From Planctomycetota bacterium (GTDB taxonomy: Bacteria; Planctomycetota; B15-G4; JADJEK01): DNA of 64,000 nucleotides. Positions within the stretch are counted from its first letter, which is position 1. Every line of letters begins with the position of its first letter. Below are positions 1 through 64,000 of the stretch, in pieces. The position numbers and the translations under genes are program-made. The notes under the pieces are model-generated. The model was not told where the DNA came from. It ran no database searches and saw nothing but the letters and a program-made list of their open reading frames with translations. The stretch spans positions 16,937-80,936 of the forward strand of contig JBGAIQ010000025.1 in assembly GCA_044225365.1 (NCBI GenBank), in the 5' to 3' direction.

Positions 1-904
1 CGAGGTCCTGCTCGAAGGCGAGAAGCTGTGCTTCGAGGAGCCCTACGCGATCGCGGCCCTCGCGAGCGTCGATGCCTATCTGCACACGCGTCCCGAGGTC
101 GACAAGACGTTCTCGGTCCTCGACTTCATGAAGCGCATGAGCGAGGCGCGCGGCGGCGGCAAGGGCACGATCCCGAGCGATCCGGCGGGATTGACCGAAG
201 CGTTCTTCGTGCTCGAAGGCAGCTCCGAGGTCGATCGCTTCATCACGAAGGATCGCGATGCGGCGAGGATCTCGATCCGGTTGAACGCACACTCGACGAA
301 GGGACCGGTCGAGGTGGTGCGCGGGCTCGAGGAGTTCCGCACGTCGCTCGATCCGCGACTGAAGCTGTCGACGACCGGCGTGTCGAAGATCTTCGCTGCG
401 ACGTCGCAGGCGCTCGTCTACGGCGAGACGAAGTCGCTGTTCCAATCGCTGTTCTGGGTGTCGCTCGCGCTGCTCGTAGCGGTGCGCTCGTGGCGGATGG
501 GTTTGATCGCGCTGCTCCCGAACGTCGCGCCGATCCTCATCACGCTCGGCACGATGGGGTGGCTGCACGTGCCGCTCGACATCGCGACGATCCTCGTCGG
601 ATCGATGGCGCTCGGAATCGCGGTCGACGACACGATCCACCTGATCACACGGCACACCGAGGAGCAGGGAATCGAGCCCCGCGGCGCGCTGGTGCGGACG
701 CTGCGCTCTTCGGGTCACCCGTCGATCTTCACGACGTTCGTGTTCACGGGGGGATTCCTGGTATTCCTGCTGTCGAGCTTCCCGCCGATGCGCGCGTTCG
801 GCGCGCTCGCCGCCTACGCGATGATCGTGGCGATGTTCGCGGACCTCACGCTGCTCCCACTTCTCTTGCGCGGCCCGCGCGAACTTGAACCGCGGGGCGG
901 GTGA
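1..904 (+). CDS. MMPL/RND-family membrane transporter, C-terminal part (5' truncated by window edge)
   Basis: Frame open from base 2. Multiple TM helices with the MMPL motifs 'LLPNVAP' and 'ALGIAVDDTIH', plus 'GGFLVFLLSSF' and 'ADLTLLPLLL'. Confidence 0.85.
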   Translation, partial: EVLLEGEKLCFEEPYAIAALASVDAYLHTRPEVDKTFSVLDFMKRMSEARGGGKGTIPSDPAGLTEAFFVLEGSSEVDRFITKDRDAARISIRLNAHSTKGPVEVVRGLEEFRTSLDPRLKLSTTGVSKIFAATSQALVYGETKSLFQSLFWVSLALLVAVRSWRMGLIALLPNVAPILITLGTMGWLHVPLDIATILVGSMALGIAVDDTIHLITRHTEEQGIEPRGALVRTLRSSGHPSIFTTFVFTGGFLVFLLSSFPPMRAFGALAAYAMIVAMFADLTLLPLLLRGPRELEPRGG

Positions 905-1049
905 CCGTCCGCGCGATCGCCGTCCGATTTCCACGCGCGGAGATTTGCCACGCCGTCTGCGGCAAACTCAGATTCGTTCCTCGCGAGTGGATGCGGCAAC
1001 GCAGATGCGAGCGTCGCGGCCGTCCGTGAGGGCGAGGTCGATCGATTCA

Positions 1050-1242
1050 CACGGAGGACCACGGAGGTCAGAGGAGGACTACGGGGGTCGGAGAAGAACA
1101 GAGATTCAGGAAAGGGGCCGTCCCGCACACGCGATGCGATCGAAGCTCCTCGGCAACCGCGTTCGCAATGACCGCCGAGGTGGCCCCCTTTCCCGTTTCC
1201 TAACCTCCGTGGGCCTCCTCTGACCTCCGTGGGCCTCCGTGG
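1050..1242. repeat. ~45-bp imperfect inverted repeat pair (CCACGGAGG-rich) around a ~100-nt core; REP/MITE-like
   Basis: 1050-1095 cacggaggaccacggaggtcagaggaggactacgggggtcggagaa matches the reverse complement of 1197-1242 (ccacggaggcccacggaggtcagaggaggcccacggaggttaggaa). Confidence 0.75.
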
Positions 1243-1437
1243 AAAACTCTTCATCGTTCACCGAAAGCGCGCGCGGGAATACACGAGCGAGCGTCGCGGC
1301 AACCCGTGAGGACGCTGTCGACCGCGGCGCGATGAGTTCGCATCCGACGGCGTGCAAACCTCTGCGGCGGGTTCTTCATCGTCGTCCGTTCACACGATGC
1401 GTTCGCACCCAAGACTCTCCGGGGTATGCTCCCGAGC

Positions 1438-2226
1438 GTGATCCAGTTGAACGTTCCCACGAAGCCCGCACTCGTGAAGATCGGCGGGTCGATCGCCACG
1501 GTCGCGGATGGCGATCATGTGAATCGCAATGTCCTGATGCGGCTCGCCGGCGAATTCCGCGAAGCCGGAATCCCGCTCGTACTCGTCCACGGCACGGGGC
1601 ATGTCGGCAAGCCATGGGCCCATCGCGGCGGGTTCGCGACGAGCGGCTACCTTCCTCCGTGGGAGAAGAAGACCTCCCTCACCATTCGCTCCGAGCTGCG
1701 GAGCCTCAACCGAAAGATCGTCGAGTGCCTCTCGCACGGCGGCCTCCGCGCGATCGGAATGGAATTCGAATCGTGGCAGGAACTCGGCAGACGCCATCCC
1801 TCCGCTGCGCGCCACCAGATCGAGGAACACCTCCATCACGAAGAGACCCCTGTCTTCTTCGGTGACATGCTGGCGCAACCCGAAGGCGGCTATCGCGTCT
1901 ACTCGAGCGACCGCATGCTCATCGATCTCGCGCGCCGCGTTCCGTTCGGGACCGGTCTCCTCCTCACCGACGTCGAGGGCGTCCTCGGCGGGACACCGGA
2001 ACGACTTCTTCCCGAAGTCTCCGAAGGAACGCTCGCCCACGTCGCGCGAAGGACGAGCGACGACGCCGATGTGAGTGCGGGCATGCGGGGCAAGCTCGCA
2101 AACGCGTTCGTGCTCGCACGGCACGTGGAACGGTGCTTCATCGCGAGCGGAATGAAGCCCGGTGTCGCCCGCGATCTCCTCCTTCGACGCGACGCGCCCG
2201 CGACGCGAATCGTGGTCGATCCGTGA
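1438..2226 (+). CDS. Amino-acid-kinase superfamily protein, isopentenyl phosphate kinase/FomA-like
   Basis: Motifs LVKIGGS, VHGTG, PVFFGD, YSSD, LTDVEGV and DVSAGMRGKL. Start is GTG 1438 (leaderless geometry) or ATG 1426. Confidence 0.75.
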   Translation: MIQLNVPTKPALVKIGGSIATVADGDHVNRNVLMRLAGEFREAGIPLVLVHGTGHVGKPWAHRGGFATSGYLPPWEKKTSLTIRSELRSLNRKIVECLSHGGLRAIGMEFESWQELGRRHPSAARHQIEEHLHHEETPVFFGDMLAQPEGGYRVYSSDRMLIDLARRVPFGTGLLLTDVEGVLGGTPERLLPEVSEGTLAHVARRTSDDADVSAGMRGKLANAFVLARHVERCFIASGMKPGVARDLLLRRDAPATRIVVDP

Positions 2227-3194
2227 ACGCTGTGAACGATTTCCGATCGAGCGCGATCGGCCTCGGATGCTGGGCGATCGGCGGACCGTTCTTCCGCGGG
2301 ACCGAGCCGCTCGGCTGGGGCGAAGTGGACGACGACGAATCCGTTCGGGCGATCCATCGCGCACTCGAACTCGGCGTCACGTTCTTCGACACCTCGGACT
2401 TCTACGGCTGCGGTCGTTCCGAGCGCGTGCTGGCGAGCGCGCTTCGCGATCGCCACGACGTCGTGATCACGACGAAGTTCGGCTATCGCTGCGACGAAGC
2501 CACTCGCCAGGTGCTCGGTCACCGCGATCTTCCGAGAGAACTGTCCACGGCTCTCGACGCCAGTCTCGCGCGACTGCAGCGCGATCACGTCGACCTCTAC
2601 CTCCTCCATCTTCGCGACTTTCCGCTCGAGCGCGTCGACGACCTCGTCGCCGCCCTCGAGACCGAAGTCGCGAAGGGACGCATTCGCGGGTACGGCTGGA
2701 GCACCGACGATCCGCTGCGCGCACGGGCGATCGCTCGTGGAGAGCACTGCGTCGCGATCGAGCAAGCGCTCAACGTCTTCCAGGGCGATCGCGATCTCTT
2801 GCGTTTCACGCAGGAGCGAGGCCTCCTGTCGATCGCCCGCAGTCCCCTCGCGATGGGATTGCTCGCGGGCCGCACGACTCGCGCCGGCGCGGACGACATA
2901 AGGTCGCGGATCGCGGACTCGAATCCCTCGTGGCGCGCGATTCACGATCGTCTCGAAACACTTCGAACGGTGCTCACTCGCGACGGGCGCACACTGGCGC
3001 AGGGCGCCCTGCTCGCGCTGCTCTCGCGCGGCGAGAACGTGATCCCGATACCGGGATTCCGCTCCGTCGCGCAGGTCGAGGAGAATGCGGTAGTTCTTCG
3101 AATGCCGGCAATGGATCCAAAGGACGTCGCACGGATCGACGAACTCGTCGCCTCGCTCACGCTGCCGCCCGACCCCCTCACGTTGCGAGGATGA
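2223..3194 (+). CDS. Aldo/keto reductase
   Basis: GLGCWAIGG, FFDTSDFYG, TTKFG, SLARLQRDHVDLYLLH, PLAMGLL and PIPG motifs. GTGA overlap with the upstream stop. Confidence 0.92.
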   Translation: MNAVNDFRSSAIGLGCWAIGGPFFRGTEPLGWGEVDDDESVRAIHRALELGVTFFDTSDFYGCGRSERVLASALRDRHDVVITTKFGYRCDEATRQVLGHRDLPRELSTALDASLARLQRDHVDLYLLHLRDFPLERVDDLVAALETEVAKGRIRGYGWSTDDPLRARAIARGEHCVAIEQALNVFQGDRDLLRFTQERGLLSIARSPLAMGLLAGRTTRAGADDIRSRIADSNPSWRAIHDRLETLRTVLTRDGRTLAQGALLALLSRGENVIPIPGFRSVAQVEENAVVLRMPAMDPKDVARIDELVASLTLPPDPLTLRG

Positions 3195-3201
3195 TCTCAC
3201 G

Positions 3202-3960
3202 ATGCCCGCTTCCCGAAGAGTTCCTGCATTCGTCCTCGCTCTCTCGATCCTCGGCTGTCGACGAAACGACTCGAGCGCAACGTCGCACCTCACGATCGCC
3301 GCCGCATCCTCGCTCCGCGAGTTGCTCGAGGCGACGGCGCCCGCGTTCGAGACTGCGCACGCGGGCTGCCATCTCACGTTCTCGTTCGACGCGAGTTCGA
3401 CGCTCTCGCGGCAGATCGAAGTCGCCGATGGGTTCGCCGCCTTCCTTTCCGCCGATCGCGCCAACATCGATCGAATCACTTCGCGCCTCGACGCGACGAC
3501 GATCACGAGCTTCCTCTCCAACACGCTCGTGATGGTCGCCCGAGCCGACATCCCGGATCCGGTCGTCGATCCGGCGAAACTGAGCACTTCCTCGGGCAGG
3601 ATCGCGCTCGCCCTCGAGGCCGTGCCGGCTGGGAAGTACGCGCGGAAGTACCTCGCGAAGCGCGGCCTCCTGTCCCGACTCTCCGATCGCATCGTCGGCG
3701 GCGAAAACGTGCGTTCGACGCTCGCGCTCGTCGAATCGGGTGCAGCCGACTACGGCTTCGTGTACCGCACCGATGCCGCGATCGCGAAGCAGGCGAAGAT
3801 CGTCTTCGTCGTCTCCAAGGACGATGACCCGGGAATCGAATACGTCGCGGCGTGCGTGCAGAACGCACCGACGATCGCTGCCGAGTACGTGCGATGGCTT
3901 CGCAGCGACGACTTCTCGAAGGCGGCGACCGATCGCGGCTTCCTGCCACCGCCGCGCTGA
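3202..3960 (+). CDS. modA: Molybdate ABC transporter substrate-binding lipoprotein
   Basis: Lipobox ILGC; AAASSL, DASSTLSRQI, FLSAD, VPAGKYA, NVRSTL and GFVYRTDA motifs. Confidence 0.88.
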   Translation: MPASRRVPAFVLALSILGCRRNDSSATSHLTIAAASSLRELLEATAPAFETAHAGCHLTFSFDASSTLSRQIEVADGFAAFLSADRANIDRITSRLDATTITSFLSNTLVMVARADIPDPVVDPAKLSTSSGRIALALEAVPAGKYARKYLAKRGLLSRLSDRIVGGENVRSTLALVESGAADYGFVYRTDAAIAKQAKIVFVVSKDDDPGIEYVAACVQNAPTIAAEYVRWLRSDDFSKAATDRGFLPPPR

Positions 3961-3963
3961 CGT

Positions 3964-5028
3964 TCAGAACGACAACGGAAACCCGAGCAGGTCCGCCGCG
4001 AGGCCAAGGCGCCACATCGGCACGAGGCCTTTCACTCGCATCCGCTGACGCCCCTCACGATCGACGAGGACGAATGCGGACTCCCGTGGCGGGATGCCGA
4101 ACGCCGCGCGAAGCGAAGCATCGTCCACGACGCGTCGCCACGGCTTGTCGACGAATCCCTCGACCGTTCCCGCGATCACGATCGTCGGCTTTCGTCCGTT
4201 CGCCAAGTCCTTGGCGTGCGCGAAGAACGACAGGACCCGAAGGTCGGGATCGTCCGGGGGCGCGAATCCCGACAACAGCAGGGTGAGGGGAGAACCGGAG
4301 AGCAACGGGACGTCCTTCGCACTCGCCTCCTTCGCGAGGAAGCAGATCGCGAGGGGCGGAGCGGCGTCGCTCCCCAGCAACGAGGCGAGATCGGGCCCGG
4401 GAGGTGTCGCGAGGCTCGCTTCGGACGGCGCACCCAGGAGCTTCGTGACGAGGGAGATCTCCGATTCCCCGGGTTCAGAGACGATACGAACCACTTCTCG
4501 CGACGGCGAGACGAGGACGACCGCGACTCGACCCTTCGGCAGTTCGAGGGCGTTGCCGAGCGCGCGCCCGAAATCGAGATAGAAGCGCATCGGGAACTCG
4601 CCTCGCGACTTCGCCATGAGCGCGATCGGCGGTTTTCGCAGCCATTCGGGCATCGCGGGCGACGAGACGATTCCGACGACTCCGGCATTCCACGGGCGAT
4701 CCACCGGTGAATCGATGCATTCGCCGAGGGCCGAGACCCACCGTAGAGCCGCCGGGTCGGTGAACGAGTTCGGGTCGCAACACAATAGGATCATCCCCCG
4801 GCCCGAGCGCACCGCGTCTTCGACGTCGAGCGCCGGCAGGTCGCCCTGCGCCGGGATCTTCAGGAGCGAGAGTTGAAAGGCGTCCGGCAGCGGGGGCAGT
4901 GCCGACGGGACGACATCGCGCGGCGCGAAGACCGTGGCGCGCATGAGCCAGATTCCAGCGCAGAGGAGGAGGACCGCCGCGAGCAGTGCGCCGCATCCGA
5001 TGCGCTTCATCGCTCGCGCGATCTTCAT
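3964..5028 (-). CDS. Membrane-anchored hypothetical protein, probably two thioredoxin-like (YtfJ/AhpC-like) folds without CxxC
   Basis: N-terminal TM helix. Two similar segments, 'FYLDFGRALGNALELPKGRVAVVLVSPSREV' and 'VVDDASLRAAFGIPPRESAFVLVDREGRQ'. Confidence 0.5.
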   Translation of the reverse strand: MKIARAMKRIGCGALLAAVLLLCAGIWLMRATVFAPRDVVPSALPPLPDAFQLSLLKIPAQGDLPALDVEDAVRSGRGMILLCCDPNSFTDPAALRWVSALGECIDSPVDRPWNAGVVGIVSSPAMPEWLRKPPIALMAKSRGEFPMRFYLDFGRALGNALELPKGRVAVVLVSPSREVVRIVSEPGESEISLVTKLLGAPSEASLATPPGPDLASLLGSDAAPPLAICFLAKEASAKDVPLLSGSPLTLLLSGFAPPDDPDLRVLSFFAHAKDLANGRKPTIVIAGTVEGFVDKPWRRVVDDASLRAAFGIPPRESAFVLVDREGRQRMRVKGLVPMWRLGLAADLLGFPLSF

Positions 5029-5039
5029 GCATCTCCGTT

Positions 5040-6776
5040 TCAGTAATCGGACGGATCGAGCGTGGCGACGATTCGCGCGAAGAGAGGGGCCGCGACCTTC
5101 ACGCCCACGAGTTCGACGCCATGGCGCGCCGCGCGGCCATCGAGATTACCGAGCCAGACCGCGATCGCGAAACGCGGCGTGACGCCGACGCACCACGCAT
5201 CGCGCCGGCCGCTCGACGTGCCGGTCTTCCAAGACACTCGACCCTCGCCCACGATTGCGTAATCGCTCGGCGCTCCCGGCAGCGGGTGCCCGGTCGCGAG
5301 GATCGACAGGATCTTCGCGCGCGAGGTCGCGTCCGCCTCCGCGACGGCGAAGCCGGGATCGGAGAAACGCCGCCAGGCCTCGGCGAGTTCGCGCGGTGAG
5401 AACGCCGAGCTGCCGAGCGCCGCGTCGAGCGTCAGCTTGGACTGTCGCACCGGCAAGCCGAGCGACCGCAACATCGACCGGAAGCGCGGCAGACCGAGGC
5501 GCGACAGCATCTCGACCGCGGGGAGATTTCGCGACTGCACGAGCGCTTCCTTCAGTGGCAAGGAGCCTTGGAACGAGCCGTCGAAGTTCCAGGGCTCGTA
5601 GTCGCCGAATGCCTTGGCCCGATCCATCACGAGGGAGTCCGGACCGGCGATCCCGTTCGCGATCGCGGCCCCGTAGAGGAAGGGCTTCAGAGTGCTTCCG
5701 ACATCGCGGCGCTGCAGCGAGACGTCGACGCGCGAATAGTTCCAGTCGCGTCCACCGACGACGACTCGCGGCGCTCCATCGCGACGATCGAGCACGACGA
5801 CGGCGGCGCCATCCACCGGCGTCGTGTCGGCCCGCACGATCGCCTCGACTCGCTCCTGCATCTCGGCATCGAGCGTCGTCCGCAACTCTCCGCCCTTGTT
5901 CTTCGTGCTCAACCCATGACGCAACGCTCCGTCGCAGAAATGGGTCGCGAGGAAGGGCCAATCGTGATGCATCGCCGTCACGGGCTTCGCCACGAGGGCG
6001 GCCCGATCGGCCGGAGCGAGATCGCCTCGCTCGCACATCCGATCGAGCACTCGATCGCGAGCGATGCGCAGCGCCCCGAGGCCGCCCCCTTCCGAGCCCG
6101 TGGAGGACGAAGGGTTCGCCCTCGGAGGCGCGCGCTTCGAGGGTGCGGGTAACAGAGCGACCAGCGTCGCGGCTTCGTCGATCGCGAGTTCACTCGCGTG
6201 TTTCCCGTACCAGAAACGGGCCGCCGCCTCGAAGCCGCGAATGCCCGACCCGAGAGGCGCGAGATTCAGGTAGTGCTCGAGGATCTGGTCCTTGGTCAAA
6301 GCTCGTTCGAGCTGACGCGCGCGAAACGCCTCGATCACCTTCGCCATCCAGGTGCGAGGACGTGGCTCGACGATTCGCACGAGCTGCGAGGTCAATGTGG
6401 ACGCACCCGAGACGACGCGACGCGCGCGCAGATTGTCGAACGCGGCCCGCCCGATCGCGAAGAAGTCGACGCCGGAGTGTTCAGCGAACCTCCCGTCCTC
6501 GCCCGCGAGCAACGCTTTCACCAGGTTCGGCGAGAATGCGTCGAGGGGCATCGCGATGCGCCGCTCGCCATTCTCCGCGGAGATTCGAAGCTCCGTACCG
6601 TCGCGCGCCACGACTCGAATCGACTCTGGAAACGAGTCGAACCGATCGAGCGGGAACGGGCACGTCGTCCCGATCGCGCGCTCGGTCGCGACGAGTGCCA
6701 GGAAGAAGAGCACGCCGGCGACGACGACGCCGAACGCGATCGAGAGTTTGAGGAATCGACGTGCACCCAGCTTCAT
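5040..6776 (-). CDS. pbpC: Penicillin-binding protein 1C (transglycosylase + transpeptidase)
   Basis: GT51 motifs EDGRFAEHSGVD and GASTLTSQL; transpeptidase STLK, SRN and KTG. ATGA overlap with the A2M gene, the canonical pairing. Confidence 0.9.
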   Translation of the reverse strand: MKLGARRFLKLSIAFGVVVAGVLFFLALVATERAIGTTCPFPLDRFDSFPESIRVVARDGTELRISAENGERRIAMPLDAFSPNLVKALLAGEDGRFAEHSGVDFFAIGRAAFDNLRARRVVSGASTLTSQLVRIVEPRPRTWMAKVIEAFRARQLERALTKDQILEHYLNLAPLGSGIRGFEAAARFWYGKHASELAIDEAATLVALLPAPSKRAPPRANPSSSTGSEGGGLGALRIARDRVLDRMCERGDLAPADRAALVAKPVTAMHHDWPFLATHFCDGALRHGLSTKNKGGELRTTLDAEMQERVEAIVRADTTPVDGAAVVVLDRRDGAPRVVVGGRDWNYSRVDVSLQRRDVGSTLKPFLYGAAIANGIAGPDSLVMDRAKAFGDYEPWNFDGSFQGSLPLKEALVQSRNLPAVEMLSRLGLPRFRSMLRSLGLPVRQSKLTLDAALGSSAFSPRELAEAWRRFSDPGFAVAEADATSRAKILSILATGHPLPGAPSDYAIVGEGRVSWKTGTSSGRRDAWCVGVTPRFAIAVWLGNLDGRAARHGVELVGVKVAAPLFARIVATLDPSDY

Positions 6777-9700
6777 CGCACCACCAATTCGGAGAGCGCG
6801 CTCGACGACCAAGCGACGATTCCGGGACGATACAAAGCCTCGCAGCGAGCCGGAGGGATTTCATACGCTCCGCGGAACGTCGCACGGATCGGGTACCGCA
6901 GCTCGAAGTCCCCCGCGGGGAGGTGATCGACGAAGAAGAAAGCGCCTCCGTCGCGGATCTCGACACGGTCGGTCGCGATCCCGCTCACGCGATTCTCGCC
7001 TTCGCAACCGGCGGCGATCGAGTCGATGATGGCCACACCATCGACGTCGCGTTCGGCGTGTCCGCGCAGAACCACTTCGTAGAGTCGGCCGCGTTCGATC
7101 GCCGCACCCGGCAGGATCGGCAAGTCGTCGGGAACATTGTGGATCGTGCGGCGGATCGTGAGATCCGCGGACGCAGACTTCGACGGCGGGGCACGCCGCC
7201 CCACCACCTCGAAGACGCCGAACACCGGGCCATCCGCCCCCACCACGATCGACTCACCGCCGCGCAGAGTCGCCGTCCAGTCGAGCGATTCTCCCCCGGG
7301 GCCGTTCGACAGAGAGCGCTCGATGCGATTCCCACCCACCGTGATCGTCAAGTTCACCCGCAAGTCCTTGGACTGCGGAAGACCGAAGGCCGCGAAGTAC
7401 GTGCGCAGCGCGAGCAGGCCGTGAGCCATCTCGTACGTCGTGAGCTGCTTCGGGTCCTCGAGACGGGGGAGGAGTCGCGCGGCGATGGCGTCGACGTGGG
7501 AATCCTTGGGATCGACGACGAGCCAGGTGCGCAGTTCGAGAGCAGAAGAGACGAATGCCGAGCCCAAGGATCCCAATGAATCGCCCAGTGAATTCGATGA
7601 TCTGTCGTTCACGATCGAGGGCTCACCCGCCGCCGGCGCTGGAGAAGCCACCGCGCCGAGCGAGCCGAGCAATAGGGCCCGTGCGCGTTCGCGCTCGCCC
7701 GCTCGCGCGAGCGCAAGAGCCGCGCGGATCCGGGCATTGCGGACCTTGCTGCGCGCGGCGCGCTCGATCGCTGGCCGCGATGGAATGCCTGCTCGCCCAG
7801 CGAGGTCGGCCGCCGTCGCGGCGATGAGCGGATCCTCGCTGTTCGCGAACTCTCGAGCGGCATGCGCGGCGGCACGCTTCAACGCGCCCTCGGGTACGGG
7901 GAACCCGCGATCGGAGAGTTCGAGCATCGCTTCGAGTGCGTGCAGCGTCGGAAGCGGGTACTCCTCTGCGGAATCGCGCCAGAAGCTGAATCCACCGGCT
8001 GCGGTCTGCGCCGAGAAGATCTTCTGGAGTCCGACGTGGACGAACGCGTCGAGTGCGACCCGCTCCTTGCCTTCGTCGCCGTCGCCGACCAGGGTCATGT
8101 GGGCCGCTCCGATCCTCGCGAGGAGTTGCGACGAGACCTGCTCCGTGCATCCGTACGGGTAATCGAGGAGCTCTCGCTCCGCGGCGGCGAGTCGCGATTC
8201 CTGATGTCCGTCGAGGACGAGGCGAACACGGACGTTCCCTTCGAACGAAGGATCGACCGTCAACGTGCGCTCGGAATCCGAGCCGAAGGCGATGGCCTCA
8301 CGCGAAGTCGTGATAGGACGCTGCGGCGCGATCGAGAACGCCGCGACGACCGTGCGTTCGAAAGCGCCGAGCTTGCCCTGCACGCGCACTTCGCCACGCG
8401 AAAGGGCGACCCTCGCATCGCTCGTCTCCTGATCGTCGACGAGCACGGGAACGTACAACGTGCGTTCCTCTCCGATCGCGAGCGGCACGCGGATCGTCGG
8501 GCCGGAACCCGAGAGCGCGAGATTCTCGCCGCAGGCGATGTCGAGCGTCAGATCGCCCGCGACACCTGTCGAGTTGCGCACCGTGACGGGTACTTCGAAG
8601 CGATCGCCGCGACGCACCACGTGGGGCGTCGACATCGCGATCGAGAGCGGCGCCTTCACGATCGTCTCGGCGAAATCGCAGCCGAATCGCTGCGCGCCGC
8701 TGGCGATCGCAATGAGCGCGAGGCGCCCTTCGTAATCACGCGCCGCCCCGAGATCGAGCTGTACCGTGGCTTCACCATTCGCGTCGAGATCGACTCGGCG
8801 CATGAGCACGACGCTGCGCTGGTCGACGCCTGTCGCTTCGATCCGTCCCGCCGCGATCGAATCGAAATCGCCGTCACCGCCGGGGGCGCTCACGTCGAAG
8901 ATCGCACCGTGGCGCAGCGCCAGCGCGGAGTCGGCGCCTCGCGAGTCGAGGCGCCGCTTCGCGAGGAAGAACTCGCGCGGATCGGCCGCCGGCGAGGCTG
9001 CGCCGAACAAGGCCCCGCGGTCGACCGCGAGCACGACGCATTCACTGCCCGGTCCGAACCGCGTCGCGTGGACCTTCGCCTCGAGCATCGAACCTGGTTC
9101 GACCGCGCGCGGGGCCTCGAGCGTGAGGGCGCCGACGTGTTCCGCACAATCGATCTCGATCACCGTCGAGCAGGAGAATAGGGACGCGCGATCGGCGTCC
9201 TCCGGCGAACCGCCCATCTCCTTCTGCGGTCGCGCCAGCGTCGCGATCACGTAGGCCGAGGGCGGCAGCCCGTTCCTCGGCAGATCGATGGCGACCTGGT
9301 TCTTCCCGGCCTCCAGCACCGCGCGAGTCGCCGCGTGGATTCCTCCGCCTTCGACCGTGATGAGCGCAACGCCCTTCATCGGGGAGTCGATCTCGAGCGG
9401 AATGCGGTCGCCCGGAGCGAAGCGATCACCGAGGGCGGTGAGGACCAGTTCGTCGGGACGCGGGGCGGACGACGTGACAGGGACGTCGACGCGACGGTCC
9501 TGCGAGCCGACCGAGATGAAGAGGGACCCGTAACCGGGGTCGCCGATCACGCCGAGTTGCGCGGCGTCGACGTGCGCTGCGCCGTTTCGAATGGTCACGT
9601 CGACCTTCTTCACGACGCTTCTCGTCTCCACGTATCGCTCGGACCGTGGACGAACATGCACCCGACCGCGCCTCCCCATCGACGCGCCGATCTCGAGAGG

Positions 9701-12346
9701 AACGCCTCCGGTCCATTCGTACGAGCGCCGCACGAGTTCGACCACGACCGTGAGTTCGCTACGGTATGGAGACAAAGACGCGGACGACCCGCCCACGAGC
9801 GCGACGAGGTCGAGGCCATCTTTCGTCCAGCGCGCCCCGATGCGGTAGTCCTTCGGCAGTACTTCTCCTTCCAGCGAGCGTGTGACGACGCGTCCGCCCG
9901 GATCCTCCACCTCGATCGTCGCGAGCGCGCGCAGGAATTGCCCCTTCGTCTCCGGCGATGCAGGCGACAACGGCGGCACGTCGAACTCGACGCGCGCGTG
10001 GCCGGCTTCGTCGAGCGCCGTGGTGATCGAGGGCAATGCTCCGTGTCGCGGATCGGCGAGGTCCGCCGACTCGAACACACCGCCGAACTCGAATCCGCTC
10101 TCGTCGACGAACGACTGCGGCGAGAGATGCACGCTGACCGTGGCTCGCGCGGAGACGAGCGGAGCACCCGACAACCAATGAGCATCGATCTCGATCGCGC
10201 CACGCGATCCGAACGCGAGCGCTTCCTCGAACTTCGCGGCGACCTCGATGCGCGGCGGAGTGACCGTCGCGACGCGGAACGAAGTGCCGCCGATCGACTG
10301 CTCGGTCGCAGCATCCTGAACGTCGACTCGCCAGTATCCGAGCGGATCGCTCGGATCCGTCGCCACGTCGAACACGAGGATGCCGCCCGCGCTCGGGTCG
10401 AGTCGTTGATCGCCGCGCACGCGCTGCGCCGGGTCGTACCACTTCACGCGCAGAGGCCGCCGCGACGCCGCGAGGGTGTCGTCCCGCACCAGGGCGACGA
10501 CGTGTGCAGACTCGCCCGGACGCACGATCCCGCGATCGGTCGCGACGAACGCCTCGAGCTGGCCCTTGCGAAGGTAGTCGCGCTCGGCGGCGTCGGCAGC
10601 GAAGACCGACCCATTCGCGCAAGGATCGACCTCGAAGTGCGAGAGATCGACGAATGCCGTGTCCTCGTCCTTCCTGGCGACGACGCAGAACGGCGTCTCG
10701 TCGCCCACGAAGGCGAGCATCGCGAATCCTCGCTCGTCGGTCACTCCCTGCGCCAGGCGTTGATTCGTCTTCGACAACAATTCGACCGATGCGCCGCTCG
10801 TGGGCGCGCCGCTCGCGAGCGACGCCACATGGACGAGCGCGGACTCGCGCGTCGCACGGAACGCGATTCGCAGATCCGTGATCGCGATGAGCTCCCGCTG
10901 CACGCGCCACTCCTGCTCGCGATCGAACACTTCGACGAGGAACATCCCGCGCGGCGGTTTACCGAGCATCTCGCGGAGATCGACTCGTTGCTCGAAGCGG
11001 GTGTTTCGCGCGGCCGAGATCGGAAAGGTGCGTTCGACGAATCCGCCGCTGAATGCGGGATCCGGGTCGCTGTCGGCCGAAGAACGCTGCTGGCGGAGGA
11101 AATGGAGGGCGTTGTTGTCGTAGACCTGCTTCGCTCGCACCACGACCGTCTCGACGTTCATCCCGAAGACCGCGATCTCGGGGCGCGCCAGCGACGACAG
11201 CACGATCCCGTCGTCGACGAAGCCGACCGTCGGCTCGGAATCCGCGATGCGCACCGGCAGAAGCAGCGCCTTCTCGAGACGCGCGAGTCCCTTGCCCGGG
11301 AATCCCGCAGCCAGCGTGACCGTGTAGGTCTCGCCAGGTTCGAATTGGCCGGTCAGCCGCACACCGGAGAGCCCGATGCGGAAAAGCGAGAAGTCGACTC
11401 TCGGTTCGAGCGTGATCCACGGAGCATCGGGATCGACGATCTGCCGATCGAACATCACGTCGATGCGATCGCTCGTGCCCGCCACCGACTCGATTCCGAG
11501 CGGAGCGACGAGATCGACACGCCATTCGTTTTCGGTCGACTCGAGAGGCACGTCGCCCTCTCGCGCACGCAATGTGTCGGCGATCGCAACCCGGACTACG
11601 TTGGGCGCCCCATCGCCAAGACGAATCTCGAATCCCGAGACGATGCCGATCGCATCGCGATCACCTACTTCGTCCCCGCCTTCGGTGGCGTCGACGACGA
11701 GGTCGCGGACCTCACGGGTGAGTTCCTTGCCCGCCTCGTCCCGCACGAGGAGCGCGCGATCGAGAGCGGCGAGATCCAGCCTCATGTCGAATCCGACGAA
11801 GAACCGGCGCACGCTCGCATCCTGCTCGAGCGCGGCGACGGCCGCGACCCGCGGTCCCGCAGTCGCGAATTCGCTCGTCGTTCCCGTCTCGACGAGGCCG
11901 AATTCGGTCCGTAGGTCGCGCTTCACGACCAGCTTGAAACGACGTGCACGCGGCAGAGGGTTCTCGAGGACGAGCGTGATGCGATCGAAAGGATGCGCCG
12001 TGTCCGTCGCGACGCTCGCCTTGCGCAGGGCGAACGGATTCGCAACGGGATCCGCCTTTGCGTTGGCGGAGACGAGGTCGAACGCGGAAGCGTCGAGCGC
12101 TTCGAACGTGCTGGCCTCGAGCTTCGTCGCGAAGTCGATCACGATGCGTTCGCGCGAGGCGTCGTTCGGATCGCGTTCGACGCGCGTTCGCATCGCCGAC
12201 GGCCGAAGGCGAAGGAGATCGACGCCGCAGGGATCGGGACCGGTCACGGTCGATCGTCCGGCGAGGAAGCAGAGGAGTCCGAGAGCAATGAAACGAAACG
12301 ACGAAGGAGTCGCCGCGAGCCGCGCGGCGAACGAGGAGAGGCGCAT
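6773..12346 (-). CDS. Bacterial alpha-2-macroglobulin (MG2/YfhM family), ~1857 aa
   Basis: Thioester motif YPYGCTEQ; TDRGIVRPGE; C-terminal 'YPIRATFRGAYEIPPARCEALY'. Start chosen at MRLSSF (signal-peptide-like). Confidence 0.92.
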   Translation of the reverse strand: MRLSSFAARLAATPSSFRFIALGLLCFLAGRSTVTGPDPCGVDLLRLRPSAMRTRVERDPNDASRERIVIDFATKLEASTFEALDASAFDLVSANAKADPVANPFALRKASVATDTAHPFDRITLVLENPLPRARRFKLVVKRDLRTEFGLVETGTTSEFATAGPRVAAVAALEQDASVRRFFVGFDMRLDLAALDRALLVRDEAGKELTREVRDLVVDATEGGDEVGDRDAIGIVSGFEIRLGDGAPNVVRVAIADTLRAREGDVPLESTENEWRVDLVAPLGIESVAGTSDRIDVMFDRQIVDPDAPWITLEPRVDFSLFRIGLSGVRLTGQFEPGETYTVTLAAGFPGKGLARLEKALLLPVRIADSEPTVGFVDDGIVLSSLARPEIAVFGMNVETVVVRAKQVYDNNALHFLRQQRSSADSDPDPAFSGGFVERTFPISAARNTRFEQRVDLREMLGKPPRGMFLVEVFDREQEWRVQRELIAITDLRIAFRATRESALVHVASLASGAPTSGASVELLSKTNQRLAQGVTDERGFAMLAFVGDETPFCVVARKDEDTAFVDLSHFEVDPCANGSVFAADAAERDYLRKGQLEAFVATDRGIVRPGESAHVVALVRDDTLAASRRPLRVKWYDPAQRVRGDQRLDPSAGGILVFDVATDPSDPLGYWRVDVQDAATEQSIGGTSFRVATVTPPRIEVAAKFEEALAFGSRGAIEIDAHWLSGAPLVSARATVSVHLSPQSFVDESGFEFGGVFESADLADPRHGALPSITTALDEAGHARVEFDVPPLSPASPETKGQFLRALATIEVEDPGGRVVTRSLEGEVLPKDYRIGARWTKDGLDLVALVGGSSASLSPYRSELTVVVELVRRSYEWTGGVPLEIGASMGRRGRVHVRPRSERYVETRSVVKKVDVTIRNGAAHVDAAQLGVIGDPGYGSLFISVGSQDRRVDVPVTSSAPRPDELVLTALGDRFAPGDRIPLEIDSPMKGVALITVEGGGIHAATRAVLEAGKNQVAIDLPRNGLPPSAYVIATLARPQKEMGGSPEDADRASLFSCSTVIEIDCAEHVGALTLEAPRAVEPGSMLEAKVHATRFGPGSECVVLAVDRGALFGAASPAADPREFFLAKRRLDSRGADSALALRHGAIFDVSAPGGDGDFDSIAAGRIEATGVDQRSVVLMRRVDLDANGEATVQLDLGAARDYEGRLALIAIASGAQRFGCDFAETIVKAPLSIAMSTPHVVRRGDRFEVPVTVRNSTGVAGDLTLDIACGENLALSGSGPTIRVPLAIGEERTLYVPVLVDDQETSDARVALSRGEVRVQGKLGAFERTVVAAFSIAPQRPITTSREAIAFGSDSERTLTVDPSFEGNVRVRLVLDGHQESRLAAAERELLDYPYGCTEQVSSQLLARIGAAHMTLVGDGDEGKERVALDAFVHVGLQKIFSAQTAAGGFSFWRDSAEEYPLPTLHALEAMLELSDRGFPVPEGALKRAAAHAAREFANSEDPLIAATAADLAGRAGIPSRPAIERAARSKVRNARIRAALALARAGERERARALLLGSLGAVASPAPAAGEPSIVNDRSSNSLGDSLGSLGSAFVSSALELRTWLVVDPKDSHVDAIAARLLPRLEDPKQLTTYEMAHGLLALRTYFAAFGLPQSKDLRVNLTITVGGNRIERSLSNGPGGESLDWTATLRGGESIVVGADGPVFGVFEVVGRRAPPSKSASADLTIRRTIHNVPDDLPILPGAAIERGRLYEVVLRGHAERDVDGVAIIDSIAAGCEGENRVSGIATDRVEIRDGGAFFFVDHLPAGDFELRYPIRATFRGAYEIPPARCEALYRPGIVAWSSSALSELVVR

Positions 12347-12474
12347 GGGGTTCCCGTGGGAGGAGCGCGACACGCCGGGGCCGCACCAGCGTCCGGAGGG
12401 AAACGGACGTGGGGCGGGAATGCCGAGAGTGTCGTGGAGCCAACCGCTGCGACGAGTGTAGGCGCTCCTCGACT

Positions 12475-12495
12475 CTGTCAACATGCTGTCAACAT
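12475..12495. promoter_or_regulatory. 11-bp-period direct repeat CTGTCAACAT-G-CTGTCAACAT (Pho-box/OmpR-family-like site)
   Basis: Exact 10-mer tandem repeat; reads TTGACA twice on the minus strand upstream of A2M. Confidence 0.45.
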
Positions 12496-12778
12496 CCCGC
12501 CCATCAACGAAGCGGCCCATAGCACACGGCGAACGGCCAGCTCCGTCCAGGTAGCGAAGTTCAGGCAATGGCGGACGGGTGTTCCGCGCTCTCGAATGCC
12601 GCGAGGGCTTCGAACCTTCGCACCTACTCGAAAACATCGTCGGCGATCGAGTGCGGCTTGAATCAATTCGCCGCAGGATCCGCGCGACCACCACAAAGGC
12701 TGATTTGGATTCATCTAATGGCAATCAATTGTCCGGGGGTTGTCCGGGGTTCGAGGCGAACTGGGTATGCTCGCAGCG

Positions 12779-13441
12779 ATGGAATCCTCCCTGCGACGCA
12801 TCCTCGAGCCCGAAGTGATGGACACGCCCGACGAGGCGGAGGCCTACGACCGTATGGACCACGGCGAGGTCAATCGCGCCCTGGTGCAGCGGTTCGTCGA
12901 ACTCGGCGCCCGAGGCAGGATCCTCGACGTGGGCACCGGACCGGCGCACATCCCGATCCTCGTCGCAGCCGCGATCGGGGACTGCTCGATCGAGGCGATC
13001 GATGCCGCGCATCACATGCTCGCGCACGGCCGCCGCAATGTGGCGCGCGAAGGGTTCTCGCATCGCATCCGCCTCACATTGTGCGATGCGAAGCGCCTCC
13101 CCTTCCCCGATCACAGCTTCGACGCGGTGATCAGCAACAGCATCGTCCATCACATCCCCGAGCCGAGTGCGTGCTTCGCCGAGATCGCGCGGGTGGTGAA
13201 GCGGGACGGTGTCATCCTCTTGCGCGATCTGAAGCGCCCGTTCGATCGCGCCGAGCTCGATCATCTCGTCGCGACCCACGCGAGGGACGCCGACGATCGC
13301 CAGCGCGGGCTGTTCCGCGATTCCCTGCACGCGGCTTTCACCCTCGGCGAGATCCGCAGTCTGCTCGCAGCGTCCGGTCTCCCCGACCTTCGCATCTACG
13401 CCAACAGCGATCGCCACTGGACGGCCGAGCGCGGCCGCTGA
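12779..13441 (+). CDS. Class I SAM-dependent methyltransferase
   Basis: RILEPEVMD, ILDVGTGPA, DAKRLPFPDHSFDAVISNSIVHH motifs. Confidence 0.9.
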   Translation: MESSLRRILEPEVMDTPDEAEAYDRMDHGEVNRALVQRFVELGARGRILDVGTGPAHIPILVAAAIGDCSIEAIDAAHHMLAHGRRNVAREGFSHRIRLTLCDAKRLPFPDHSFDAVISNSIVHHIPEPSACFAEIARVVKRDGVILLRDLKRPFDRAELDHLVATHARDADDRQRGLFRDSLHAAFTLGEIRSLLAASGLPDLRIYANSDRHWTAERGR

Positions 13442-13536
13442 ACGCGCCCCGATTTGCATTCCAACGCGAACCGCTAGGATTCGTAGGAATGCGAGGCGGT
13501 GGATCGCCGCGGAATCATCCTCCCCAAAGAAAGAAA

Positions 13537-14583
13537 ATGGAGAACTTCATGCTCGTCGGTATCTCTCGGATCATGGCCCTCGTCTTCCTGCTCGCGGGAA
13601 TCGCGTTCGGAGGCGACGACGCCAAGACACTCGCCGCCAAGATCCAAACGGCCGAGGCCAAGAAGGACTACGCCGCGATGATCGACGCCGGCAAGCAATT
13701 GCTCGCGCTCGATCCCAAGAGCGCGGTCGCGATGAACGGGCTCGGCATCGGGCTCCACATGAGCGGCAAGTACGACGAGGCCCTCGAGTACCACAAGATG
13801 CTCGCGGCCTCGGGCGCGAAGGACGCGTCGACGGGTGCCTACAACGCTGCGTGCGCCTACGCCCTCAAGGGCGACACGGAAGCCGCCTTCGAATGGCTCG
13901 AGAAGTCCCACAAGATGGGCTTCGATCAGGTCGGCCAGGTCAAGATGGATAGCGACCTCAAGTCGCTGCACAATGATCCGCGCTTCAAGCAGATCCTCGA
14001 AGCGATGGCGGATCCGGCGCCGGCGAAGACCGCCGTGGCCGCCGCGGGCGACGAGACCAAGAAAGCCGCGCCGCAGGCATTCATCGCGTCGCAGTTCAAG
14101 GAGCGCCGTGGCACGCGCGTCGCCGCGTTCGGCGATGCCTGGTGCAAGCAGGTCTCGATCGAGTACGGCCCGGTCAACTGGAAGGACGAGTACGAGGACC
14201 AGATCAAGAGCGGCAAGCTCGATGGTCAGCGCTGGCGCACCGGTTCGGACTTCTGGACCAATGTCGACGCGAGCACGTCGTTCGTGCTCGGCGACAAGAC
14301 GTTCGACGCCGGCGAGTACTACCTGATGACCGAGCGCTCGAAGGACGGTCAGTACACCGTGATCCTCGTCCCCGCCGCCGAGATCCGAAAGGCTCAGATC
14401 GACGCGTTCCAGGCGCCGGAGTCCAAGGGCGGCGTTGCGGTCGCGATGAAGCACGAGAGCATCGACGAAGCCGATGAGCTCGTGATCCGTCTCCAGACGG
14501 AGAACCAGGGCAGCACGAAGGGCAATCTCACGATCAAGTTCGGCACGCACCAATTGTCGGCGCCGTTCGAGATCAAACTCTGA
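13537..14583 (+). CDS. Secreted TPR + DUF2911-like protein
   Basis: Signal peptide; TPR 'YNAACAYALKGDTEAAFEWL' with DSDL tail; C-terminal 'IEYGPV..WRTG..AGEY' pattern resembling DUF2911. Confidence 0.7.
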   Translation: MENFMLVGISRIMALVFLLAGIAFGGDDAKTLAAKIQTAEAKKDYAAMIDAGKQLLALDPKSAVAMNGLGIGLHMSGKYDEALEYHKMLAASGAKDASTGAYNAACAYALKGDTEAAFEWLEKSHKMGFDQVGQVKMDSDLKSLHNDPRFKQILEAMADPAPAKTAVAAAGDETKKAAPQAFIASQFKERRGTRVAAFGDAWCKQVSIEYGPVNWKDEYEDQIKSGKLDGQRWRTGSDFWTNVDASTSFVLGDKTFDAGEYYLMTERSKDGQYTVILVPAAEIRKAQIDAFQAPESKGGVAVAMKHESIDEADELVIRLQTENQGSTKGNLTIKFGTHQLSAPFEIKL

Positions 14584-14603
14584 GACTTCGGCCGTCGTAG
14601 CAG

Positions 14604-14644
14604 GAGCGCGCGGGACGAAGGTCGTTCCGCGCGCTCTTCGTTTT
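14604..14644 (+). terminator. Intrinsic terminator
   Basis: GAGCGCGCGGGACG-aaggt-CGTTCCGCGCGCTC followed by TTCGTTTT. Confidence 0.7.
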
Positions 14645-14658
14645 CACGTCCGATCATC

Positions 14659-16248
14659 ATGAGACCGAGGACCTACTTCTTCGCCGCGGTCGCGATCCTC
14701 GCGCTGGTCGCCTTCGCCCTCTACGAGTCCTCGTCGCGCGTCGCCGTCGACCGCGAGCCACGCACGCCGACGCCCTCGCCTTCGCTCACGGCGCCGCATC
14801 TCAGAAGCGATGGAAGGGCCGACGAACTTCGTGATCCGCAGCCGAGCGTCGCGCGAGAAGAAGCGGTTGCCGCGCCGCTCGTCGCGCCGATGCCCGGGGC
14901 GACGAGCGGCAGCGTCGTCGTCCATTTCACGAGCAAGGGCGCTCCCGTCGCGAATGTCGGCATCCGCCTCACGCAGCCGGTGAATCGCGCGGGGATCGAC
15001 GCCCCGCAGCGTGAATCGACCGACGCGGACGGCATCGCGCGCTTCGACGAAGTACCGCCGGCCTCGTACGTCGTGCGCTGCGATCGCGGCCCCTCGCCAA
15101 GGGTCCAGGTCGTGGCCGGCGAGGAGTCGCGGGTCGAGATCGCGATCGACGATGGCATCGGAATCGAAGGCCGCGTCGTGGACGAGAAGGGACAGGCCGT
15201 CGCGGGCGCCGACGTCTTCCTCTCGCGCTTCGGCCAGTGGGAGGAGGACGCGGTCGTCGCCACGTCGCGGACGGACGGCGCGTTCGACATCGCGGGTCTC
15301 GTCGGGAACAACCACATCGGGGCCCGCAAGGCCGGCTACGCGCCATCGGCATTGTTGCGCATCCGCGACTCATCGGGGGCCGAGAACGCACCGAATGCGC
15401 AGGAGAAGTTCACGCTCACGCTCGTGACCGGCGGTTCGGCGATCTTCGGCCGAGTGACCGACGCGAATGGGCAGGCCTGCGCTCACGCACGGGTCATCGT
15501 GGATCCCGACACCACGTACTCGAACCCGACGGAGGATGGCAGCCTGCGCCGGCACGAACGATGGATGTTCACGGCAAGCGATGGCAGCTATCGCGTGGAA
15601 GGCCTCGAACCCGGAATGCACTCGATCTCGTTCCGCGCACAGGCGATGGCTCCGCATCGCCAGGAATGCACGACCCCGCGCGATGGCGCGACCGAAGTGA
15701 ACGTCGTTCTGCGAATGGGCGCGGTGATCTACGGCATCGTGACCGATCCCGCCGATCCAATCGGCCGATGCGTCGCAGGGGCGCAGATCTCGGCCGAAAC
15801 CGGGTTCTTCAGTGAATCGTCGTTCGCCACGTCGGACGCGCAGGGCGCCTACCGCTTCGATTCGCTTCCTGCGGGTGAGATCAAGATCGCGGCGACCACG
15901 GCGAACGCGCCGCGGTCCGAGCAGAAGGCGACGACGATCGAGGGTCAGGCGACACGCGTCGACATCACATTGCGAGTGACCCTCGAGTTGAAGGGGCGCG
16001 TCGCCGATGTCGCAGGTGGTCCGATCAAAGGCGCGCGAATCTGCGCCATCTCGACGCAGGAGTCCACCCTGTGGGTCCGCGAGACGCACTCGACCGACGA
16101 TGGATCGTTCTCATTCACCGGTGCACCCGACACACCTCTGCGACTCATCGCCTACTGGCCCTCCGATCCGGCGTCGCGCGGCGCCGAGAAGGACGACGTC
16201 CGCGCCGACAAGGGCGAGATCGTGATGGTTCTGAAGAACGGCCCGTGA
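14659..16248 (+). CDS. Carboxypeptidase-regulatory-like repeat protein (membrane-anchored)
   Basis: N-terminal TM helix; repeated 'I.GRVVD..G.PVAGA.V' and 'TD.DG.Y....L..G' units. Confidence 0.8.
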   Translation: MRPRTYFFAAVAILALVAFALYESSSRVAVDREPRTPTPSPSLTAPHLRSDGRADELRDPQPSVAREEAVAAPLVAPMPGATSGSVVVHFTSKGAPVANVGIRLTQPVNRAGIDAPQRESTDADGIARFDEVPPASYVVRCDRGPSPRVQVVAGEESRVEIAIDDGIGIEGRVVDEKGQAVAGADVFLSRFGQWEEDAVVATSRTDGAFDIAGLVGNNHIGARKAGYAPSALLRIRDSSGAENAPNAQEKFTLTLVTGGSAIFGRVTDANGQACAHARVIVDPDTTYSNPTEDGSLRRHERWMFTASDGSYRVEGLEPGMHSISFRAQAMAPHRQECTTPRDGATEVNVVLRMGAVIYGIVTDPADPIGRCVAGAQISAETGFFSESSFATSDAQGAYRFDSLPAGEIKIAATTANAPRSEQKATTIEGQATRVDITLRVTLELKGRVADVAGGPIKGARICAISTQESTLWVRETHSTDDGSFSFTGAPDTPLRLIAYWPSDPASRGAEKDDVRADKGEIVMVLKNGP

Positions 16249-16303
16249 TCGTGGGGAGTGTGATGCGTTGTGATCGCGGGGGCGACTCGCATAGACTTCG
16301 GGC

Positions 16304-18940
16304 GTGACCGAAGAGAACGCACCCCAGAAACTGAGGATCGCCGACGACAAGCCGCTCACTCCGGCGATGGCGCAATACCATCGGTGGAAGACGGCGCATC
16401 CGGACTGCATGCTCTTCTTCCGGATGGGCGACTTCTTCGAGTTGTTCTACGAGGACGCAAAGCGCGCCGCCGACGACATCGGCCTCACGCTCACGTCCCG
16501 CTCGAAGGGACCGGATGCCGTGCCGATGGCCGGCGTTCCCGTGCGCAACGTCGATCACTACCTGAAGAAGCTCGTCACCCTCGGCCACCGTGTCGCGATC
16601 TGCGATCAGATCCAGGATCCGAAGGAGGCCGACGGCGTCGTTGATCGCGCGGTCATCCGCATCGTGACCGCCGGCACGCTGACGGAGGACGACCTCCTCG
16701 ATCGCGCTCAGGCGAACTACCTCGCCGCGATCGCGATCCACAAGAGCAAGACGGCGGGCATCGCGTTCCTCGACGTCTCGACCGGCGAGTTCGGCGTCGA
16801 AGAATGCGCGGAGGGCGACATCGTCGACTCGCTCACGCGACGGAACGCGGCCGAGGTGGTCCTGCCCGAGTCCCTGCGCGACGCCCCCATCGCGGCGCAT
16901 CTGAAAGCGGCAGGCATCAAAGCGATCACGCTGCGGCCCGATTGGGAGTTCGAGAAGAACTCCGCGCTCGAGGCGATCGCCGAGCAATACGGCGTCACGA
17001 CGCTCGACGGTTTCGGACTCGACGCGGAGTCCCCGATCGCGCAGGCCTGCGGTGCGGCGCTGCGTTACGTCTCCCTCACGCAGAAGACGAAACTGAAGAA
17101 CCTCGCTCCGCCGCGACTCGACGCGACGACGCGACGGCTCGTACTCGATCGCGCGACGCGCGCCTGCCTCGAGCTCACGCAGACCGCGCGCGATGACCGC
17201 CGCGAGGGGTCGCTGCTCCACGTACTCGACGACACCCGCACCGCCCTCGGCGCTCGCCGCCTGCGGGAGTGGCTTCTCGCACCACTCGTCGCCGTCGACG
17301 AGATCGCGGCGCGCCAGGCCGCTGTCGCGGAGTTCGTGGGCTCGCGGGATTCGCGCACCGACCTCGCCGCGCTGCTCTCGCAGATCGGCGACATCGAACG
17401 ATTGCTCTCGCGAATCGTCACGCGCCGAGCGAACGCTCGCGACACCGTCGCCCTCCGCGCCGCTCTCCGCACGGTTCCCGCGCTGCGCGCCGCGCTCGCG
17501 TTCGCGAGCTCCGCCGAACTCGTGCGGACCCGCGACCGGCTCGATCCGCAGAGCGATCTCCTCGTCCTCCTCGAGGGCGCGATCGCCGACGAGCCGCCGC
17601 TCACACTTCGCGAGGGCGGCATCATCCGCGACGGCCATTCGACAGAACTCGACGAACTGCGCGGCATCCATCGCGACGGCAATCGCTTCCTCGTCGAGTA
17701 TCAGCAGCGGGAGATCGAACGCTCGGGGATCCAGAACCTGCGCGTCGGCTTCAACTCCGTCTTTGGGTTCTACATCGAGATCACGAACTCGTGGAAGGAT
17801 CAGGTCCCTCCCGACTACATCCGCAAGCAGACGCTGAAGAACTGCGAGCGGTACATCACACCCGAACTGAAGGAGTACGAGAGCAAGGTCCTGAACGCGG
17901 AAGAACGCGCCAACAAGCTCGAGTTCGAGTTGTTCGAGAACGTTTGTTCGAGGATCACGGCGGCCCAGGACGCGTTGAAAGCGACCGCGTCGGCGATCGC
18001 CGATCTCGACGCGCTCTTGTCGCTCGCGAGCGTCGCACAGCTCCACGGCTGGACGCGACCCGTGGTCGACGAGGGCGACGAACTCGTGATCGAGGATGGC
18101 CGCCATCCCGTCATCGCCCATCTCATCGGCCAGGCGAACTTCGTCCCGAACGATGCGCGGCTCGACGGCAAGGAGCGGCGCCTCGCGATCGTGACGGGCC
18201 CCAACATGGCGGGCAAGTCGACCTTCATCCGCCAGGTCGCGCTGATCCAGATCCTCGCCCAACTCGGCAGCTTCGTGCCCGCGAAGGCCGCACACGTCGG
18301 CGTCGCCGATCGAGTGTTCGCTCGCGTCGGGGCGTCGGACGACCTGTCGCGCGGCCACAGCACGTTCATGGTCGAGATGACCGAGACTGCGAACATCCTG
18401 AACAACGCGACGAAGAAGAGCCTCGTGATCCTCGACGAAGTCGGACGCGGGACGTCGACGTTCGACGGAATGGCGCTCGCCTGGGCGATCTCGGAGCACC
18501 TGCTCCTCACGATCGGCGCCCGTACCCTCTTCGCGACGCACTATCACCAACTGATCGATCTTTCCGGGGTGCATCGAGGCGTGATCAACCTGTCGGTCAC
18601 CGTCCGCGAATGGGGCGACGAGATCGTCTTCCTGCATCGAATCGCCGAGGGCGGTCTCGACAAGTCGTACGGCATCCACGTCGCTCGCCTCGCAGGCGTT
18701 CCTCGCGCGGTGCTCGAGCGCGCCGCGGCGATCCTGCTCGATCTGGAGAAGCAGGCGCCGGAGCTTCAGCCGTCGTCCCACGGAGCCCGCGCGGCCGCGC
18801 CCCCGAAGAAACAACAAGCGCTGTTGTTCGAGTCGAGCGAGCAGGAAGTGGCACGCGATCTCAAGAAGCTCGATCTCGATCGACTCTCGCCGATCGAGGC
18901 CCTCCTGAAGCTCCAGGAGTTGAAGAAGAAGCTCTCGTAG
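16304..18940 (+). CDS. mutS: DNA mismatch repair protein MutS
   Basis: TPAMAQY, FFRMGDFFELF, TGPNMAGKST, STFMVEM, DEVGRGTST, ATHYHQL and SYGIHVA motifs. Confidence 0.98.
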   Translation: MTEENAPQKLRIADDKPLTPAMAQYHRWKTAHPDCMLFFRMGDFFELFYEDAKRAADDIGLTLTSRSKGPDAVPMAGVPVRNVDHYLKKLVTLGHRVAICDQIQDPKEADGVVDRAVIRIVTAGTLTEDDLLDRAQANYLAAIAIHKSKTAGIAFLDVSTGEFGVEECAEGDIVDSLTRRNAAEVVLPESLRDAPIAAHLKAAGIKAITLRPDWEFEKNSALEAIAEQYGVTTLDGFGLDAESPIAQACGAALRYVSLTQKTKLKNLAPPRLDATTRRLVLDRATRACLELTQTARDDRREGSLLHVLDDTRTALGARRLREWLLAPLVAVDEIAARQAAVAEFVGSRDSRTDLAALLSQIGDIERLLSRIVTRRANARDTVALRAALRTVPALRAALAFASSAELVRTRDRLDPQSDLLVLLEGAIADEPPLTLREGGIIRDGHSTELDELRGIHRDGNRFLVEYQQREIERSGIQNLRVGFNSVFGFYIEITNSWKDQVPPDYIRKQTLKNCERYITPELKEYESKVLNAEERANKLEFELFENVCSRITAAQDALKATASAIADLDALLSLASVAQLHGWTRPVVDEGDELVIEDGRHPVIAHLIGQANFVPNDARLDGKERRLAIVTGPNMAGKSTFIRQVALIQILAQLGSFVPAKAAHVGVADRVFARVGASDDLSRGHSTFMVEMTETANILNNATKKSLVILDEVGRGTSTFDGMALAWAISEHLLLTIGARTLFATHYHQLIDLSGVHRGVINLSVTVREWGDEIVFLHRIAEGGLDKSYGIHVARLAGVPRAVLERAAAILLDLEKQAPELQPSSHGARAAAPPKKQQALLFESSEQEVARDLKKLDLDRLSPIEALLKLQELKKKLS

Positions 18941-18976
18941 GCGCGGCTTCGAAGGGAAGAACGCGCGCGCCTTCGA

Positions 18977-20596
18977 TCACCGGGAGATGCGGATCGTGCG
19001 CGGAGGGCGGCACGTCTCGAGGTTGCACACGGTGTAGATGAGGTCGGCCACGAACGAATCGCCGGGAGCGACGCGTTTCAGCGGAATACGGATGTCGCAG
19101 TAACCGGTGATCTCGCCGCGCGCATCCGCCCGCGGCGAGAATTCGGCCGCGAGCGCGAATGACGAGCCTTCACCGATCCGCAACTGCACTCCGCGCGCTT
19201 CGTCCGTGGGCGGATAGAGATGCCACCCGCTGCGGATGCTGATCACGATGCTGAGCTCGCTCGAAGTCGCCTGCGCTTCGATCCGCACCGGATCGTCCGC
19301 GGACATGCCTTCGACGCGCAGGACGACGCTCTTCGCCCGTTGCCCTTGGGCGCGCCACTCGTAGCCGCCCGTCTCCGTGAAGTAGAGCTTCCCCTCGTTC
19401 GCCGTCACCCAGTTCTTCAGATCCTGCGGTTCGACGCCGGGTACGTAACGCTTCACGAGCTTCGTCGCGAGATCGTCCTTCGGGTCCTTCTCCAAGCGAT
19501 CGATCAATGCTGCGAGGAACTTCTCGTCGGAGTTGCCGACCCCGAGCGCCTTGCACTCCGCATCGACCTCGAGCTGGTATTTCGCCATCGGACCCGAACC
19601 GCTCGCCTTGCGGAGGAAGGGGCGCCGTTCCTCGAACCACCGCTTCGACGCCTCGCGATCCTTCACGACCTCTTCGGGAACCCGCTCGCCGCAGATCGTG
19701 CGCTCGATCGCGTCGCGCAGGCCGTGCTGCTCCTCGTAAACCTTGCGCCAGACGAAGAGCACATCACCGAGTCCGTCCCGGGGCTCGTACTCGCGCAGCG
19801 ACTCCACGAAGCGGCCTCGTGACTTCGCCGCATACGCGATCGCGTTGAGGAAGAGCCGCTCTCCGGCCGGCGTGAAGCCGTCGGCGCGCCCTTGAAATCC
19901 CCACATCACGAACGAGCCATGACGGGCGACGGCGGCATAGCGTGGCCCCTTCATGTTGATGCCGCCGAGGATCCTCTCCGCATCCGGCGAGTCCTCGAAT
20001 CCGTGGTTGCTCGTGACGAGGCCAGGCTCGGAGAACTTCTCCCTGAAGATCGAGAACGTCTTCACCGTGTCGCCGAAGTCCGGCTCGAACATCTTGAAGT
20101 TGTCGGGAGTCTTCGTGTCCTCGAACTCGATGGCGACGGGAAACGGCTTGCTGAGGATCTCGTGTTCGGGCCGTAGCACGACGGCCTGATGATTCAGGCA
20201 GAGTCAGCCATACTGCCACGAGGTCTTCAGCTTGAAGGAATCCGAGACGAAGCCGCCTTGCCCCCCGACGAGGACGACGGGGAATCCCTGCAGATCGTCG
20301 AGCGTGAAGCCAATCTTCTCGCCCTTCAAGCCTTTCAGCTTCCCGTCGGAATCGAGTTCCTCGACCTCGCCGCCGATGACGAGCACGTCCACATCGGCGA
20401 GATCGGCGGTTCGAAACTCCGAGAGCGACAACGTGCGTACGGACTGCGCGTGCTCTTCGAAGAAGCGGCGATAGGTATCGGTATAGGGCGTGCCTGCATT
20501 GCCCGCGTAGAGCACCCGCAACGGCAACTTCAGGGCGTCGCCCGCGTCCCCGGCCGCGACCCCGAGGAGGACACTCAGAACGAGGGGAATGAGCAT
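18977..20596 (-). CDS. Putative exported selenoprotein (539 aa, Sec at codon 131 in a U-L-C motif) with C-terminal DsbD-N-like domain
   Basis: Track ORFs 20204-20719 and 18977-20179 are in the same frame, joined by TGG CAG TAT GGC TGA CTC TGC CTG. GAGGA RBS and signal peptide at 20596. C-terminus has 'GWHLY...YTVCNLETCRPP'. Confidence 0.75.
20169..20186 (-). promoter_or_regulatory. Candidate bacterial SECIS hairpin
   Basis: GGCCGU-CGUGCU-ACGGCC. Stem starts 17 nt and loop 23 nt after the in-frame UGA (20206-20204), with GU at loop positions 2-3. Confidence 0.65.
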
Positions 20597-20747
20597 TTCA
20601 ATTCCTCGAACGTGGAGATCGGGCGAAACACCGGAACACGGCCGGGCCGATTCTACTCGAACGCGCGGGTTCCCCGAGCGGATGAAGTCACGCCACCAAA
20701 AGCACGCGACCGCATCCAACCACCGGTCGGATGCGGCCGCATTCGTA

Positions 20748-20822
20748 TGGAGCGGGTGAAGGGGATTGAACCCTCGACAACAACGTTGGCAACGTTGTGC
20801 TCTACCACTGAGCTACACCCGC
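20748..20822 (-). tRNA. tRNA-Gly (GCC), CCA encoded
   Basis: GCGGGTGTAGCTCAGTGGTAGAGCACAACGTTGCCAACGTTGTTGTCGAGGGTTCAATCCCCTTCACCCGCTCCA folds as a cloverleaf. Confidence 0.97.
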
Positions 20823-21070
20823 GAGCACGGTTCTCGTGCCTCGCCGCCACGGTGTTTCCACCGAACAAGCGAGCGGAGGAGTCTAGCAGGCAATGCGACC
20901 GAGACAAGCGGCGTCGGGGGCCAAAAATGTAGGGCCTGACCTCCGCTCGGAAGACCGGAACAGGGGGGCTTTCGAGTCGCTCGTCGCGTTCGGTTACAAT
21001 GGCCGCGTCTTGCGTGGGATCCACGCGGTCTGCCCCGCGCCCTCGAAGCACGAGATCGACGAGAAAAGCC

Positions 21071-22918
21071 ATGGTCCGCAGCGTCGCGCATGTCTTCTTC
21101 CACTCGGCCGAGCGTCACCCGGACAATCCGGCGTTCGAGGAGATCTCGGGTCGCGTCTGGACGTACGCCGATCTCGCACGGGATGTCGAGGAATTGGCTC
21201 TCGGATTCTCGACGCTCGGCGTCCATGCAGGCGATCGTGTCGGCCTCTTCGCGGACAATTCGATCCACTGGATCCTGTGCGACCTCGCGATCCTCGCGAT
21301 CGGCGCCGCCGACGTGCCTCGCGGAACGGATACCGCGCCGACCGAGATCGACTACCTGATTCGCCACAGCGGAGCGCGGATCGTCGTGCTCCAGGATCGG
21401 AAGCTCCTCGACGAACTCGCACCGGTCCTCGCCGATATCGCCGATCTGCAGTGCATCGTCTTGCAGTCCGGCAGCTTCAAGGAAGGCGATCCACGGATCG
21501 TGCTGTCGCTCGACGAGGTGCGCGAACGCGGTCGCCAGCGCATGCGCAGCGGCGCGCAGCTCGAGCCGCTGCTCGAGAACGTGCGCGACAACGACACGGC
21601 GACGATCGTCTACACCAGCGGAACGACCGGCCGGCCGAAGGGCGTCGTCCTGACCCACGCCAACGTGCTGCATGTGATCCGCGCGATTCCCGGCGTCATC
21701 AGCTTCGGCGAGGACGATGTCTTCTTGTCGATCCTTCCGGCGTGGCACATGTTCGAGCGCATCATCGAGTACGCCGCGCTCTCGAAGGGCTGTCGCACCG
21801 TCTACACCGACAAGCGGCGCGTGAAGAAGGACCTCGATCGGGTCCGGCCGAGCGTCCTCGCCGCGGTTCCGCGCGTGTACGAAGCGCTCTACGAGGAAAC
21901 GCGCAAGAAACTCGCGGACGGCCCGCCGTTGCGACGAGCCCTCGTCGACTTCCTGCTGCGCGCGAGTTCCTATCACGCCTCGGCCTGCCGCATCGATCCT
22001 GCCACCGGTCGCGTGGAGTGCAGCCGCCCGCTCCTCGGACGTCTCGCCGCCCCGCTGCGACGCATCGCGGATCGCATGATCTTCTCGCACATTCGGAACG
22101 CGCTCGGCGGACGATTGCGCGCGCTCGTGTCGGGAGGCGGCTCGCTCCCGCGACACATCGACGAGTTCTTCGACATCATCGGACTCACGCTGCTGAACGG
22201 GTACGGACTGACCGAGACGGCCCCGCTCGTCGCCGTCCGCAGACCGAAGCAATCCGTTCTCGGCACCGTCGGCGCACCCATTCCGGGGACCGAGATCGAG
22301 GTGCGCGACGCGAACGGCAAGGTGGTGCCGCGCGGTGAGGTCGGCGTCATCCACGTTCGCGGACCGCAGTTGATGCCGGGCTACTATCGCGACCTCGCAG
22401 CGACGCAGAAGGCGATCGACGGCAAGGGCTTCTTCGACACCGGCGATCTCGGCCGCCACTTCGAGAGTGGCGATCTCGCGATCACGGGCCGAGCGAAGGA
22501 CACGATCGTCCTGCGCGGCGGAGAGAACGTCGAACCGGAACCAATCGAGAACGCGCTCCGTCTCTCGCCCTACATCGCACAAGTCGTCGTCGTCGGGCAG
22601 GACCAGAAGACGATCGGGGCTCTCATCGTTCCCGACTACGAAGCGATCCGCGTCCGTGCGGCGCTCCCGGTGAACGCGGGAGAAGACGATGGCTCGAGCA
22701 AGCCCGACGCCGCCGCGGTGCAGCAACTCATCGGTTCCGAGATGAAACGCCTCGTCGATCGTCCGACCGGATTCAAGTCGTACGAGCAGGTACGGCGTTT
22801 CGTAATCCTCGACACTCCGTTTACCGTTGAGGGCGGCGAATTGACCGAGACCCTCAAACTGCGCCGCCACGTGATCGCGGACAAGTATCGTGAGGAGATC
22901 GCGCTCATGTTCGCGTGA
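21071..22918 (+). CDS. Long-chain fatty acid-CoA ligase (AMP-dependent synthetase)
   Basis: YTSGTTGRPKG, GYGLTET, FDTGDLG, GRAKD and GENVEP motifs; TACAAT -10 at 20995-21000. Confidence 0.92.
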   Translation: MVRSVAHVFFHSAERHPDNPAFEEISGRVWTYADLARDVEELALGFSTLGVHAGDRVGLFADNSIHWILCDLAILAIGAADVPRGTDTAPTEIDYLIRHSGARIVVLQDRKLLDELAPVLADIADLQCIVLQSGSFKEGDPRIVLSLDEVRERGRQRMRSGAQLEPLLENVRDNDTATIVYTSGTTGRPKGVVLTHANVLHVIRAIPGVISFGEDDVFLSILPAWHMFERIIEYAALSKGCRTVYTDKRRVKKDLDRVRPSVLAAVPRVYEALYEETRKKLADGPPLRRALVDFLLRASSYHASACRIDPATGRVECSRPLLGRLAAPLRRIADRMIFSHIRNALGGRLRALVSGGGSLPRHIDEFFDIIGLTLLNGYGLTETAPLVAVRRPKQSVLGTVGAPIPGTEIEVRDANGKVVPRGEVGVIHVRGPQLMPGYYRDLAATQKAIDGKGFFDTGDLGRHFESGDLAITGRAKDTIVLRGGENVEPEPIENALRLSPYIAQVVVVGQDQKTIGALIVPDYEAIRVRAALPVNAGEDDGSSKPDAAAVQQLIGSEMKRLVDRPTGFKSYEQVRRFVILDTPFTVEGGELTETLKLRRHVIADKYREEIALMFA

Positions 22919-22986
22919 GACGCACGGACGCAAGGCGTGCGTTCGTTGGATTCGTACACGAAGCACGGAAGTAGGTTGAGCCCGCG

Positions 22987-23832
22987 ATGTACCCGATGAT
23001 CCCGTTGACCATCGCAGGCTCCGATCCTACTGCGGGGGCGGGCATCGAAGCGGACCTCCTCACCTTTGCGCGCTTCGGTCTCCACGGCGCGGCGGTAGCG
23101 ACCGCGCTCACCGAACAGGACACCAAGACCGTGAGAGCGGTGAATCCCGTGGCGCCCGCCGCGCTCCGTCGCCGCCTGGTCACTCTGCTGCGCGATGTGT
23201 CCGTCGCCGGAGCAAAGACCGGACTGATCCCGAGCGCGACGCACGTGCGTGTGATCGCACGGGTCTTTCGCGAGGCGCCGCCGAAGTATTTGGTCGTCGA
23301 TCCGATCGTCGGGGCGACGCACGGGAAGCGCTTCCTCGACCGCGCGGCGATCAAAGCGCTGCGCGACGAGTTGCTGCCACTCGCGACCGTGCTCACGCCC
23401 AACCTGCCGGAAGCCGCGGCATTGCTCGGATGGACCGAGTCCCGCGTCGTCCGGTCGCCCGAGAAAGCGTGCCTCCATCTTCGAGCGCTCGGCGTGCGCG
23501 CCATCGTGCTGAAGGGTGGACACGCGAAGGACTCCGCCGTCTCGACGGACGTACTCGACGATTCCGGTCGCCTGCATCATTTCAAGGCCGCGCGCCTCGG
23601 CGGCGACGTCCACGGCACGGGATGCGCGTTCTCCGCCGCGCTCCTCGCCGCGCTCTGCGAGTCGCCGCGTTTCCTGCAGCAGAGTGATCGCGAACTCGAA
23701 TACGCGACGAGCATCGCCAAGGATTACGTCACGGGTGCGATCCACTTCGCATCACAGATCGGGTCGGGTCGATTGCGCCTCGGCATCGTGCTCGATGCTT
23801 CGGATCGCGAGCGAGAGGACATCGCTCAGTAA
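22987..23832 (+). CDS. thiD: Hydroxymethylpyrimidine/phosphomethylpyrimidine kinase
   Basis: LTIAGSDPTAGAGIEADL, TPNLPEA, LKGGH and HGTGC motifs. Confidence 0.92.
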   Translation: MYPMIPLTIAGSDPTAGAGIEADLLTFARFGLHGAAVATALTEQDTKTVRAVNPVAPAALRRRLVTLLRDVSVAGAKTGLIPSATHVRVIARVFREAPPKYLVVDPIVGATHGKRFLDRAAIKALRDELLPLATVLTPNLPEAAALLGWTESRVVRSPEKACLHLRALGVRAIVLKGGHAKDSAVSTDVLDDSGRLHHFKAARLGGDVHGTGCAFSAALLAALCESPRFLQQSDRELEYATSIAKDYVTGAIHFASQIGSGRLRLGIVLDASDREREDIAQ

Positions 23833-24722
23833 CCCGCGGACCTCAGGAGTTCCGCTGCGAGTTCGACCTCGCGCGGAGCAAACCGCGAGTCGACCTCCAT
23901 CACGAAGGGCACCCTCGACGGCAACACGTCGCGCAACGCTTTGAAGTCGATCTCGCCGCTCCCCGGCGGCAGGTGCGTGTCGACGCCCGCGATGTCGTGG
24001 AGACTCACGCCGACGATGCGCGACGCGTGATCGCCCGCGAATTGATCCTTCGCCGCGAGTCCGGCCTTCTCGTGAAGACGGGCCACGCCGGCGTCGTGCC
24101 AGTACCCGACACCGCGCCCCTTCAGTTCGTCGAGGAGGAGGCCGAGGGCGCGCAGGTTCGGGAAACCCGCGAACGAATCCGGCGTCGCGATCGCGAAGCG
24201 GATCTCAGGTTCGGCAACGCAGAGGTCGAACAGATTGCGGCACGCTCGTTCGAGATCCGGTTCGAGCCGTTTCTCGATGTCGTGGGCCAGCGCTTTGCCG
24301 AGTCGTTCGGTCTCGGCGTCGACACCGTGGGCGGTGAGCCGCCCGCGCAATTCGGCGTCGCGATCCTTCCCGCGCTCGAGGGCGTGTTCGCCGAGATGCA
24401 GCACGACGATCGGAGAGCGCACCGCCTTCGCCATTGCCGCGGCGCGCAGGATGGCGCGGCGGGCGGCGCCGACGGTTTCACGGTTCGCCGCGAGGAGCGA
24501 CGGCGCCGCGTCCCCGTCTTTCTCGATCGCGAATCGCGTCTCGACCGCAACGACGCGAGACCCTGCCGGTTGTAGGAGCGACACCAACTCGTCCGCTGCC
24601 GGTTGGGGTACCGCGTCGGAAAGGCCGCAGTCGCGCACGCCGACCTTGCGCATCATCGAGAGCAATGACGACGCGGAGAACGGACGGCGACCGAGGTAGC
24701 GAGTCGACAGCGCGAGAGTCAT
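23826..24722 (-). CDS. Sugar phosphate isomerase/epimerase-like TIM barrel protein (AP endonuclease 2 family)
   Basis: VVLHLG, YWHDAG, LHD and 'HLPPGSGEIDF...VME' motifs. Confidence 0.75.
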   Translation of the reverse strand: MTLALSTRYLGRRPFSASSLLSMMRKVGVRDCGLSDAVPQPAADELVSLLQPAGSRVVAVETRFAIEKDGDAAPSLLAANRETVGAARRAILRAAAMAKAVRSPIVVLHLGEHALERGKDRDAELRGRLTAHGVDAETERLGKALAHDIEKRLEPDLERACRNLFDLCVAEPEIRFAIATPDSFAGFPNLRALGLLLDELKGRGVGYWHDAGVARLHEKAGLAAKDQFAGDHASRIVGVSLHDIAGVDTHLPPGSGEIDFKALRDVLPSRVPFVMEVDSRFAPREVELAAELLRSAGY

Positions 24723-24726
24723 CTTT

Positions 24727-24806
24727 GGACCGCCGGGCTCTGCCCGGCAAACGGTATGGGGTGGTATGGAATGGTCTGAGTCGGACCGCCGGGCTCCGCC
24801 CGGCAT
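24727..24806. repeat. Two REP-like palindromes GGACC-GCCGGGCT-c(t/c)-GCCCGGC-A
   Basis: Copies at 24727 and 24783; same family as the clusters at 39689, 43605 and 59709. Confidence 0.75.
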
Positions 24807-25024
24807 TCGTGTAGAGAACTCCAGATTAGAAAGACTTTACGTTCCACTCGAAGCTTCAGAACCAAAAGACGTATCCAACACCGCCTCATCTCCGAACGTT
24901 TTCGTAGAATCGAAAGTCTCGCCGCCTGATCCCCCTCCGGCGAGCCGCCGCGCGGCAACGCGCTGGCGCCCTGGAAAACGCGAACACCTGACACCTTGAA
25001 AGAGGATTACGGAGCATCTCTCCC

Positions 25025-27298
25025 ATGCGAACCCTTGCGAAGAGCTTGATCCCCATGTTGCTCGTGACGGCGCTCGCGGCGACCGCGCGCGCGGAAGGCG
25101 GCTATCTCGGCGTCACCATCAACGACGCCGAAGGCGGGATCCAGATCCTGACGGTCCGAGACGCGTCGGCCGCCGCGGCCGCCGGTGTGAAGTCCGGCGA
25201 TGTCGTACAGGCGATCGGTGAGACGAAGATCGCGAACCTCGACGACTTCCAGAAGCAGCTCGCCAAGCTCTCCGCGGGCGACAAGATCACCCTCAAGGTG
25301 AAACGCGGCGAGGCCAACGAGACCTTCGAAGTCACCCTCGGAAAGCGCCCGGGCGAGAGCGTCGCGACGACGACGACCGTGTCCAGCGAGCCCAAGGCGG
25401 CCCATTCCGGAAACGCGATTCCGGCGACTCCGCTCATCGCGGCTCCGGTCGAACCCGCCCCTGCGCAGGCCCCGGCCGCTCCCGCTCCTCCGGCAAAAAC
25501 GGGCGGATCGATCACGAGCAACGTAAGCCTCAAGGCCGCGCCGGGTGGCGCGGGGCTCGGTATTTCGACCGCCACCGCGGCGCCGCCGCGCAAGGGCGGA
25601 TTCCTCGGCGTCACCCTCGAAGGTGGTGACGGCGCGGACAACACGATCTCGTCGGTCGTCGACGGCGGCCCCGCCGCCAAAGCCGGCATCAGCAACGGCG
25701 ATCAGATCGTTGCGATCGATGGCAAGACCGTCGCGAGCGCGAGCGACATCAGCGGCTACCTCGCGACGAAGCAGGCCGGCGATTCGGTCGAGATCACGGT
25801 GATGCGCGACGGCAAGCGCAAGCTGCGGACGGCGACACTCGCCGCTTATGGCAAGATCGGTTTCGCTGCGGGCCCGGGCAACACCGTGGGCGGGATTCAG
25901 CTCTCCGCGCCGGCCGAGGTGCCTGAGAAGGCCAGTGACAACGAGAAACCCAAGACCGCTGCGGGCGGCATGCGCGCAAAGCGCGCCGAGAATGCGAACA
26001 AGGCCACGGCATCCAAGAAGTCCGGCGGTCGCGGCTGGCTCGGTGTCATGCTCGAGGGCAACGACGGCGCTCCGATCGTCTCGGAGCCGACCGAGAACAG
26101 CCCCGCGGCGAACGCCGGGATCAAGGCCGGAGACGCGATCGTCCAGGTCGGCGACCAGCAGATCGAGAGCACCGAAGATCTGCTCGCAGCGCTCGACGGC
26201 AAGGCGGGCCAGGACGTCGCCGTCGTCGTGAAGCGCGGCGGAGCGACGAAGAAGTTCGGGATCACGCTGGGCGACGTCCCCGCCGAGCACGCGGTGGCGG
26301 AAGCCAACGAACCGAATGAACCCATGCCGAAGGCGACACCGAAGGCGAAGATGGATGCCACGGTGAAAGCGGCCCACGAAAGCACGGAGCGCGCGATCAA
26401 GGCGGCGAACGAAGACGCTTTGAAGGCGAAGAAGCGGGTCGACGAGCAGGTCGCGAAGGCCCGCGAGGAAGCGAAGATGGTTCGCGAACAGGCCGCCGAA
26501 GCGCGCGAGAAGGCCGCGAAGGCGCGCGCCGAGATTCGCGACCGAGTGGGCAAGGGAGCGCCGGCGGAATCGACGGCGACGACCGAGCGTTCGCGCTGGT
26601 TCTTCCCGATCGGCAAGGAGCTCCCGCTCCGTGTCGAGAAGAAGAAGGGCGACATCTGGATCACCACGGGCGCCGGCTCGCAGGGCATCCTGGTGCCGCA
26701 GGACGGCAGCACGAGCGTCACCCTCGAAGCGAAGGGCGACGGAGTCGAGGTCGTCGTCGGCGGAGGCCAAACCGCTGGCGAGGTCCACACGTTCACGTTC
26801 AGCCCCGAGATGGGCAAGAGCGGGGACGGCAAGTCGTTCTTCAAGGTCGAGATCCCGAGCGTCGGTGACGCGAAGGTGATGACCCGTCACAAGGACGACG
26901 ACGACGATGATGACGACGACGCGGACGATGACGATGACGACCATGAGCACGGCCACACCGATCACGGAATGGCTCACGGCAACGGCGTCTTCGTCCTCGG
27001 CGGCGGCGACATTCCCCATCACGAGATCGTCGTCGAGAAGGGCCACGACCTCGTCGTTCCGCATCCGCCGGTCGCGGGCGGCGGCGGCATCATCATCAAC
27101 AACAACGGCGGCACGGTGATCATCGGCGACTCGGCGATCAAGCTCCGCGCTGCGCATGGCGGCGAGAAGCGAATCGACGTGCTCATGAAGGACGGCGACG
27201 CCGACGCCAAAATGAAGACGCTGAAGGAACTCGGCTACATCGGCGAGAAGGCCGAGAAGAAGGCGAAGAAAGCCGAGAAGAAGAAGGACAGCAACTGA
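25025..27298 (+). CDS. Secreted multi-PDZ protein with coiled coil and Asp/His-rich tail
   Basis: Signal peptide; three PDZ units (GYLGV, GFLGV, GWLGV ... PAA.AGI..GD.I); no trypsin domain. Confidence 0.85.
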   Translation: MRTLAKSLIPMLLVTALAATARAEGGYLGVTINDAEGGIQILTVRDASAAAAAGVKSGDVVQAIGETKIANLDDFQKQLAKLSAGDKITLKVKRGEANETFEVTLGKRPGESVATTTTVSSEPKAAHSGNAIPATPLIAAPVEPAPAQAPAAPAPPAKTGGSITSNVSLKAAPGGAGLGISTATAAPPRKGGFLGVTLEGGDGADNTISSVVDGGPAAKAGISNGDQIVAIDGKTVASASDISGYLATKQAGDSVEITVMRDGKRKLRTATLAAYGKIGFAAGPGNTVGGIQLSAPAEVPEKASDNEKPKTAAGGMRAKRAENANKATASKKSGGRGWLGVMLEGNDGAPIVSEPTENSPAANAGIKAGDAIVQVGDQQIESTEDLLAALDGKAGQDVAVVVKRGGATKKFGITLGDVPAEHAVAEANEPNEPMPKATPKAKMDATVKAAHESTERAIKAANEDALKAKKRVDEQVAKAREEAKMVREQAAEAREKAAKARAEIRDRVGKGAPAESTATTERSRWFFPIGKELPLRVEKKKGDIWITTGAGSQGILVPQDGSTSVTLEAKGDGVEVVVGGGQTAGEVHTFTFSPEMGKSGDGKSFFKVEIPSVGDAKVMTRHKDDDDDDDDDADDDDDDHEHGHTDHGMAHGNGVFVLGGGDIPHHEIVVEKGHDLVVPHPPVAGGGGIIINNNGGTVIIGDSAIKLRAAHGGEKRIDVLMKDGDADAKMKTLKELGYIGEKAEKKAKKAEKKKDSN

Positions 27299-27330
27299 CC
27301 CACGTCTTCGAGTTCTCCGTCAAGACACGA

Positions 27331-27365
27331 AACGGCGGCGCTCCCCTTGCGGGAACGCCGCCGTT
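27331..27365. terminator. Hairpin between convergent genes (probable bidirectional terminator)
   Basis: AACGGCGGCG-ctccc-cttgc-gggaa-CGCCGCCGTT. Confidence 0.65.
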
Positions 27366-27398
27366 CTCATGGATCGAATGGGAGTACGAGCTCGATCG

Positions 27399-28142
27399 CT
27401 ATGGCTTGCGTAGCACGGCTGCGCGCGCTGCCGTCGCCTCGGCGCCATGCCACAGTTCGTCGAAGCGCCACCGACTCGCGGGATAGCCGGGCCGATACGG
27501 ATCCACGTAACGCGCGCGCAGCTCTTTCTTCTGCACCGCGAAGCCCGGAGTGGGAGATGCCATCCACGCGCGAGCGACTTCGGAAGCACGCGTTTGGAGT
27601 CGTTCGGGATCGACGAGTTCGTCGAGCAGCCCGATCGACTGGGCGGTCGCGGGATCGTAGAGCTCGGCGCCGAGCACGATCTTGTGCACCTGAGTGGGCG
27701 TCAGCAGCGCTCGCAGGATGTCGAGAACGATCGACGGACAGTTCACGCCGATTCGCACTTCGTTCGTTCCAACCTTGTAGGCACCCGTCGCGGCGATCCG
27801 ATGGTCCGCGGCGGCCGCGAGGATGCATCCGCCCGCGACGGCGTTGCCGTTGACCGCTGCGACGACGGGCGCGGGGAAGAAGAACAGGCGCGAGAACACT
27901 TCCTCGAACGTCACCAGGAAGCGCTCGAACTCCACCGACGAGAGCGCGGAAACCGCATTCAGGTCGAGTCCCGCGCAGAAATGGCGACCGCTGCCCGTGA
28001 GCACGAGCCCACGCGCGCCCGCCTTCTCGACCTCGGCGAGCGCCGCGCCGAGCGCTTGGATCAGGGCGGGCGAGATCGCGTTCGCTTTGCCCTCGTCCAT
28101 CTCGATCGTCGCCAACTGATCGTTCGCAACCTGTATTCGCAT
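27399..28142 (-). CDS. Enoyl-CoA hydratase/isomerase family protein
   Basis: FCAGLDL, PVVAAVNGNAVAGGC and NEVRIG motifs. Confidence 0.9.
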   Translation of the reverse strand: MRIQVANDQLATIEMDEGKANAISPALIQALGAALAEVEKAGARGLVLTGSGRHFCAGLDLNAVSALSSVEFERFLVTFEEVFSRLFFFPAPVVAAVNGNAVAGGCILAAAADHRIAATGAYKVGTNEVRIGVNCPSIVLDILRALLTPTQVHKIVLGAELYDPATAQSIGLLDELVDPERLQTRASEVARAWMASPTPGFAVQKKELRARYVDPYRPGYPASRWRFDELWHGAEATAARAAVLRKP

Positions 28143-28175
28143 GAGACCTCGCTCGTTTGCCTCGTCGACAGACGT

Positions 28176-29627
28176 TCAGACTCGGACTTCGCCCTTCGCC
28201 GCGAGCCGATGCGCGTGGCGACGAACGACCGGGTCGACTTCTTCGCGCACGAATTCCTCGACCTGTTCCTTGCTGCGACCGATGAATCGCTCCGGGCGCG
28301 ACAGCTCGGGAAGGAGCGAATGCACCGAGCGGAATTTGGTGTCGCCACGAATGCGCTCGAACAGATCGTTCGGCCGGCCGGCTTTCGTCTCCTCGGCGGC
28401 CGCGATCGAATGCACGCGAATCGACTCGTGCATTTCCTGTCGATCGCCGCCGAGCTTGGTCGCCGCCATCATCAGCTCTTCGGTCGCCATGAACGGGAGT
28501 TCGCGCGCCACGTGGCTCTCGATCTGCGCTTCGTGGACGACGAGGCCCGAGCAAACGTTGAGCAAGGTCTGGAGCAGTCCGTCCGTCGCGAGGAACGCCT
28601 CGGGGATCGAGAGCCGGCGATTGGCGGAGTCGTCGAGCGTCCGTTCGAGCCATTGATTCATCGCGGTCTGCGCCGCGGAATCGACGAGCGAAGTGACGAA
28701 TCGCGCGAGCGAGCAGATGCGCTCCGACCGCATCGGATTGCGCTTGTACGCCATCGCCGACGATCCGATCTGGTGCTTCTCGAAGGGCTCCTCGACCTCG
28801 CGCTCGTGCGCGAGCAGTCGCAGATCCGTCGCGAACTTCGACGCCGAAACCGCCACGCCGGCGAGTGCCGCGAGGATCTCGAAGTCGAGCTTGCGCGAGT
28901 AGGTTTGGCCCGTGACGCCGTAGCACCTCGAGAAGCCCATCGCTCTCGCGACGCGATTCTCGAGTTCGCGAACCTTCTCGTGATCGCCGTCGAACAATGC
29001 GAGGAACGACGCCTGCGTGCCCGTCGTGCCCTTCACGCCGCGCAGCCTCATCTCGTCCTTCACGCGCTCGAGATTCTTCACGTCGTCGAGGAGGTCCTGG
29101 ATCCAGAGGCAGGCGCGCTTACCGACGGTCGTGAGCTGAGCCGGCTGGAAGTGGGTGTACGCGACGCACGGCAGAGCTCGTCGCTCGAGCGCAAACCCCC
29201 GCAGCCGATCGATCGCCGCGACGAGCGGTGTGAGGAGCAGATCGAGCGCCTCCCGCATCAACACCTGGTCCCCGTTGTCGGTGACGAAGCAGCTCGTGGC
29301 CCCGAGATGAAGGATCGGTTTCGCCTTCGGCGCGACGTGCCCGAACGCGTGGACGTGCGCCATCACGTCGTGGCGGAACTTGCGCTCGTAGTCGTCCGCG
29401 AGCTGCAGGTCGATGTCGTCCTGATGCGCTTCGGCATCGGCGATCTGCTCGCTCGTGATCGGCAATCCGAGTTCGTGCTGCGCCTTCGCGAGCGCGACCC
29501 ACAAGCGTCGCCATTCGCGGACCCGACGAGTCGGGGAGAACACAGCGGACATCGGGGCGCTCGCGTAGCGCGCGAGCGGACTCTCGTATCGCTCGGGGCG
29601 TTCGGACTTCTCTCGTTGTTCGGTCAT
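28176..29627 (-). CDS. purB: Adenylosuccinate lyase
   Basis: RHDVMAH, HLGATS, THFQPAQLTTVGKR and GSSAMAYKRNP signature. Confidence 0.97.
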   Translation of the reverse strand: MTEQREKSERPERYESPLARYASAPMSAVFSPTRRVREWRRLWVALAKAQHELGLPITSEQIADAEAHQDDIDLQLADDYERKFRHDVMAHVHAFGHVAPKAKPILHLGATSCFVTDNGDQVLMREALDLLLTPLVAAIDRLRGFALERRALPCVAYTHFQPAQLTTVGKRACLWIQDLLDDVKNLERVKDEMRLRGVKGTTGTQASFLALFDGDHEKVRELENRVARAMGFSRCYGVTGQTYSRKLDFEILAALAGVAVSASKFATDLRLLAHEREVEEPFEKHQIGSSAMAYKRNPMRSERICSLARFVTSLVDSAAQTAMNQWLERTLDDSANRRLSIPEAFLATDGLLQTLLNVCSGLVVHEAQIESHVARELPFMATEELMMAATKLGGDRQEMHESIRVHSIAAAEETKAGRPNDLFERIRGDTKFRSVHSLLPELSRPERFIGRSKEQVEEFVREEVDPVVRRHAHRLAAKGEVRV

Positions 29628-31624
29628 CTTCGCAATGTACCCAAACGCGCGGGTCGGTTCACGCCTGCGGCGGGTTGCTCACGAGTTCTCGAGTCGTCGC
29701 TCCGAGCGACTTTGAATCGCGCCTCACGACGCCCCGGATCGATGCCTTCGACCTCGACTTCGAGTCGATCTCCAACCCTGCGCCGGCTCCTCGACTCGCG
29801 CACGAGTCCGCCGATTGCGAGCCCTTCGAGATCGACGAAGAATCCGAACTCGCGAACGGCGACGATCGTCGCCGTGTATCGGTCGTGATTCCCCGTGCGC
29901 AGTCGATCCGCGAAGTGCGCGAGCAGCTTCACGACCTTGCTCACGCGTTCCGCTGCCGCTGAATTGCGCTCGGTCGCGGAGACGTGGTTCGCAATCTCCG
30001 ACAACTCCGCCTCGGAGGACTTCGACGGCGACGATGCGCCGACGCGGCGAAGCAGACGGTGCACCACGAGATCGGCGTAGCGACGGATCGGCGACGTGAA
30101 GTGCGTGTAGTGCTCCTTCGCGAGGCCGTAGTGACCGAGGGGCTGCGTCGCGTACCGCGCGCGGGACATCGCCTTCAGGAACCCAACGCGCAGCAGCGCC
30201 CCATCCTGCGATTCACGCAGCCTCGCGAGGAGATCCTGCACCTCCGCGCGCCGGCGGAGATCGCCGCATCGAATGCGCGACTTCAGCACGGACTCGCGGA
30301 ACGACGCGATCCGATCGGGCTCCGGTTCTTCGTGGATTCGATGCAGCATGGGCTTCTTCTGCCGTGCGAGATGCGCGGCCACGGCCTCGTTCGCGAGCAG
30401 CATGAACTCCTCGATGAGTCGATGCGCCGAATCGTGAGATGCCGGAGAGACGCGCGACACGCGGCCCGCCGCATCGAGATGGATCTTCGTCTCGGGCATC
30501 TCGAGATCGAATGCGCCACTCGAGAAGCGCCGTCGTCGCATTCGACTCGCGATGCGGTCGGCCGCGACGAGCATCCGCTCGATGGCGTTCGCTGGTCTTC
30601 GCTCGAGTACCTCGCTCACCTCCTCGTAGCTGAACCGACGTTGCGAGCGGATGACCGCGGGATAGAACTTCGCTCGCTCGACGACTCCGTCGTCCGTGAG
30701 CGCGAACTCCACGCAAGACGTGAGTCGATCGACGTTCGGCAGGAGCGAACACAGTCCATTGCTGAGCGATTCCGGGAGCATCGGAATCACGCGATCGACG
30801 AGGTACGTCGAGTTCCCGCGCGACCGGGCCTCACGATCGAGGAGCGATCCTTCCCGCACGTAGTGCGAGACGTCGGCGATGTGGATCCAGAGCGTCGAGC
30901 CGCCCTCGGCACGCGGCTCCAGACAGAATGCGTCATCGAAATCGCGGGCATCCTTGGGGTCGATCGTCACGACGCGATGCGAACGACAATCCTCGCGGTG
31001 CTCGAGATCGCGGCGCGCGACCGTGCTTCCGCATGCCGTCGCCGCTTCTTCGACCGTCGCGGGGAACTCGGCAGACAGACCGTATTGCCGTAGGACACAG
31101 AGCGTGTCGACCCCCTTCGCATCGGGAGGCCCGAGGATCTCGACGATCCGGCCGGCGACGGACGCCGCGCGCTCCACGATCTCGACGACGACCTTTACGC
31201 CAAGCTGATCGCGAAGATCGAATCGCTGTGGATCGACCAATTCGATCGCGAACGGGGCGCCGGGATCGTCGAGCGACACTTGGAAGCGCTTGTCTTCCCG
31301 CCGCAGGGTTCCGACGTGACGCGATCGGTTGCGAGCGAGGACGCGCACGACTTGCGCCGTGCACTCCGGACCTGGGTTCCGGCGCGGCGGGATGGATCTC
31401 GTTTCGGCCGCGAGGAGTCGAACCGCGACGCGATCGCCGTCGAGCGCGGTCGCCGTCTTGCCGCTCGGAACGACGATCTTGGGGTGACCCGATGTTTCCG
31501 GGACGAGGAAGGCGCGACCGCTCGGGGCGATCTTGAGGACGCCGACGATGTGTTCGGCGGAGGAGTCGGGGTTCGCGCGAGGGAGATGAAGGGAGGGATC
31601 TCTACGAGTCTTGGACGAAGGCAT
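29624..31624 (-). CDS. rnr: Ribonuclease R / RNB family exoribonuclease
   Basis: TIDPKDARDFDDA, HIADVSHYV, IEEFMLLANE and HFTSPIRRYADL motifs; shortened S1 domain. Start uncertain. Confidence 0.9.
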   Translation of the reverse strand: MPSSKTRRDPSLHLPRANPDSSAEHIVGVLKIAPSGRAFLVPETSGHPKIVVPSGKTATALDGDRVAVRLLAAETRSIPPRRNPGPECTAQVVRVLARNRSRHVGTLRREDKRFQVSLDDPGAPFAIELVDPQRFDLRDQLGVKVVVEIVERAASVAGRIVEILGPPDAKGVDTLCVLRQYGLSAEFPATVEEAATACGSTVARRDLEHREDCRSHRVVTIDPKDARDFDDAFCLEPRAEGGSTLWIHIADVSHYVREGSLLDREARSRGNSTYLVDRVIPMLPESLSNGLCSLLPNVDRLTSCVEFALTDDGVVERAKFYPAVIRSQRRFSYEEVSEVLERRPANAIERMLVAADRIASRMRRRRFSSGAFDLEMPETKIHLDAAGRVSRVSPASHDSAHRLIEEFMLLANEAVAAHLARQKKPMLHRIHEEPEPDRIASFRESVLKSRIRCGDLRRRAEVQDLLARLRESQDGALLRVGFLKAMSRARYATQPLGHYGLAKEHYTHFTSPIRRYADLVVHRLLRRVGASSPSKSSEAELSEIANHVSATERNSAAAERVSKVVKLLAHFADRLRTGNHDRYTATIVAVREFGFFVDLEGLAIGGLVRESRSRRRVGDRLEVEVEGIDPGRREARFKVARSDDSRTREQPAAGVNRPARLGTLRR

Positions 31625-31927
31625 GCAGGGAGTCGAAGGCGGAACGGGGTTCCGGGTTCTTCGCGGAGTCTTTCGGATGTGGGGAGTGCGCGAGACATCG
31701 CGCGGAATGGGATCGAATGCGAGAGCGCCCGACCATCGGGCGAGGGAAACCGACACGTCGTCGGCGATTCTTATTGAGTTCTTCCCGAGTGCGCCGACGG
31801 TTCCCTATCGGAGGCCGTGGCGATCGATCTGAAGGGAGGGATCGCGACGATGCCAATCTCATGGCTGCGCTGGCAGATCCCTGATTCGCGGCAATCTACC
31901 CGATCTTGGCCGTGCGCGCAAGCCGCG

Positions 31928-32419
31928 TCAGCGCGATGCGAATCCCGAACTCGAGAGCGCGAGCGCGATGCAGGCCGCGACGCCCTTCAGAGCGCGAGCG
32001 CGATCTTGCTTCTGCGAGAGGAGCGCATGGATCAAGCACACCGCGGCGGTCGCGCCCGCGAAATCCGTGACGAGATCGACGGGATCCGAGGAGCGCATCT
32101 TCACGAACGACTGGTGGTATTCGTCCAGCACCGCGAAGCACAGCACGAGGACCACGGAGATCACGCGACTGCGCAGTCGCAACTCGAGTCGCTGACCGCC
32201 GCGTCCATCGGGAGTGCGCTCGAGCTGCGCGAGCGCGATCCACGCCGACAGAACGGCGAACATCGGCGCGTGCATCAGGTTGTAGAACATGCGCACGAAG
32301 AAACCGGTGCCCGGCAGTTGATTCCCGGGAATGCTCGAGAGCGTCGTGATGATGCCGGCGTGAACGATCGCGAGGACGACGAACAGTCGCTTCGGGAGGG
32401 CGAAGAATCTCGTGATCAT
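31928..32419 (-). CDS. VanZ family membrane protein
   Basis: 'HAPMFAVL' and 'DEYHQSFVKMRSSDPVDLVTDFAG'. Confidence 0.85.
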   Translation of the reverse strand: MITRFFALPKRLFVVLAIVHAGIITTLSSIPGNQLPGTGFFVRMFYNLMHAPMFAVLSAWIALAQLERTPDGRGGQRLELRLRSRVISVVLVLCFAVLDEYHQSFVKMRSSDPVDLVTDFAGATAAVCLIHALLSQKQDRARALKGVAACIALALSSSGFASR

Positions 32420-32426
32420 GCGCGGC

Positions 32427-32861
32427 TCAGCGTCGCTTCACGAGCACGAGCCGCACGCAGGCCCCGGGCTCGAATTCGACGCGCACGGAATCGGTCTTCT
32501 TTCGGATCAGGAACAGTCCACGGCCGCGCTCGAGATCGAAATCCGGCGGCTCGTCGGTCAACGGGCTCGCCAACTGGCGTTCGAAGTCCTCGCGATCCGC
32601 ATCGCTGCACCCGCTTTCGATCCCGATCTCCACGCCATCGCTCGCTGCCCTCGCGTCGAGGTGGATCTTGCCGTCGCGGAGGTGACCGTGGTCCATCACG
32701 TTGAACATCGCCTCGGACACCGCGAGCGCGAGATCCGCGACGCGCCGCTCGTCGAGACCATGGGCTCGCGCGTAGCGTTCGATCGCGCTGCGCGCTTCGC
32801 GCATCGCCTGAGCTTCGACCGTTACTTCGAACCTCTGGAAGTCGTCCGCCATCGCGATCAC
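32427..32861 (-). CDS. Anti-sigma-factor/RsbW-like ATP-binding protein (HATPase_c_2)
   Basis: 'LALAVSEAMFNVMDHG' N-box and 'ERGRGLFLI' G-box. Confidence 0.85.
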   Translation of the reverse strand: MIAMADDFQRFEVTVEAQAMREARSAIERYARAHGLDERRVADLALAVSEAMFNVMDHGHLRDGKIHLDARAASDGVEIGIESGCSDADREDFERQLASPLTDEPPDFDLERGRGLFLIRKKTDSVRVEFEPGACVRLVLVKRR

Positions 32862-33748
32862 AGCTTCTCGATGTCGAGCGTCACGTCGAGCGACTTCGCG
32901 CTGTGCGTCAGCGCGCCGATCGAGATCCGATCGACGCCGGTACTCGCGAACGCACCGACGTTCTCGAGCGTCACGCCGCCCGACGCTTCGAGCACGAGCG
33001 GAGGTCCGCCCGCGGCGGCACGCGCCTCTCCGGCCTTGCGCACGATCGCCACGGCCGAGCGCAGCCGTTCCGGCGTGAAGTTGTCGAGCAGAACCGAATC
33101 CGCGCCGCCGGCGACGATGGCGAGCGCTTCTTCCTCCGTGCGCGCCTCGATCTGGATGAACATGCCGGGCGGCGAGTTCTCGCGCGCGAGGCGAGTCGCC
33201 CGCTCGATGCCGACCGGATCTCCCGATGCTGCGAGGAAGTCGAGGTGATTGTCCTTCACGAGAACGGCGTCGTAGAGACCGCTGCGATGGTTCGTTCCAC
33301 CGCCCGCCTTCACCGCCGCTTTCTCGAGGTGCCTCAGGAGAGGAGTCGTCTTGCGGGTGTCACAGATCTTCACGCGGGGATCCCCCGCCCTCCGGACGAA
33401 CTCGCGCGTCAGCGTCGCGATTCCGCACAACCTCCCGAGGAGATTGAGTGCGAGCCGCTCGCCCGTGAGGACCGAGCGGGCCGAGCACGTGACGACGCCG
33501 ACCGACGCGCCGCCCTTCACCTCGCTCCCCTCGGCGGCGAGCACCTGCGTATGAGCGAACGGATCGAGGAGCGCGAAGACTCGCAGCGCCGCGTCGATAC
33601 CGGAGACCACGCCCGGAACGCGTAGCTTGAGTACGCCTCGCGCCCTTCGATCAGGAGGTAGGAGTGCGAGCGTCGTGCGATCGCCATCGCCGACGTCCTC
33701 GTTGAGCGCGTCCTTCAGGAACGCATCGAGATCGAATTCGAACCGCAT
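32858..33748 (-). CDS. nadC: Nicotinate-nucleotide diphosphorylase (carboxylating)
   Basis: EDVGDGD, ERLALN, DTRKTTP, HRSGLYD..LVKDNH, LLDN and EASGG motifs. Confidence 0.97.
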   Translation of the reverse strand: MRFEFDLDAFLKDALNEDVGDGDRTTLALLPPDRRARGVLKLRVPGVVSGIDAALRVFALLDPFAHTQVLAAEGSEVKGGASVGVVTCSARSVLTGERLALNLLGRLCGIATLTREFVRRAGDPRVKICDTRKTTPLLRHLEKAAVKAGGGTNHRSGLYDAVLVKDNHLDFLAASGDPVGIERATRLARENSPPGMFIQIEARTEEEALAIVAGGADSVLLDNFTPERLRSAVAIVRKAGEARAAAGGPPLVLEASGGVTLENVGAFASTGVDRISIGALTHSAKSLDVTLDIEKL

Positions 33749-33770
33749 CAGCTCGTCCTCGCCGAGCAGT

Positions 33771-34226
33771 CTACCGTCGATCTTCTGAGGATTGAGCGGG
33801 TTCAGTGGGCGCAGGCTCGTCGCTGAAACAGATCTCGTGGATCAGCTTCTCGACCGTCTTCTCGCCGATACCCGTCACGCGAAGGAGGTCGGGATAGCCA
33901 TGGAACGGCCCGTGTTCGGATCGATACTCGACGATCTTCGCCGCTCGGTCCTTTCCGATCTCGGGCAGCAGGGCGAGCGTGTCGGCATCGGCGCTGTTCA
34001 CATTGACGCGAACGCGCGCGGCGGCCGACTTCGAGAAGGCCCCTCCCACCTCGAAGACGTGTCCCCAGGCGAGCAGTCCCATCGCCAGGAGGAGGCCGAA
34101 CATTCCGAGCGTATAGGCCCGACGCTCACTACGGCTCGAACTCGAGTGGTCACTGCGACTCTGCGCCTGCGGTGCGTCCTCGTGACTCGCTCTCTCTTGG
34201 TCTTGCGGCTCGGACGTGTTCGTCAC
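33771..34226 (-). CDS. comEA: ComEA-family helix-hairpin-helix DNA-binding protein
   Basis: TM helix, then VNVNSADADTLALLPEIG...A..IVEYR...GPF...L.RVTGIG. Confidence 0.85.
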   Translation of the reverse strand: MTNTSEPQDQERASHEDAPQAQSRSDHSSSSRSERRAYTLGMFGLLLAMGLLAWGHVFEVGGAFSKSAAARVRVNVNSADADTLALLPEIGKDRAAKIVEYRSEHGPFHGYPDLLRVTGIGEKTVEKLIHEICFSDEPAPTEPAQSSEDRR

Positions 34227-35320
34227 GAATCAGCCCTCGCTGCCACGCGCGTCCGCTCCGCCGCCACCGCGGATTCACGAACGGGGCGCTTCGACGCCGC
34301 CGTTTCGGTGAGTCTCGACGAGTGAGGGGACGCGGACGAGTTTCGCGTCGCAACGAGATTGAAGAACCTTTCGAACAGACTGTCGAGGGTCGCCGTCATC
34401 GAAGTCGAATCTTGCACCAGCGTGGCGTCGACGCCGTCCTCGACGCAGACCTGTGCCGTATTGCCTTCGCCACGGGAGAGCGCCGCGAGTCGCCGTGAAC
34501 CGAGCCGGAAGCAGACGAGGTCGCCGTCCTGCTCCTCGAGGACGTCCGGAGACATGCGTACGATCCGGCGCTTCAACTCGTCGAAGTAGTTCAGCCGCTC
34601 GCTGGCCGCGTGTCCGTTCGCTTGCGGCGCCGCGCGCGAATCGAGGGCGCGGCCCACGCCGTCCGATTCGGAAGTCTCGGATCCGCGGCGTGCGCCGTTC
34701 GCACGCGCTCCGTCGGTCGTTGGAGCCGCCTTCGACTCGACCGCTTCCTGCACCGTGAAATTCACGGCAACCGCGGCGCCATCGCCGATCGCAATCGCCG
34801 GAACGGGTTCCACGATCTCGCCGCCGATGAGACGCAGTCCGTGCGGACGTTTGCCGAGTTGGCCGCCCTGATCGCCGCCACGGGCGAGCAGGAGGATCTG
34901 GCGACCCGTCGCGCCTTCGACGACCGCGACCTCGACGAGCGTCGTCCCTCCACCAGGGAGGAGGCGACAGCGCGCCTCCTCGCGATCCGAGAAACGCCGC
35001 GAAACGAGCAGCAATCGCGGATCCGCCGTTTCATCGAGGGAATCGGAAGCGAGCAAGCGAGCGAGCAGTGCGCGGCTGCGACGATAGGCAAGGACGGCGT
35101 CGGCGGCCCGAACGTGGAGATCCTCGAATCCATTCTCGACGAGGACGAGGACCGCGCGGCGATCGATGTCGATCGCGAGTGCGTCGAGCACGACGGCGTC
35201 TTCGAGGGGCACCGCGCGAGCGAGGATCTTGAGACCGCGCTCGACGGCGTCGAGTTCAGTCACGACGAGTCCCGCGAGATCCGGCGCAACGTCCTGCTTC
35301 GATCCGTGGACGGGGATCAT
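34223..35320 (-). CDS. Hypothetical protein: degenerate NucS/DUF91-like N-terminal domain + DUF5655-like C-terminal domain
   Basis: 'LDAVERGLKILAR..LDALAID..RAVLV' and 'PRLLLVSRRF'; C-terminal 'FDELKRRI....PDV'. Confidence 0.5.
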   Translation of the reverse strand: MIPVHGSKQDVAPDLAGLVVTELDAVERGLKILARAVPLEDAVVLDALAIDIDRRAVLVLVENGFEDLHVRAADAVLAYRRSRALLARLLASDSLDETADPRLLLVSRRFSDREEARCRLLPGGGTTLVEVAVVEGATGRQILLLARGGDQGGQLGKRPHGLRLIGGEIVEPVPAIAIGDGAAVAVNFTVQEAVESKAAPTTDGARANGARRGSETSESDGVGRALDSRAAPQANGHAASERLNYFDELKRRIVRMSPDVLEEQDGDLVCFRLGSRRLAALSRGEGNTAQVCVEDGVDATLVQDSTSMTATLDSLFERFFNLVATRNSSASPHSSRLTETAASKRPVRESAVAAERTRVAARADS

Positions 35321-35477
35321 GACGGATCCTTACGATGGGCGATGTCCGCGCCCCCTGCCCGCGACCTCGAGACCGCCAAGAGTTCGCGGGAGGGAACGGG
35401 GCTCCGAATCCACTTCTGCACAATTCGAAGTACCGCCGGTCATGGATTGTAGTTGACATGAGCCACCGTACAACATC

Positions 35478-36716
35478 TTGGATCCTTCGAACTTGAACCC
35501 CCCGGTCGCCGTTTCAACCGTGTCACGCGCCCGCTGGTCCAGTCTTCGGACTCTGTTCCCGGTCACGGACCGCTACGCGTACTTCAATGTCGCCGCGAAC
35601 GCGCCACTCCCGATCCCGGTCGTGCGGGCCATGGCTCGCTACGCCGAGGATCTCGCCGACCACGGTTCGCGCCACTACCTCGACTGGTTCGCCGTCGCGA
35701 AACGCACGCGCAGCCGGGCCGCGGCTTTGCTCAATGCGCGCAGCGATGAGATCGCGCTCGTCCGCAATACGAGCGACGGACTGTCGATCGTGGCGCACGG
35801 CCTCGACTGGAAGAAGGGCGACAGCGTCGTCCTCGTGAACGGCGACTTCCCCGCGAACATCTACCCCTGGCTGCGCCTGCGAGAACTCGGCGTCGAGGTT
35901 CGCCTCGTGCGTCCCGACGATCGCCACCGGATCCACCCCGAGCAACTGCTCGCTGCGTGCGACGGGTCGACGCGCCTCATCGCCGTTTCCTTCGTTTCGT
36001 TCGCGAACGGTTTTCGCTTCGACATCCGCACTCTCTCGCAGATGGCGAAGCCGCGCGGCATCCTCGTCTGCATCGATGCGATCCAGGGACTCGGTGCTCT
36101 GCGACTCGACGTCGTCGCCGATGGAATCGACTTCCTCGCGGCGGACGGCCACAAGTGGCTTCTCACGCCCGAGGGCATTGGCATCTTCTATGTGAAGAAA
36201 TCGCTGCTCGACCGGTTGCGGCCACCGCTCGTGTCGTGGCTCTCGATGAAGCAGCCATTCGACACGCACTACCGCGGCGAGATGCACGACGACGCGCGAC
36301 GCTTCGAATTCGCGACGCCGAACACGGCGGGCGTCTACGCGCTCGACGCCGCGCTCGAGCTCATCACGAACGTCGCCAGCGAGAGACCGGAGGATCGGGC
36401 GCGCGAGGGCGACGCCACGGCCTCGACCGCCGCGAGTTCGATCCGCGAGATCGAATCGCGCGTGCTCCATCTCACCGATCTCATGGTCGAGGGCCTGCGA
36501 TCGCGGGGCTGTCGCGTGCTGTCGCCGCGGGGCGAACTCGAACGATCCGGGATCGTGTCGTTCGAGAAGTCCGGTCTCGATTCGAACGTGCTGACACAGA
36601 AACTGCTCGATGCCGGAATCCAGACCGCGATGCGCGCCGGCGCCGTGCGGGCGGCAGCGCACTTCTACAACGACGAGACCGACGTGGAGCGGCTCCTTTC
36701 GGCGATCCCGAGATGA
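35478..36716 (+). CDS. Class V PLP-dependent aminotransferase/C-S lyase-like enzyme
   Basis: YFNVAANAP, NTSDGL, DAIQ, DGHKWLLTPEG and R...HFYN motifs. Start uncertain (TTG 35478 or GTG 35520). Confidence 0.88.
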   Translation: MDPSNLNPPVAVSTVSRARWSSLRTLFPVTDRYAYFNVAANAPLPIPVVRAMARYAEDLADHGSRHYLDWFAVAKRTRSRAAALLNARSDEIALVRNTSDGLSIVAHGLDWKKGDSVVLVNGDFPANIYPWLRLRELGVEVRLVRPDDRHRIHPEQLLAACDGSTRLIAVSFVSFANGFRFDIRTLSQMAKPRGILVCIDAIQGLGALRLDVVADGIDFLAADGHKWLLTPEGIGIFYVKKSLLDRLRPPLVSWLSMKQPFDTHYRGEMHDDARRFEFATPNTAGVYALDAALELITNVASERPEDRAREGDATASTAASSIREIESRVLHLTDLMVEGLRSRGCRVLSPRGELERSGIVSFEKSGLDSNVLTQKLLDAGIQTAMRAGAVRAAAHFYNDETDVERLLSAIPR

Positions 36717-37546
36717 CGCTCTTCGCGTCGCTCGACTCCGCGTTCATCGAGGGGATCGGGCTCACGGTCGTCGGCGGTCTCGTCAGCGCTTTCGCGCTGC
36801 GGCGCGTGCTGCGCGTCGGGCCGCCCCTGCCGGCGACGCATCCGATTCCCGATCGCGTGAGCTTCGAGCTCTGCTTCGTCGCGTTGATCGGGCTCGTGTT
36901 GCGCGGCGTCCTCGCACCGGTCTTGCTTCGCTTGTTCGGCGACGATGGTTTGAAGCTCGACGAAGTCGACCGCGACCTGCTCGCGAGCCTTGGGTGCAAC
37001 GGCCTGCTCATCGTCTTTGCCGTGCTGTTTGCGCAGCGGCGTGGACGATCCGCGGGTTTCGCTGTCGGCCTCGACGGTTCGCGCCGCGAGACGCTCCTCT
37101 TCGAATCGGGACTCGCGATCCTCGGACTCATCGCCGTCGCGCCGTTCTTCGTCGCCTCGTTCGAACTCAATGCGCTCGTCCTCGATCGACTCGGCATTGC
37201 GCAACAACAGGCAATGGTGCAGCAACTGCTCGCGGCGAAGGACAAGCTCCACGACGCGTGGATCGTGGTCGGGATCGGAACCCTGATCCCGTTCTGCGAG
37301 GAGATCCTATTCCGGGGTCTCATGCTCCGCGGACTCGTCCAGGTGTTGCGGCCCGGGCCCGCGATCCTGGCTTCCGCGCTATTCTTCGCCGTCATGCACG
37401 ATCCGTCCGCGCGCGTCCCCGTGTTCGTCCTCGGATTGCTCTTCGGACTACTCTACGTGCGAACGCGGTCGATCTTGGCGCCCTTCGTCGCTCACGCTCT
37501 TTTCAATACCGCGCAACTCCTCCTCGTGATCCCGAACGCGCAATGA
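36713..37546 (+). CDS. CPBP/Abi-family intramembrane glutamic endopeptidase
   Basis: EEILFRG, FAVMH and HALFN motifs. ATGA overlap with the upstream gene. Confidence 0.9.
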   Translation: MTLFASLDSAFIEGIGLTVVGGLVSAFALRRVLRVGPPLPATHPIPDRVSFELCFVALIGLVLRGVLAPVLLRLFGDDGLKLDEVDRDLLASLGCNGLLIVFAVLFAQRRGRSAGFAVGLDGSRRETLLFESGLAILGLIAVAPFFVASFELNALVLDRLGIAQQQAMVQQLLAAKDKLHDAWIVVGIGTLIPFCEEILFRGLMLRGLVQVLRPGPAILASALFFAVMHDPSARVPVFVLGLLFGLLYVRTRSILAPFVAHALFNTAQLLLVIPNAQ

Positions 37547-37569
37547 TCGCATCCCCCTGAGGTTCGAAG

Positions 37570-38100
37570 ATGTCGACTTCCAGCTTCGCCAACGACCGAT
37601 GCTTCCTCGCACCGCACGAATGCGGAAAGGACGCGCTCGTCGCGTCGACGGCTTCGGTGATGGGCAACGTTCACCTCGAGGCGGACGTGAGCATCTGGTA
37701 CGGAGCCGTCCTGCGCGGCGACGACGAGTCGATCACGATCGGCGCGCGCACGAACATCCAGGACAACAGCGTGGTGCACCCGCTGCCCGGAATTCCAACG
37801 CGAGTCGGCGAAGACTGCACCATCGGTCACAATGCGATCGTCCACTGCAAGGAGATCGCGCCGCGATGCCTGATCGGAATGGGCGCGATCCTGCTCGGTG
37901 AAGCGGTGATCGGCGAAGAGTGCATCATCGCCGCCGGCGCGCTCGTCAAGGAGAAGGCGGTGATCCCGCGGCGCTCGCTCGTCGTCGGCATGCCGGGTCG
38001 CGTCGTTCGGGAGGTCACCGACGCGGAAGTGAAAGCGATCCTCGAGAGTTCGCGCGAATACGTGGAAAAGGCGAAGAAGCATCGCCGCGCGAATTCGTGA
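37570..38100 (+). CDS. Gamma-carbonic-anhydrase family (hexapeptide repeat) protein
   Basis: SIWYGAVLRGD, TNIQDNSVVH, TIGHNAIVH and G.PGRVVR motifs. Confidence 0.92.
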   Translation: MSTSSFANDRCFLAPHECGKDALVASTASVMGNVHLEADVSIWYGAVLRGDDESITIGARTNIQDNSVVHPLPGIPTRVGEDCTIGHNAIVHCKEIAPRCLIGMGAILLGEAVIGEECIIAAGALVKEKAVIPRRSLVVGMPGRVVREVTDAEVKAILESSREYVEKAKKHRRANS

Positions 38101-38115
38101 GAGCCGGTCGCGAGT

Positions 38116-38157
38116 GAAGAAAAGAAAGGGCGCGCGGACCACACCTCCGCGCGCCCT
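38116..38157 (-). terminator. Intrinsic terminator with its U-tract on the minus strand
   Basis: 12-bp perfect stem AGGGCGCGCGGA/TCCGCGCGCCCT, followed on the minus strand by UUCUUUUCUUC. Confidence 0.75.
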
Positions 38158-38163
38158 CTCTCG

Positions 38164-38340
38164 CTGCGAACACCGGAAACCGATGCTCGTAGCCAGACTC
38201 ACCTACAAGACCCAGACCTGCCCAACGCCGTGGTCTGGCCGGGACACCCGGCCTATCCACTTTCCAGGTCCTGTCGACGAGCACCTGCGAATCTGTGCGT
38301 TCCGCAGGCAGCAAAAAGACGCAGCGCGCGCCGCGCAGGT
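38164..38340 (-). ncRNA. Candidate structured ncRNA (rod-like; family unidentified)
   Basis: Five nested helices whose G-U pairs work only on the minus strand; lies directly 5' of a minus-strand terminator with no credible minus-strand CDS. Confidence 0.5.
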
Positions 38341-38430
38341 TCCGTGGAAGTGGGAGGTTTGCCGCGGCACTCGCCGCCGCCGCGCGTCGAGCCGACGCGT
38401 TTCATCGCGCAAGCGATCGTAACTCCTCGC

Positions 38431-38459
38431 TTGACGGCGATCTGGAACGAGCGAACAAT
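38431..38459 (+). promoter_or_regulatory. Sigma70-type promoter, leaderless geometry
   Basis: TTGACG-17 nt-AACAAT, 6 nt before ATG 38466. Confidence 0.55.
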
Positions 38460-38465
38460 CGAGGC

Positions 38466-39677
38466 ATGCGGCCAAACCTCCACGCAATCTTCACGCTGCC
38501 GCTGCTGATTTCTTTTCTCGGACTCGGCGCCTTCGCGCGCATCGAGCCGCCGAGACCGACCGCGCCCGGCCAGGAAGGAAAGTTGTGCTCGCGGTGCAAG
38601 ACGACGGGCCGCATCGCGAATCCGTTCCTCGACGAGCGCTGGAAGAAACTCGAGGACGGGTGTCTGCATTGCTCGGAGCGGCTCGATCGCGATCCGTCGG
38701 GACACGGATTCGAATGGATCCCGTGCAAGGGTTGTCAGGCCGTCGAACTCAACAAACAGGCCATCGCGGAGTTCACGAAGAATTCGAAGGTCGAGATCGA
38801 CTGGCTCGCCGACCGCCGGAAGATCGATCAGACGCTGAAGCCCCACACCAAGTTCGTGCACGTCGAGACGCCGCACTTCCAAGTGATCTTCGGCGTCACG
38901 GGGATCGTGCTCGAGGATCGCACGGTTCTCGATCAGCACGCAGCCGCGCATCTCTACGCGCGACGACTCGAGGACATCTACTCCTGGTTCCAGAAGCTCA
39001 TCGCGACCTCCGACAAGGAAGCGAAGGTGCTGAAGCACCAGATCTTCCTCCTCGACGACGAGCGCACCGACAAGGAAGCGGCCCAGCAGTACGCGAGCCT
39101 CGCGACCGATCGAGCGGCGCGCGTCGTCGGCGATCCGTCGATCCTCGTGACGTGGCGCAACAAGGCGAACTTCAAGACTGACGCCGCGTTCCATGAGCAC
39201 GTCGCGCACCACGTGATCCACAACCTCTGCGGGGTCTTCCACCTCAAGGCGTGGCTCGCGGACGACGCCGGATGGCTCGAAGAAGGACTCGCCCACGTCG
39301 CCGAGATGGAACTCTTCAACAAGGCCGGCAACACCTGCAACGTCGAGGGCACGGGCGGCGACATGTCGGACTCCGACTGGCAACCGGTCGTCCGCAAGAT
39401 GGTGACCGTGGGCGGCCTCGAATCCTTCGCGGAGCTGATGAACAAGAAGGCGTTCATGCTGACCGACCCCGAGCACTACCTCGCGTGGTCCTACACCGAC
39501 TTCCTGTTGAAGAAGAAGCCGAACGGCCTGCGCCTACTCCTCATCGCCCTGAAGGAGAAGAAGCCGCAACGCGACGCCCTCAAGGACGTGTTCGGGCTGT
39601 CGACCGCGGGGATCGACGAGGAATGGCAGAAGTACGTCCTCGCGAACTATCGCCAGAAGCCGCTCGTGGAGAAGTGA
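38466..39677 (+). CDS. Secreted protein with three CxxC motifs and a peptidase-MA-like domain
   Basis: Signal peptide; CSRC, CLHC, CKGC; 'HVAHHVIH...WLEEGLA' gluzincin-like pattern. Confidence 0.6.
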   Translation: MRPNLHAIFTLPLLISFLGLGAFARIEPPRPTAPGQEGKLCSRCKTTGRIANPFLDERWKKLEDGCLHCSERLDRDPSGHGFEWIPCKGCQAVELNKQAIAEFTKNSKVEIDWLADRRKIDQTLKPHTKFVHVETPHFQVIFGVTGIVLEDRTVLDQHAAAHLYARRLEDIYSWFQKLIATSDKEAKVLKHQIFLLDDERTDKEAAQQYASLATDRAARVVGDPSILVTWRNKANFKTDAAFHEHVAHHVIHNLCGVFHLKAWLADDAGWLEEGLAHVAEMELFNKAGNTCNVEGTGGDMSDSDWQPVVRKMVTVGGLESFAELMNKKAFMLTDPEHYLAWSYTDFLLKKKPNGLRLLLIALKEKKPQRDALKDVFGLSTAGIDEEWQKYVLANYRQKPLVEK

Positions 39678-39688
39678 CCCGACTCTTC

Positions 39689-40025
39689 GGACCGCCACGC
39701 TCCAGCGTGGCATGGTTCTTCTCCATCCATGCCGGCCATGCCGGGCAGAGCCCGGCGGTCCGCATCCCCATCTTCGGACCGCCACGCTCCATTGTGGCAT
39801 GGTTCTTCCCGATCCATGCCGGTCCACATCCCCATCTTCGGAGCCACGCCCGGCGGTCCGATCCATGCCGGATCCCCATCTTCGGACCGCCACGCTCCAG
39901 CGTGGCATGGTTCTTCCCGATCCATGCCGGGAAGAGCCCGGCGGTCCGCATCCCCATCTTCGGACCGCCACGCTCCAGCGTGGCATGGTTCTTCCCGATC
40001 CATGCCGGGAAGAGCCCGGCGGTCC
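39689..40025. repeat. BIME-like cluster: 4 direct REP (GGACCGCCACGCTCCAGCGTGGCAT) alternating with inverted variant REPs
   Basis: Direct copies at 39689, 39776, 39884 and 39962; inverted GCCGGG(C/A)AGAGCCCGGCGGTCC at about 39740, 39926 and 40004. Confidence 0.88.
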
Positions 40026-40150
40026 CGGCGCTACCCATGTTCGCCGAGTTTGCCGAATCGGCACAGTTCTCCATCCCGAACCGCCCTACACCCTGCGAGG
40101 AACGGTAATTGCGGACCGCGCGCGTTCCCCTCGCAGCGGCAGGAATCCCC

Positions 40151-43100
40151 ATGGCAAACCGCTCTCGACCCACCGTCCTCGCCAGCCTCGCCGTGATCGC
40201 GATCGTGGCCCTCGCGCTCTGCCTCCGCCAGGATCGATCGACGCCTCGACCCGACGAGTTGCGCACCGCACCCGCCGCGACCCCGGCGACTCCCAACGAA
40301 CCGGCGAACGCCGCGCCCGAGATCCCGGTCTCCGATCGTGAATCCGTGCCGGGAGTGGATGCGGGGACCGAGCGGCTCCAGGGTCGAGTCGTCGCGACCT
40401 CGTCGGAGCATCCGATCGGGAGGATCCAGTTGACCCTCGAACGGGAGGTGCCCGCTTTCGTGACGATCGAGATGATCGCCGGCAACGCGCAGAATGCGCG
40501 AGCCACGGACGCCCCTTCGGTGACGAGCAACGACTGCGCCGCGGACGGAACGTTCGAGATCCGCGGCCAACGACTCGTCGGTTATCTCGCCGTGGTCGAC
40601 CCGATGTACTGCGTTCGTGACGCGATCTACGTCGACGCTCGGGAGAAGACGACGACGCGCGACGTGCGCGTCGACGCGGCGGGCGTCGTCCGTGGCGTCG
40701 TCCGCGATGCAACGGGCGCTCCCTCGAAGGCCGCGAAGATCCAGATCAAGCCGAAGGTCGGACTCGACGCGGCATTCAATCGCGAGGCGAAGCGCAAGGG
40801 CCGCGAAGCCGTGACGGACGAGTCGGGCAAGTTCGAGATCCCGCATGTCCCCGCAGGGATCGAGTTCGATCTCTCCATCACCGCCGCCGGGAGTTTGAAG
40901 CAATGGCGCTCCGTGAAGACGGAGGCCGGCAAGTTCCTCGATGTCGAGGTCTCGTTGATGCCCGGCGTCGACGTCACGGGCCGCGTGCGCACCGAATCTG
41001 GGCCGCCGGTCGCGGGCGCGCACGTGCGTCTGCGTGAGGCCTCGATGCGCGTCGATTCCTCGGCCCCGCAGCGCTTCGACGCGGGGGACATGGAATGCTC
41101 GTCCGACGCCGACGGACACTTCGCTCTCCACGGCGTGCCGCTCGGCAAGTACTTCGTCGAAGCCTCTCACGCGGACTTCGTTCGCGTGACGCAGCGCAAC
41201 ATCGTGGTGCCCGCGGGCGGACTCGCGATTGGCGAAGACCTCGTGATGAAGAACGGCGAGAGGATCACCGGAGTCGTCGTCGACGCGAAGGGTGAACCGG
41301 TTCCGAAAGCCGACCTTGGACTTCGCAAACCGGTGTCGTTCTTCGCGGGCGGCATGGGATTGTCGCCGGAATCGGCGGAGGATCTCGGCGGCAGGAAGTT
41401 CCAGGCGGACGATGCGGGACGCTTCTCCTCGCCGCCGCTCGCTGCGGGCGAGTACGACATCGTGGCCGGAAGGACAGGATACGTCCAGGGCGTCGCGAAG
41501 GGCGTGAAGACCGGCTCGGTCGACGTGAAGCTCGTGCTGCAGAAGCGCGGCGCGGTCGAGGGAACCGTGATCTCGCTCGAGACGTCGGAGCCCGTCGAGG
41601 AATTCCACGTCGCCGCGCTGCGCCCCTTCGAGATGTCGAAGATCATGGACATGCAGACGTGGGAGCCGGTCCGCCATGTCGTGACGGTCTCGAAGAAGGG
41701 TCGCTACCGCATCGAGGATCTCGCAGCCGGCGAGTACACCGTCGCGGTCACGGCCGCGGGCCTCGCGCGCGGCGAAGTCGAGCACGTGATCGTGAAGGAG
41801 GGCGAGACGACTCACGCGGTGAACTTCTTCATGAAGAAAGAGAGCGTGATCCGCGGTCACGTCGTCGACAAGGCGACGCACAATCCGATCGAGGGCGCGC
41901 GTGTCTCGACGCGACAGGGCATGGATGCGCTGCAGCAGGATCCACTCTCCGTCGAGTCCGAAGGCGAAACCGACGGCGCCGGCGCGTTCGAACTGCGAGG
42001 ATTGAGGCCCGGTCGCTTCACGCTCACCGCGTCGAAGCACGGCCGCGCGCCGGGATCGGCGGGTCCGTTCCATCTCGGCGACGGGGATTCGCTCGACGGC
42101 ATCACGATCGAGACGACGCTCGGCGGGACGATCCGCGGCAAGGTCACGGACCAGCACGAGCAGCCGGAGACGGGACTGATGATCAGCGCGACGAAGCTCG
42201 GAGGCATCGTTCCCGGAATCACGACCACGGACGGCGACGGCAACTACGAACTCTTGGGACTCGCCGCGGGCCAGTACACCGTCACGCGGTTGTCCGCCCT
42301 CGCACTCGGATCCGAGAACATGACCGAGGACATGCTGAAGGGAATGCAGACGAAGTCGGTCCGTGTCGTCGACGGTGAGGAAGTCGTCGTCGATTTCAAG
42401 GCGGTCACGCAAGGCACGGTGACGCTCGAAGGGAAGGTGACGCGGAAGGGCAAGCCGGCGGCCGGCATCCTGCTCAGCTTCGCGGCGGTGGATGCGAAAC
42501 CCGCGCCGGAGCTCGCGAGCAAGAACGGCGTCACCGATTCCACGCCGCTGCGCATCGTGACGACCGATCAGGACGGGGCGTACAAGATGGAATCACTCAC
42601 GCCCGGCGACTGGTCGGTCACGGTGCAATCGGTAGCGAATCTCTCGGACAACATGCGCCAGACGTTCGACTTCACGTTGAACGAAGCGCCAACCCAGCAC
42701 GAGGACTTCGATCTCTCCGGAACGGGGATCGAAGGCACCGTGCGCAGGAAGGCGGACGCGAATCCGATTTCCGGCGCGCGCGTGTCGATCGACGCAATCG
42801 ACGAATCGGTGAAGATCGACCTCTACTCGCGGCGCGTCGGCAGCCGGAGGGTCGGCGAACTCTTCTGTGATCAGGAAGGGCACTATCGACTCTCGGGCCT
42901 CGGCCCCGGGAAGTATCGCGTTTCCGCGGGCGGCCTCACCATGCTCAACCTCGGCACGTCGAACTACGCGCGCTCGGAGCCGCGCGAGGTCCTGGTCACC
43001 GACGGGCAGATGACGGGTGACATCGATTTCGTGCTGGTCCCCGGCGGCGGCGTGACGGGGAAGGTGACCGCAAACGGCGCGGCCGTTCCCGGCGCATCGA

Positions 43101-43588
43101 TGTTCTTCCTGCGCGATGGAGATCCGGTCGATCGCATCGATCCCTTCTCGTCGACGATCACGGACGACACGGGCAACTACAAGGCGGATGGTCTCGCCGA
43201 AGGCTCCTTCACCGTCATCGCCAAGGCCGCGGGCTACGCCCCGACGTGGAAGCGCAACATCGGCGTCCATGTCGGCGATCCCACGACGCTCGATCTCGCG
43301 CTCGTCGTCGGCGGCGAATTCCGGTTGCGCGTGGTCGACACCGCAGGGCAGGACGTGACGGGAAGCTGCAGTCTCGCCGTGATCTCGAGCGACGGTCTCG
43401 ACATCAGCCGTCTCGTCACGCTCTACGAACTGATCGACACCGCCTTCACTCCCGGCAACGGTCGTTCGCTCGGTTCTCTCGCACCCGGCGCCTACACCGT
43501 GACCGCCCGGAAAGGCGACCTCAAGGCCACATTGCAGGTGACGCACGGGAGCACCGCGCAGTCCGTCGACGTCGTCCTCTCACCCTAG
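40151..43588 (+). CDS. Large carboxypeptidase-regulatory-like repeat protein (~1145 aa)
   Basis: N-terminal TM helix; about ten 'G.V.D..G.PV.GA' / 'TD..G.F....L..G.Y' beta-sandwich repeats. Confidence 0.85.
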   Translation: MANRSRPTVLASLAVIAIVALALCLRQDRSTPRPDELRTAPAATPATPNEPANAAPEIPVSDRESVPGVDAGTERLQGRVVATSSEHPIGRIQLTLEREVPAFVTIEMIAGNAQNARATDAPSVTSNDCAADGTFEIRGQRLVGYLAVVDPMYCVRDAIYVDAREKTTTRDVRVDAAGVVRGVVRDATGAPSKAAKIQIKPKVGLDAAFNREAKRKGREAVTDESGKFEIPHVPAGIEFDLSITAAGSLKQWRSVKTEAGKFLDVEVSLMPGVDVTGRVRTESGPPVAGAHVRLREASMRVDSSAPQRFDAGDMECSSDADGHFALHGVPLGKYFVEASHADFVRVTQRNIVVPAGGLAIGEDLVMKNGERITGVVVDAKGEPVPKADLGLRKPVSFFAGGMGLSPESAEDLGGRKFQADDAGRFSSPPLAAGEYDIVAGRTGYVQGVAKGVKTGSVDVKLVLQKRGAVEGTVISLETSEPVEEFHVAALRPFEMSKIMDMQTWEPVRHVVTVSKKGRYRIEDLAAGEYTVAVTAAGLARGEVEHVIVKEGETTHAVNFFMKKESVIRGHVVDKATHNPIEGARVSTRQGMDALQQDPLSVESEGETDGAGAFELRGLRPGRFTLTASKHGRAPGSAGPFHLGDGDSLDGITIETTLGGTIRGKVTDQHEQPETGLMISATKLGGIVPGITTTDGDGNYELLGLAAGQYTVTRLSALALGSENMTEDMLKGMQTKSVRVVDGEEVVVDFKAVTQGTVTLEGKVTRKGKPAAGILLSFAAVDAKPAPELASKNGVTDSTPLRIVTTDQDGAYKMESLTPGDWSVTVQSVANLSDNMRQTFDFTLNEAPTQHEDFDLSGTGIEGTVRRKADANPISGARVSIDAIDESVKIDLYSRRVGSRRVGELFCDQEGHYRLSGLGPGKYRVSAGGLTMLNLGTSNYARSEPREVLVTDGQMTGDIDFVLVPGGGVTGKVTANGAAVPGASMFFLRDGDPVDRIDPFSSTITDDTGNYKADGLAEGSFTVIAKAAGYAPTWKRNIGVHVGDPTTLDLALVVGGEFRLRVVDTAGQDVTGSCSLAVISSDGLDISRLVTLYELIDTAFTPGNGRSLGSLAPGAYTVTARKGDLKATLQVTHGSTAQSVDVVLSP

Positions 43589-43604
43589 CCGGACCGCCTC
43601 TTTC

Positions 43605-43703
43605 GAACCGCCGCGCTCCAGCGCGGCATCCTTCTCCGGGTGGACCGCCGCGCTCCAGCGCGGCATCCTTCTCCGGGTGGACCGCCGCGCTCCAGCGCGG
43701 CAT
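43605..43703. repeat. Three tandem 37-bp REP units (GGACC-GCCGCGCT-cc-AGCGCGGC-AT)
   Basis: Copies at 43605, 43642 and 43679, between convergent genes. Confidence 0.85.
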
Positions 43704-43714
43704 CCCCTCGCCCG

Positions 43715-45343
43715 TTACGGATCCCTTGCGCAGCGAAACCCGATCGAGTTGTACCAACTCCCCGCCTCCGTCCCCTGGCGCACGGCCGACAGCAGCGCGA
43801 CCTTGTTGCTGTCGAACTGCCCGCCGCGGATCACGAGCTGCTTGCTCGACAGGATCGGGTCGGCGGAGAACGTTTTCATCCCCGTCTTCGTCTTCACCTC
43901 GATCGACGTGCGCTTGCTGTCGTAGGCTTCCATCCGCGAGCTCGTCCATTCCCACACGTTCCCACACAGATCGAGCACACCGAACGGACTCGCTCCCTCC
44001 GGGAACGAACCGACGTCCGCAACCACTCGACTCCCCACGGTCGCGCCGCAGTTCGCCCGCGCGCCGCCGCTCTTGCCATCGAAGTCGAACGTCGCCCCCC
44101 ACGGATAGGCTCGCCCGTCACCACCGCGCGCCGCGTATTCCCACTCGATCTCCGTCGGCAGTCGTTTTCCGTAGTACGCGGCGAACTTCTCGCATTCGCC
44201 GTTCGAGACGAACACGATCGGCTTGTTCTCGTGGCCACGAGGGATCTTGCCGTCCGCCCAATAGTTCGCACGGAGTTGCTCCGAGGGCTCCTGCTGCGTC
44301 GCGTCGAGATACCCCTTCCACTGCGCGTTCGTCACCTCGCACTTGTCGAGGTAGAAGGCGGCGACATCGAGCGTGCGCGCGGGAGTGCTCGCCGCGAGTT
44401 GGGTCAGGAAGTTCGCGTTCTCGAGCGCGAGCGCCTCGATCTCCTTCACTCGCAGCCCGATCCTCGCCTTTCCCGCCGGGATGAAGCACATGCCCTCGGT
44501 CGAACCCTTTCCTTGGAGGGAAGACTTCACACGCGGCGAAGGATTCACGGCGATGGGAGTCGCTACCGTCGCGACGGGTACCGCCACCCTCGAAACCTGC
44601 GGCGCGGTCGGAACGTCGAGCGCGATCGAATGCACCTCGGGCGAGTTCCGTGGCGGCGTCGATGCAGCCTTCGAGTCCTTCACCCGTTCGCTGGAGACGG
44701 CGAACAAAGCGACTCCCACCGATGCGAACGTCGCGACGGAGAGCGTCCCGCCCCACTTCACGAACCCGCTCGTCACCGCTCGCATCGTCGCTCCACCGAA
44801 TCGCTCGAGCGCGAGGAAGAGACTGAACTGCGAACCGAAATCGCGTTCGAGCCGCGCCCGCAATCGCGCGTGCGCACGCGAGAGCTGCGCTCTCACGGTG
44901 CTCGGGTTCTCGCAGCGCGTCGCCGCGATCGCTCCCGGATCGAGACCCTCGTAGTACCTCAGCAGAAGAACGCTTCGGTAGGGCTCTTCGAGTGCCATAA
45001 CAGCCGCGACGACGCGCTGCGCCGTTTCCACTCGGTCGAAGGTGTCGGCGGGACTGCCGTCGCGCACGATCTCCGCGTCCGCCGCGGACCGCTCGCGCGC
45101 GAGACGGCGCGCTTCGGCGCGCTGACGATTGCGTGCGAAATTGCGGGCGAGCGTGGCGAACCAGCCGCGTGAAGCTCCGTCCGACGACGCCTTCGCCGTT
45201 TCCGATTTCCAGGTCGCTATGGCGACTTCCTGCGCGACGTCGTCGACGGCACTGTCGTCACGCAAGAGCTGCTTCGCGATCGCGCGCACGAACTCCCGGT
45301 GCTGGATCAACGCTTCCGAGTGCAAGGTGACGGGCGGATGCAT
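43715..45343 (-). CDS. ECF sigma factor fused via a TM helix to an FGE-sulfatase (SUMF1) domain
   Basis: Sigma2 'DDVAQEV..W..GWFAT' and sigma4 'LEEPYRSVLLLRYYEGL..TVRAQLSRA'; then EVTNAQW, RLPTEIEWEYAARG, NVWEW, RGG and GFRC. Confidence 0.88.
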   Translation of the reverse strand: MHPPVTLHSEALIQHREFVRAIAKQLLRDDSAVDDVAQEVAIATWKSETAKASSDGASRGWFATLARNFARNRQRAEARRLARERSAADAEIVRDGSPADTFDRVETAQRVVAAVMALEEPYRSVLLLRYYEGLDPGAIAATRCENPSTVRAQLSRAHARLRARLERDFGSQFSLFLALERFGGATMRAVTSGFVKWGGTLSVATFASVGVALFAVSSERVKDSKAASTPPRNSPEVHSIALDVPTAPQVSRVAVPVATVATPIAVNPSPRVKSSLQGKGSTEGMCFIPAGKARIGLRVKEIEALALENANFLTQLAASTPARTLDVAAFYLDKCEVTNAQWKGYLDATQQEPSEQLRANYWADGKIPRGHENKPIVFVSNGECEKFAAYYGKRLPTEIEWEYAARGGDGRAYPWGATFDFDGKSGGARANCGATVGSRVVADVGSFPEGASPFGVLDLCGNVWEWTSSRMEAYDSKRTSIEVKTKTGMKTFSADPILSSKQLVIRGGQFDSNKVALLSAVRQGTEAGSWYNSIGFRCARDP

Positions 45344-45418
45344 GAGCGGTCTCCGGAGTCCCATTTGTATTGGAACACCGCAGGAGACCGTAGCGCTGCG
45401 AGAATTCGCCGTCGCGCC

Positions 45419-46852
45419 TCAGGGCGCCGCGGGCGGCTCATCCTTGAACACGTCATACCGCAGGAACCGGCAATCGGTCGGTCCGGTTCGCACCGGGATG
45501 CGGCGACTCGCCTTGAGGCCCATCAGCTTCGGCAATTCGGGATTCCCGCAGAGCACGAACGCCGTCTTGCCGCGGCACTTCGTGTGGAGGAACTTACCGA
45601 GCGCGCGCCACGATTCGAGCACGTCGCCGTCGGGATCGTCGACGCCGCCGTCGGGATCGGTCGTTTCCTCGACCTCGATCGCGGGTTCCGAGTCCTTGCC
45701 CGTGAGGCGCTGACCCCACGGCGGGTTGACGAACACCGTGCTGAAATCGATCGTGGGTTCGAACTCGCCGATCGGCTTCTGTTCGATCGTCACCCATTTC
45801 GACACGAGGGCCGCCTTCACCGCCTTCTGCGCGAGCGCGACCGCGCCGGCATGGCGATCGGACCCCGCGAAGCGGATCGCGAGGTCGGTGCGTTCACGAG
45901 CGCGGATCTCCGCCTTCATGCGCTCGTACTCCGGCCGATTGAAGTCCGGCCAGCGCTCGAACGCGAAGCGACGCATCATGCCGGGCGCGCGGCGGAGCGC
46001 GATCCAAGCGGCTTCGATGAGGAACGTTCCGCCGCCGCACATCGGATCGATCGCGCCCGTCGTCCAGTCCCAGCCCGACAGCAGGATGAGGCCGGCGGCC
46101 GTCGCTTCGTTCAGCGGCGACTTCACCTGGATCGGCCGATAGCCGCGCTTGTGCAGACTCTCGCCCGAGAGGTTGCGGTAGAGCGACGCGACGCCGGACT
46201 TCAGCATCACGTGGATCTCGAGATGCGGATTCTTGGTGTCGACGTCGGGGCGTCGCTTCACCTTGTCGCGGAAGTGGTCGACGATCGCGTCCTTCACCTT
46301 CAGCGCGACGAAGCCCGAGTGCTTCAGCGCGGAGTCGCGCACGGTCGCGTCGACGGCGAGCGTTTGCTCGACGGCCATGAACTCGCGCCAGTCGATGCGC
46401 CGCACGCCGTCGTAGAGCGTCTGCTCGTCCGTCACCTCGAACTCGGTGACGAGCTCCTGCACGCGCGTGGCGCAGCGCAATTCGAGATTCGCGCGCCACC
46501 CCATCTTGAGGTCGCCCTGGAACCGCACGCCACCGCGCTTGCCGACGACGTCCTCCGCACCGATCGCGCGCAGTTCCGCCGCGAGCACTTCCTCGAGACC
46601 GAGAGTGCACGTGGCGAAGTAGTCGTGGACCTTCTTGCGTCCCGACGGCTTCACGAACGGCGCTTCGCGCTCACGCGAGTCCTTTCGATCGCCGCCGCGA
46701 TAGCGCGTCGTCGAGTGCGGCCGATCCGGACGAATGGGACTGCCCGGACCGCGCGGTCCGGAAGATCCCCCCGGTCCGAACGGACGCGCAGGCCGGTCGG
46801 GGCGCTTTTGGAATGGGCGACGCGGCGGACGGTCTTGATCGTTTCCAGTCAT
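45419..46852 (-). CDS. rlmL: THUMP-domain 23S rRNA methyltransferase (RlmL-like)
   Basis: GLEEVLAAEL, LHKRGYR, SPLNEATAAG, DPMCGGGT and NPPWG motifs. Confidence 0.85.
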   Translation of the reverse strand: MTGNDQDRPPRRPFQKRPDRPARPFGPGGSSGPRGPGSPIRPDRPHSTTRYRGGDRKDSREREAPFVKPSGRKKVHDYFATCTLGLEEVLAAELRAIGAEDVVGKRGGVRFQGDLKMGWRANLELRCATRVQELVTEFEVTDEQTLYDGVRRIDWREFMAVEQTLAVDATVRDSALKHSGFVALKVKDAIVDHFRDKVKRRPDVDTKNPHLEIHVMLKSGVASLYRNLSGESLHKRGYRPIQVKSPLNEATAAGLILLSGWDWTTGAIDPMCGGGTFLIEAAWIALRRAPGMMRRFAFERWPDFNRPEYERMKAEIRARERTDLAIRFAGSDRHAGAVALAQKAVKAALVSKWVTIEQKPIGEFEPTIDFSTVFVNPPWGQRLTGKDSEPAIEVEETTDPDGGVDDPDGDVLESWRALGKFLHTKCRGKTAFVLCGNPELPKLMGLKASRRIPVRTGPTDCRFLRYDVFKDEPPAAP

Positions 46853-48132
46853 CGGCGTTGCAGCATCGAGACGACTTCGAGGTGTTCGGTCCGCGGGAAC
46901 AGATCGACGGGCCGGATCGCCTTCACGTCGAACGCGCGGGACAGCATGAGCAGGTCGCGAACCAGCGTCTCGGGGTTGCACGACACGTAGACCATGCGGC
47001 GGAACTTCAAATCGCAGAGGATGTCGATGAGCTCCTCGGTGAGCCCGCGGCGCGGCGGGTCGACGACGAGGGCGTCGAGGCCATCGGAATCGACGCGATG
47101 CAGACCGACGAACGCGTCGGCTTCGAGGAAGCGCACGCGCTCCGACAAACCATTCTCCTGCGCCGCGGCGACACCATCGCGCACCGCCGACGGGTTGCGC
47201 TCGATTGCGGACACGCGCGCTCCGGCCTTCGCGAGGCGTAGCGCGATCGGACCGAAGCCCGAGTAGAGATCGCAGACGTGCTGGTCGGTGATGTCACCGA
47301 GCTGGGCGAGGACTTCGGCGAAGAGCACCGTCGCTTGCGCCGTGTTCACCTGCACGAACGACGTGATCGATGTGCGGAACCGCAGGCCGTCCTGCTCTTC
47401 TTCGAGATAGGGCACGCCGAACAGTCGCTTCGTCTTGGGTCCGAGGATCACGTTCGTGCGCTCGGAGTTGACGTTCTCGACGACACCGACGAGGCCCTTC
47501 GGCTTGAATTCCTCGAACAACGCCTGCGCGAGTTTGTGGATGTGCGGCGCGCCGCCTCGGCGCGTGACGAGTCCGATCAGCGATTGCCCGGTGCCCGGCG
47601 CGACGCGAGCGAGCAGATGGCGTAGGAGCCCGACGCTCCGATACTCCTGATAGATCGGCACCTTCAGTTCGTTCGCGAGGGCGCGCGAGCGCGTGAGCAT
47701 CTGCGTGAGCAGCGGGTCTTGGATCGCACACACTTTCAGGTCGACGATGCTGTGCGAACCCTGACGGAAGAAGCCGCATGTGGCGCCGTTGTGCGAGGTG
47801 CCGAACGGAACCTTGAGCGCGGTGCGATAGAACAGCGGCTCGCCGGCGGAGAGCGTCGGCAGGAACCGCACGTCGCGCAGGCGCGGCTGCGCATGCACGT
47901 GCGATTCGAACGCCGACGTCTTCTTCTGCACTTCGACGTCGTAGGGCGTGTTCAGGAACTGGCAGCCCCCGCACGGCCCGAAGTGCGGACAGAACACAGC
48001 GAGTCGCGTATCGGGCCGGGCCTTCTCGATCGGCACCATTCCCGGCGCCGGAGCCGTCCGCTGAAGCGGATGCGGGCGGTTCTTCGACGTCCGGTTCTTC
48101 CGGCCATTTCGCTTGCGATCGGGTCCGGGCAT
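46849..48132 (-). CDS. rlmD: 23S rRNA (uracil-C5)-methyltransferase RlmD family
   Basis: CPHFGPCGGC Fe-S motif, SFVQVN, DLYSGFG, VDPPRRG, YVSCNPETL and DLFPRTEHLE. Confidence 0.9.
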   Translation of the reverse strand: MPGPDRKRNGRKNRTSKNRPHPLQRTAPAPGMVPIEKARPDTRLAVFCPHFGPCGGCQFLNTPYDVEVQKKTSAFESHVHAQPRLRDVRFLPTLSAGEPLFYRTALKVPFGTSHNGATCGFFRQGSHSIVDLKVCAIQDPLLTQMLTRSRALANELKVPIYQEYRSVGLLRHLLARVAPGTGQSLIGLVTRRGGAPHIHKLAQALFEEFKPKGLVGVVENVNSERTNVILGPKTKRLFGVPYLEEEQDGLRFRTSITSFVQVNTAQATVLFAEVLAQLGDITDQHVCDLYSGFGPIALRLAKAGARVSAIERNPSAVRDGVAAAQENGLSERVRFLEADAFVGLHRVDSDGLDALVVDPPRRGLTEELIDILCDLKFRRMVYVSCNPETLVRDLLMLSRAFDVKAIRPVDLFPRTEHLEVVSMLQRR

Positions 48133-48220
48133 GCCGAGTTTCCGTCCGAGTTGGAAACGGGACATCCTACGCGATCGAAGTCCGTTCGCGGGCGCAGATC
48201 CGGCCTCGTTCCGCGATCGT

Positions 48221-49774
48221 TCAGCGCAAGATGCGGATCGGGTGCGGAGTCGTCCTGGCCGTAGGCACCGCCGATCGCCTCGCCGGCGGCGTGAGGAGCA
48301 TCGCGGGCGCACCGGTTTGCTTGTAGAGGTACACGCGGTCGGTGATCTCGTCGACCACGCAGATGTCGCAGTCGCCGTCCAGGTCGTAATCGACGAGGAC
48401 GTCGCACGAGCCCGACTGCTCGGCGTCGAGCGTTCCGCCGGAGACGAAGTGCCCCTTGCCCTCGTTCCAGTAGAGATTGGCGTTGGCACTTCCGAAGTTC
48501 GCGACGGTGAAGTCGAGGTCACCGTCGCCGTCGAGGTCGGCGAGATCCGCGGACACCGCCTTGTTGCCGATGTCGAAGAAGAGCGCCTTCTTGAGCCCGC
48601 CCTTGCCATTGCCGCGCACGAGCGCGGCCTTGCCGCTGCTGTTGCGAGGACACAGCGCATCGCAATTCCCATCGTCGTCGAGATCGCCGACCGCGATCGC
48701 CCATCCGGTCCCGCCGATGTCGCGATTCACCGCCGGCGCGAACGAGTTCGGCCCGTCGGCGAGGAGCAGGCCGACGTCCTGGGATCCAAAGTTCGCGACG
48801 AAACAGTCGGCGCGTCCGTCGTTGTCCGCGTCGCCGATCGCACATTGCCACTCGCCCTCGCCACCATCGAACGAATCGACGTGCGAGAGCACTCCGGTGC
48901 CGTCGTTGACGAACAGGCGAATCTCCGTGAGGTTCGTCGCCACGACATCGAGGTCGCCATCGACGTCGGAGTCCACGAGCGCGATGCCGTGGCACTCGCC
49001 GCCGACCGGGTAGACCACCGGCGCGCCGAAGCTCCCCGCACCGTCGTTCTCGAAGTACGCGATGGAGTTGCCGGCCTGATTGCCGGTCACGAGATCGGGG
49101 TGACCGTCGCCGTCGAGATCGCCGGCGTCGTTGGGGCTCGGTTCCTCGGCGCCCGGCAGACCGACGATGGTGTTCGAGTCGAACTGGCCGGTGCCGTCGT
49201 TGTGCCTCACCCGCACGTCGTGGGACACTTCGTTCGTCCCGCACATGTCGGGGTCCCCATCGCTGTCGATGTCGATCGCATTGAAGCCATAGAGGCGCGT
49301 CGCGCCCTCGTTCGGCTCACGGAAATCGATCACCTGATCGAGCAAGAAGTCCTTGCTGCCCTCCCCACCGCGCACGGCGAACGTCGAGAAGAATCCGCGC
49401 GTGAGCGCGTGGTTGCTCAGCGACTTCACGTCGTGATCGATCGAGACGCTCACGAACTCGGAGGGGAAATACGGTCGCGAAGGCTCGAACGTCACGGTCG
49501 TCCCCGCAGCATTCAATGCGAGCGTTCCGGCGACACGGCCGCTGATGCGCCCGAATACGACGAAGTGCGTCGCGGTCACGGTCGCGGGATCCAGCTTCTC
49601 GCTGAACTTGATCTTGACCTTCGCCGTCTCCGCGACGCCGTTCTTCTGATTCTTCGGCGTGATCGACTTCACTTTGAGTCCGGCAAGACTCGCTGGCGCC
49701 GCGATGCAGAGACCGCCAAGAGATAGGAGAAGCGTTGCGATGCAACGGCTTCGTCGCGAGAGAGGATCGGACAC
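48221..49774 (-). CDS. Secreted Ig-like (Big_5) + FG-GAP/VCBS repeat protein
   Basis: Signal peptide; 'KFSEKLDPATV' Ig domain; six or seven D.DGDG..D repeats. Start uncertain. Confidence 0.85.
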   Translation of the reverse strand: MSDPLSRRSRCIATLLLSLGGLCIAAPASLAGLKVKSITPKNQKNGVAETAKVKIKFSEKLDPATVTATHFVVFGRISGRVAGTLALNAAGTTVTFEPSRPYFPSEFVSVSIDHDVKSLSNHALTRGFFSTFAVRGGEGSKDFLLDQVIDFREPNEGATRLYGFNAIDIDSDGDPDMCGTNEVSHDVRVRHNDGTGQFDSNTIVGLPGAEEPSPNDAGDLDGDGHPDLVTGNQAGNSIAYFENDGAGSFGAPVVYPVGGECHGIALVDSDVDGDLDVVATNLTEIRLFVNDGTGVLSHVDSFDGGEGEWQCAIGDADNDGRADCFVANFGSQDVGLLLADGPNSFAPAVNRDIGGTGWAIAVGDLDDDGNCDALCPRNSSGKAALVRGNGKGGLKKALFFDIGNKAVSADLADLDGDGDLDFTVANFGSANANLYWNEGKGHFVSGGTLDAEQSGSCDVLVDYDLDGDCDICVVDEITDRVYLYKQTGAPAMLLTPPARRSAVPTARTTPHPIRILR

Positions 49775-50001
49775 GAGGTCACCTTTTCCGAGTCGGAGGA
49801 TCGAGGATGCCGCGCGCGGAGAGAACGCAGCGGCGCCCCGGATTCTATCAGCCCGTCGGACTCCGGCCATTTCCGGGGGCGGATGGCCGAGTGATCACGG
49901 CGCCCCTCGTCGCTGCTGGACCGATCTCGAGGCTCCGAGTAGCATCGCCGGTCCGTCGGGCGTCGGACCGCGTCCACTCATCAGGAAATAGGAGAAGCAC
50001 C

Positions 50002-50850
50002 ATGACGATCACCTTTCGAAACGCGCTCGTCGCGTTCTCGTTCGCCGCCCTGTCGATTTCCCAAGACCCTGCATCCGCCGGTGTGAACTTTGTCGCTCCC
50101 GGAGTCGCGGGCAGCGTCACGAATCTCACGGTGGGAGCTTCGGTCTACGACGTCACCTTCGTCGGGAACATCTCGCACGCGTCCTGGGTCAACCAGCTCG
50201 ATTTCAGCACCGAGGCCGACGCACAGAACGCGATCGTGGCGGTGGCCGCAGCGCTCAACGCCGCGGGTGCGGTCACGGCGCGATACACGTTGACGAGCGG
50301 CACGTTCGACTCCACGACGGGTCAGCTTTGGTACACCTCGACCGCAACGAACATCATCGGAGAAACGCTGATCAAGGCCGGCTCCAATTGGCAACTCGCG
50401 AATCCCTTGGCCGGTGGATCGACCGCGCCGATCAACTCGTCCTTTCCCCTCGCACTCGATTTCAAACTGGTGAGCACGGCGTCCTGGACGCAACTCGGGA
50501 GCGGCCTCGCTGGCGTGGCCGGCGTTCCTCAGCTCACGGGAACCGGAACACTGACGTCGGGATCCGCGAACACCCTGTCCCTCACCTCTGCTCGTCCGTC
50601 GTCGCCGGCGATGCTCTTCGTCTCGCTGTCGAGCGTGCCGACCCCGTTCTACGGCGGAACGCTCGTGACGTTTCCCCCGGCGCTGTCCATGCCCCTCACG
50701 ACCAACGCTTCCGGGGCGCTGCTGATCCCATTCACGTGGCCGACCGGTGTGCCAAGCGGAACGACGTTCTTCTGCCAGTTCGCGATCCAGGACGCCGCGG
50801 CGGTGAAGGGCGTCGCGCTGAGCAACGGACTGAAGGGCCTCGCGCCTTGA
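50002..50850 (+). CDS. Secreted hypothetical protein with a conserved-looking C-terminal beta domain
   Basis: AGGAGA RBS; signal peptide; C-terminal 'WP.GVP.G..F..Q.AI.D..A..G..LSN'. Confidence 0.75.
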   Translation: MTITFRNALVAFSFAALSISQDPASAGVNFVAPGVAGSVTNLTVGASVYDVTFVGNISHASWVNQLDFSTEADAQNAIVAVAAALNAAGAVTARYTLTSGTFDSTTGQLWYTSTATNIIGETLIKAGSNWQLANPLAGGSTAPINSSFPLALDFKLVSTASWTQLGSGLAGVAGVPQLTGTGTLTSGSANTLSLTSARPSSPAMLFVSLSSVPTPFYGGTLVTFPPALSMPLTTNASGALLIPFTWPTGVPSGTTFFCQFAIQDAAAVKGVALSNGLKGLAP

Positions 50851-50877
50851 TGCCCTCCGCCGACCGCCTGTCGCGGA

Positions 50878-51924
50878 TCACGTGACCGGCGGTGCGCGGT
50901 CCTTCACGTGCCGCACGAGCGCGTGGACGTGAGCGACGTCGGTCCGGCGATCGATTCCGTGCCCGAGATTGAAGATGAACCCTGGCAGGTCCCCGACTCG
51001 CTCGAGGATGCGATCGACCTTCGGCAAGAAGAACTCCTTGGGCCCGAGCAACGCGTGCGGATCGAGGTTGCCCTGGATCGCGCGATCGAATCCGATGCGC
51101 CGCCACGCGTCCTCGATCTCGACGCGCCAGTCGACGCTGACGCAATCCGCGCCGCTCTGCGCCATGAGCTCGAGCAGGCCGCCGCAGCCGTTGCCGTAGA
51201 CGATCGACGGGATCGCATGCTCCTTCAGCGCCGCGCAGATCTTGTGCGTCGCGGGCAGGGCGAAGCGGGCGTAGTCGTCGGGGCCGAGATATCCCGCCCA
51301 TGAATCGAAGAGCTGCAGCGCCTCCGCACCCGCGGAATGTTGTGCGAGCAAGCAGACGATCGTGCCGGCCGCGATGCGATCGAGCAGCTCGAGGAATGCC
51401 TCCGGCTCCGTCGCCATGAACATCTTCGTATGAACCAGATCCCGGCTCGATCCGCCTTCGATCAAGTACGACGCGAGGGTGAACGGCGCCCCGGCGAACC
51501 CGAGCAGCGCCTTGTCGCGGGGAAGAGCGGCGCGGATCTGCGACAGCGCCTTCGCGACGAACGGCAGGTCGCGCGCGGGATCGGGCAGGCGGATCCGCTC
51601 GATGTCGCGCGCTTCGCGAATCGGGTTCTTGATCGAAGGACCGTGCTCGTCGAACACGACCTCCGCCCCCATCGCCTCGGCCGGGATCAGGATGTCGGAG
51701 AACAGGATGGCGGCGTCGACGTCGAGGATCTCCGCGGCGTCCAGAGTCACCTTCGTGGCGAGTTCGACGCTGTGGCACAGCTCGAGGAAACTGACGTTCG
51801 CGCGAACCTCGCGGTACTCGCGCATGTAGCGACCCGCCTGGCGCATGAGCCAGATCGGCGGCCGTTCGACGACTTCGCGGCGCAACGCGCGGAGCAGGAG
51901 GGGCGTGTCGGATGGAGACGTCAT
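50878..51924 (-). CDS. hemE: Uroporphyrinogen decarboxylase
   Basis: PIWLMRQAGRY, DAAILFSDIL, GFAGAPFTLASY, QLFDSW, QGNLDP and FNLGHG motifs. Confidence 0.97.
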   Translation of the reverse strand: MTSPSDTPLLLRALRREVVERPPIWLMRQAGRYMREYREVRANVSFLELCHSVELATKVTLDAAEILDVDAAILFSDILIPAEAMGAEVVFDEHGPSIKNPIREARDIERIRLPDPARDLPFVAKALSQIRAALPRDKALLGFAGAPFTLASYLIEGGSSRDLVHTKMFMATEPEAFLELLDRIAAGTIVCLLAQHSAGAEALQLFDSWAGYLGPDDYARFALPATHKICAALKEHAIPSIVYGNGCGGLLELMAQSGADCVSVDWRVEIEDAWRRIGFDRAIQGNLDPHALLGPKEFFLPKVDRILERVGDLPGFIFNLGHGIDRRTDVAHVHALVRHVKDRAPPVT

Positions 51925-52067
51925 TCCATGAGCGTAGCAGGGGATCTCGTACCGGCGGTCGCTTGGAATCCGCACGATCGCGCACCTCGTTTGGCGTCTT
52001 GTCCATGATTCGCGATCATGCGATACTCGCTCCACACTCGAAGGAGGACGACTCGGTGAGATCACGC

Positions 52068-53351
52068 ATGAGGGACTTCGTGTTCGCATCCGCTACGCAT
52101 CGCATCCTGGCTCGCTCCGGTCTGCTGCTGCTCGCGCTGATGAGCAGAGAGTCCTTGGCCGGGAACATCATCACCGTCGGACCGGGCGGTGATGCCGCGA
52201 CGATCGCCGGCGCCGTCAGCTTCGCTCAGGATGGCGATACGCTCCTCGTACAATCGACGCCATCCCAGGCCGTCCTGATCGACGGCAAGGGTCTGCGGAT
52301 CGTGGCGGCGGGTTCGACCAAGCCAAAACTCGCCGCGATCGTCGTGCGAAACCTGCCTGCGAGCTCCTCCGTCGTCGTGAGAGGATTCACGATCGAGGCC
52401 CCGGTTCCGAACCAGCCGCCGAGCGTGACGATTCGAGTCGAGGACTGCGACGGCCCGGTTCGATTCGAGGACTGCGTCGCGAAGCCCGGTATCAATGCAC
52501 AGCAAGACACGGCGGCCGCGGCGATCGTCGACGCGTGTCTCGACGTGGCCTTCTCGCGTTGTGACCTGACGGGCGGCTTCGGATTCGGCGGCCACAACGA
52601 CTTCCCGAATCCGTCCGCGCCCGATCCGGGCGCGGCGGCGCTAAGAATCTCGGGCTCCCGAGTCGCCGTGCTTGGGTCGACGCTGACGGGCGGAGCGGGC
52701 GGCGCGCCGGACATCATCGACGGCGAATACGCATTCGACGGCAAGGATGGCGGACCGGCGATCCGATTGCTCGATGGCGAACTGTTCTGCGCGGACTCGA
52801 TCCTGAACGGAGGAACACGTGGTTCGCCCTCGTGCAACGTCGACATCCTGTTCGGGATCTTCGATTGTGGAGATCCGGGACACTCGGGCGACTGCATCGC
52901 CAATCCCGGCGGCGCCGCCGTCGTACTCGACAACACGTACCATCCCGGCGGAACCGATGGTCGGATCTCGGAGAACGCGATCGCGATGTTGCCGGGACAC
53001 GCTCGCCGTCTCGTCAGCGACGCGGTCGCACATTCGGGATCGAGCGCAACGCTCGTCTTCGATGGCGAGCCCGGAGATCAGGCCGTCGCATTCGCCTCGC
53101 TCGCGCCAAGTCAGCAGAAAGTGCCAGGCCTCATCGGTGAGATCCTCGTGGCGTTCCCGATCGTGATCGGGCCAATCGGGTTGCCGATCCCCGACCTCAC
53201 GGGGAGCCCGGTGTCGATCTCGCTCCCCGTGCCGTCCCTGCCCCCCGCTGTCGATGGGATGTGGTTGCACTTCCAGGCCGCCGCACTCGATGCCGGCACC
53301 GGACGCATCGTCCTCGGCTCGGCGAGCAGCGAACTCTGGATGCATCCCTGA
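52068..53351 (+). CDS. Secreted hypothetical protein (beta-helix-like, Gly-rich) with C-terminal beta domain
   Basis: Signal peptide; 'ITVGPGGD..TI..AV..A..GD' pectin-lyase-type start; GG.G repeats. Confidence 0.7.
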   Translation: MRDFVFASATHRILARSGLLLLALMSRESLAGNIITVGPGGDAATIAGAVSFAQDGDTLLVQSTPSQAVLIDGKGLRIVAAGSTKPKLAAIVVRNLPASSSVVVRGFTIEAPVPNQPPSVTIRVEDCDGPVRFEDCVAKPGINAQQDTAAAAIVDACLDVAFSRCDLTGGFGFGGHNDFPNPSAPDPGAAALRISGSRVAVLGSTLTGGAGGAPDIIDGEYAFDGKDGGPAIRLLDGELFCADSILNGGTRGSPSCNVDILFGIFDCGDPGHSGDCIANPGGAAVVLDNTYHPGGTDGRISENAIAMLPGHARRLVSDAVAHSGSSATLVFDGEPGDQAVAFASLAPSQQKVPGLIGEILVAFPIVIGPIGLPIPDLTGSPVSISLPVPSLPPAVDGMWLHFQAAALDAGTGRIVLGSASSELWMHP

Positions 53352-53405
53352 GCGAGCGGCGCGGGATCTTCCTTCCGGCGTGACGAGTCGTCGCGAACGC
53401 GGGGG

Positions 53406-54776
53406 TCAACGCTCCGCGGTCGTGTTCAGTTGCTCGAACTCGAAACGGCTCGCCTCGGTCTTCTGCTTGCTCTCGGACGAGTCGTCGAGGAAGAGGCCGA
53501 TCGCGCCCGTGGGATCGATGTCCTTCAACTTCCAGTGCGCCCACGGAAACGTGCCGACCTGTGCCCACAACGTCTTGCCGCGCAGTTCGAACGCGACAGG
53601 CCACGAGCCATCCCCCGATCCCGCGGTCGCCTTCTCGGGAGCGTCCCACGAGTAGAGATACTTCGCTTCGCCTTTCACGTAATGGCGAACGCTCACGACC
53701 GGGTGATCGTCGAGCAGCGTGACCACGGCCGCGCAGAAGTCGTCGTCGCTCTTGTAGCCGAACACGAACCCCGGGTGGCAATGCTCGAAGTCCGACTTCA
53801 GGTCCATTGCGAACCGGTAGTCGCCCTCGATCGGCTTCGCCGTCACGATGAGGCCGGCCTTCTTGCTCGCGGTCGGGAATTTGATCGAGTCCGAGCCCAC
53901 GGTGAACGACTTCGCGACGAGTCCCATCTTCGTCTTCTTGAACACCTCGTTGACGGCGGCCTTCGAGGCGTCGGTGCGCGCCTTCGAAAGCGCTTTCCAC
54001 GCCGACTCGTTCACTTCGGCGAACTGCTTGGGGTAGAGCGCGAACAAGACCGAGGCGACGTTCGCGATGTCGAGCGCGACCCACGGCGTCCCGCCCTCCA
54101 CCGCCTTCTTGGCGACTGGAACCATCGCGAGTGCGGACGCTCGTCGCAGATCCTCGATCTCCTTCTGCGTCGTGCTGCTCGATTCGAGGCTCATGATCGC
54201 GGCCCCACCCGCGCCGCGGGACATGGAGTCTCCCAGATGGAGCGCCACGGCCAATCCACTGTCTTCTTCGGGTGCGTTGGTGATCGCGTTGATCTTGTCG
54301 AGCAGTTCGAGGCACTTCTTCGGATCGATGCCCCAAACGGGCTCGATGACGAAGAGCGCGCACTCCTTGTACTTCTTCCCGATGAGGGATTCGGCCTGCG
54401 CGAACAGCGGACGCGCCAGCTCGGCGAGCGCCGCCGTGGCCGGGCCGAGATCCACTGCGGCGGGACCGATCTCGTCCACGACGGCTTGATATTCCTTCGC
54501 GCGCTTCGCTGCGCCCGTCGTCAGGTCGTCGAACGCCTTCAGGACCGCTTCTTCCGGTTTCGTCTCCGCCCGCTGGATGATTCGCGAGCGGGCGAGGAGC
54601 GCGTATCGCGCCGCTCGCTTCGGGTCCTTGGCCGACGCCTTCGTCGCCTCGAGCAGGCTGTCGAATCCCACCGCGGGCGAAGGCATCCGCTGCGCGATGG
54701 CCGTCGTCGACCCCGCGATCGAGAACGCCGCGAGGACCATCCACCACATCGATTTCGTCGCTATGGACCGAGTCAT
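53406..54776 (-). CDS. Secreted hypothetical protein with C-terminal ConA/DUF1080-like domain
   Basis: GGAGG RBS; signal peptide; helical N-half; 'GDYRF...GFVFGYKSDDDF...GAIGL'. Confidence 0.6.
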   Translation of the reverse strand: MTRSIATKSMWWMVLAAFSIAGSTTAIAQRMPSPAVGFDSLLEATKASAKDPKRAARYALLARSRIIQRAETKPEEAVLKAFDDLTTGAAKRAKEYQAVVDEIGPAAVDLGPATAALAELARPLFAQAESLIGKKYKECALFVIEPVWGIDPKKCLELLDKINAITNAPEEDSGLAVALHLGDSMSRGAGGAAIMSLESSSTTQKEIEDLRRASALAMVPVAKKAVEGGTPWVALDIANVASVLFALYPKQFAEVNESAWKALSKARTDASKAAVNEVFKKTKMGLVAKSFTVGSDSIKFPTASKKAGLIVTAKPIEGDYRFAMDLKSDFEHCHPGFVFGYKSDDDFCAAVVTLLDDHPVVSVRHYVKGEAKYLYSWDAPEKATAGSGDGSWPVAFELRGKTLWAQVGTFPWAHWKLKDIDPTGAIGLFLDDSSESKQKTEASRFEFEQLNTTAER

Positions 54777-54859
54777 TTCAGCTCCCTCCAGCTGGATCGC
54801 TACCCGACGCGGGATTGTACGAAAAGCCCGGCAGAATCGATGTAACGACACGCTCGGGC

Positions 54860-55180
54860 TCACGCCTTCTGATGCGCGATCGTCCTCGCGAGAGAGGCCC
54901 GAAACCGAACCCCCCGCCGCAAGAGGAACCAGGAGAGTCCTGCCGCGAAGAGGGCCTTGATCAGGTCGAAACTGCAATCGATGAGCGGGTATGCCCATTC
55001 CGCCGATGGAGATTTCGGTGTCGGCGCTCCGCCGTTCTTGGAGATCACGACGGATTCGATCACCTCGATGAGAACCCACTCGAGTAACTGGATCGTCCAT
55101 GCGAAGGCGAGGACTGCCGCGATCGTGGCGATCAGGTTTGCCGTGCGGACCGCATGCACTGGCTCGGCTCGCGAGCTCAT
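54860..55180 (-). CDS. Small two-TM membrane protein
   Basis: ATG 55180 overlaps the upstream TGA (ATGA); two hydrophobic helices. Confidence 0.55.
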   Translation of the reverse strand: MSSRAEPVHAVRTANLIATIAAVLAFAWTIQLLEWVLIEVIESVVISKNGGAPTPKSPSAEWAYPLIDCSFDLIKALFAAGLSWFLLRRGVRFRASLARTIAHQKA

Positions 55181-55557
55181 GGGCCGCCTCCGATCCCGCG
55201 CACCAGCGATGTTCGAAGGACCGCTCGCAATCGTCGACCGTCGCGCATGATTCGCATGCCGACCCTTAGGAACACGATCGCGATCGTCAGCGACATGACG
55301 GCGCGCACGCAGTCGAGTTGCTCCTGGACGAAGTACTTCCGAAGGGTCCCGCGCGGATCGTCGCCGAGCAGCGAGCCATCCTGCCACGGGAGGATGTGCA
55401 ACGCGCGCCAGGCCGCGACGATCCGCACGATGGGGACGATCGTCTCGATTGCTCGCTCGATGCTGAACACGATCAACGCGAGCCCGCAACAGGCGGTCAT
55501 CACGGATACGGCGGTCTCCGAATCGAAGCCGCGCGCCTCTCCCTCGTCCGATTCCAT
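55177..55557 (-). CDS. Small two-TM membrane protein
   Basis: AGGAGGAGG RBS; two hydrophobic helices. Confidence 0.6.
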   Translation of the reverse strand: MESDEGEARGFDSETAVSVMTACCGLALIVFSIERAIETIVPIVRIVAAWRALHILPWQDGSLLGDDPRGTLRKYFVQEQLDCVRAVMSLTIAIVFLRVGMRIMRDGRRLRAVLRTSLVRGIGGGP

Positions 55558-55600
55558 CGATCCTCCTCCTCTCGAGACGTTCCTTCCGCGCCGGCTGCGA

Positions 55601-57253
55601 TCACGACTTCGCGGGTACCTGCACCCGAGACAAACTGCGATACGCCACGATCGCGAGGACCGTCCATCCGACGAACAACCCGAGCACGAGCATCGTACTC
55701 TCCGCGAACGCCCGATGAACCCCCGCGGCGGTCAGCATCAGCGCCAGGATCAGCAATTGCCAACCGAAGGATCCGCGTACGGCCTTCGGATCGAGTGCGA
55801 CGGAGAACGGGGCGAGCCGGGGCGCGGCACCGCGTCCGATCGCACTTCCGATCGCGACGGCCGCGGCCGCCCCCGTGGCGCCATCGAGGAGTCCCGACCA
55901 TCCACTCGTGAAGAAACCGAGCAGCGCGACGAGGATCCCGGGCAGCAAGACGAATCGCACGAGCGAAGCGCGCAACGCCCCGCCCAGCAAACGGGATTCG
56001 ACCCGGGTCGGAGCGGTGTCGAAGATCCATGCCGCGAGCGGCGAATCGCTGAATCGCAGTTGGTACACGAGCGGCACCATCGTCGCTGCGCATCCGTAGG
56101 CGAGCAATGTCCAGTGCTCACTGAACGACCCATCGCTTCCGCGAATGAACGGCATCATGTAGATGAGCGGGAAGACGAGCGTGGGTGCGATCCTCATCAA
56201 CGATCCCGACTCCCGCAGTTGGAGTCCGACGCACAAGTCGAATCCGGCCTTCTCGACACTTTCTTGCGGAACGAACGCGCGAATGGGGCCGCGGGTCGAT
56301 CGAATCCGCTGTTCGAGTCCCTCTTCCGTGACGGACGAGATCATGCTCGTGAGAAAGCGTTCTTTCGCGAGGCGGAGCGCCAACGCCATCGCGAGGATCG
56401 GGGCGGCGACGGCAATCGTGGCACCGATCCATGCGTTCGCCGGCGCCGACTCCGGCTTCGACTGCATCACCGTCGCGAGGTCCGTGTACCACGTCGGTGG
56501 GAAGAAGAACCTCCACGCGCCGAGATCGTAGGTCGGCAGGTGTCGCAGGATCGTTCGGCTACCGAATTGGAAGATCTGCGGGCCCACCATCATCAGGATC
56601 GTGATCGCGATCTGCAGTCTCACGACGATCACCTTGAATCGTTCCGGTCGCACGAAGCGAAGTGCAAGAGCGAAGACCAGCATCGAAGCGTCGATCGCGA
56701 ACCACGAAGCGAGGATCGTCGTGATGACCCCGCTCGGAATCGCGACGGGCCCGAATCGCAGCGTCGCCGCGAGGATCTGGGGAATTGCGATTCCGGCATC
56801 GATCAACAGGAGATAGATCGCGGGTGGAAGGAGACGCGCGGCGAGGGCCGTCCTCCCATCGATCGGCGCGGTCGCGAGCAAAGTCTCGAGTGGGCGATCG
56901 AACAACAGGTCGGCGAAGATCGTGAGAGTGAGAAACGAACCGTAGAACAGGATCGATGCCGCGATCACGCCAGCGATCGCGCTCGCATCACCCGCGCCGA
57001 AGCCGAGGAATGCGAACATCGCTCCCATGACGAGACTCATGATCAACGTCGTCCCGACGCCGCCGAACCCGCCCGTGGCCTTCGCGTTCTCGGCCTTCGA
57101 ACGCAGATCGATCGTGAATCGCAGATCGAGGAGCGTGTGGAGCGTGGCGAACTCGACGCCGAGCGCCGAGAGCGGAATCCTCAGGAAACGGACCGCGCTC
57201 AGCAGGAAGGAATGGCGCCCTGCGATGCGCGGCTTCCGGAACGGACTAGCCAT
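55601..57253 (-). CDS. ABC-2-type multi-pass permease
   Basis: About 12 TM helices; 'LATAPIDGRT..AAR'; follows the ABC ATPase. Confidence 0.75.
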   Translation of the reverse strand: MASPFRKPRIAGRHSFLLSAVRFLRIPLSALGVEFATLHTLLDLRFTIDLRSKAENAKATGGFGGVGTTLIMSLVMGAMFAFLGFGAGDASAIAGVIAASILFYGSFLTLTIFADLLFDRPLETLLATAPIDGRTALAARLLPPAIYLLLIDAGIAIPQILAATLRFGPVAIPSGVITTILASWFAIDASMLVFALALRFVRPERFKVIVVRLQIAITILMMVGPQIFQFGSRTILRHLPTYDLGAWRFFFPPTWYTDLATVMQSKPESAPANAWIGATIAVAAPILAMALALRLAKERFLTSMISSVTEEGLEQRIRSTRGPIRAFVPQESVEKAGFDLCVGLQLRESGSLMRIAPTLVFPLIYMMPFIRGSDGSFSEHWTLLAYGCAATMVPLVYQLRFSDSPLAAWIFDTAPTRVESRLLGGALRASLVRFVLLPGILVALLGFFTSGWSGLLDGATGAAAAVAIGSAIGRGAAPRLAPFSVALDPKAVRGSFGWQLLILALMLTAAGVHRAFAESTMLVLGLFVGWTVLAIVAYRSLSRVQVPAKS

Positions 57254-58058
57254 TCGAGTTCCCGTTCGTGGCGACCCCTCCCGGCGCAATCGAGTCCAGG
57301 ACGCGAGCGGCTTGCGCGGCCTCGTCGCCGCCGCCCGTCACCTTGCGGAACACGTCTTCGAGGGACGTGCCCTCGAGCGAGCGGGACAACTCGTCGAACG
57401 AACCCATCGCGGCGATCTTGCCGCGATTGAGGATCGCGATGCAGTCGCAAACGCGCTCGACGACGTCCATCACGTGTGAGCAGTAGAAGATCGTGCGCCC
57501 GCGCTTCGCGAAGCCGTGGATCAACTCCTTGACCACGATCATCGAATGCACGTCGAGCCCCGAGAGCGGTTCGTCGAGCACGAGGATCTGCGGATCATGC
57601 AGAAGGGCCGACACGAGGAGGACCTTCTGGCGCATGCCCTTCGACAGCGAAGAAATTCGCGAGCTCGCCTTTGAGCCGAGGTCGAGCGCCTCGAGCATGC
57701 CCAGGGCGCGCCGATGCGTCGTCGCGTCGTCGAGCTCATGCAGGCGTCCCACGAACATCAGATGCTCGAGCGGAGTGAGCGCCTCGTACAGTGCTGCGTT
57801 CTCCGGGACGTAGCCGACGAGTCGCTTCACACCCAACGGGTCTTTCGCGACGTCGATCCCGCCGACGCGCACCTCGCCGGTGAACTCAGGGAGCATTCCG
57901 ACGAGGATCTTCACCGTAGTGCTCTTGCCCGCGCCGTTGGGACCGACGTAGCCGAACACCGTTCCGAACGGAACGATGAAGTCGATTCCGCCGAGGATCT
58001 CGGCCTCGCCGTAGCGCTTCACGAGCCCCTTCACCGAGATCGCGGAATCGCTGCCCAT
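57246..58058 (-). CDS. ABC transporter ATP-binding protein
   Basis: GPNGAGKST, LSKGMRQK, LDEPLSGLD and SH switch. Confidence 0.95.
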   Translation of the reverse strand: MGSDSAISVKGLVKRYGEAEILGGIDFIVPFGTVFGYVGPNGAGKSTTVKILVGMLPEFTGEVRVGGIDVAKDPLGVKRLVGYVPENAALYEALTPLEHLMFVGRLHELDDATTHRRALGMLEALDLGSKASSRISSLSKGMRQKVLLVSALLHDPQILVLDEPLSGLDVHSMIVVKELIHGFAKRGRTIFYCSHVMDVVERVCDCIAILNRGKIAAMGSFDELSRSLEGTSLEDVFRKVTGGGDEAAQAARVLDSIAPGGVATNGNSNG

Positions 58059-58070
58059 GACGCTCGCCCT

Positions 58071-59645
58071 CTATCCGCCGACGATCGCGTCGACGAACGG
58101 TCCGTAGCCTTGGACCGCGACGCGGTGCATCGTGAAGTGCATCGCGCGCAGGCCACCCAGTTCCTCGCCGCCGCCCGCGCGTCCCGGTCCGCCGTGCTTC
58201 AGTTGAGGCAGCGCCGTACCCGGGCCGATCGAGCCGCCCGCGGTCTTCTTCGTGCCCATCACCACGCGGCCATGCGACGCGGCGAACGCGTGCACGCAGT
58301 CCCTCAGGAACGCGCGATCATCGCTGTAGACCGCGGCGACGAGCGAGCCGCCGCCCGCCTTCACGCACGACCGCATCGCGATCGCATCATCGTATGCGAT
58401 GAGCGTCGAGACCGGGCCGAAGACCTCGATCTCGTTGACGGCGTTCGGGAGTGTCGACAGTTCGGCTTCGAAGAGGGTCGGCGCCATGAAGAAGCCCTTG
58501 CCCTCGAAACCCGGTTTGCAGACGAGTCGCGGCGAGCCTTCGTGCGCGACCTTCCCGCCCGCGCGGAGCTTGCCGAGCGCTTCCTTCGCCGCGGCGAGCG
58601 CGCCCTTTCCAGCGAGCGGGCCCATGCGCACGCCGTCGAGCGACGGATCGCCGATCTTCGAGTCGTCGAGATCCATGAGCCGCGAGACGAGGGCGTCCTT
58701 CACCGCCTCGGAAAACGACGCCGGCACGAATGCGCGGCGGATCGCCGTGCACTTCTGACCCGTCTTCTGCGTGAGGTCGCGGTAGACGTCGTTCACGAAC
58801 AGATCGAACGTCTCGCTGCCCGGTTCGACGTCGGCGCCGAGGATCGCGGAGTTCAGCGAATCGGCCTCCACGTTGAGGCGGATCGACTTCGCCCGCACGT
58901 TTTGCATCTGTCGCAGATGCGCGCCCGTCGCCGCGGAACCGGTGAAGCCGATCGCATCGCGTTCGTCGAGCGCTTCGAGCATCCCGACGGGCTGGCCGAG
59001 CAGGAGTGTGAGAGCGCCTTCGGGAAGGATCCCGCTCTCGACGATCCGCTCGACGAGTCGCGCGGTCATGAACGACGTCGCCGTTGCCGGTTTGCAGACG
59101 ACGGGAACGCCCGAGAGCCAGGCCGCCGCGGCCTTCTCGATGAATCCCCAGGCCGGGAAGTTGAACGCGTTGATGAGCAGGGCGACGCCTTCGATCGGCA
59201 CCCACACGTGCTGACCGACGAGGCGCGACGACGCGCCGATCGCGATCGCGTCGCCATCCTTCAGCCAGCTGCCGCTCTCGGGCAGCGTCGCGCCGAGCTC
59301 GGCGTAGGCGGCGAGCACGCTCGCGGCGCCGTCGACGTCGAACTTGGCATCGCTGCGCGTATTACCGGCGTTGAGCACTCCGAGATCGAGGAGTTCGTCC
59401 CGCTTGCCATGCATGAGATCGGCGAGCTTCTTGAGCCGCGCGGCGCGCTCGCGAAAGGGCAACGCGCGGAGGTTCTTCGCGCCCGTCTCGCGCGCGAACG
59501 CGTACGCCCGCACAACGTCGACTCCGCCGCTTCGCACTTCGGCGACGACCTCTTCGGTCGCGGGGTTCAGGAGCGGAGTCGGAGCGCCGGATCCGGCGAC
59601 GAACTCGTTGGCGACGAAGCTACGCAGCGATGCAGGGTCGGACAT
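58071..59645 (-). CDS. PaaZ/BoxD-type aldehyde dehydrogenase (3,4-dehydroadipyl-CoA semialdehyde dehydrogenase-like, no MaoC domain)
   Basis: INAFNFPAWG..EK, FTGSA, EADSLN, GQKCTAIRR, EVFGPV and HGGPGRAGGGEELGG. True start is ATG 59645; the track ORF runs on through the repeat array. Confidence 0.88.
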   Translation of the reverse strand: MSDPASLRSFVANEFVAGSGAPTPLLNPATEEVVAEVRSGGVDVVRAYAFARETGAKNLRALPFRERAARLKKLADLMHGKRDELLDLGVLNAGNTRSDAKFDVDGAASVLAAYAELGATLPESGSWLKDGDAIAIGASSRLVGQHVWVPIEGVALLINAFNFPAWGFIEKAAAAWLSGVPVVCKPATATSFMTARLVERIVESGILPEGALTLLLGQPVGMLEALDERDAIGFTGSAATGAHLRQMQNVRAKSIRLNVEADSLNSAILGADVEPGSETFDLFVNDVYRDLTQKTGQKCTAIRRAFVPASFSEAVKDALVSRLMDLDDSKIGDPSLDGVRMGPLAGKGALAAAKEALGKLRAGGKVAHEGSPRLVCKPGFEGKGFFMAPTLFEAELSTLPNAVNEIEVFGPVSTLIAYDDAIAMRSCVKAGGGSLVAAVYSDDRAFLRDCVHAFAASHGRVVMGTKKTAGGSIGPGTALPQLKHGGPGRAGGGEELGGLRAMHFTMHRVAVQGYGPFVDAIVGG

Positions 59646-59708
59646 GAAATTCTCTCGCGACTTGGCGTGGGCCGAACGGGGACCTCGGGAGGATACCTCA
59701 GGGAGATT

Positions 59709-60320
59709 GGACCGCCACGCTCCAGCGTGGCATACGTTCTTCCCATCCATGCCAGGCAGAGCCTGGCGCTCCCCCATATTCGGACCGCCACGCTCCAGCG
59801 TGGCATACGTTCTTCCATTCCCTCGGTCCCGTGGCTTCGGACCGCCACGCTCCAGCGTGGCATATGTTCTTCCCATTCCATGCCAGGCAGAGCCTGGCGA
59901 CGTTCTTCCATTCCCTCGGTATTCGGACCGCCACGCTCCAGCGTGGCATATGTTCTTCCCATCCATGCCAGGCAGCGCCTGGCGCTCCCCATTTCGGACC
60001 GCCACGCTCCAGCGTGGCATACGTTCTTCCATTCCCTCGGTCCCGTGGCTTCGGACCGCCACGCTCCAGCGTGGCATATGTTCTTCCCATTCCATGCCAG
60101 GCAGAGCCTGGCGCTCCCCCATATTCGGACCGCCACGCTCCAGCGTGGCATACGTTCTTCCATTCCCTCGGTCCCGTGGCTTCGGACCGCCACGCTCCAG
60201 CGTGGCATATGTTCTTCCCATCCATGCCAGGCAGAGCCTGGCGCTCCCCCATATTCGGACCGCCACGCTCCAGCGTGGCATATGTTCTTCCCATCCATGC
60301 CAGGCAGCGCCTGGCGTCCC
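59709..60320. repeat. BIME-like array of 9 direct REP copies with two alternating linker types (CRISPR mimic)
   Basis: GGACCGCCACGCTCCAGCGTGGCATA(C/T)GTTCTTCC at 59709, 59782, 59839, 59925, 59996, 60053, 60127, 60184 and 60257; linkers recur. Confidence 0.9.
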
Positions 60321-60345
60321 CCGCGCCGGGCAGAGGTCCGGGTCG

Positions 60346-60945
60346 TCACAACCGTTCGGAAAGCTCGCCGAGAGCGCGGAACAAGCGCATGCGGGCGGTG
60401 CCCGGGGCGATGGAGAGCGACTCCGCGATCTCGGCGTGCGACATCCCGGCGAGGCGTGCGAGCAGGATCACCTCGCGATGTTCGTCGCTCAGGCTCTGGA
60501 AAGCGCGCTCGATCCGCTCCTGCGCCTCGAGGCCCATCGCCATCTCGCTCGGCGAACAGACGGTCGCGTAGATCGCGGAGAGGTCGCGCGGCGCGACGCT
60601 TCCGCCGTCATCCTGCGGCGTGTGCGGCCGCACCAGGCGCGCGGGATCGCGGCGCTCCGCATTCCAATACTCCGCGCGATCCGCGATCTTCCGCTCGGCC
60701 GTCTTGTAGAGCCACGCCTTGAACGCGGCCTCGCTCGGAAACACGAACCGATCGAGATTCTCGATCACGTCGCGGCAGGTCGATTGGACGACGTCGCTCG
60801 ACGACTCGAGCGCGCGCAGCTTGGGTCCACAACGCAATCGGATCCACGCGTGGAGCGCGGGCAGGTGCCGTTCGAGCAACTCCGCAACCGCCGCCGAGTC
60901 GCCCTTGGCGGCCCTTTCCGCAAGTTCCAGCTCTGACGCCGTCAT
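60346..60945 (-). CDS. ECF sigma factor (planctomycete kinase-associated type)
   Basis: 'RAAKGD.AA..EL', 'SSSDVVQS', 'FKAWL', 'SPS..A' and 'LSDEHREVILL..EIAESL..GTARMRLFRAL'. Confidence 0.9.
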   Translation of the reverse strand: MTASELELAERAAKGDSAAVAELLERHLPALHAWIRLRCGPKLRALESSSDVVQSTCRDVIENLDRFVFPSEAAFKAWLYKTAERKIADRAEYWNAERRDPARLVRPHTPQDDGGSVAPRDLSAIYATVCSPSEMAMGLEAQERIERAFQSLSDEHREVILLARLAGMSHAEIAESLSIAPGTARMRLFRALGELSERL

Positions 60946-60977
60946 GTAGACTCTCGCGTTCGAGAGGTCAGCATCCC

Positions 60978-63900
60978 GTGAGCCACGGCGACGACTCGCA
61001 ATCCCCCGCGAAAGACCGAGGAGGCGATCTCCCCGGACTCGTGGCCCTCGCGCTCGCCGCGCTCGAGGACGGCGGCGACGCGGCCCTCGAAGCCTTCCTC
61101 TCGGCGCATCCGGAGCACGCGGACGCTCTGCGCGCGCGACTCGCTTCCTTGCGCGCGGCGGGCTTCATGCCGAGCGATCGCAAGGATTCGCCGCTCCGCG
61201 ACGCAACCACTAGGCTCCCCGATCGCATCGGGGAGTTCCGGCTGCTGCGGCGCCTCGGTGGCGGAGGAATGGGCGTCGTCTTCGTCGCCGAACAGGAACG
61301 TTTGAACCGCCTCGTCGCCCTGAAGATCCTGCGCCCCGAGTATCAGTTCTTCGACAACGCGCGCGATCGGTTTCGTCGCGAGATCGAGGTGCTCGCAAGT
61401 TTGCAGCATCCGAGCATCGTACCCGTTTTCGCGGGGGGTGAGGACGCCGGGGTCCAATACCTCGTCATGGAACTCGTGGAAGGAGCGACGCTCGACGACA
61501 TCCTCACGATCGTGCGCGGCAAGGATCCCGCAGCGCTGCGCGGCGCCGATCTCCTGGACGCGGTGGAGCGCGCGACGGCCGAGCGAGCGACCGCGGATCC
61601 CGCAGTCCGTCGCGGCAGCCGCGTGACCGAGGACGCCTCGCGCATCGCGTCGGGCACCTGGATCGCAGCCTGTCTTCGCATCGCGAGGCGGATCGCCGAG
61701 GCGCTCGCGCACGCGCATCAGCGCGGCGTGCTGCATCGCGACGTCAAGCCCAGCAACATCATGCTGACGCCGGACGGCCGCGTACTGCTGCTCGACTTCG
61801 GACTCGCGCGGGACGACAAGCTCACGGCACTCACGTCGAGCGGCTCCGTTCTCGGCACGCCGGCGTACATGAGCCCCGAGCAGATCACGGGCAATCGCGG
61901 CGCCGTCGACGCCCGCAGCGACGTGTACTCGCTCGGCGTGACGCTGTACGAGATGCTCACGCTGCACTCTCCGTTCGCCGCGGATTCGGTCGAGGCGACG
62001 CGTGCGCTCGTCGTCGCCGGCAATCCTCCCCCGCCTCGATCGCTCAATCGCGAACTCCCGCGCGACGCCGAAACGGTCTGCCTCGCCGCTATCGATCGCG
62101 ACATGCCGCGGCGATATCAGAACGCATCGGAGTTCGGCGATGACCTCGCCAACGTCCTCGAGCTGCGCCTCGTGCGCGCGCATCGGGCGTCGTTCTTGTT
62201 GCGACTACGTCGAGCCGCACAGCGGCATCCGGCCCGCGCTGTCGCGATCGTCGCGACGGCGCTCGCCATCACGCTCGGCCCGTCGTTCATCGCCTACAAC
62301 CAGATGACGGTCGCGCAGGTGAAGTCGGACGCGCTCGCGCGAACACAAGAAGCGCTCGATCACGCGACGCGCCGTTTCGCGCTCGCCCACGAAGCGATCG
62401 ACACGCTGCTCTCGAAGGTCGCGACGGAGAAACTCTTCTCCGTACCGCGAATGCAGCCGTTGCGGCGCGATCTGCTCGAGAGCTCGCTGCGGTTCTACGA
62501 GCGCCTCCTCGACGACGCCAAGGTCTCGGAAACGGCGCACGCCGGAGAGACGAGCAGCGAAGCCTCGATTGCCGCCGCGATGGACGTCGCGAGAGCATCG
62601 GTCCAGGCCGGGCGACTTTCGTCAGAGCTCGGTCGAACCGACGAGGCCCTCGCGGTGCTCGATCGTGGCGAGCAGATCGCGCGCCAGCTCCGCGACGGTC
62701 CGAACCGCCCCGCCGAGATCGACTCGGTTCTCGCGATGCTGCTCTCGACGAAGAGCACGACCCTGAACGACTCGGGTCGACTTCCCGAGGCTCTCGACGC
62801 GATCGACGAAGCGCTCCGTCTGCGAGATCCCGCTACCGATGTCGACGACATCCTGAGCGATCGCATCAAGCGCGCCACGTTCCTCGGCTTGCTGGGACGC
62901 ACCGAGGAGGCGATCGCGGCGCATCGCGAGGTTCGCGCCGAAACGGACGCGGAGCTCGATCGCGTGAGGGGCACACCCGCGGAGCGCGGCGCGATCGAGC
63001 GCGCGCTCGGCAATCGCTGCCGGCTGAGCGCGCTCCTGTCGTTGAAGACGCGCTACCCCGAGGTAGTGACGGAGACCGAGGAAGAGCTCGCATTCGTGGA
63101 ACGTGAGGACGTCGGCCGTTTCCAGGATGTGCTCCTCGACGTCATGGTCGCGAGACTGCTCGTCACCCGCGGCGGCGCTCTCGCGCTGCTCGATCGATTC
63201 GAGGACGCGAAGTCGGTGCTCGATCGGGCCCAGCGCGCCGCGCAGGCCGTCCTCGACGTGTTCCCGGATTCTGCGGAGGCGCTGCGAATCGTCGCCGCCG
63301 CGCTCAACGACTACGGCACCGCTCTACAGCTCGAGGCCGAGAAACGGCGATCGAAGGGTGAAGCAGCCGCGATTCCCGACGATCCGCTCGTGCCGCTGAA
63401 CGAGTCCGCGACGATCCTTCGCAAGATCCTCGCGATCGACCCCTCCGTCATCGATTCGCGATCGAACCTCGCCGCGACGGTGATGAACATCGGATCGCTG
63501 GAGCTCGACCAGGAGATCGGCGATTTCGGTCGCGCTCGTTTCGAGGAAGCGCTGCGCCTCGTCGACGAAGTACGCGCTGTCGCCGCCACCTGGCCGAACT
63601 CCGGCAACATCATCTCCAATGCCGCGTGGTACCTCGGAATGGCCTGCCGCCGGGCCGGCGACCCGCGAGCCGCGGTCGAGGCGTCGCGGAGGATCACCGA
63701 AGGCCATCCCACCGATCCTCGCGCGCCGCGCATCCAGGCCGGCATCGTCGCGTCCTGCATTCCCATGCTCGACGACGACGACTCGATCGATGAGTCCGAG
63801 CGCGCGCGTCTTCGTGATCTCTGGAAGGTCGAGGCCGTAAAGCTGCTCGACGCGGCGGCGAAGCTCGGCTGCGCGGACGCCGAGATCGTGACGACGCGAC

Positions 63901-63989
63901 CGGATTTCGATTCGATCCGCGGAGTCCCGGGTTACGGCGACGCCCTCGCCGCGCTGGCGGCGAACGCAGCGAAGGCCCCCGAGAAATGA
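60978..63989 (+). CDS. Hanks-type Ser/Thr protein kinase with TM helix and TPR-like C-terminus
   Basis: LGGGGMGVV, VALK, HRDVKPSN, DFGLA, GTPAYMSPEQ and DVYSLG motifs; helical repeats. Confidence 0.95.
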   Translation: MSHGDDSQSPAKDRGGDLPGLVALALAALEDGGDAALEAFLSAHPEHADALRARLASLRAAGFMPSDRKDSPLRDATTRLPDRIGEFRLLRRLGGGGMGVVFVAEQERLNRLVALKILRPEYQFFDNARDRFRREIEVLASLQHPSIVPVFAGGEDAGVQYLVMELVEGATLDDILTIVRGKDPAALRGADLLDAVERATAERATADPAVRRGSRVTEDASRIASGTWIAACLRIARRIAEALAHAHQRGVLHRDVKPSNIMLTPDGRVLLLDFGLARDDKLTALTSSGSVLGTPAYMSPEQITGNRGAVDARSDVYSLGVTLYEMLTLHSPFAADSVEATRALVVAGNPPPPRSLNRELPRDAETVCLAAIDRDMPRRYQNASEFGDDLANVLELRLVRAHRASFLLRLRRAAQRHPARAVAIVATALAITLGPSFIAYNQMTVAQVKSDALARTQEALDHATRRFALAHEAIDTLLSKVATEKLFSVPRMQPLRRDLLESSLRFYERLLDDAKVSETAHAGETSSEASIAAAMDVARASVQAGRLSSELGRTDEALAVLDRGEQIARQLRDGPNRPAEIDSVLAMLLSTKSTTLNDSGRLPEALDAIDEALRLRDPATDVDDILSDRIKRATFLGLLGRTEEAIAAHREVRAETDAELDRVRGTPAERGAIERALGNRCRLSALLSLKTRYPEVVTETEEELAFVEREDVGRFQDVLLDVMVARLLVTRGGALALLDRFEDAKSVLDRAQRAAQAVLDVFPDSAEALRIVAAALNDYGTALQLEAEKRRSKGEAAAIPDDPLVPLNESATILRKILAIDPSVIDSRSNLAATVMNIGSLELDQEIGDFGRARFEEALRLVDEVRAVAATWPNSGNIISNAAWYLGMACRRAGDPRAAVEASRRITEGHPTDPRAPRIQAGIVASCIPMLDDDDSIDESERARLRDLWKVEAVKLLDAAAKLGCADAEIVTTRPDFDSIRGVPGYGDALAALAANAAKAPEK

Positions 63990-64000
63990 GCCGCGCCGGG

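Follow-up and report, generated by a model that had tools for sequence, protein, structure and literature searches.

Known Redox Selenoproteins and Related Systems

The selenoproteins of prokaryotes are at present divided into 119 families or subfamilies in Table 1 of PMC13188914 (2026), and the predicted redox proteins listed there include DsbA-like, DsbG-like, thiol:disulfide interchange and Trx-like Sec.2 ("UxC") selenoproteins. Selenoproteins of this UxxC/UxC type have a SECIS element in the coding region directly after the UGA codon, combine Sec with a nearby Cys, have Cys-containing homologs elsewhere and probably carry out an extracytoplasmic redox function. The protein described in this work, which is encoded within a 64,000-nucleotide stretch of Planctomycetota DNA (referred to here as the window), is similar to them in these respects. 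However, no thioredoxin fold and no Pfam or NCBIfam match to these proteins was detected in it, its motif is U-x-C rather than U-x-x-C, and at 539 aa it is much larger. The ThuA/GATase1-like proteins, including the CTP-synthase-related GATase selenoprotein, resemble it in strand motifs recognized by eye and in the placement of a Cys or Sec after a hydrophobic strand, but the motif of the GATase selenoprotein is G-x-U-x-G whereas that seen here is U-x-C-L, and HHalign provides no support for homology. A further system of relevance is nDsbD, the module through which DsbD hands on electrons in the periplasm. The C-terminal ~105 residues of the window protein align with nDsbD (PF11412; structures 1l6p, 1jpe, and 3pfu), and both redox cysteines and the PP that follows are common to the two. 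In DsbD, nDsbD is joined to membrane and thioredoxin-like domains, whereas here the corresponding region is fused to a soluble, predicted catalytic protein, and the cysteines are spaced C-x4-C in place of the C-x5-C of nDsbD.

No exported protein of ~400–540 aa with a U-x-C-L motif is present among the 119 entries of Table 1 in PMC13188914. In searches against the Pfam/NCBIfam/TIGR-type models that correspond to the families in this table, the window protein had no match in NCBIfam at E ≤ 1 and its sole match in Pfam was to DsbD_N. The family is also not described in the searched text of PMC13188914, PMC12013277, PMC13326102, PMC4807772, PMC5029168, and PMC9312934, the supplementary tables of which (BSepDB S2, deep-Sep S2, and PMC4807772 S9) could list it. 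These results agree with an earlier note on this DNA, in which the family was not recognized among the described selenoproteins. From the sequence comparisons reported below, we consider it highly probable that this locus contains a genuine SECIS-dependent selenoprotein gene belonging to a family that is not yet described. The mechanism of Sec insertion would be standard; it is the family that would be new.

The Gene and Its Reading Frame

Positions 20596 to 18977 of the window, read on the minus strand, constitute one gene for a 539-residue protein, which is predicted to be exported on account of a signal peptide recognized by eye. The sole internal stop in this frame is a TGA at codon 131, in the context SWQYG-U-LCLNHQAVVLRPEH. 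In the list of open reading frames, the gene is split into two parts, viz. 20204..20719 (minus strand), which stops at this TGA, and 18977..20179 (minus strand), a 400 aa frame with a GTG start. The main features of the gene are as follows:

18977..20596, minus strand: predicted selenoprotein gene, complete, 539 codons and a TGA stop (18977–18979), read through UGA codon 131
20603..20607, minus strand: ribosome-binding site GAGGA, 6 nt 5' of the ATG (20594–20596), as read from the sequence
20534..20596, minus strand: predicted signal peptide (~residues 1–21), MLIPLVLSVLLGVAAGDAGDA, as judged by eye
20204..20206, minus strand: UGA codon 131, predicted to encode Sec, first residue of U-x-C; TGA or Cys in the aligned homologs
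20198..20200, minus strand: Cys133, presumed resolving partner in U-x-C, invariant in an alignment of 83 sequences

Direct reading of the DNA bears out what the earlier note had claimed for this region, i.e., one frame of 539 aa with a TGA at codon 131, a GAGGA ribosome-binding site and a signal peptide on the upstream half, and a downstream GTG that lacks a ribosome-binding site and sits inside a hairpin. The GAGGA sequence is present, the N-terminus resembles a signal peptide by eye, and the GTG (20177–20179) lies in the loop of the hairpin, with no ribosome-binding site seen before it. The N-termini of the homologs are likewise hydrophobic, and a lipobox-like L-x-x-C is found in 7 of the 83 family members. 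The TGA codon was also held to be an ordinary stop, and since the gene's own stop (18977–18979) is a TGA, at which the C-termini of the homologs align, there is no change of the genetic code. The neighbors of the gene in the window are a tRNA-Gly on one side and a convergent mutS; an Rfam scan of positions 19900–20900 gave a match to tRNA-Gly alone.

Homologs of the Protein and the Residue at Codon 131

Across 108 homolog segments, the codon aligned with codon 131 is TGA in 38, all from Planctomycetota, Cys in 67 from Bacteroidota or Opitutaceae, and something else in the remaining three. The alignment-based scan for loci made use of two patterns, and because one of these (CLCL...) is biased toward Cys forms, the 67:38 ratio is no estimate of their frequencies. 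A sample of 401 Planctomycetota genomes is free of this bias. Among the matches listed for it, 33 of the 34 that span residue 131 contain exactly one in-frame TGA, and at 27 of the 28 loci that were fetched the aligned TGA is part of U-x-C-[L/M], the remaining one having Pro. Only Sec forms and degenerate forms, and no Cys forms, were found in the sampled Planctomycetota. The homologs with TGA are spread over many Planctomycetota families, with 23–48% identity, and those from Bacteroidota contain the sequence DW[YL]-C-L-C-L-D at this site. Thus, the "W.CLCL" given in the earlier note for Bacteroidota proteins is real, and Cys or TGA is seen where the earlier note had named Trp, Arg or Gly as residues that would speak against Sec.

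Protein searches gave a corresponding picture. Of 43 matches, 40 (including the open reading frame from the window itself) are 400–411 aa long, cover 73–75% of the query and are cut at the same site, and the other three are full-length, distant proteins with Cys at position 131. Similarly, the best 150 of 1,335 representatives comprise 100 with Cys at this position, 46 that start at or just past the Sec column, and four others. For the family alignment, the 105 segments with U or C yielded 95 complete open reading frames, from which 12 near-duplicates (≥80% identity) were dropped to give 83 sequences; the three segments that lack both U and C were excluded. Both U/C131 and C133 are invariant across these 83 sequences, and in the three degenerate copies both motif residues have been lost together, a pattern which fits a redox pair.

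Core Region, DsbD_N-Like Domain, and Predicted Function

Apart from the signal peptide, the following parts of the protein can be distinguished:

19322..20533, minus strand: predicted catalytic/core region, ~residues 22–425 (~400 residues), from the 83-sequence alignment
18992..19303, minus strand: DsbD_N-like domain, residues 432–535, with GWHLY; weak in Pfam for this protein alone, solid at the family level
19025..19027 and 19010..19012, minus strand: C524 and C529, putative redox pair in YTVCNLETCRPP, aligned to the nDsbD cysteines

Within the core region, U/C131, C133, P151, E207, G212, K216, G233, N251, D345, Y384, and G411 are invariant, H145 is nearly so, and the motifs GFEDSPDAE and RHG.F..WGF are present. 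The core regions of the window protein and of the 83 family members matched no family in Pfam, NCBIfam or the PDB, and when the PDB sequences were searched with the family profile the matches were limited to the DsbD_N part. In the ESM Atlas, a natural Cys homolog used as the query retrieved only unnamed clusters from Bacteroidota (score 0.84). Separately, two weak matches to PF07090 were observed in the host genome.

The earlier note had likened the C-terminus to DsbD-N, and this is upheld for the family but remains weak for the window protein taken alone. The latter matches DsbD_N (PF11412) with 13 bits (E 0.11), the Pfam cut-off being 25, whereas 41 of the 83 family members have Pfam matches to this domain at E ≤ 0.01 (best 3.7e-16), and the family profile matches nDsbD 1l6p with an E value of 1.2e-4 and both cysteines aligned. 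The domain is C-terminal in six of the Sec forms and N-terminal in one, and an N-terminal position is also suggested for three genomes by the 401-genome sample. That the fusion recurs and has been shuffled points to a functional link. The domain is not obligatory, however, as 23 of 30 Sec forms and, judging by the motif, 25 of 53 Cys forms lack it.

A mechanism that could account for this arrangement is as follows. The UGA at codon 131 would be decoded as Sec by the standard bacterial route: a SECIS hairpin, the 5' stem of which starts 17 nt past the UGA, would recruit SelB together with Sec-tRNA(Sec). Sec131 and Cys133 would form a U-x-C redox center in the catalytic region of ~400 residues, to which the C-terminal DsbD_N-like domain would most likely bring reducing equivalents from a membrane DsbD/CcdA-type system. 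With such a relay, the protein would work in the periplasm, where it would reduce or isomerize disulfides or a similar oxidized substrate; its export, redox chemistry, direction of electron flow and substrate are all predictions. We put forward this specific relay tentatively, and would give it somewhat less than an even chance. No conserved neighbor, including a gene for a redox partner, was found beside the Sec forms.

Copper chaperones hold Cu(I) through C-x-C motifs, and the U-x-C of a selenoprotein could instead serve to bind or transfer a soft metal(loid) such as Cu(I), Hg, Zn or Se/S species, the DsbD_N-like domain then having a ScsB-like role in metal stress. The entries in the table of PMC13188914 include a U-x-C selenoprotein of Cu/Zn efflux (SO_0444 family) and several metal-binding selenoproteins, and a "putative metal resistance protein" (6c29, E 0.3) is among the weak PDB matches of the C-terminal domain. 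However, both redox cysteines of nDsbD have been kept, no metal-transport or resistance genes were found to recur beside the family members, and the Bacteroidota Cys forms are located in SusC/SusD nutrient-uptake loci, so that a metal-related function appears unlikely.

It is also rather improbable that Sec131 or Cys133 is, instead of being part of a redox pair, the covalent nucleophile of an α/β domain similar to ThuA or the class I glutamine amidotransferases. Such a domain is suggested by a pattern recognized by eye (LRVLYxG, DVxIxDG, PxxxIG, C-L-C-L, HPIF, and RHGNFxxWGF), by the (near) invariance of H145 and E207, and by the existence of the GATase selenoprotein with its GxUxG motif, as listed in PMC13188914. 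However, a comparison by HHalign with 21 ThuA domains gave a probability of 2.8% (E 0.016, 41 columns), and Pfam matches to GATase or ThuA (PF06283) were found in none of the 83 members. Additionally, the invariance and joint loss of the motif cysteines fit a redox pair, to which the DsbD_N fusion also points.

Selenocysteine Machinery and the Probable SECIS Hairpin

The host genome carries selA (486.6 bits), selB (346.5 bits), a selD of the Sec type with an in-frame TGA of its own (361.5 bits), and selC, i.e., a tRNA-Sec(UCA) that scored 68.5 bits and was confirmed by ARAGORN. The machinery whose absence the earlier note had regarded as fatal to a selenoprotein is therefore present. In the sample of Planctomycetota, selA was detected in all 28 genomes with the TGA form vs. 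290 of the 401 genomes overall; it was found in none of five genomes with the Cys form.

The hairpin that had been proposed to follow the UGA, with its loop 23 nt past this codon, can be read directly in the window:

20169..20186, minus strand: candidate SECIS hairpin GGCCGU-CGUGCU-ACGGCC; 5' stem 20181–20186, loop 20175–20180, 3' stem 20169–20174

The distance of 23 nt is counted from the A of the UGA. For comparison, the limits used by bSECISearch are reportedly a loop located 16–37 nt from the UGA and a G among the first two nucleotides of the loop. When the 60 nt from the window were folded alone, the hairpin was not exceptional (z = -1.14; 24 of 200 shuffles folded equally well), and the minimum free energy (MFE) structure favored a competing hairpin that is not conserved; the assignment as a SECIS element hence rests on comparative evidence. 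The MFE z-scores for the 45 nt past the codon did not separate Sec forms (mean -0.84) from Cys forms (-0.74; p = 0.47), and for this reason a positional test was adopted, which requires a stem of at least 6 contiguous bp without bulges, closing a loop of 3–8 nt that starts 23–29 nt from the U of the UGA. A stem of this kind is present in 30 of 38 Sec forms and in 7 of 67 Cys forms (1 of 15 when only high-GC Cys forms are considered), and at 35 of 304 control positions within the same Sec genes. By this measure, which does not allow for bulges, a stem of at least 6 contiguous bp is missing in eight of the 38 Sec forms.

In an ungapped alignment, 68.5% of the cells are paired vs. 55.5% in shuffles, and the covariation score is 0.298 vs. 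0.136, neither observed value being reached in any of 500 shuffles. The stem contains compensatory changes, and slid registers gave at most 48.6% paired cells and a covariation of 0.205. The hairpin is thus kept, with covariation, in the TGA forms and is absent as a class from the Cys forms, and both it and the TGA are, by their conservation and the control counts, more than chance. Part of the RNA conservation is driven by the protein, as the 5' stem and the loop overlap the conserved A-H-G codons. RNAalifold predicted no structure from the ungapped alignment, a likely reason being that the clades are not alike in loop length and in bulges. A covariance model scored the Sec forms at 41–79 bits (one outlier at 26 bits) and the Cys forms at 12–55 bits; it recognizes the latter also because the coding sequence is conserved, and its alignment was left unused. 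Within this lineage, selD and further genes with SECIS elements have a GC-rich stem of 6–9 bp and a C-G-[G/U]-G-N loop, as does the family, in which the loops CGGGA, CGGGC, and CGUGCU match those of the lineage's selD elements (CGUGA, CGGGC, and CGUGU). This common loop type implies the use of the same SelB. The loop starts 26–35 nt from the U of the UGA in the selD-type elements vs. 23–27 nt in the family, and the SelD protein itself is unrelated to the family protein.

In view of these observations, there is only a very small probability that the UGA is read through with Trp, Cys or Arg by a near-cognate tRNA, or is subject to a local change of code, in place of being decoded as Sec. The homologs without TGA have Cys, as is characteristic of Sec/Cys pairs, the TGA is followed by a hairpin of the SECIS type whose loop resembles that of the lineage's selD, TGA forms are confined to selA-positive genomes in the sample, and TGA also serves as the gene's own stop.

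That the locus consists of two genes, one for an exported protein of 130 aa that terminates at the TGA, the other for a 400-aa protein starting from the GTG at 20179, is more doubtful still. This is exactly what gene callers report, and both the ~405-aa piece that makes up most of the database matches and the 46 of the best 150 representatives that begin at or just past the Sec column would accord with it. However, 67 homologs are uninterrupted through the site with Cys, the homologs form one frame that never shifts across the TGA, and their N-terminal part is conserved like the rest. A downstream piece would begin within the hairpin loop with no ribosome-binding site visible by eye, would have no signal peptide, and would leave the invariant C-x-C severed from its domain.

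Lastly, a stop codon within a frame might be erroneous when it comes from only one MAG-type assembly, and the window's hairpin alone is statistically unremarkable. Even so, a nonsense mutation, faulty sequencing or assembly, or a pseudogene can practically be dismissed, as TGA occupies this codon in 38 homologs, which represent many Planctomycetota families, identity to the three closest homologs is similar upstream (49–55%) and downstream (49–52%) of it, and the TGA recurs in independent contigs, viz. those of two runs from what is probably the source sample and one of ~96% identity from a different study, in which the hairpin is also unchanged. None of the sequencing runs listed as carrying the gene is an RNA run.

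Distribution and Significance of the Family

The recognition of this gene as one encoding a probable selenoprotein would add a sizeable family, with 1,335 representative clusters at E ≤ 1e-10, to the bacterial selenoproteome. About a third of the best 150 of these representatives are cut at the Sec codon, and the family is systematically misannotated as a ~405-aa "hypothetical protein." The frequency of selA noted above indicates that the Sec trait is very common in Planctomycetota, a phylum that is not mentioned by name in the searched text of the selenoprotein surveys. The Sec/Cys pair also pinpoints a predicted catalytic residue in an uncharacterized protein that is common, beside SusC/SusD, in gut and soil Bacteroidota, and it thereby offers an experimental handle in tractable genera such as Bacteroides, Flavobacterium, and Pedobacter.

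A broader reading can be offered, which we consider possible but unlikely to hold in all of its parts. The family would be a large one, Sec-only within Planctomycetota, exported, with a previously unseen catalytic fold and the rare U-x-C motif. Sec would be ancestral, the Cys forms of Bacteroidota and Opitutaceae having arisen once by transfer into hosts without Sec machinery, and the protein would carry out the DsbD_N-relayed reduction of a nutrient substrate outside the cytoplasm, such as proteins or peptides rich in disulfides that are imported via SusC/SusD. If this is true, selenium would serve the acquisition of nutrients and not stress defense, which would be a new role for it. The C-G-[G/U]-G-N loop of this lineage could, in addition, sharpen the SECIS models for Planctomycetota.

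Gene Layout and the In-Frame TGA Codon

On the sequence evidence described here, the gene that the earlier note read as a hidden selenoprotein is very probably a genuine SECIS-dependent selenoprotein gene of a family not yet described; it appears to be mis-annotated, and selenocysteine (Sec) would be inserted by the ordinary bacterial mechanism. Its features, in window coordinates, are as follows:

20596→18977, minus strand: candidate selenoprotein gene, a single frame of 539 codons plus TGA stop
20204-20206, minus strand: the only internal TGA, codon 131 (U131), in the context ...KLKTSWQYG-U-LCLNHQAVVLRPEH...
20204..20719, minus strand: upstream piece as gene callers would report it (ORF listing)
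18977..20179, minus strand: downstream piece, 400 aa with a GTG start, as gene callers would report it (ORF listing)
Upstream of the gene, minus strand: GAGGA, 6 nt ahead of the ATG
20169-20186, minus strand: hairpin GGCCGU-CGUGCU-ACGGCC

Translation bore out the single frame proposed in the earlier note, and its other sequence-level statements were also all correct on inspection: the GAGGA ribosome-binding site is present, the N-terminus is hydrophobic and signal-peptide-like (by eye), the hairpin loop starts 23 nt past the A of the UGA, and the GTG of the downstream "ORF" sits within this loop. In the window the gene is isolated between a tRNA-Gly(GCC) directly upstream (20748-20822, minus strand) and a convergent mutS (16304-18940, plus strand). 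Nearby are also a 1,983-aa ORF (6773-12724, minus strand) and proteins with five CarboxypepD_reg repeats (14659-16248, plus strand) and three PDZ domains (25025-27298, plus strand).

Conservation of the TGA Codon and its Pairing with Cysteine

A search of 5.8 billion proteins yielded 43 matches, of which 40, including the window's own ORF, are 400-411 aa long with a query coverage of just 73-75%, as expected if the relatives are all cut at the same stop. Three distant full-length matches (646-652 aa) have Cys opposite U131, in DWY-C-L-C-L-D, in agreement with the W.CLCL motif that the earlier note gave for Bacteroidota homologs. By six-frame search the family was present in 35 of 401 Planctomycetota genomes, and 33 of the 34 listed matches spanning residue 131 keep a single frame with exactly one in-frame TGA; the homologs are thus not two separate genes. 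Of the 28 fetched loci spanning the site, 27 have TGA as the aligned codon and one has a Pro codon, and the motif at TGA loci is always U-x-C-[L/M] (WLULCL, GUTCL, UQCL, UNCL, UICM).

A scan with the alignment, covering one genome for each species, provided 79 further loci. Of the 108 segments in all, 38 have Sec (TGA) at the aligned position, 67 have Cys, and three have another residue; the ratio of 67 Cys to 38 Sec is not a frequency, one scan pattern having favored Cys forms. The TGA forms are all from Planctomycetota, for which no Cys form was found in the unbiased sample of 401 genomes; the Cys forms are from Bacteroidota (Flavobacterium, Sphingobacterium, Pedobacter, Bacteroides, Prevotella, Alistipes, Muribaculaceae, and others) and Opitutaceae. 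All 83 sequences of a non-redundant alignment keep U/C131 and C133. In the three segments with another residue the second cysteine is gone too. Such joint loss is seen in the divergent members L038, L079, and L123 (e.g., WWAATEL, RFSLDLM) and in 4 of the best 150 representative clusters, and these members may be non-catalytic paralogs.

The protein is equally conserved on both sides of the TGA, identity to the three closest homologs being 49-55% upstream vs. 49-52% downstream. The TGA also holds beyond the assembly: two sequencing runs of the probable source sample gave contigs in which the site is identical, and a contig of ~96% identity from a separate study shows 13 differences within 19900-20259, none of them in the TGA or the hairpin.

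A Conserved Hairpin Downstream of the TGA

When the RNA past each TGA was folded, nearly every Sec form showed a hairpin in the same position, with differing stems (GAGGCGCA/UGCGCCUC, CAUGCGCA/UGCGCAUG, UCGCGUA/UACGCGA, ACUGCACA/UGUGCAGU, GGCCGU/ACGGCC) and the loops CGGGA (10), CGGGC (8), CGUGCU (3), and a few others. In a positional test requiring a stem of ≥6 contiguous pairs and a loop of 3-8 nt starting 23-29 nt from the U of the UGA, 30/38 Sec forms were positive vs. 7/67 Cys forms, 1/15 Cys forms with ≥55% GC, and 35/304 control positions within the same Sec genes; the remaining eight Sec forms have stems that are shorter or bulged (bulges by eye). For a single 8-bp register in an ungapped 27-sequence alignment, 68.5% of cells were paired vs. 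55.5% after shuffling, the covariation score was 0.298 vs. 0.136 (0/500 shuffles reaching either value), and double changes occurred at 6/8 pairs. The shuffle control ignores relatedness, for which slid registers correct; their maxima were 48.6% paired and a covariation of 0.205. The 5′ stem and loop overlap conserved A-H-G codons; the 3′ stem codes for variable residues and covaries with its 5′ partner, a pattern beyond explanation by protein constraint. The SECIS-like hairpin suggested in the earlier note is therefore conserved among the TGA homologs.

Two more general folding tests were negative: MFE z-scores of the 45 nt after the codon did not distinguish the Sec forms from the Cys forms (p = 0.47), and RNAalifold predicted no structure from the ungapped alignment. 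The window's own 60 nt folded alone have z = -1.14, and single-sequence MFE prefers a competing hairpin, GCCUGA-AUCA-UCAGGC (20183-20200, minus strand), which overlaps the SECIS 5′ stem and which the three closest homologs do not share.

Selenocysteine Machinery

The genome of the window (6.53 Mb, 103 contigs, 94% complete) contains each of the genes for Sec insertion that had been proposed for checking:

Contig C90:85984-88375: selA (486.6 bits) and the adjoining Sec-type selD (361.5 bits), loci L009 and L018
Contig C66:132448-134334: selB (346.5 bits)
Contig C95:99943-100036: tRNA-Sec with UCA anticodon (68.5 bits; ARAGORN concurs)

This selD provides an independent check on the hairpin: itself a Sec form, it reads SSCAG-U-AAK and has the hairpin GGGGACCU-CGUGA-AGGUCCUC, and selD of five other genomes bearing Sec forms has one in-frame TGA in each, with the loops CGGGC, CGUGU, and CGUGC (the last by eye) and, in two of these genomes, GUC. 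The family's loop type thus recurs in an established selenoprotein gene of this lineage. SelA was found in all 28 sampled genomes with the TGA form, related genomes among them not being independent, and in none of five Cys-form genomes. Its presence in 290/401 sampled Planctomycetota genomes points to a very widespread Sec trait in the phylum; "Planctomyc" does not occur in the word-searchable text of four selenoprotein surveys (PMC13188914, PMC12013277, PMC13326102, PMC5029168), and Planctomycetota may hold further unlisted selenoproteins.

Domains, Size, and Novelty of the Family

The DsbD-N-like C-terminus noticed earlier is the only Pfam match of the protein and is sub-threshold (E 0.11), but 41/83 family members match DsbD_N (best 3.7e-16), and the family profile aligns to nDsbD structures in the PDB (1l6p, E 1.2e-4), matching both redox cysteines and the PP that follows them. 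By motif, DsbD_N is C-terminal in six, N-terminal in one, and absent in 23 of 30 Sec forms, and is found in 28/53 Cys forms; it is thus a recurrent yet optional module. For the other ~400 residues, searches of Pfam, NCBIfam, and PDB sequences gave no match, and the ESM Atlas offered no lead. A ThuA/GATase1-like α/β pattern seemed visible by eye, but HHalign did not support it (probability 2.8%). Cys homologs appear in databases as "DsbD domain-containing protein" or "hypothetical protein."

In a profile search, the number of representative clusters was 4,606 at E ≤ 1e-3 (DsbD_N-only matches included), 1,335 at ≤ 1e-10, and 500 at ≤ 1e-30. Of the 150 best, Cys occupies the site in 100, the motif is lost in four, and 46 start at or just after the Sec column, the last being Sec forms truncated there. 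No such protein is among the 119 prokaryotic selenoprotein families of PMC13188914 (Table 1), in which the U-x-C motif occurs in just two entries, a Trx-like PF13192 protein and the SO_0444 efflux transporter, and NCBIfam release 20, with recent selenoprotein models, gave no match. The family was also not found in full-text searches or in passages of further papers, supplementary tables, which may list it, lying outside this search. As the earlier note had supposed, the family is absent from the published lists consulted (supplementary tables aside); it is large, and its catalytic domain has no counterpart among the Pfam, NCBIfam, and PDB sequences searched.

Genomic Context and Possible Function

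Sec forms have no common neighbor gene. In Bacteroidota, SusD-like and SusC/TonB-dependent receptor genes immediately precede the Cys forms (L051-L128; e.g., L093:628-2241, L081:1-2382, L066:4327-6792). Within 2.5-kb flanks, which give lower bounds, a SusD-like gene adjoins the Cys form in at least 36/66 loci, and SusC-type receptors and, in five loci, M16 peptidases are nearby. These surroundings are a nutrient-uptake context for an uncharacterized C-x-C protein.

Sec takes the place of a catalytic redox Cys, and nDsbD passes electrons to periplasmic partners. The protein would be exported, U131 would attack an oxidized substrate, and C133 would resolve the intermediate as a selenylsulfide; the DsbD_N cysteines could then re-reduce the U131/C133 center with electrons from the membrane DsbD/CcdA system, and members lacking DsbD_N would rely on the cell's own DsbD. 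From the SusC/SusD linkage in Bacteroidota, we speculate that the protein acts on a nutrient taken up by the cell, perhaps disulfide-rich peptides or glycoproteins. As alternatives to this redox role, metal handling seems unlikely, and covalent hydrolase-type catalysis slightly more so.

Evolution of the Sec and Cys Forms

In a FastTree tree (607 columns, motif columns removed, midpoint rooting, no outgroup), all 53 Cys forms formed one Bacteroidota clade, in which three Opitutaceae and one "Paenibacillus" contig (L114) were nested. This clade lies inside the more diverse Planctomycetota Sec forms, and its sister is L046, a 655-aa Sec form; the clade of both had a support of 100, and the exact Sec/Cys split had low support (35). 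A single Sec↔Cys change, in either direction, would suffice. The Cys form of L114, on a Paenibacillus-labeled MAG contig, nests among Muribaculaceae sequences, and this contig is probably mis-binned and not from a member of Bacillota.
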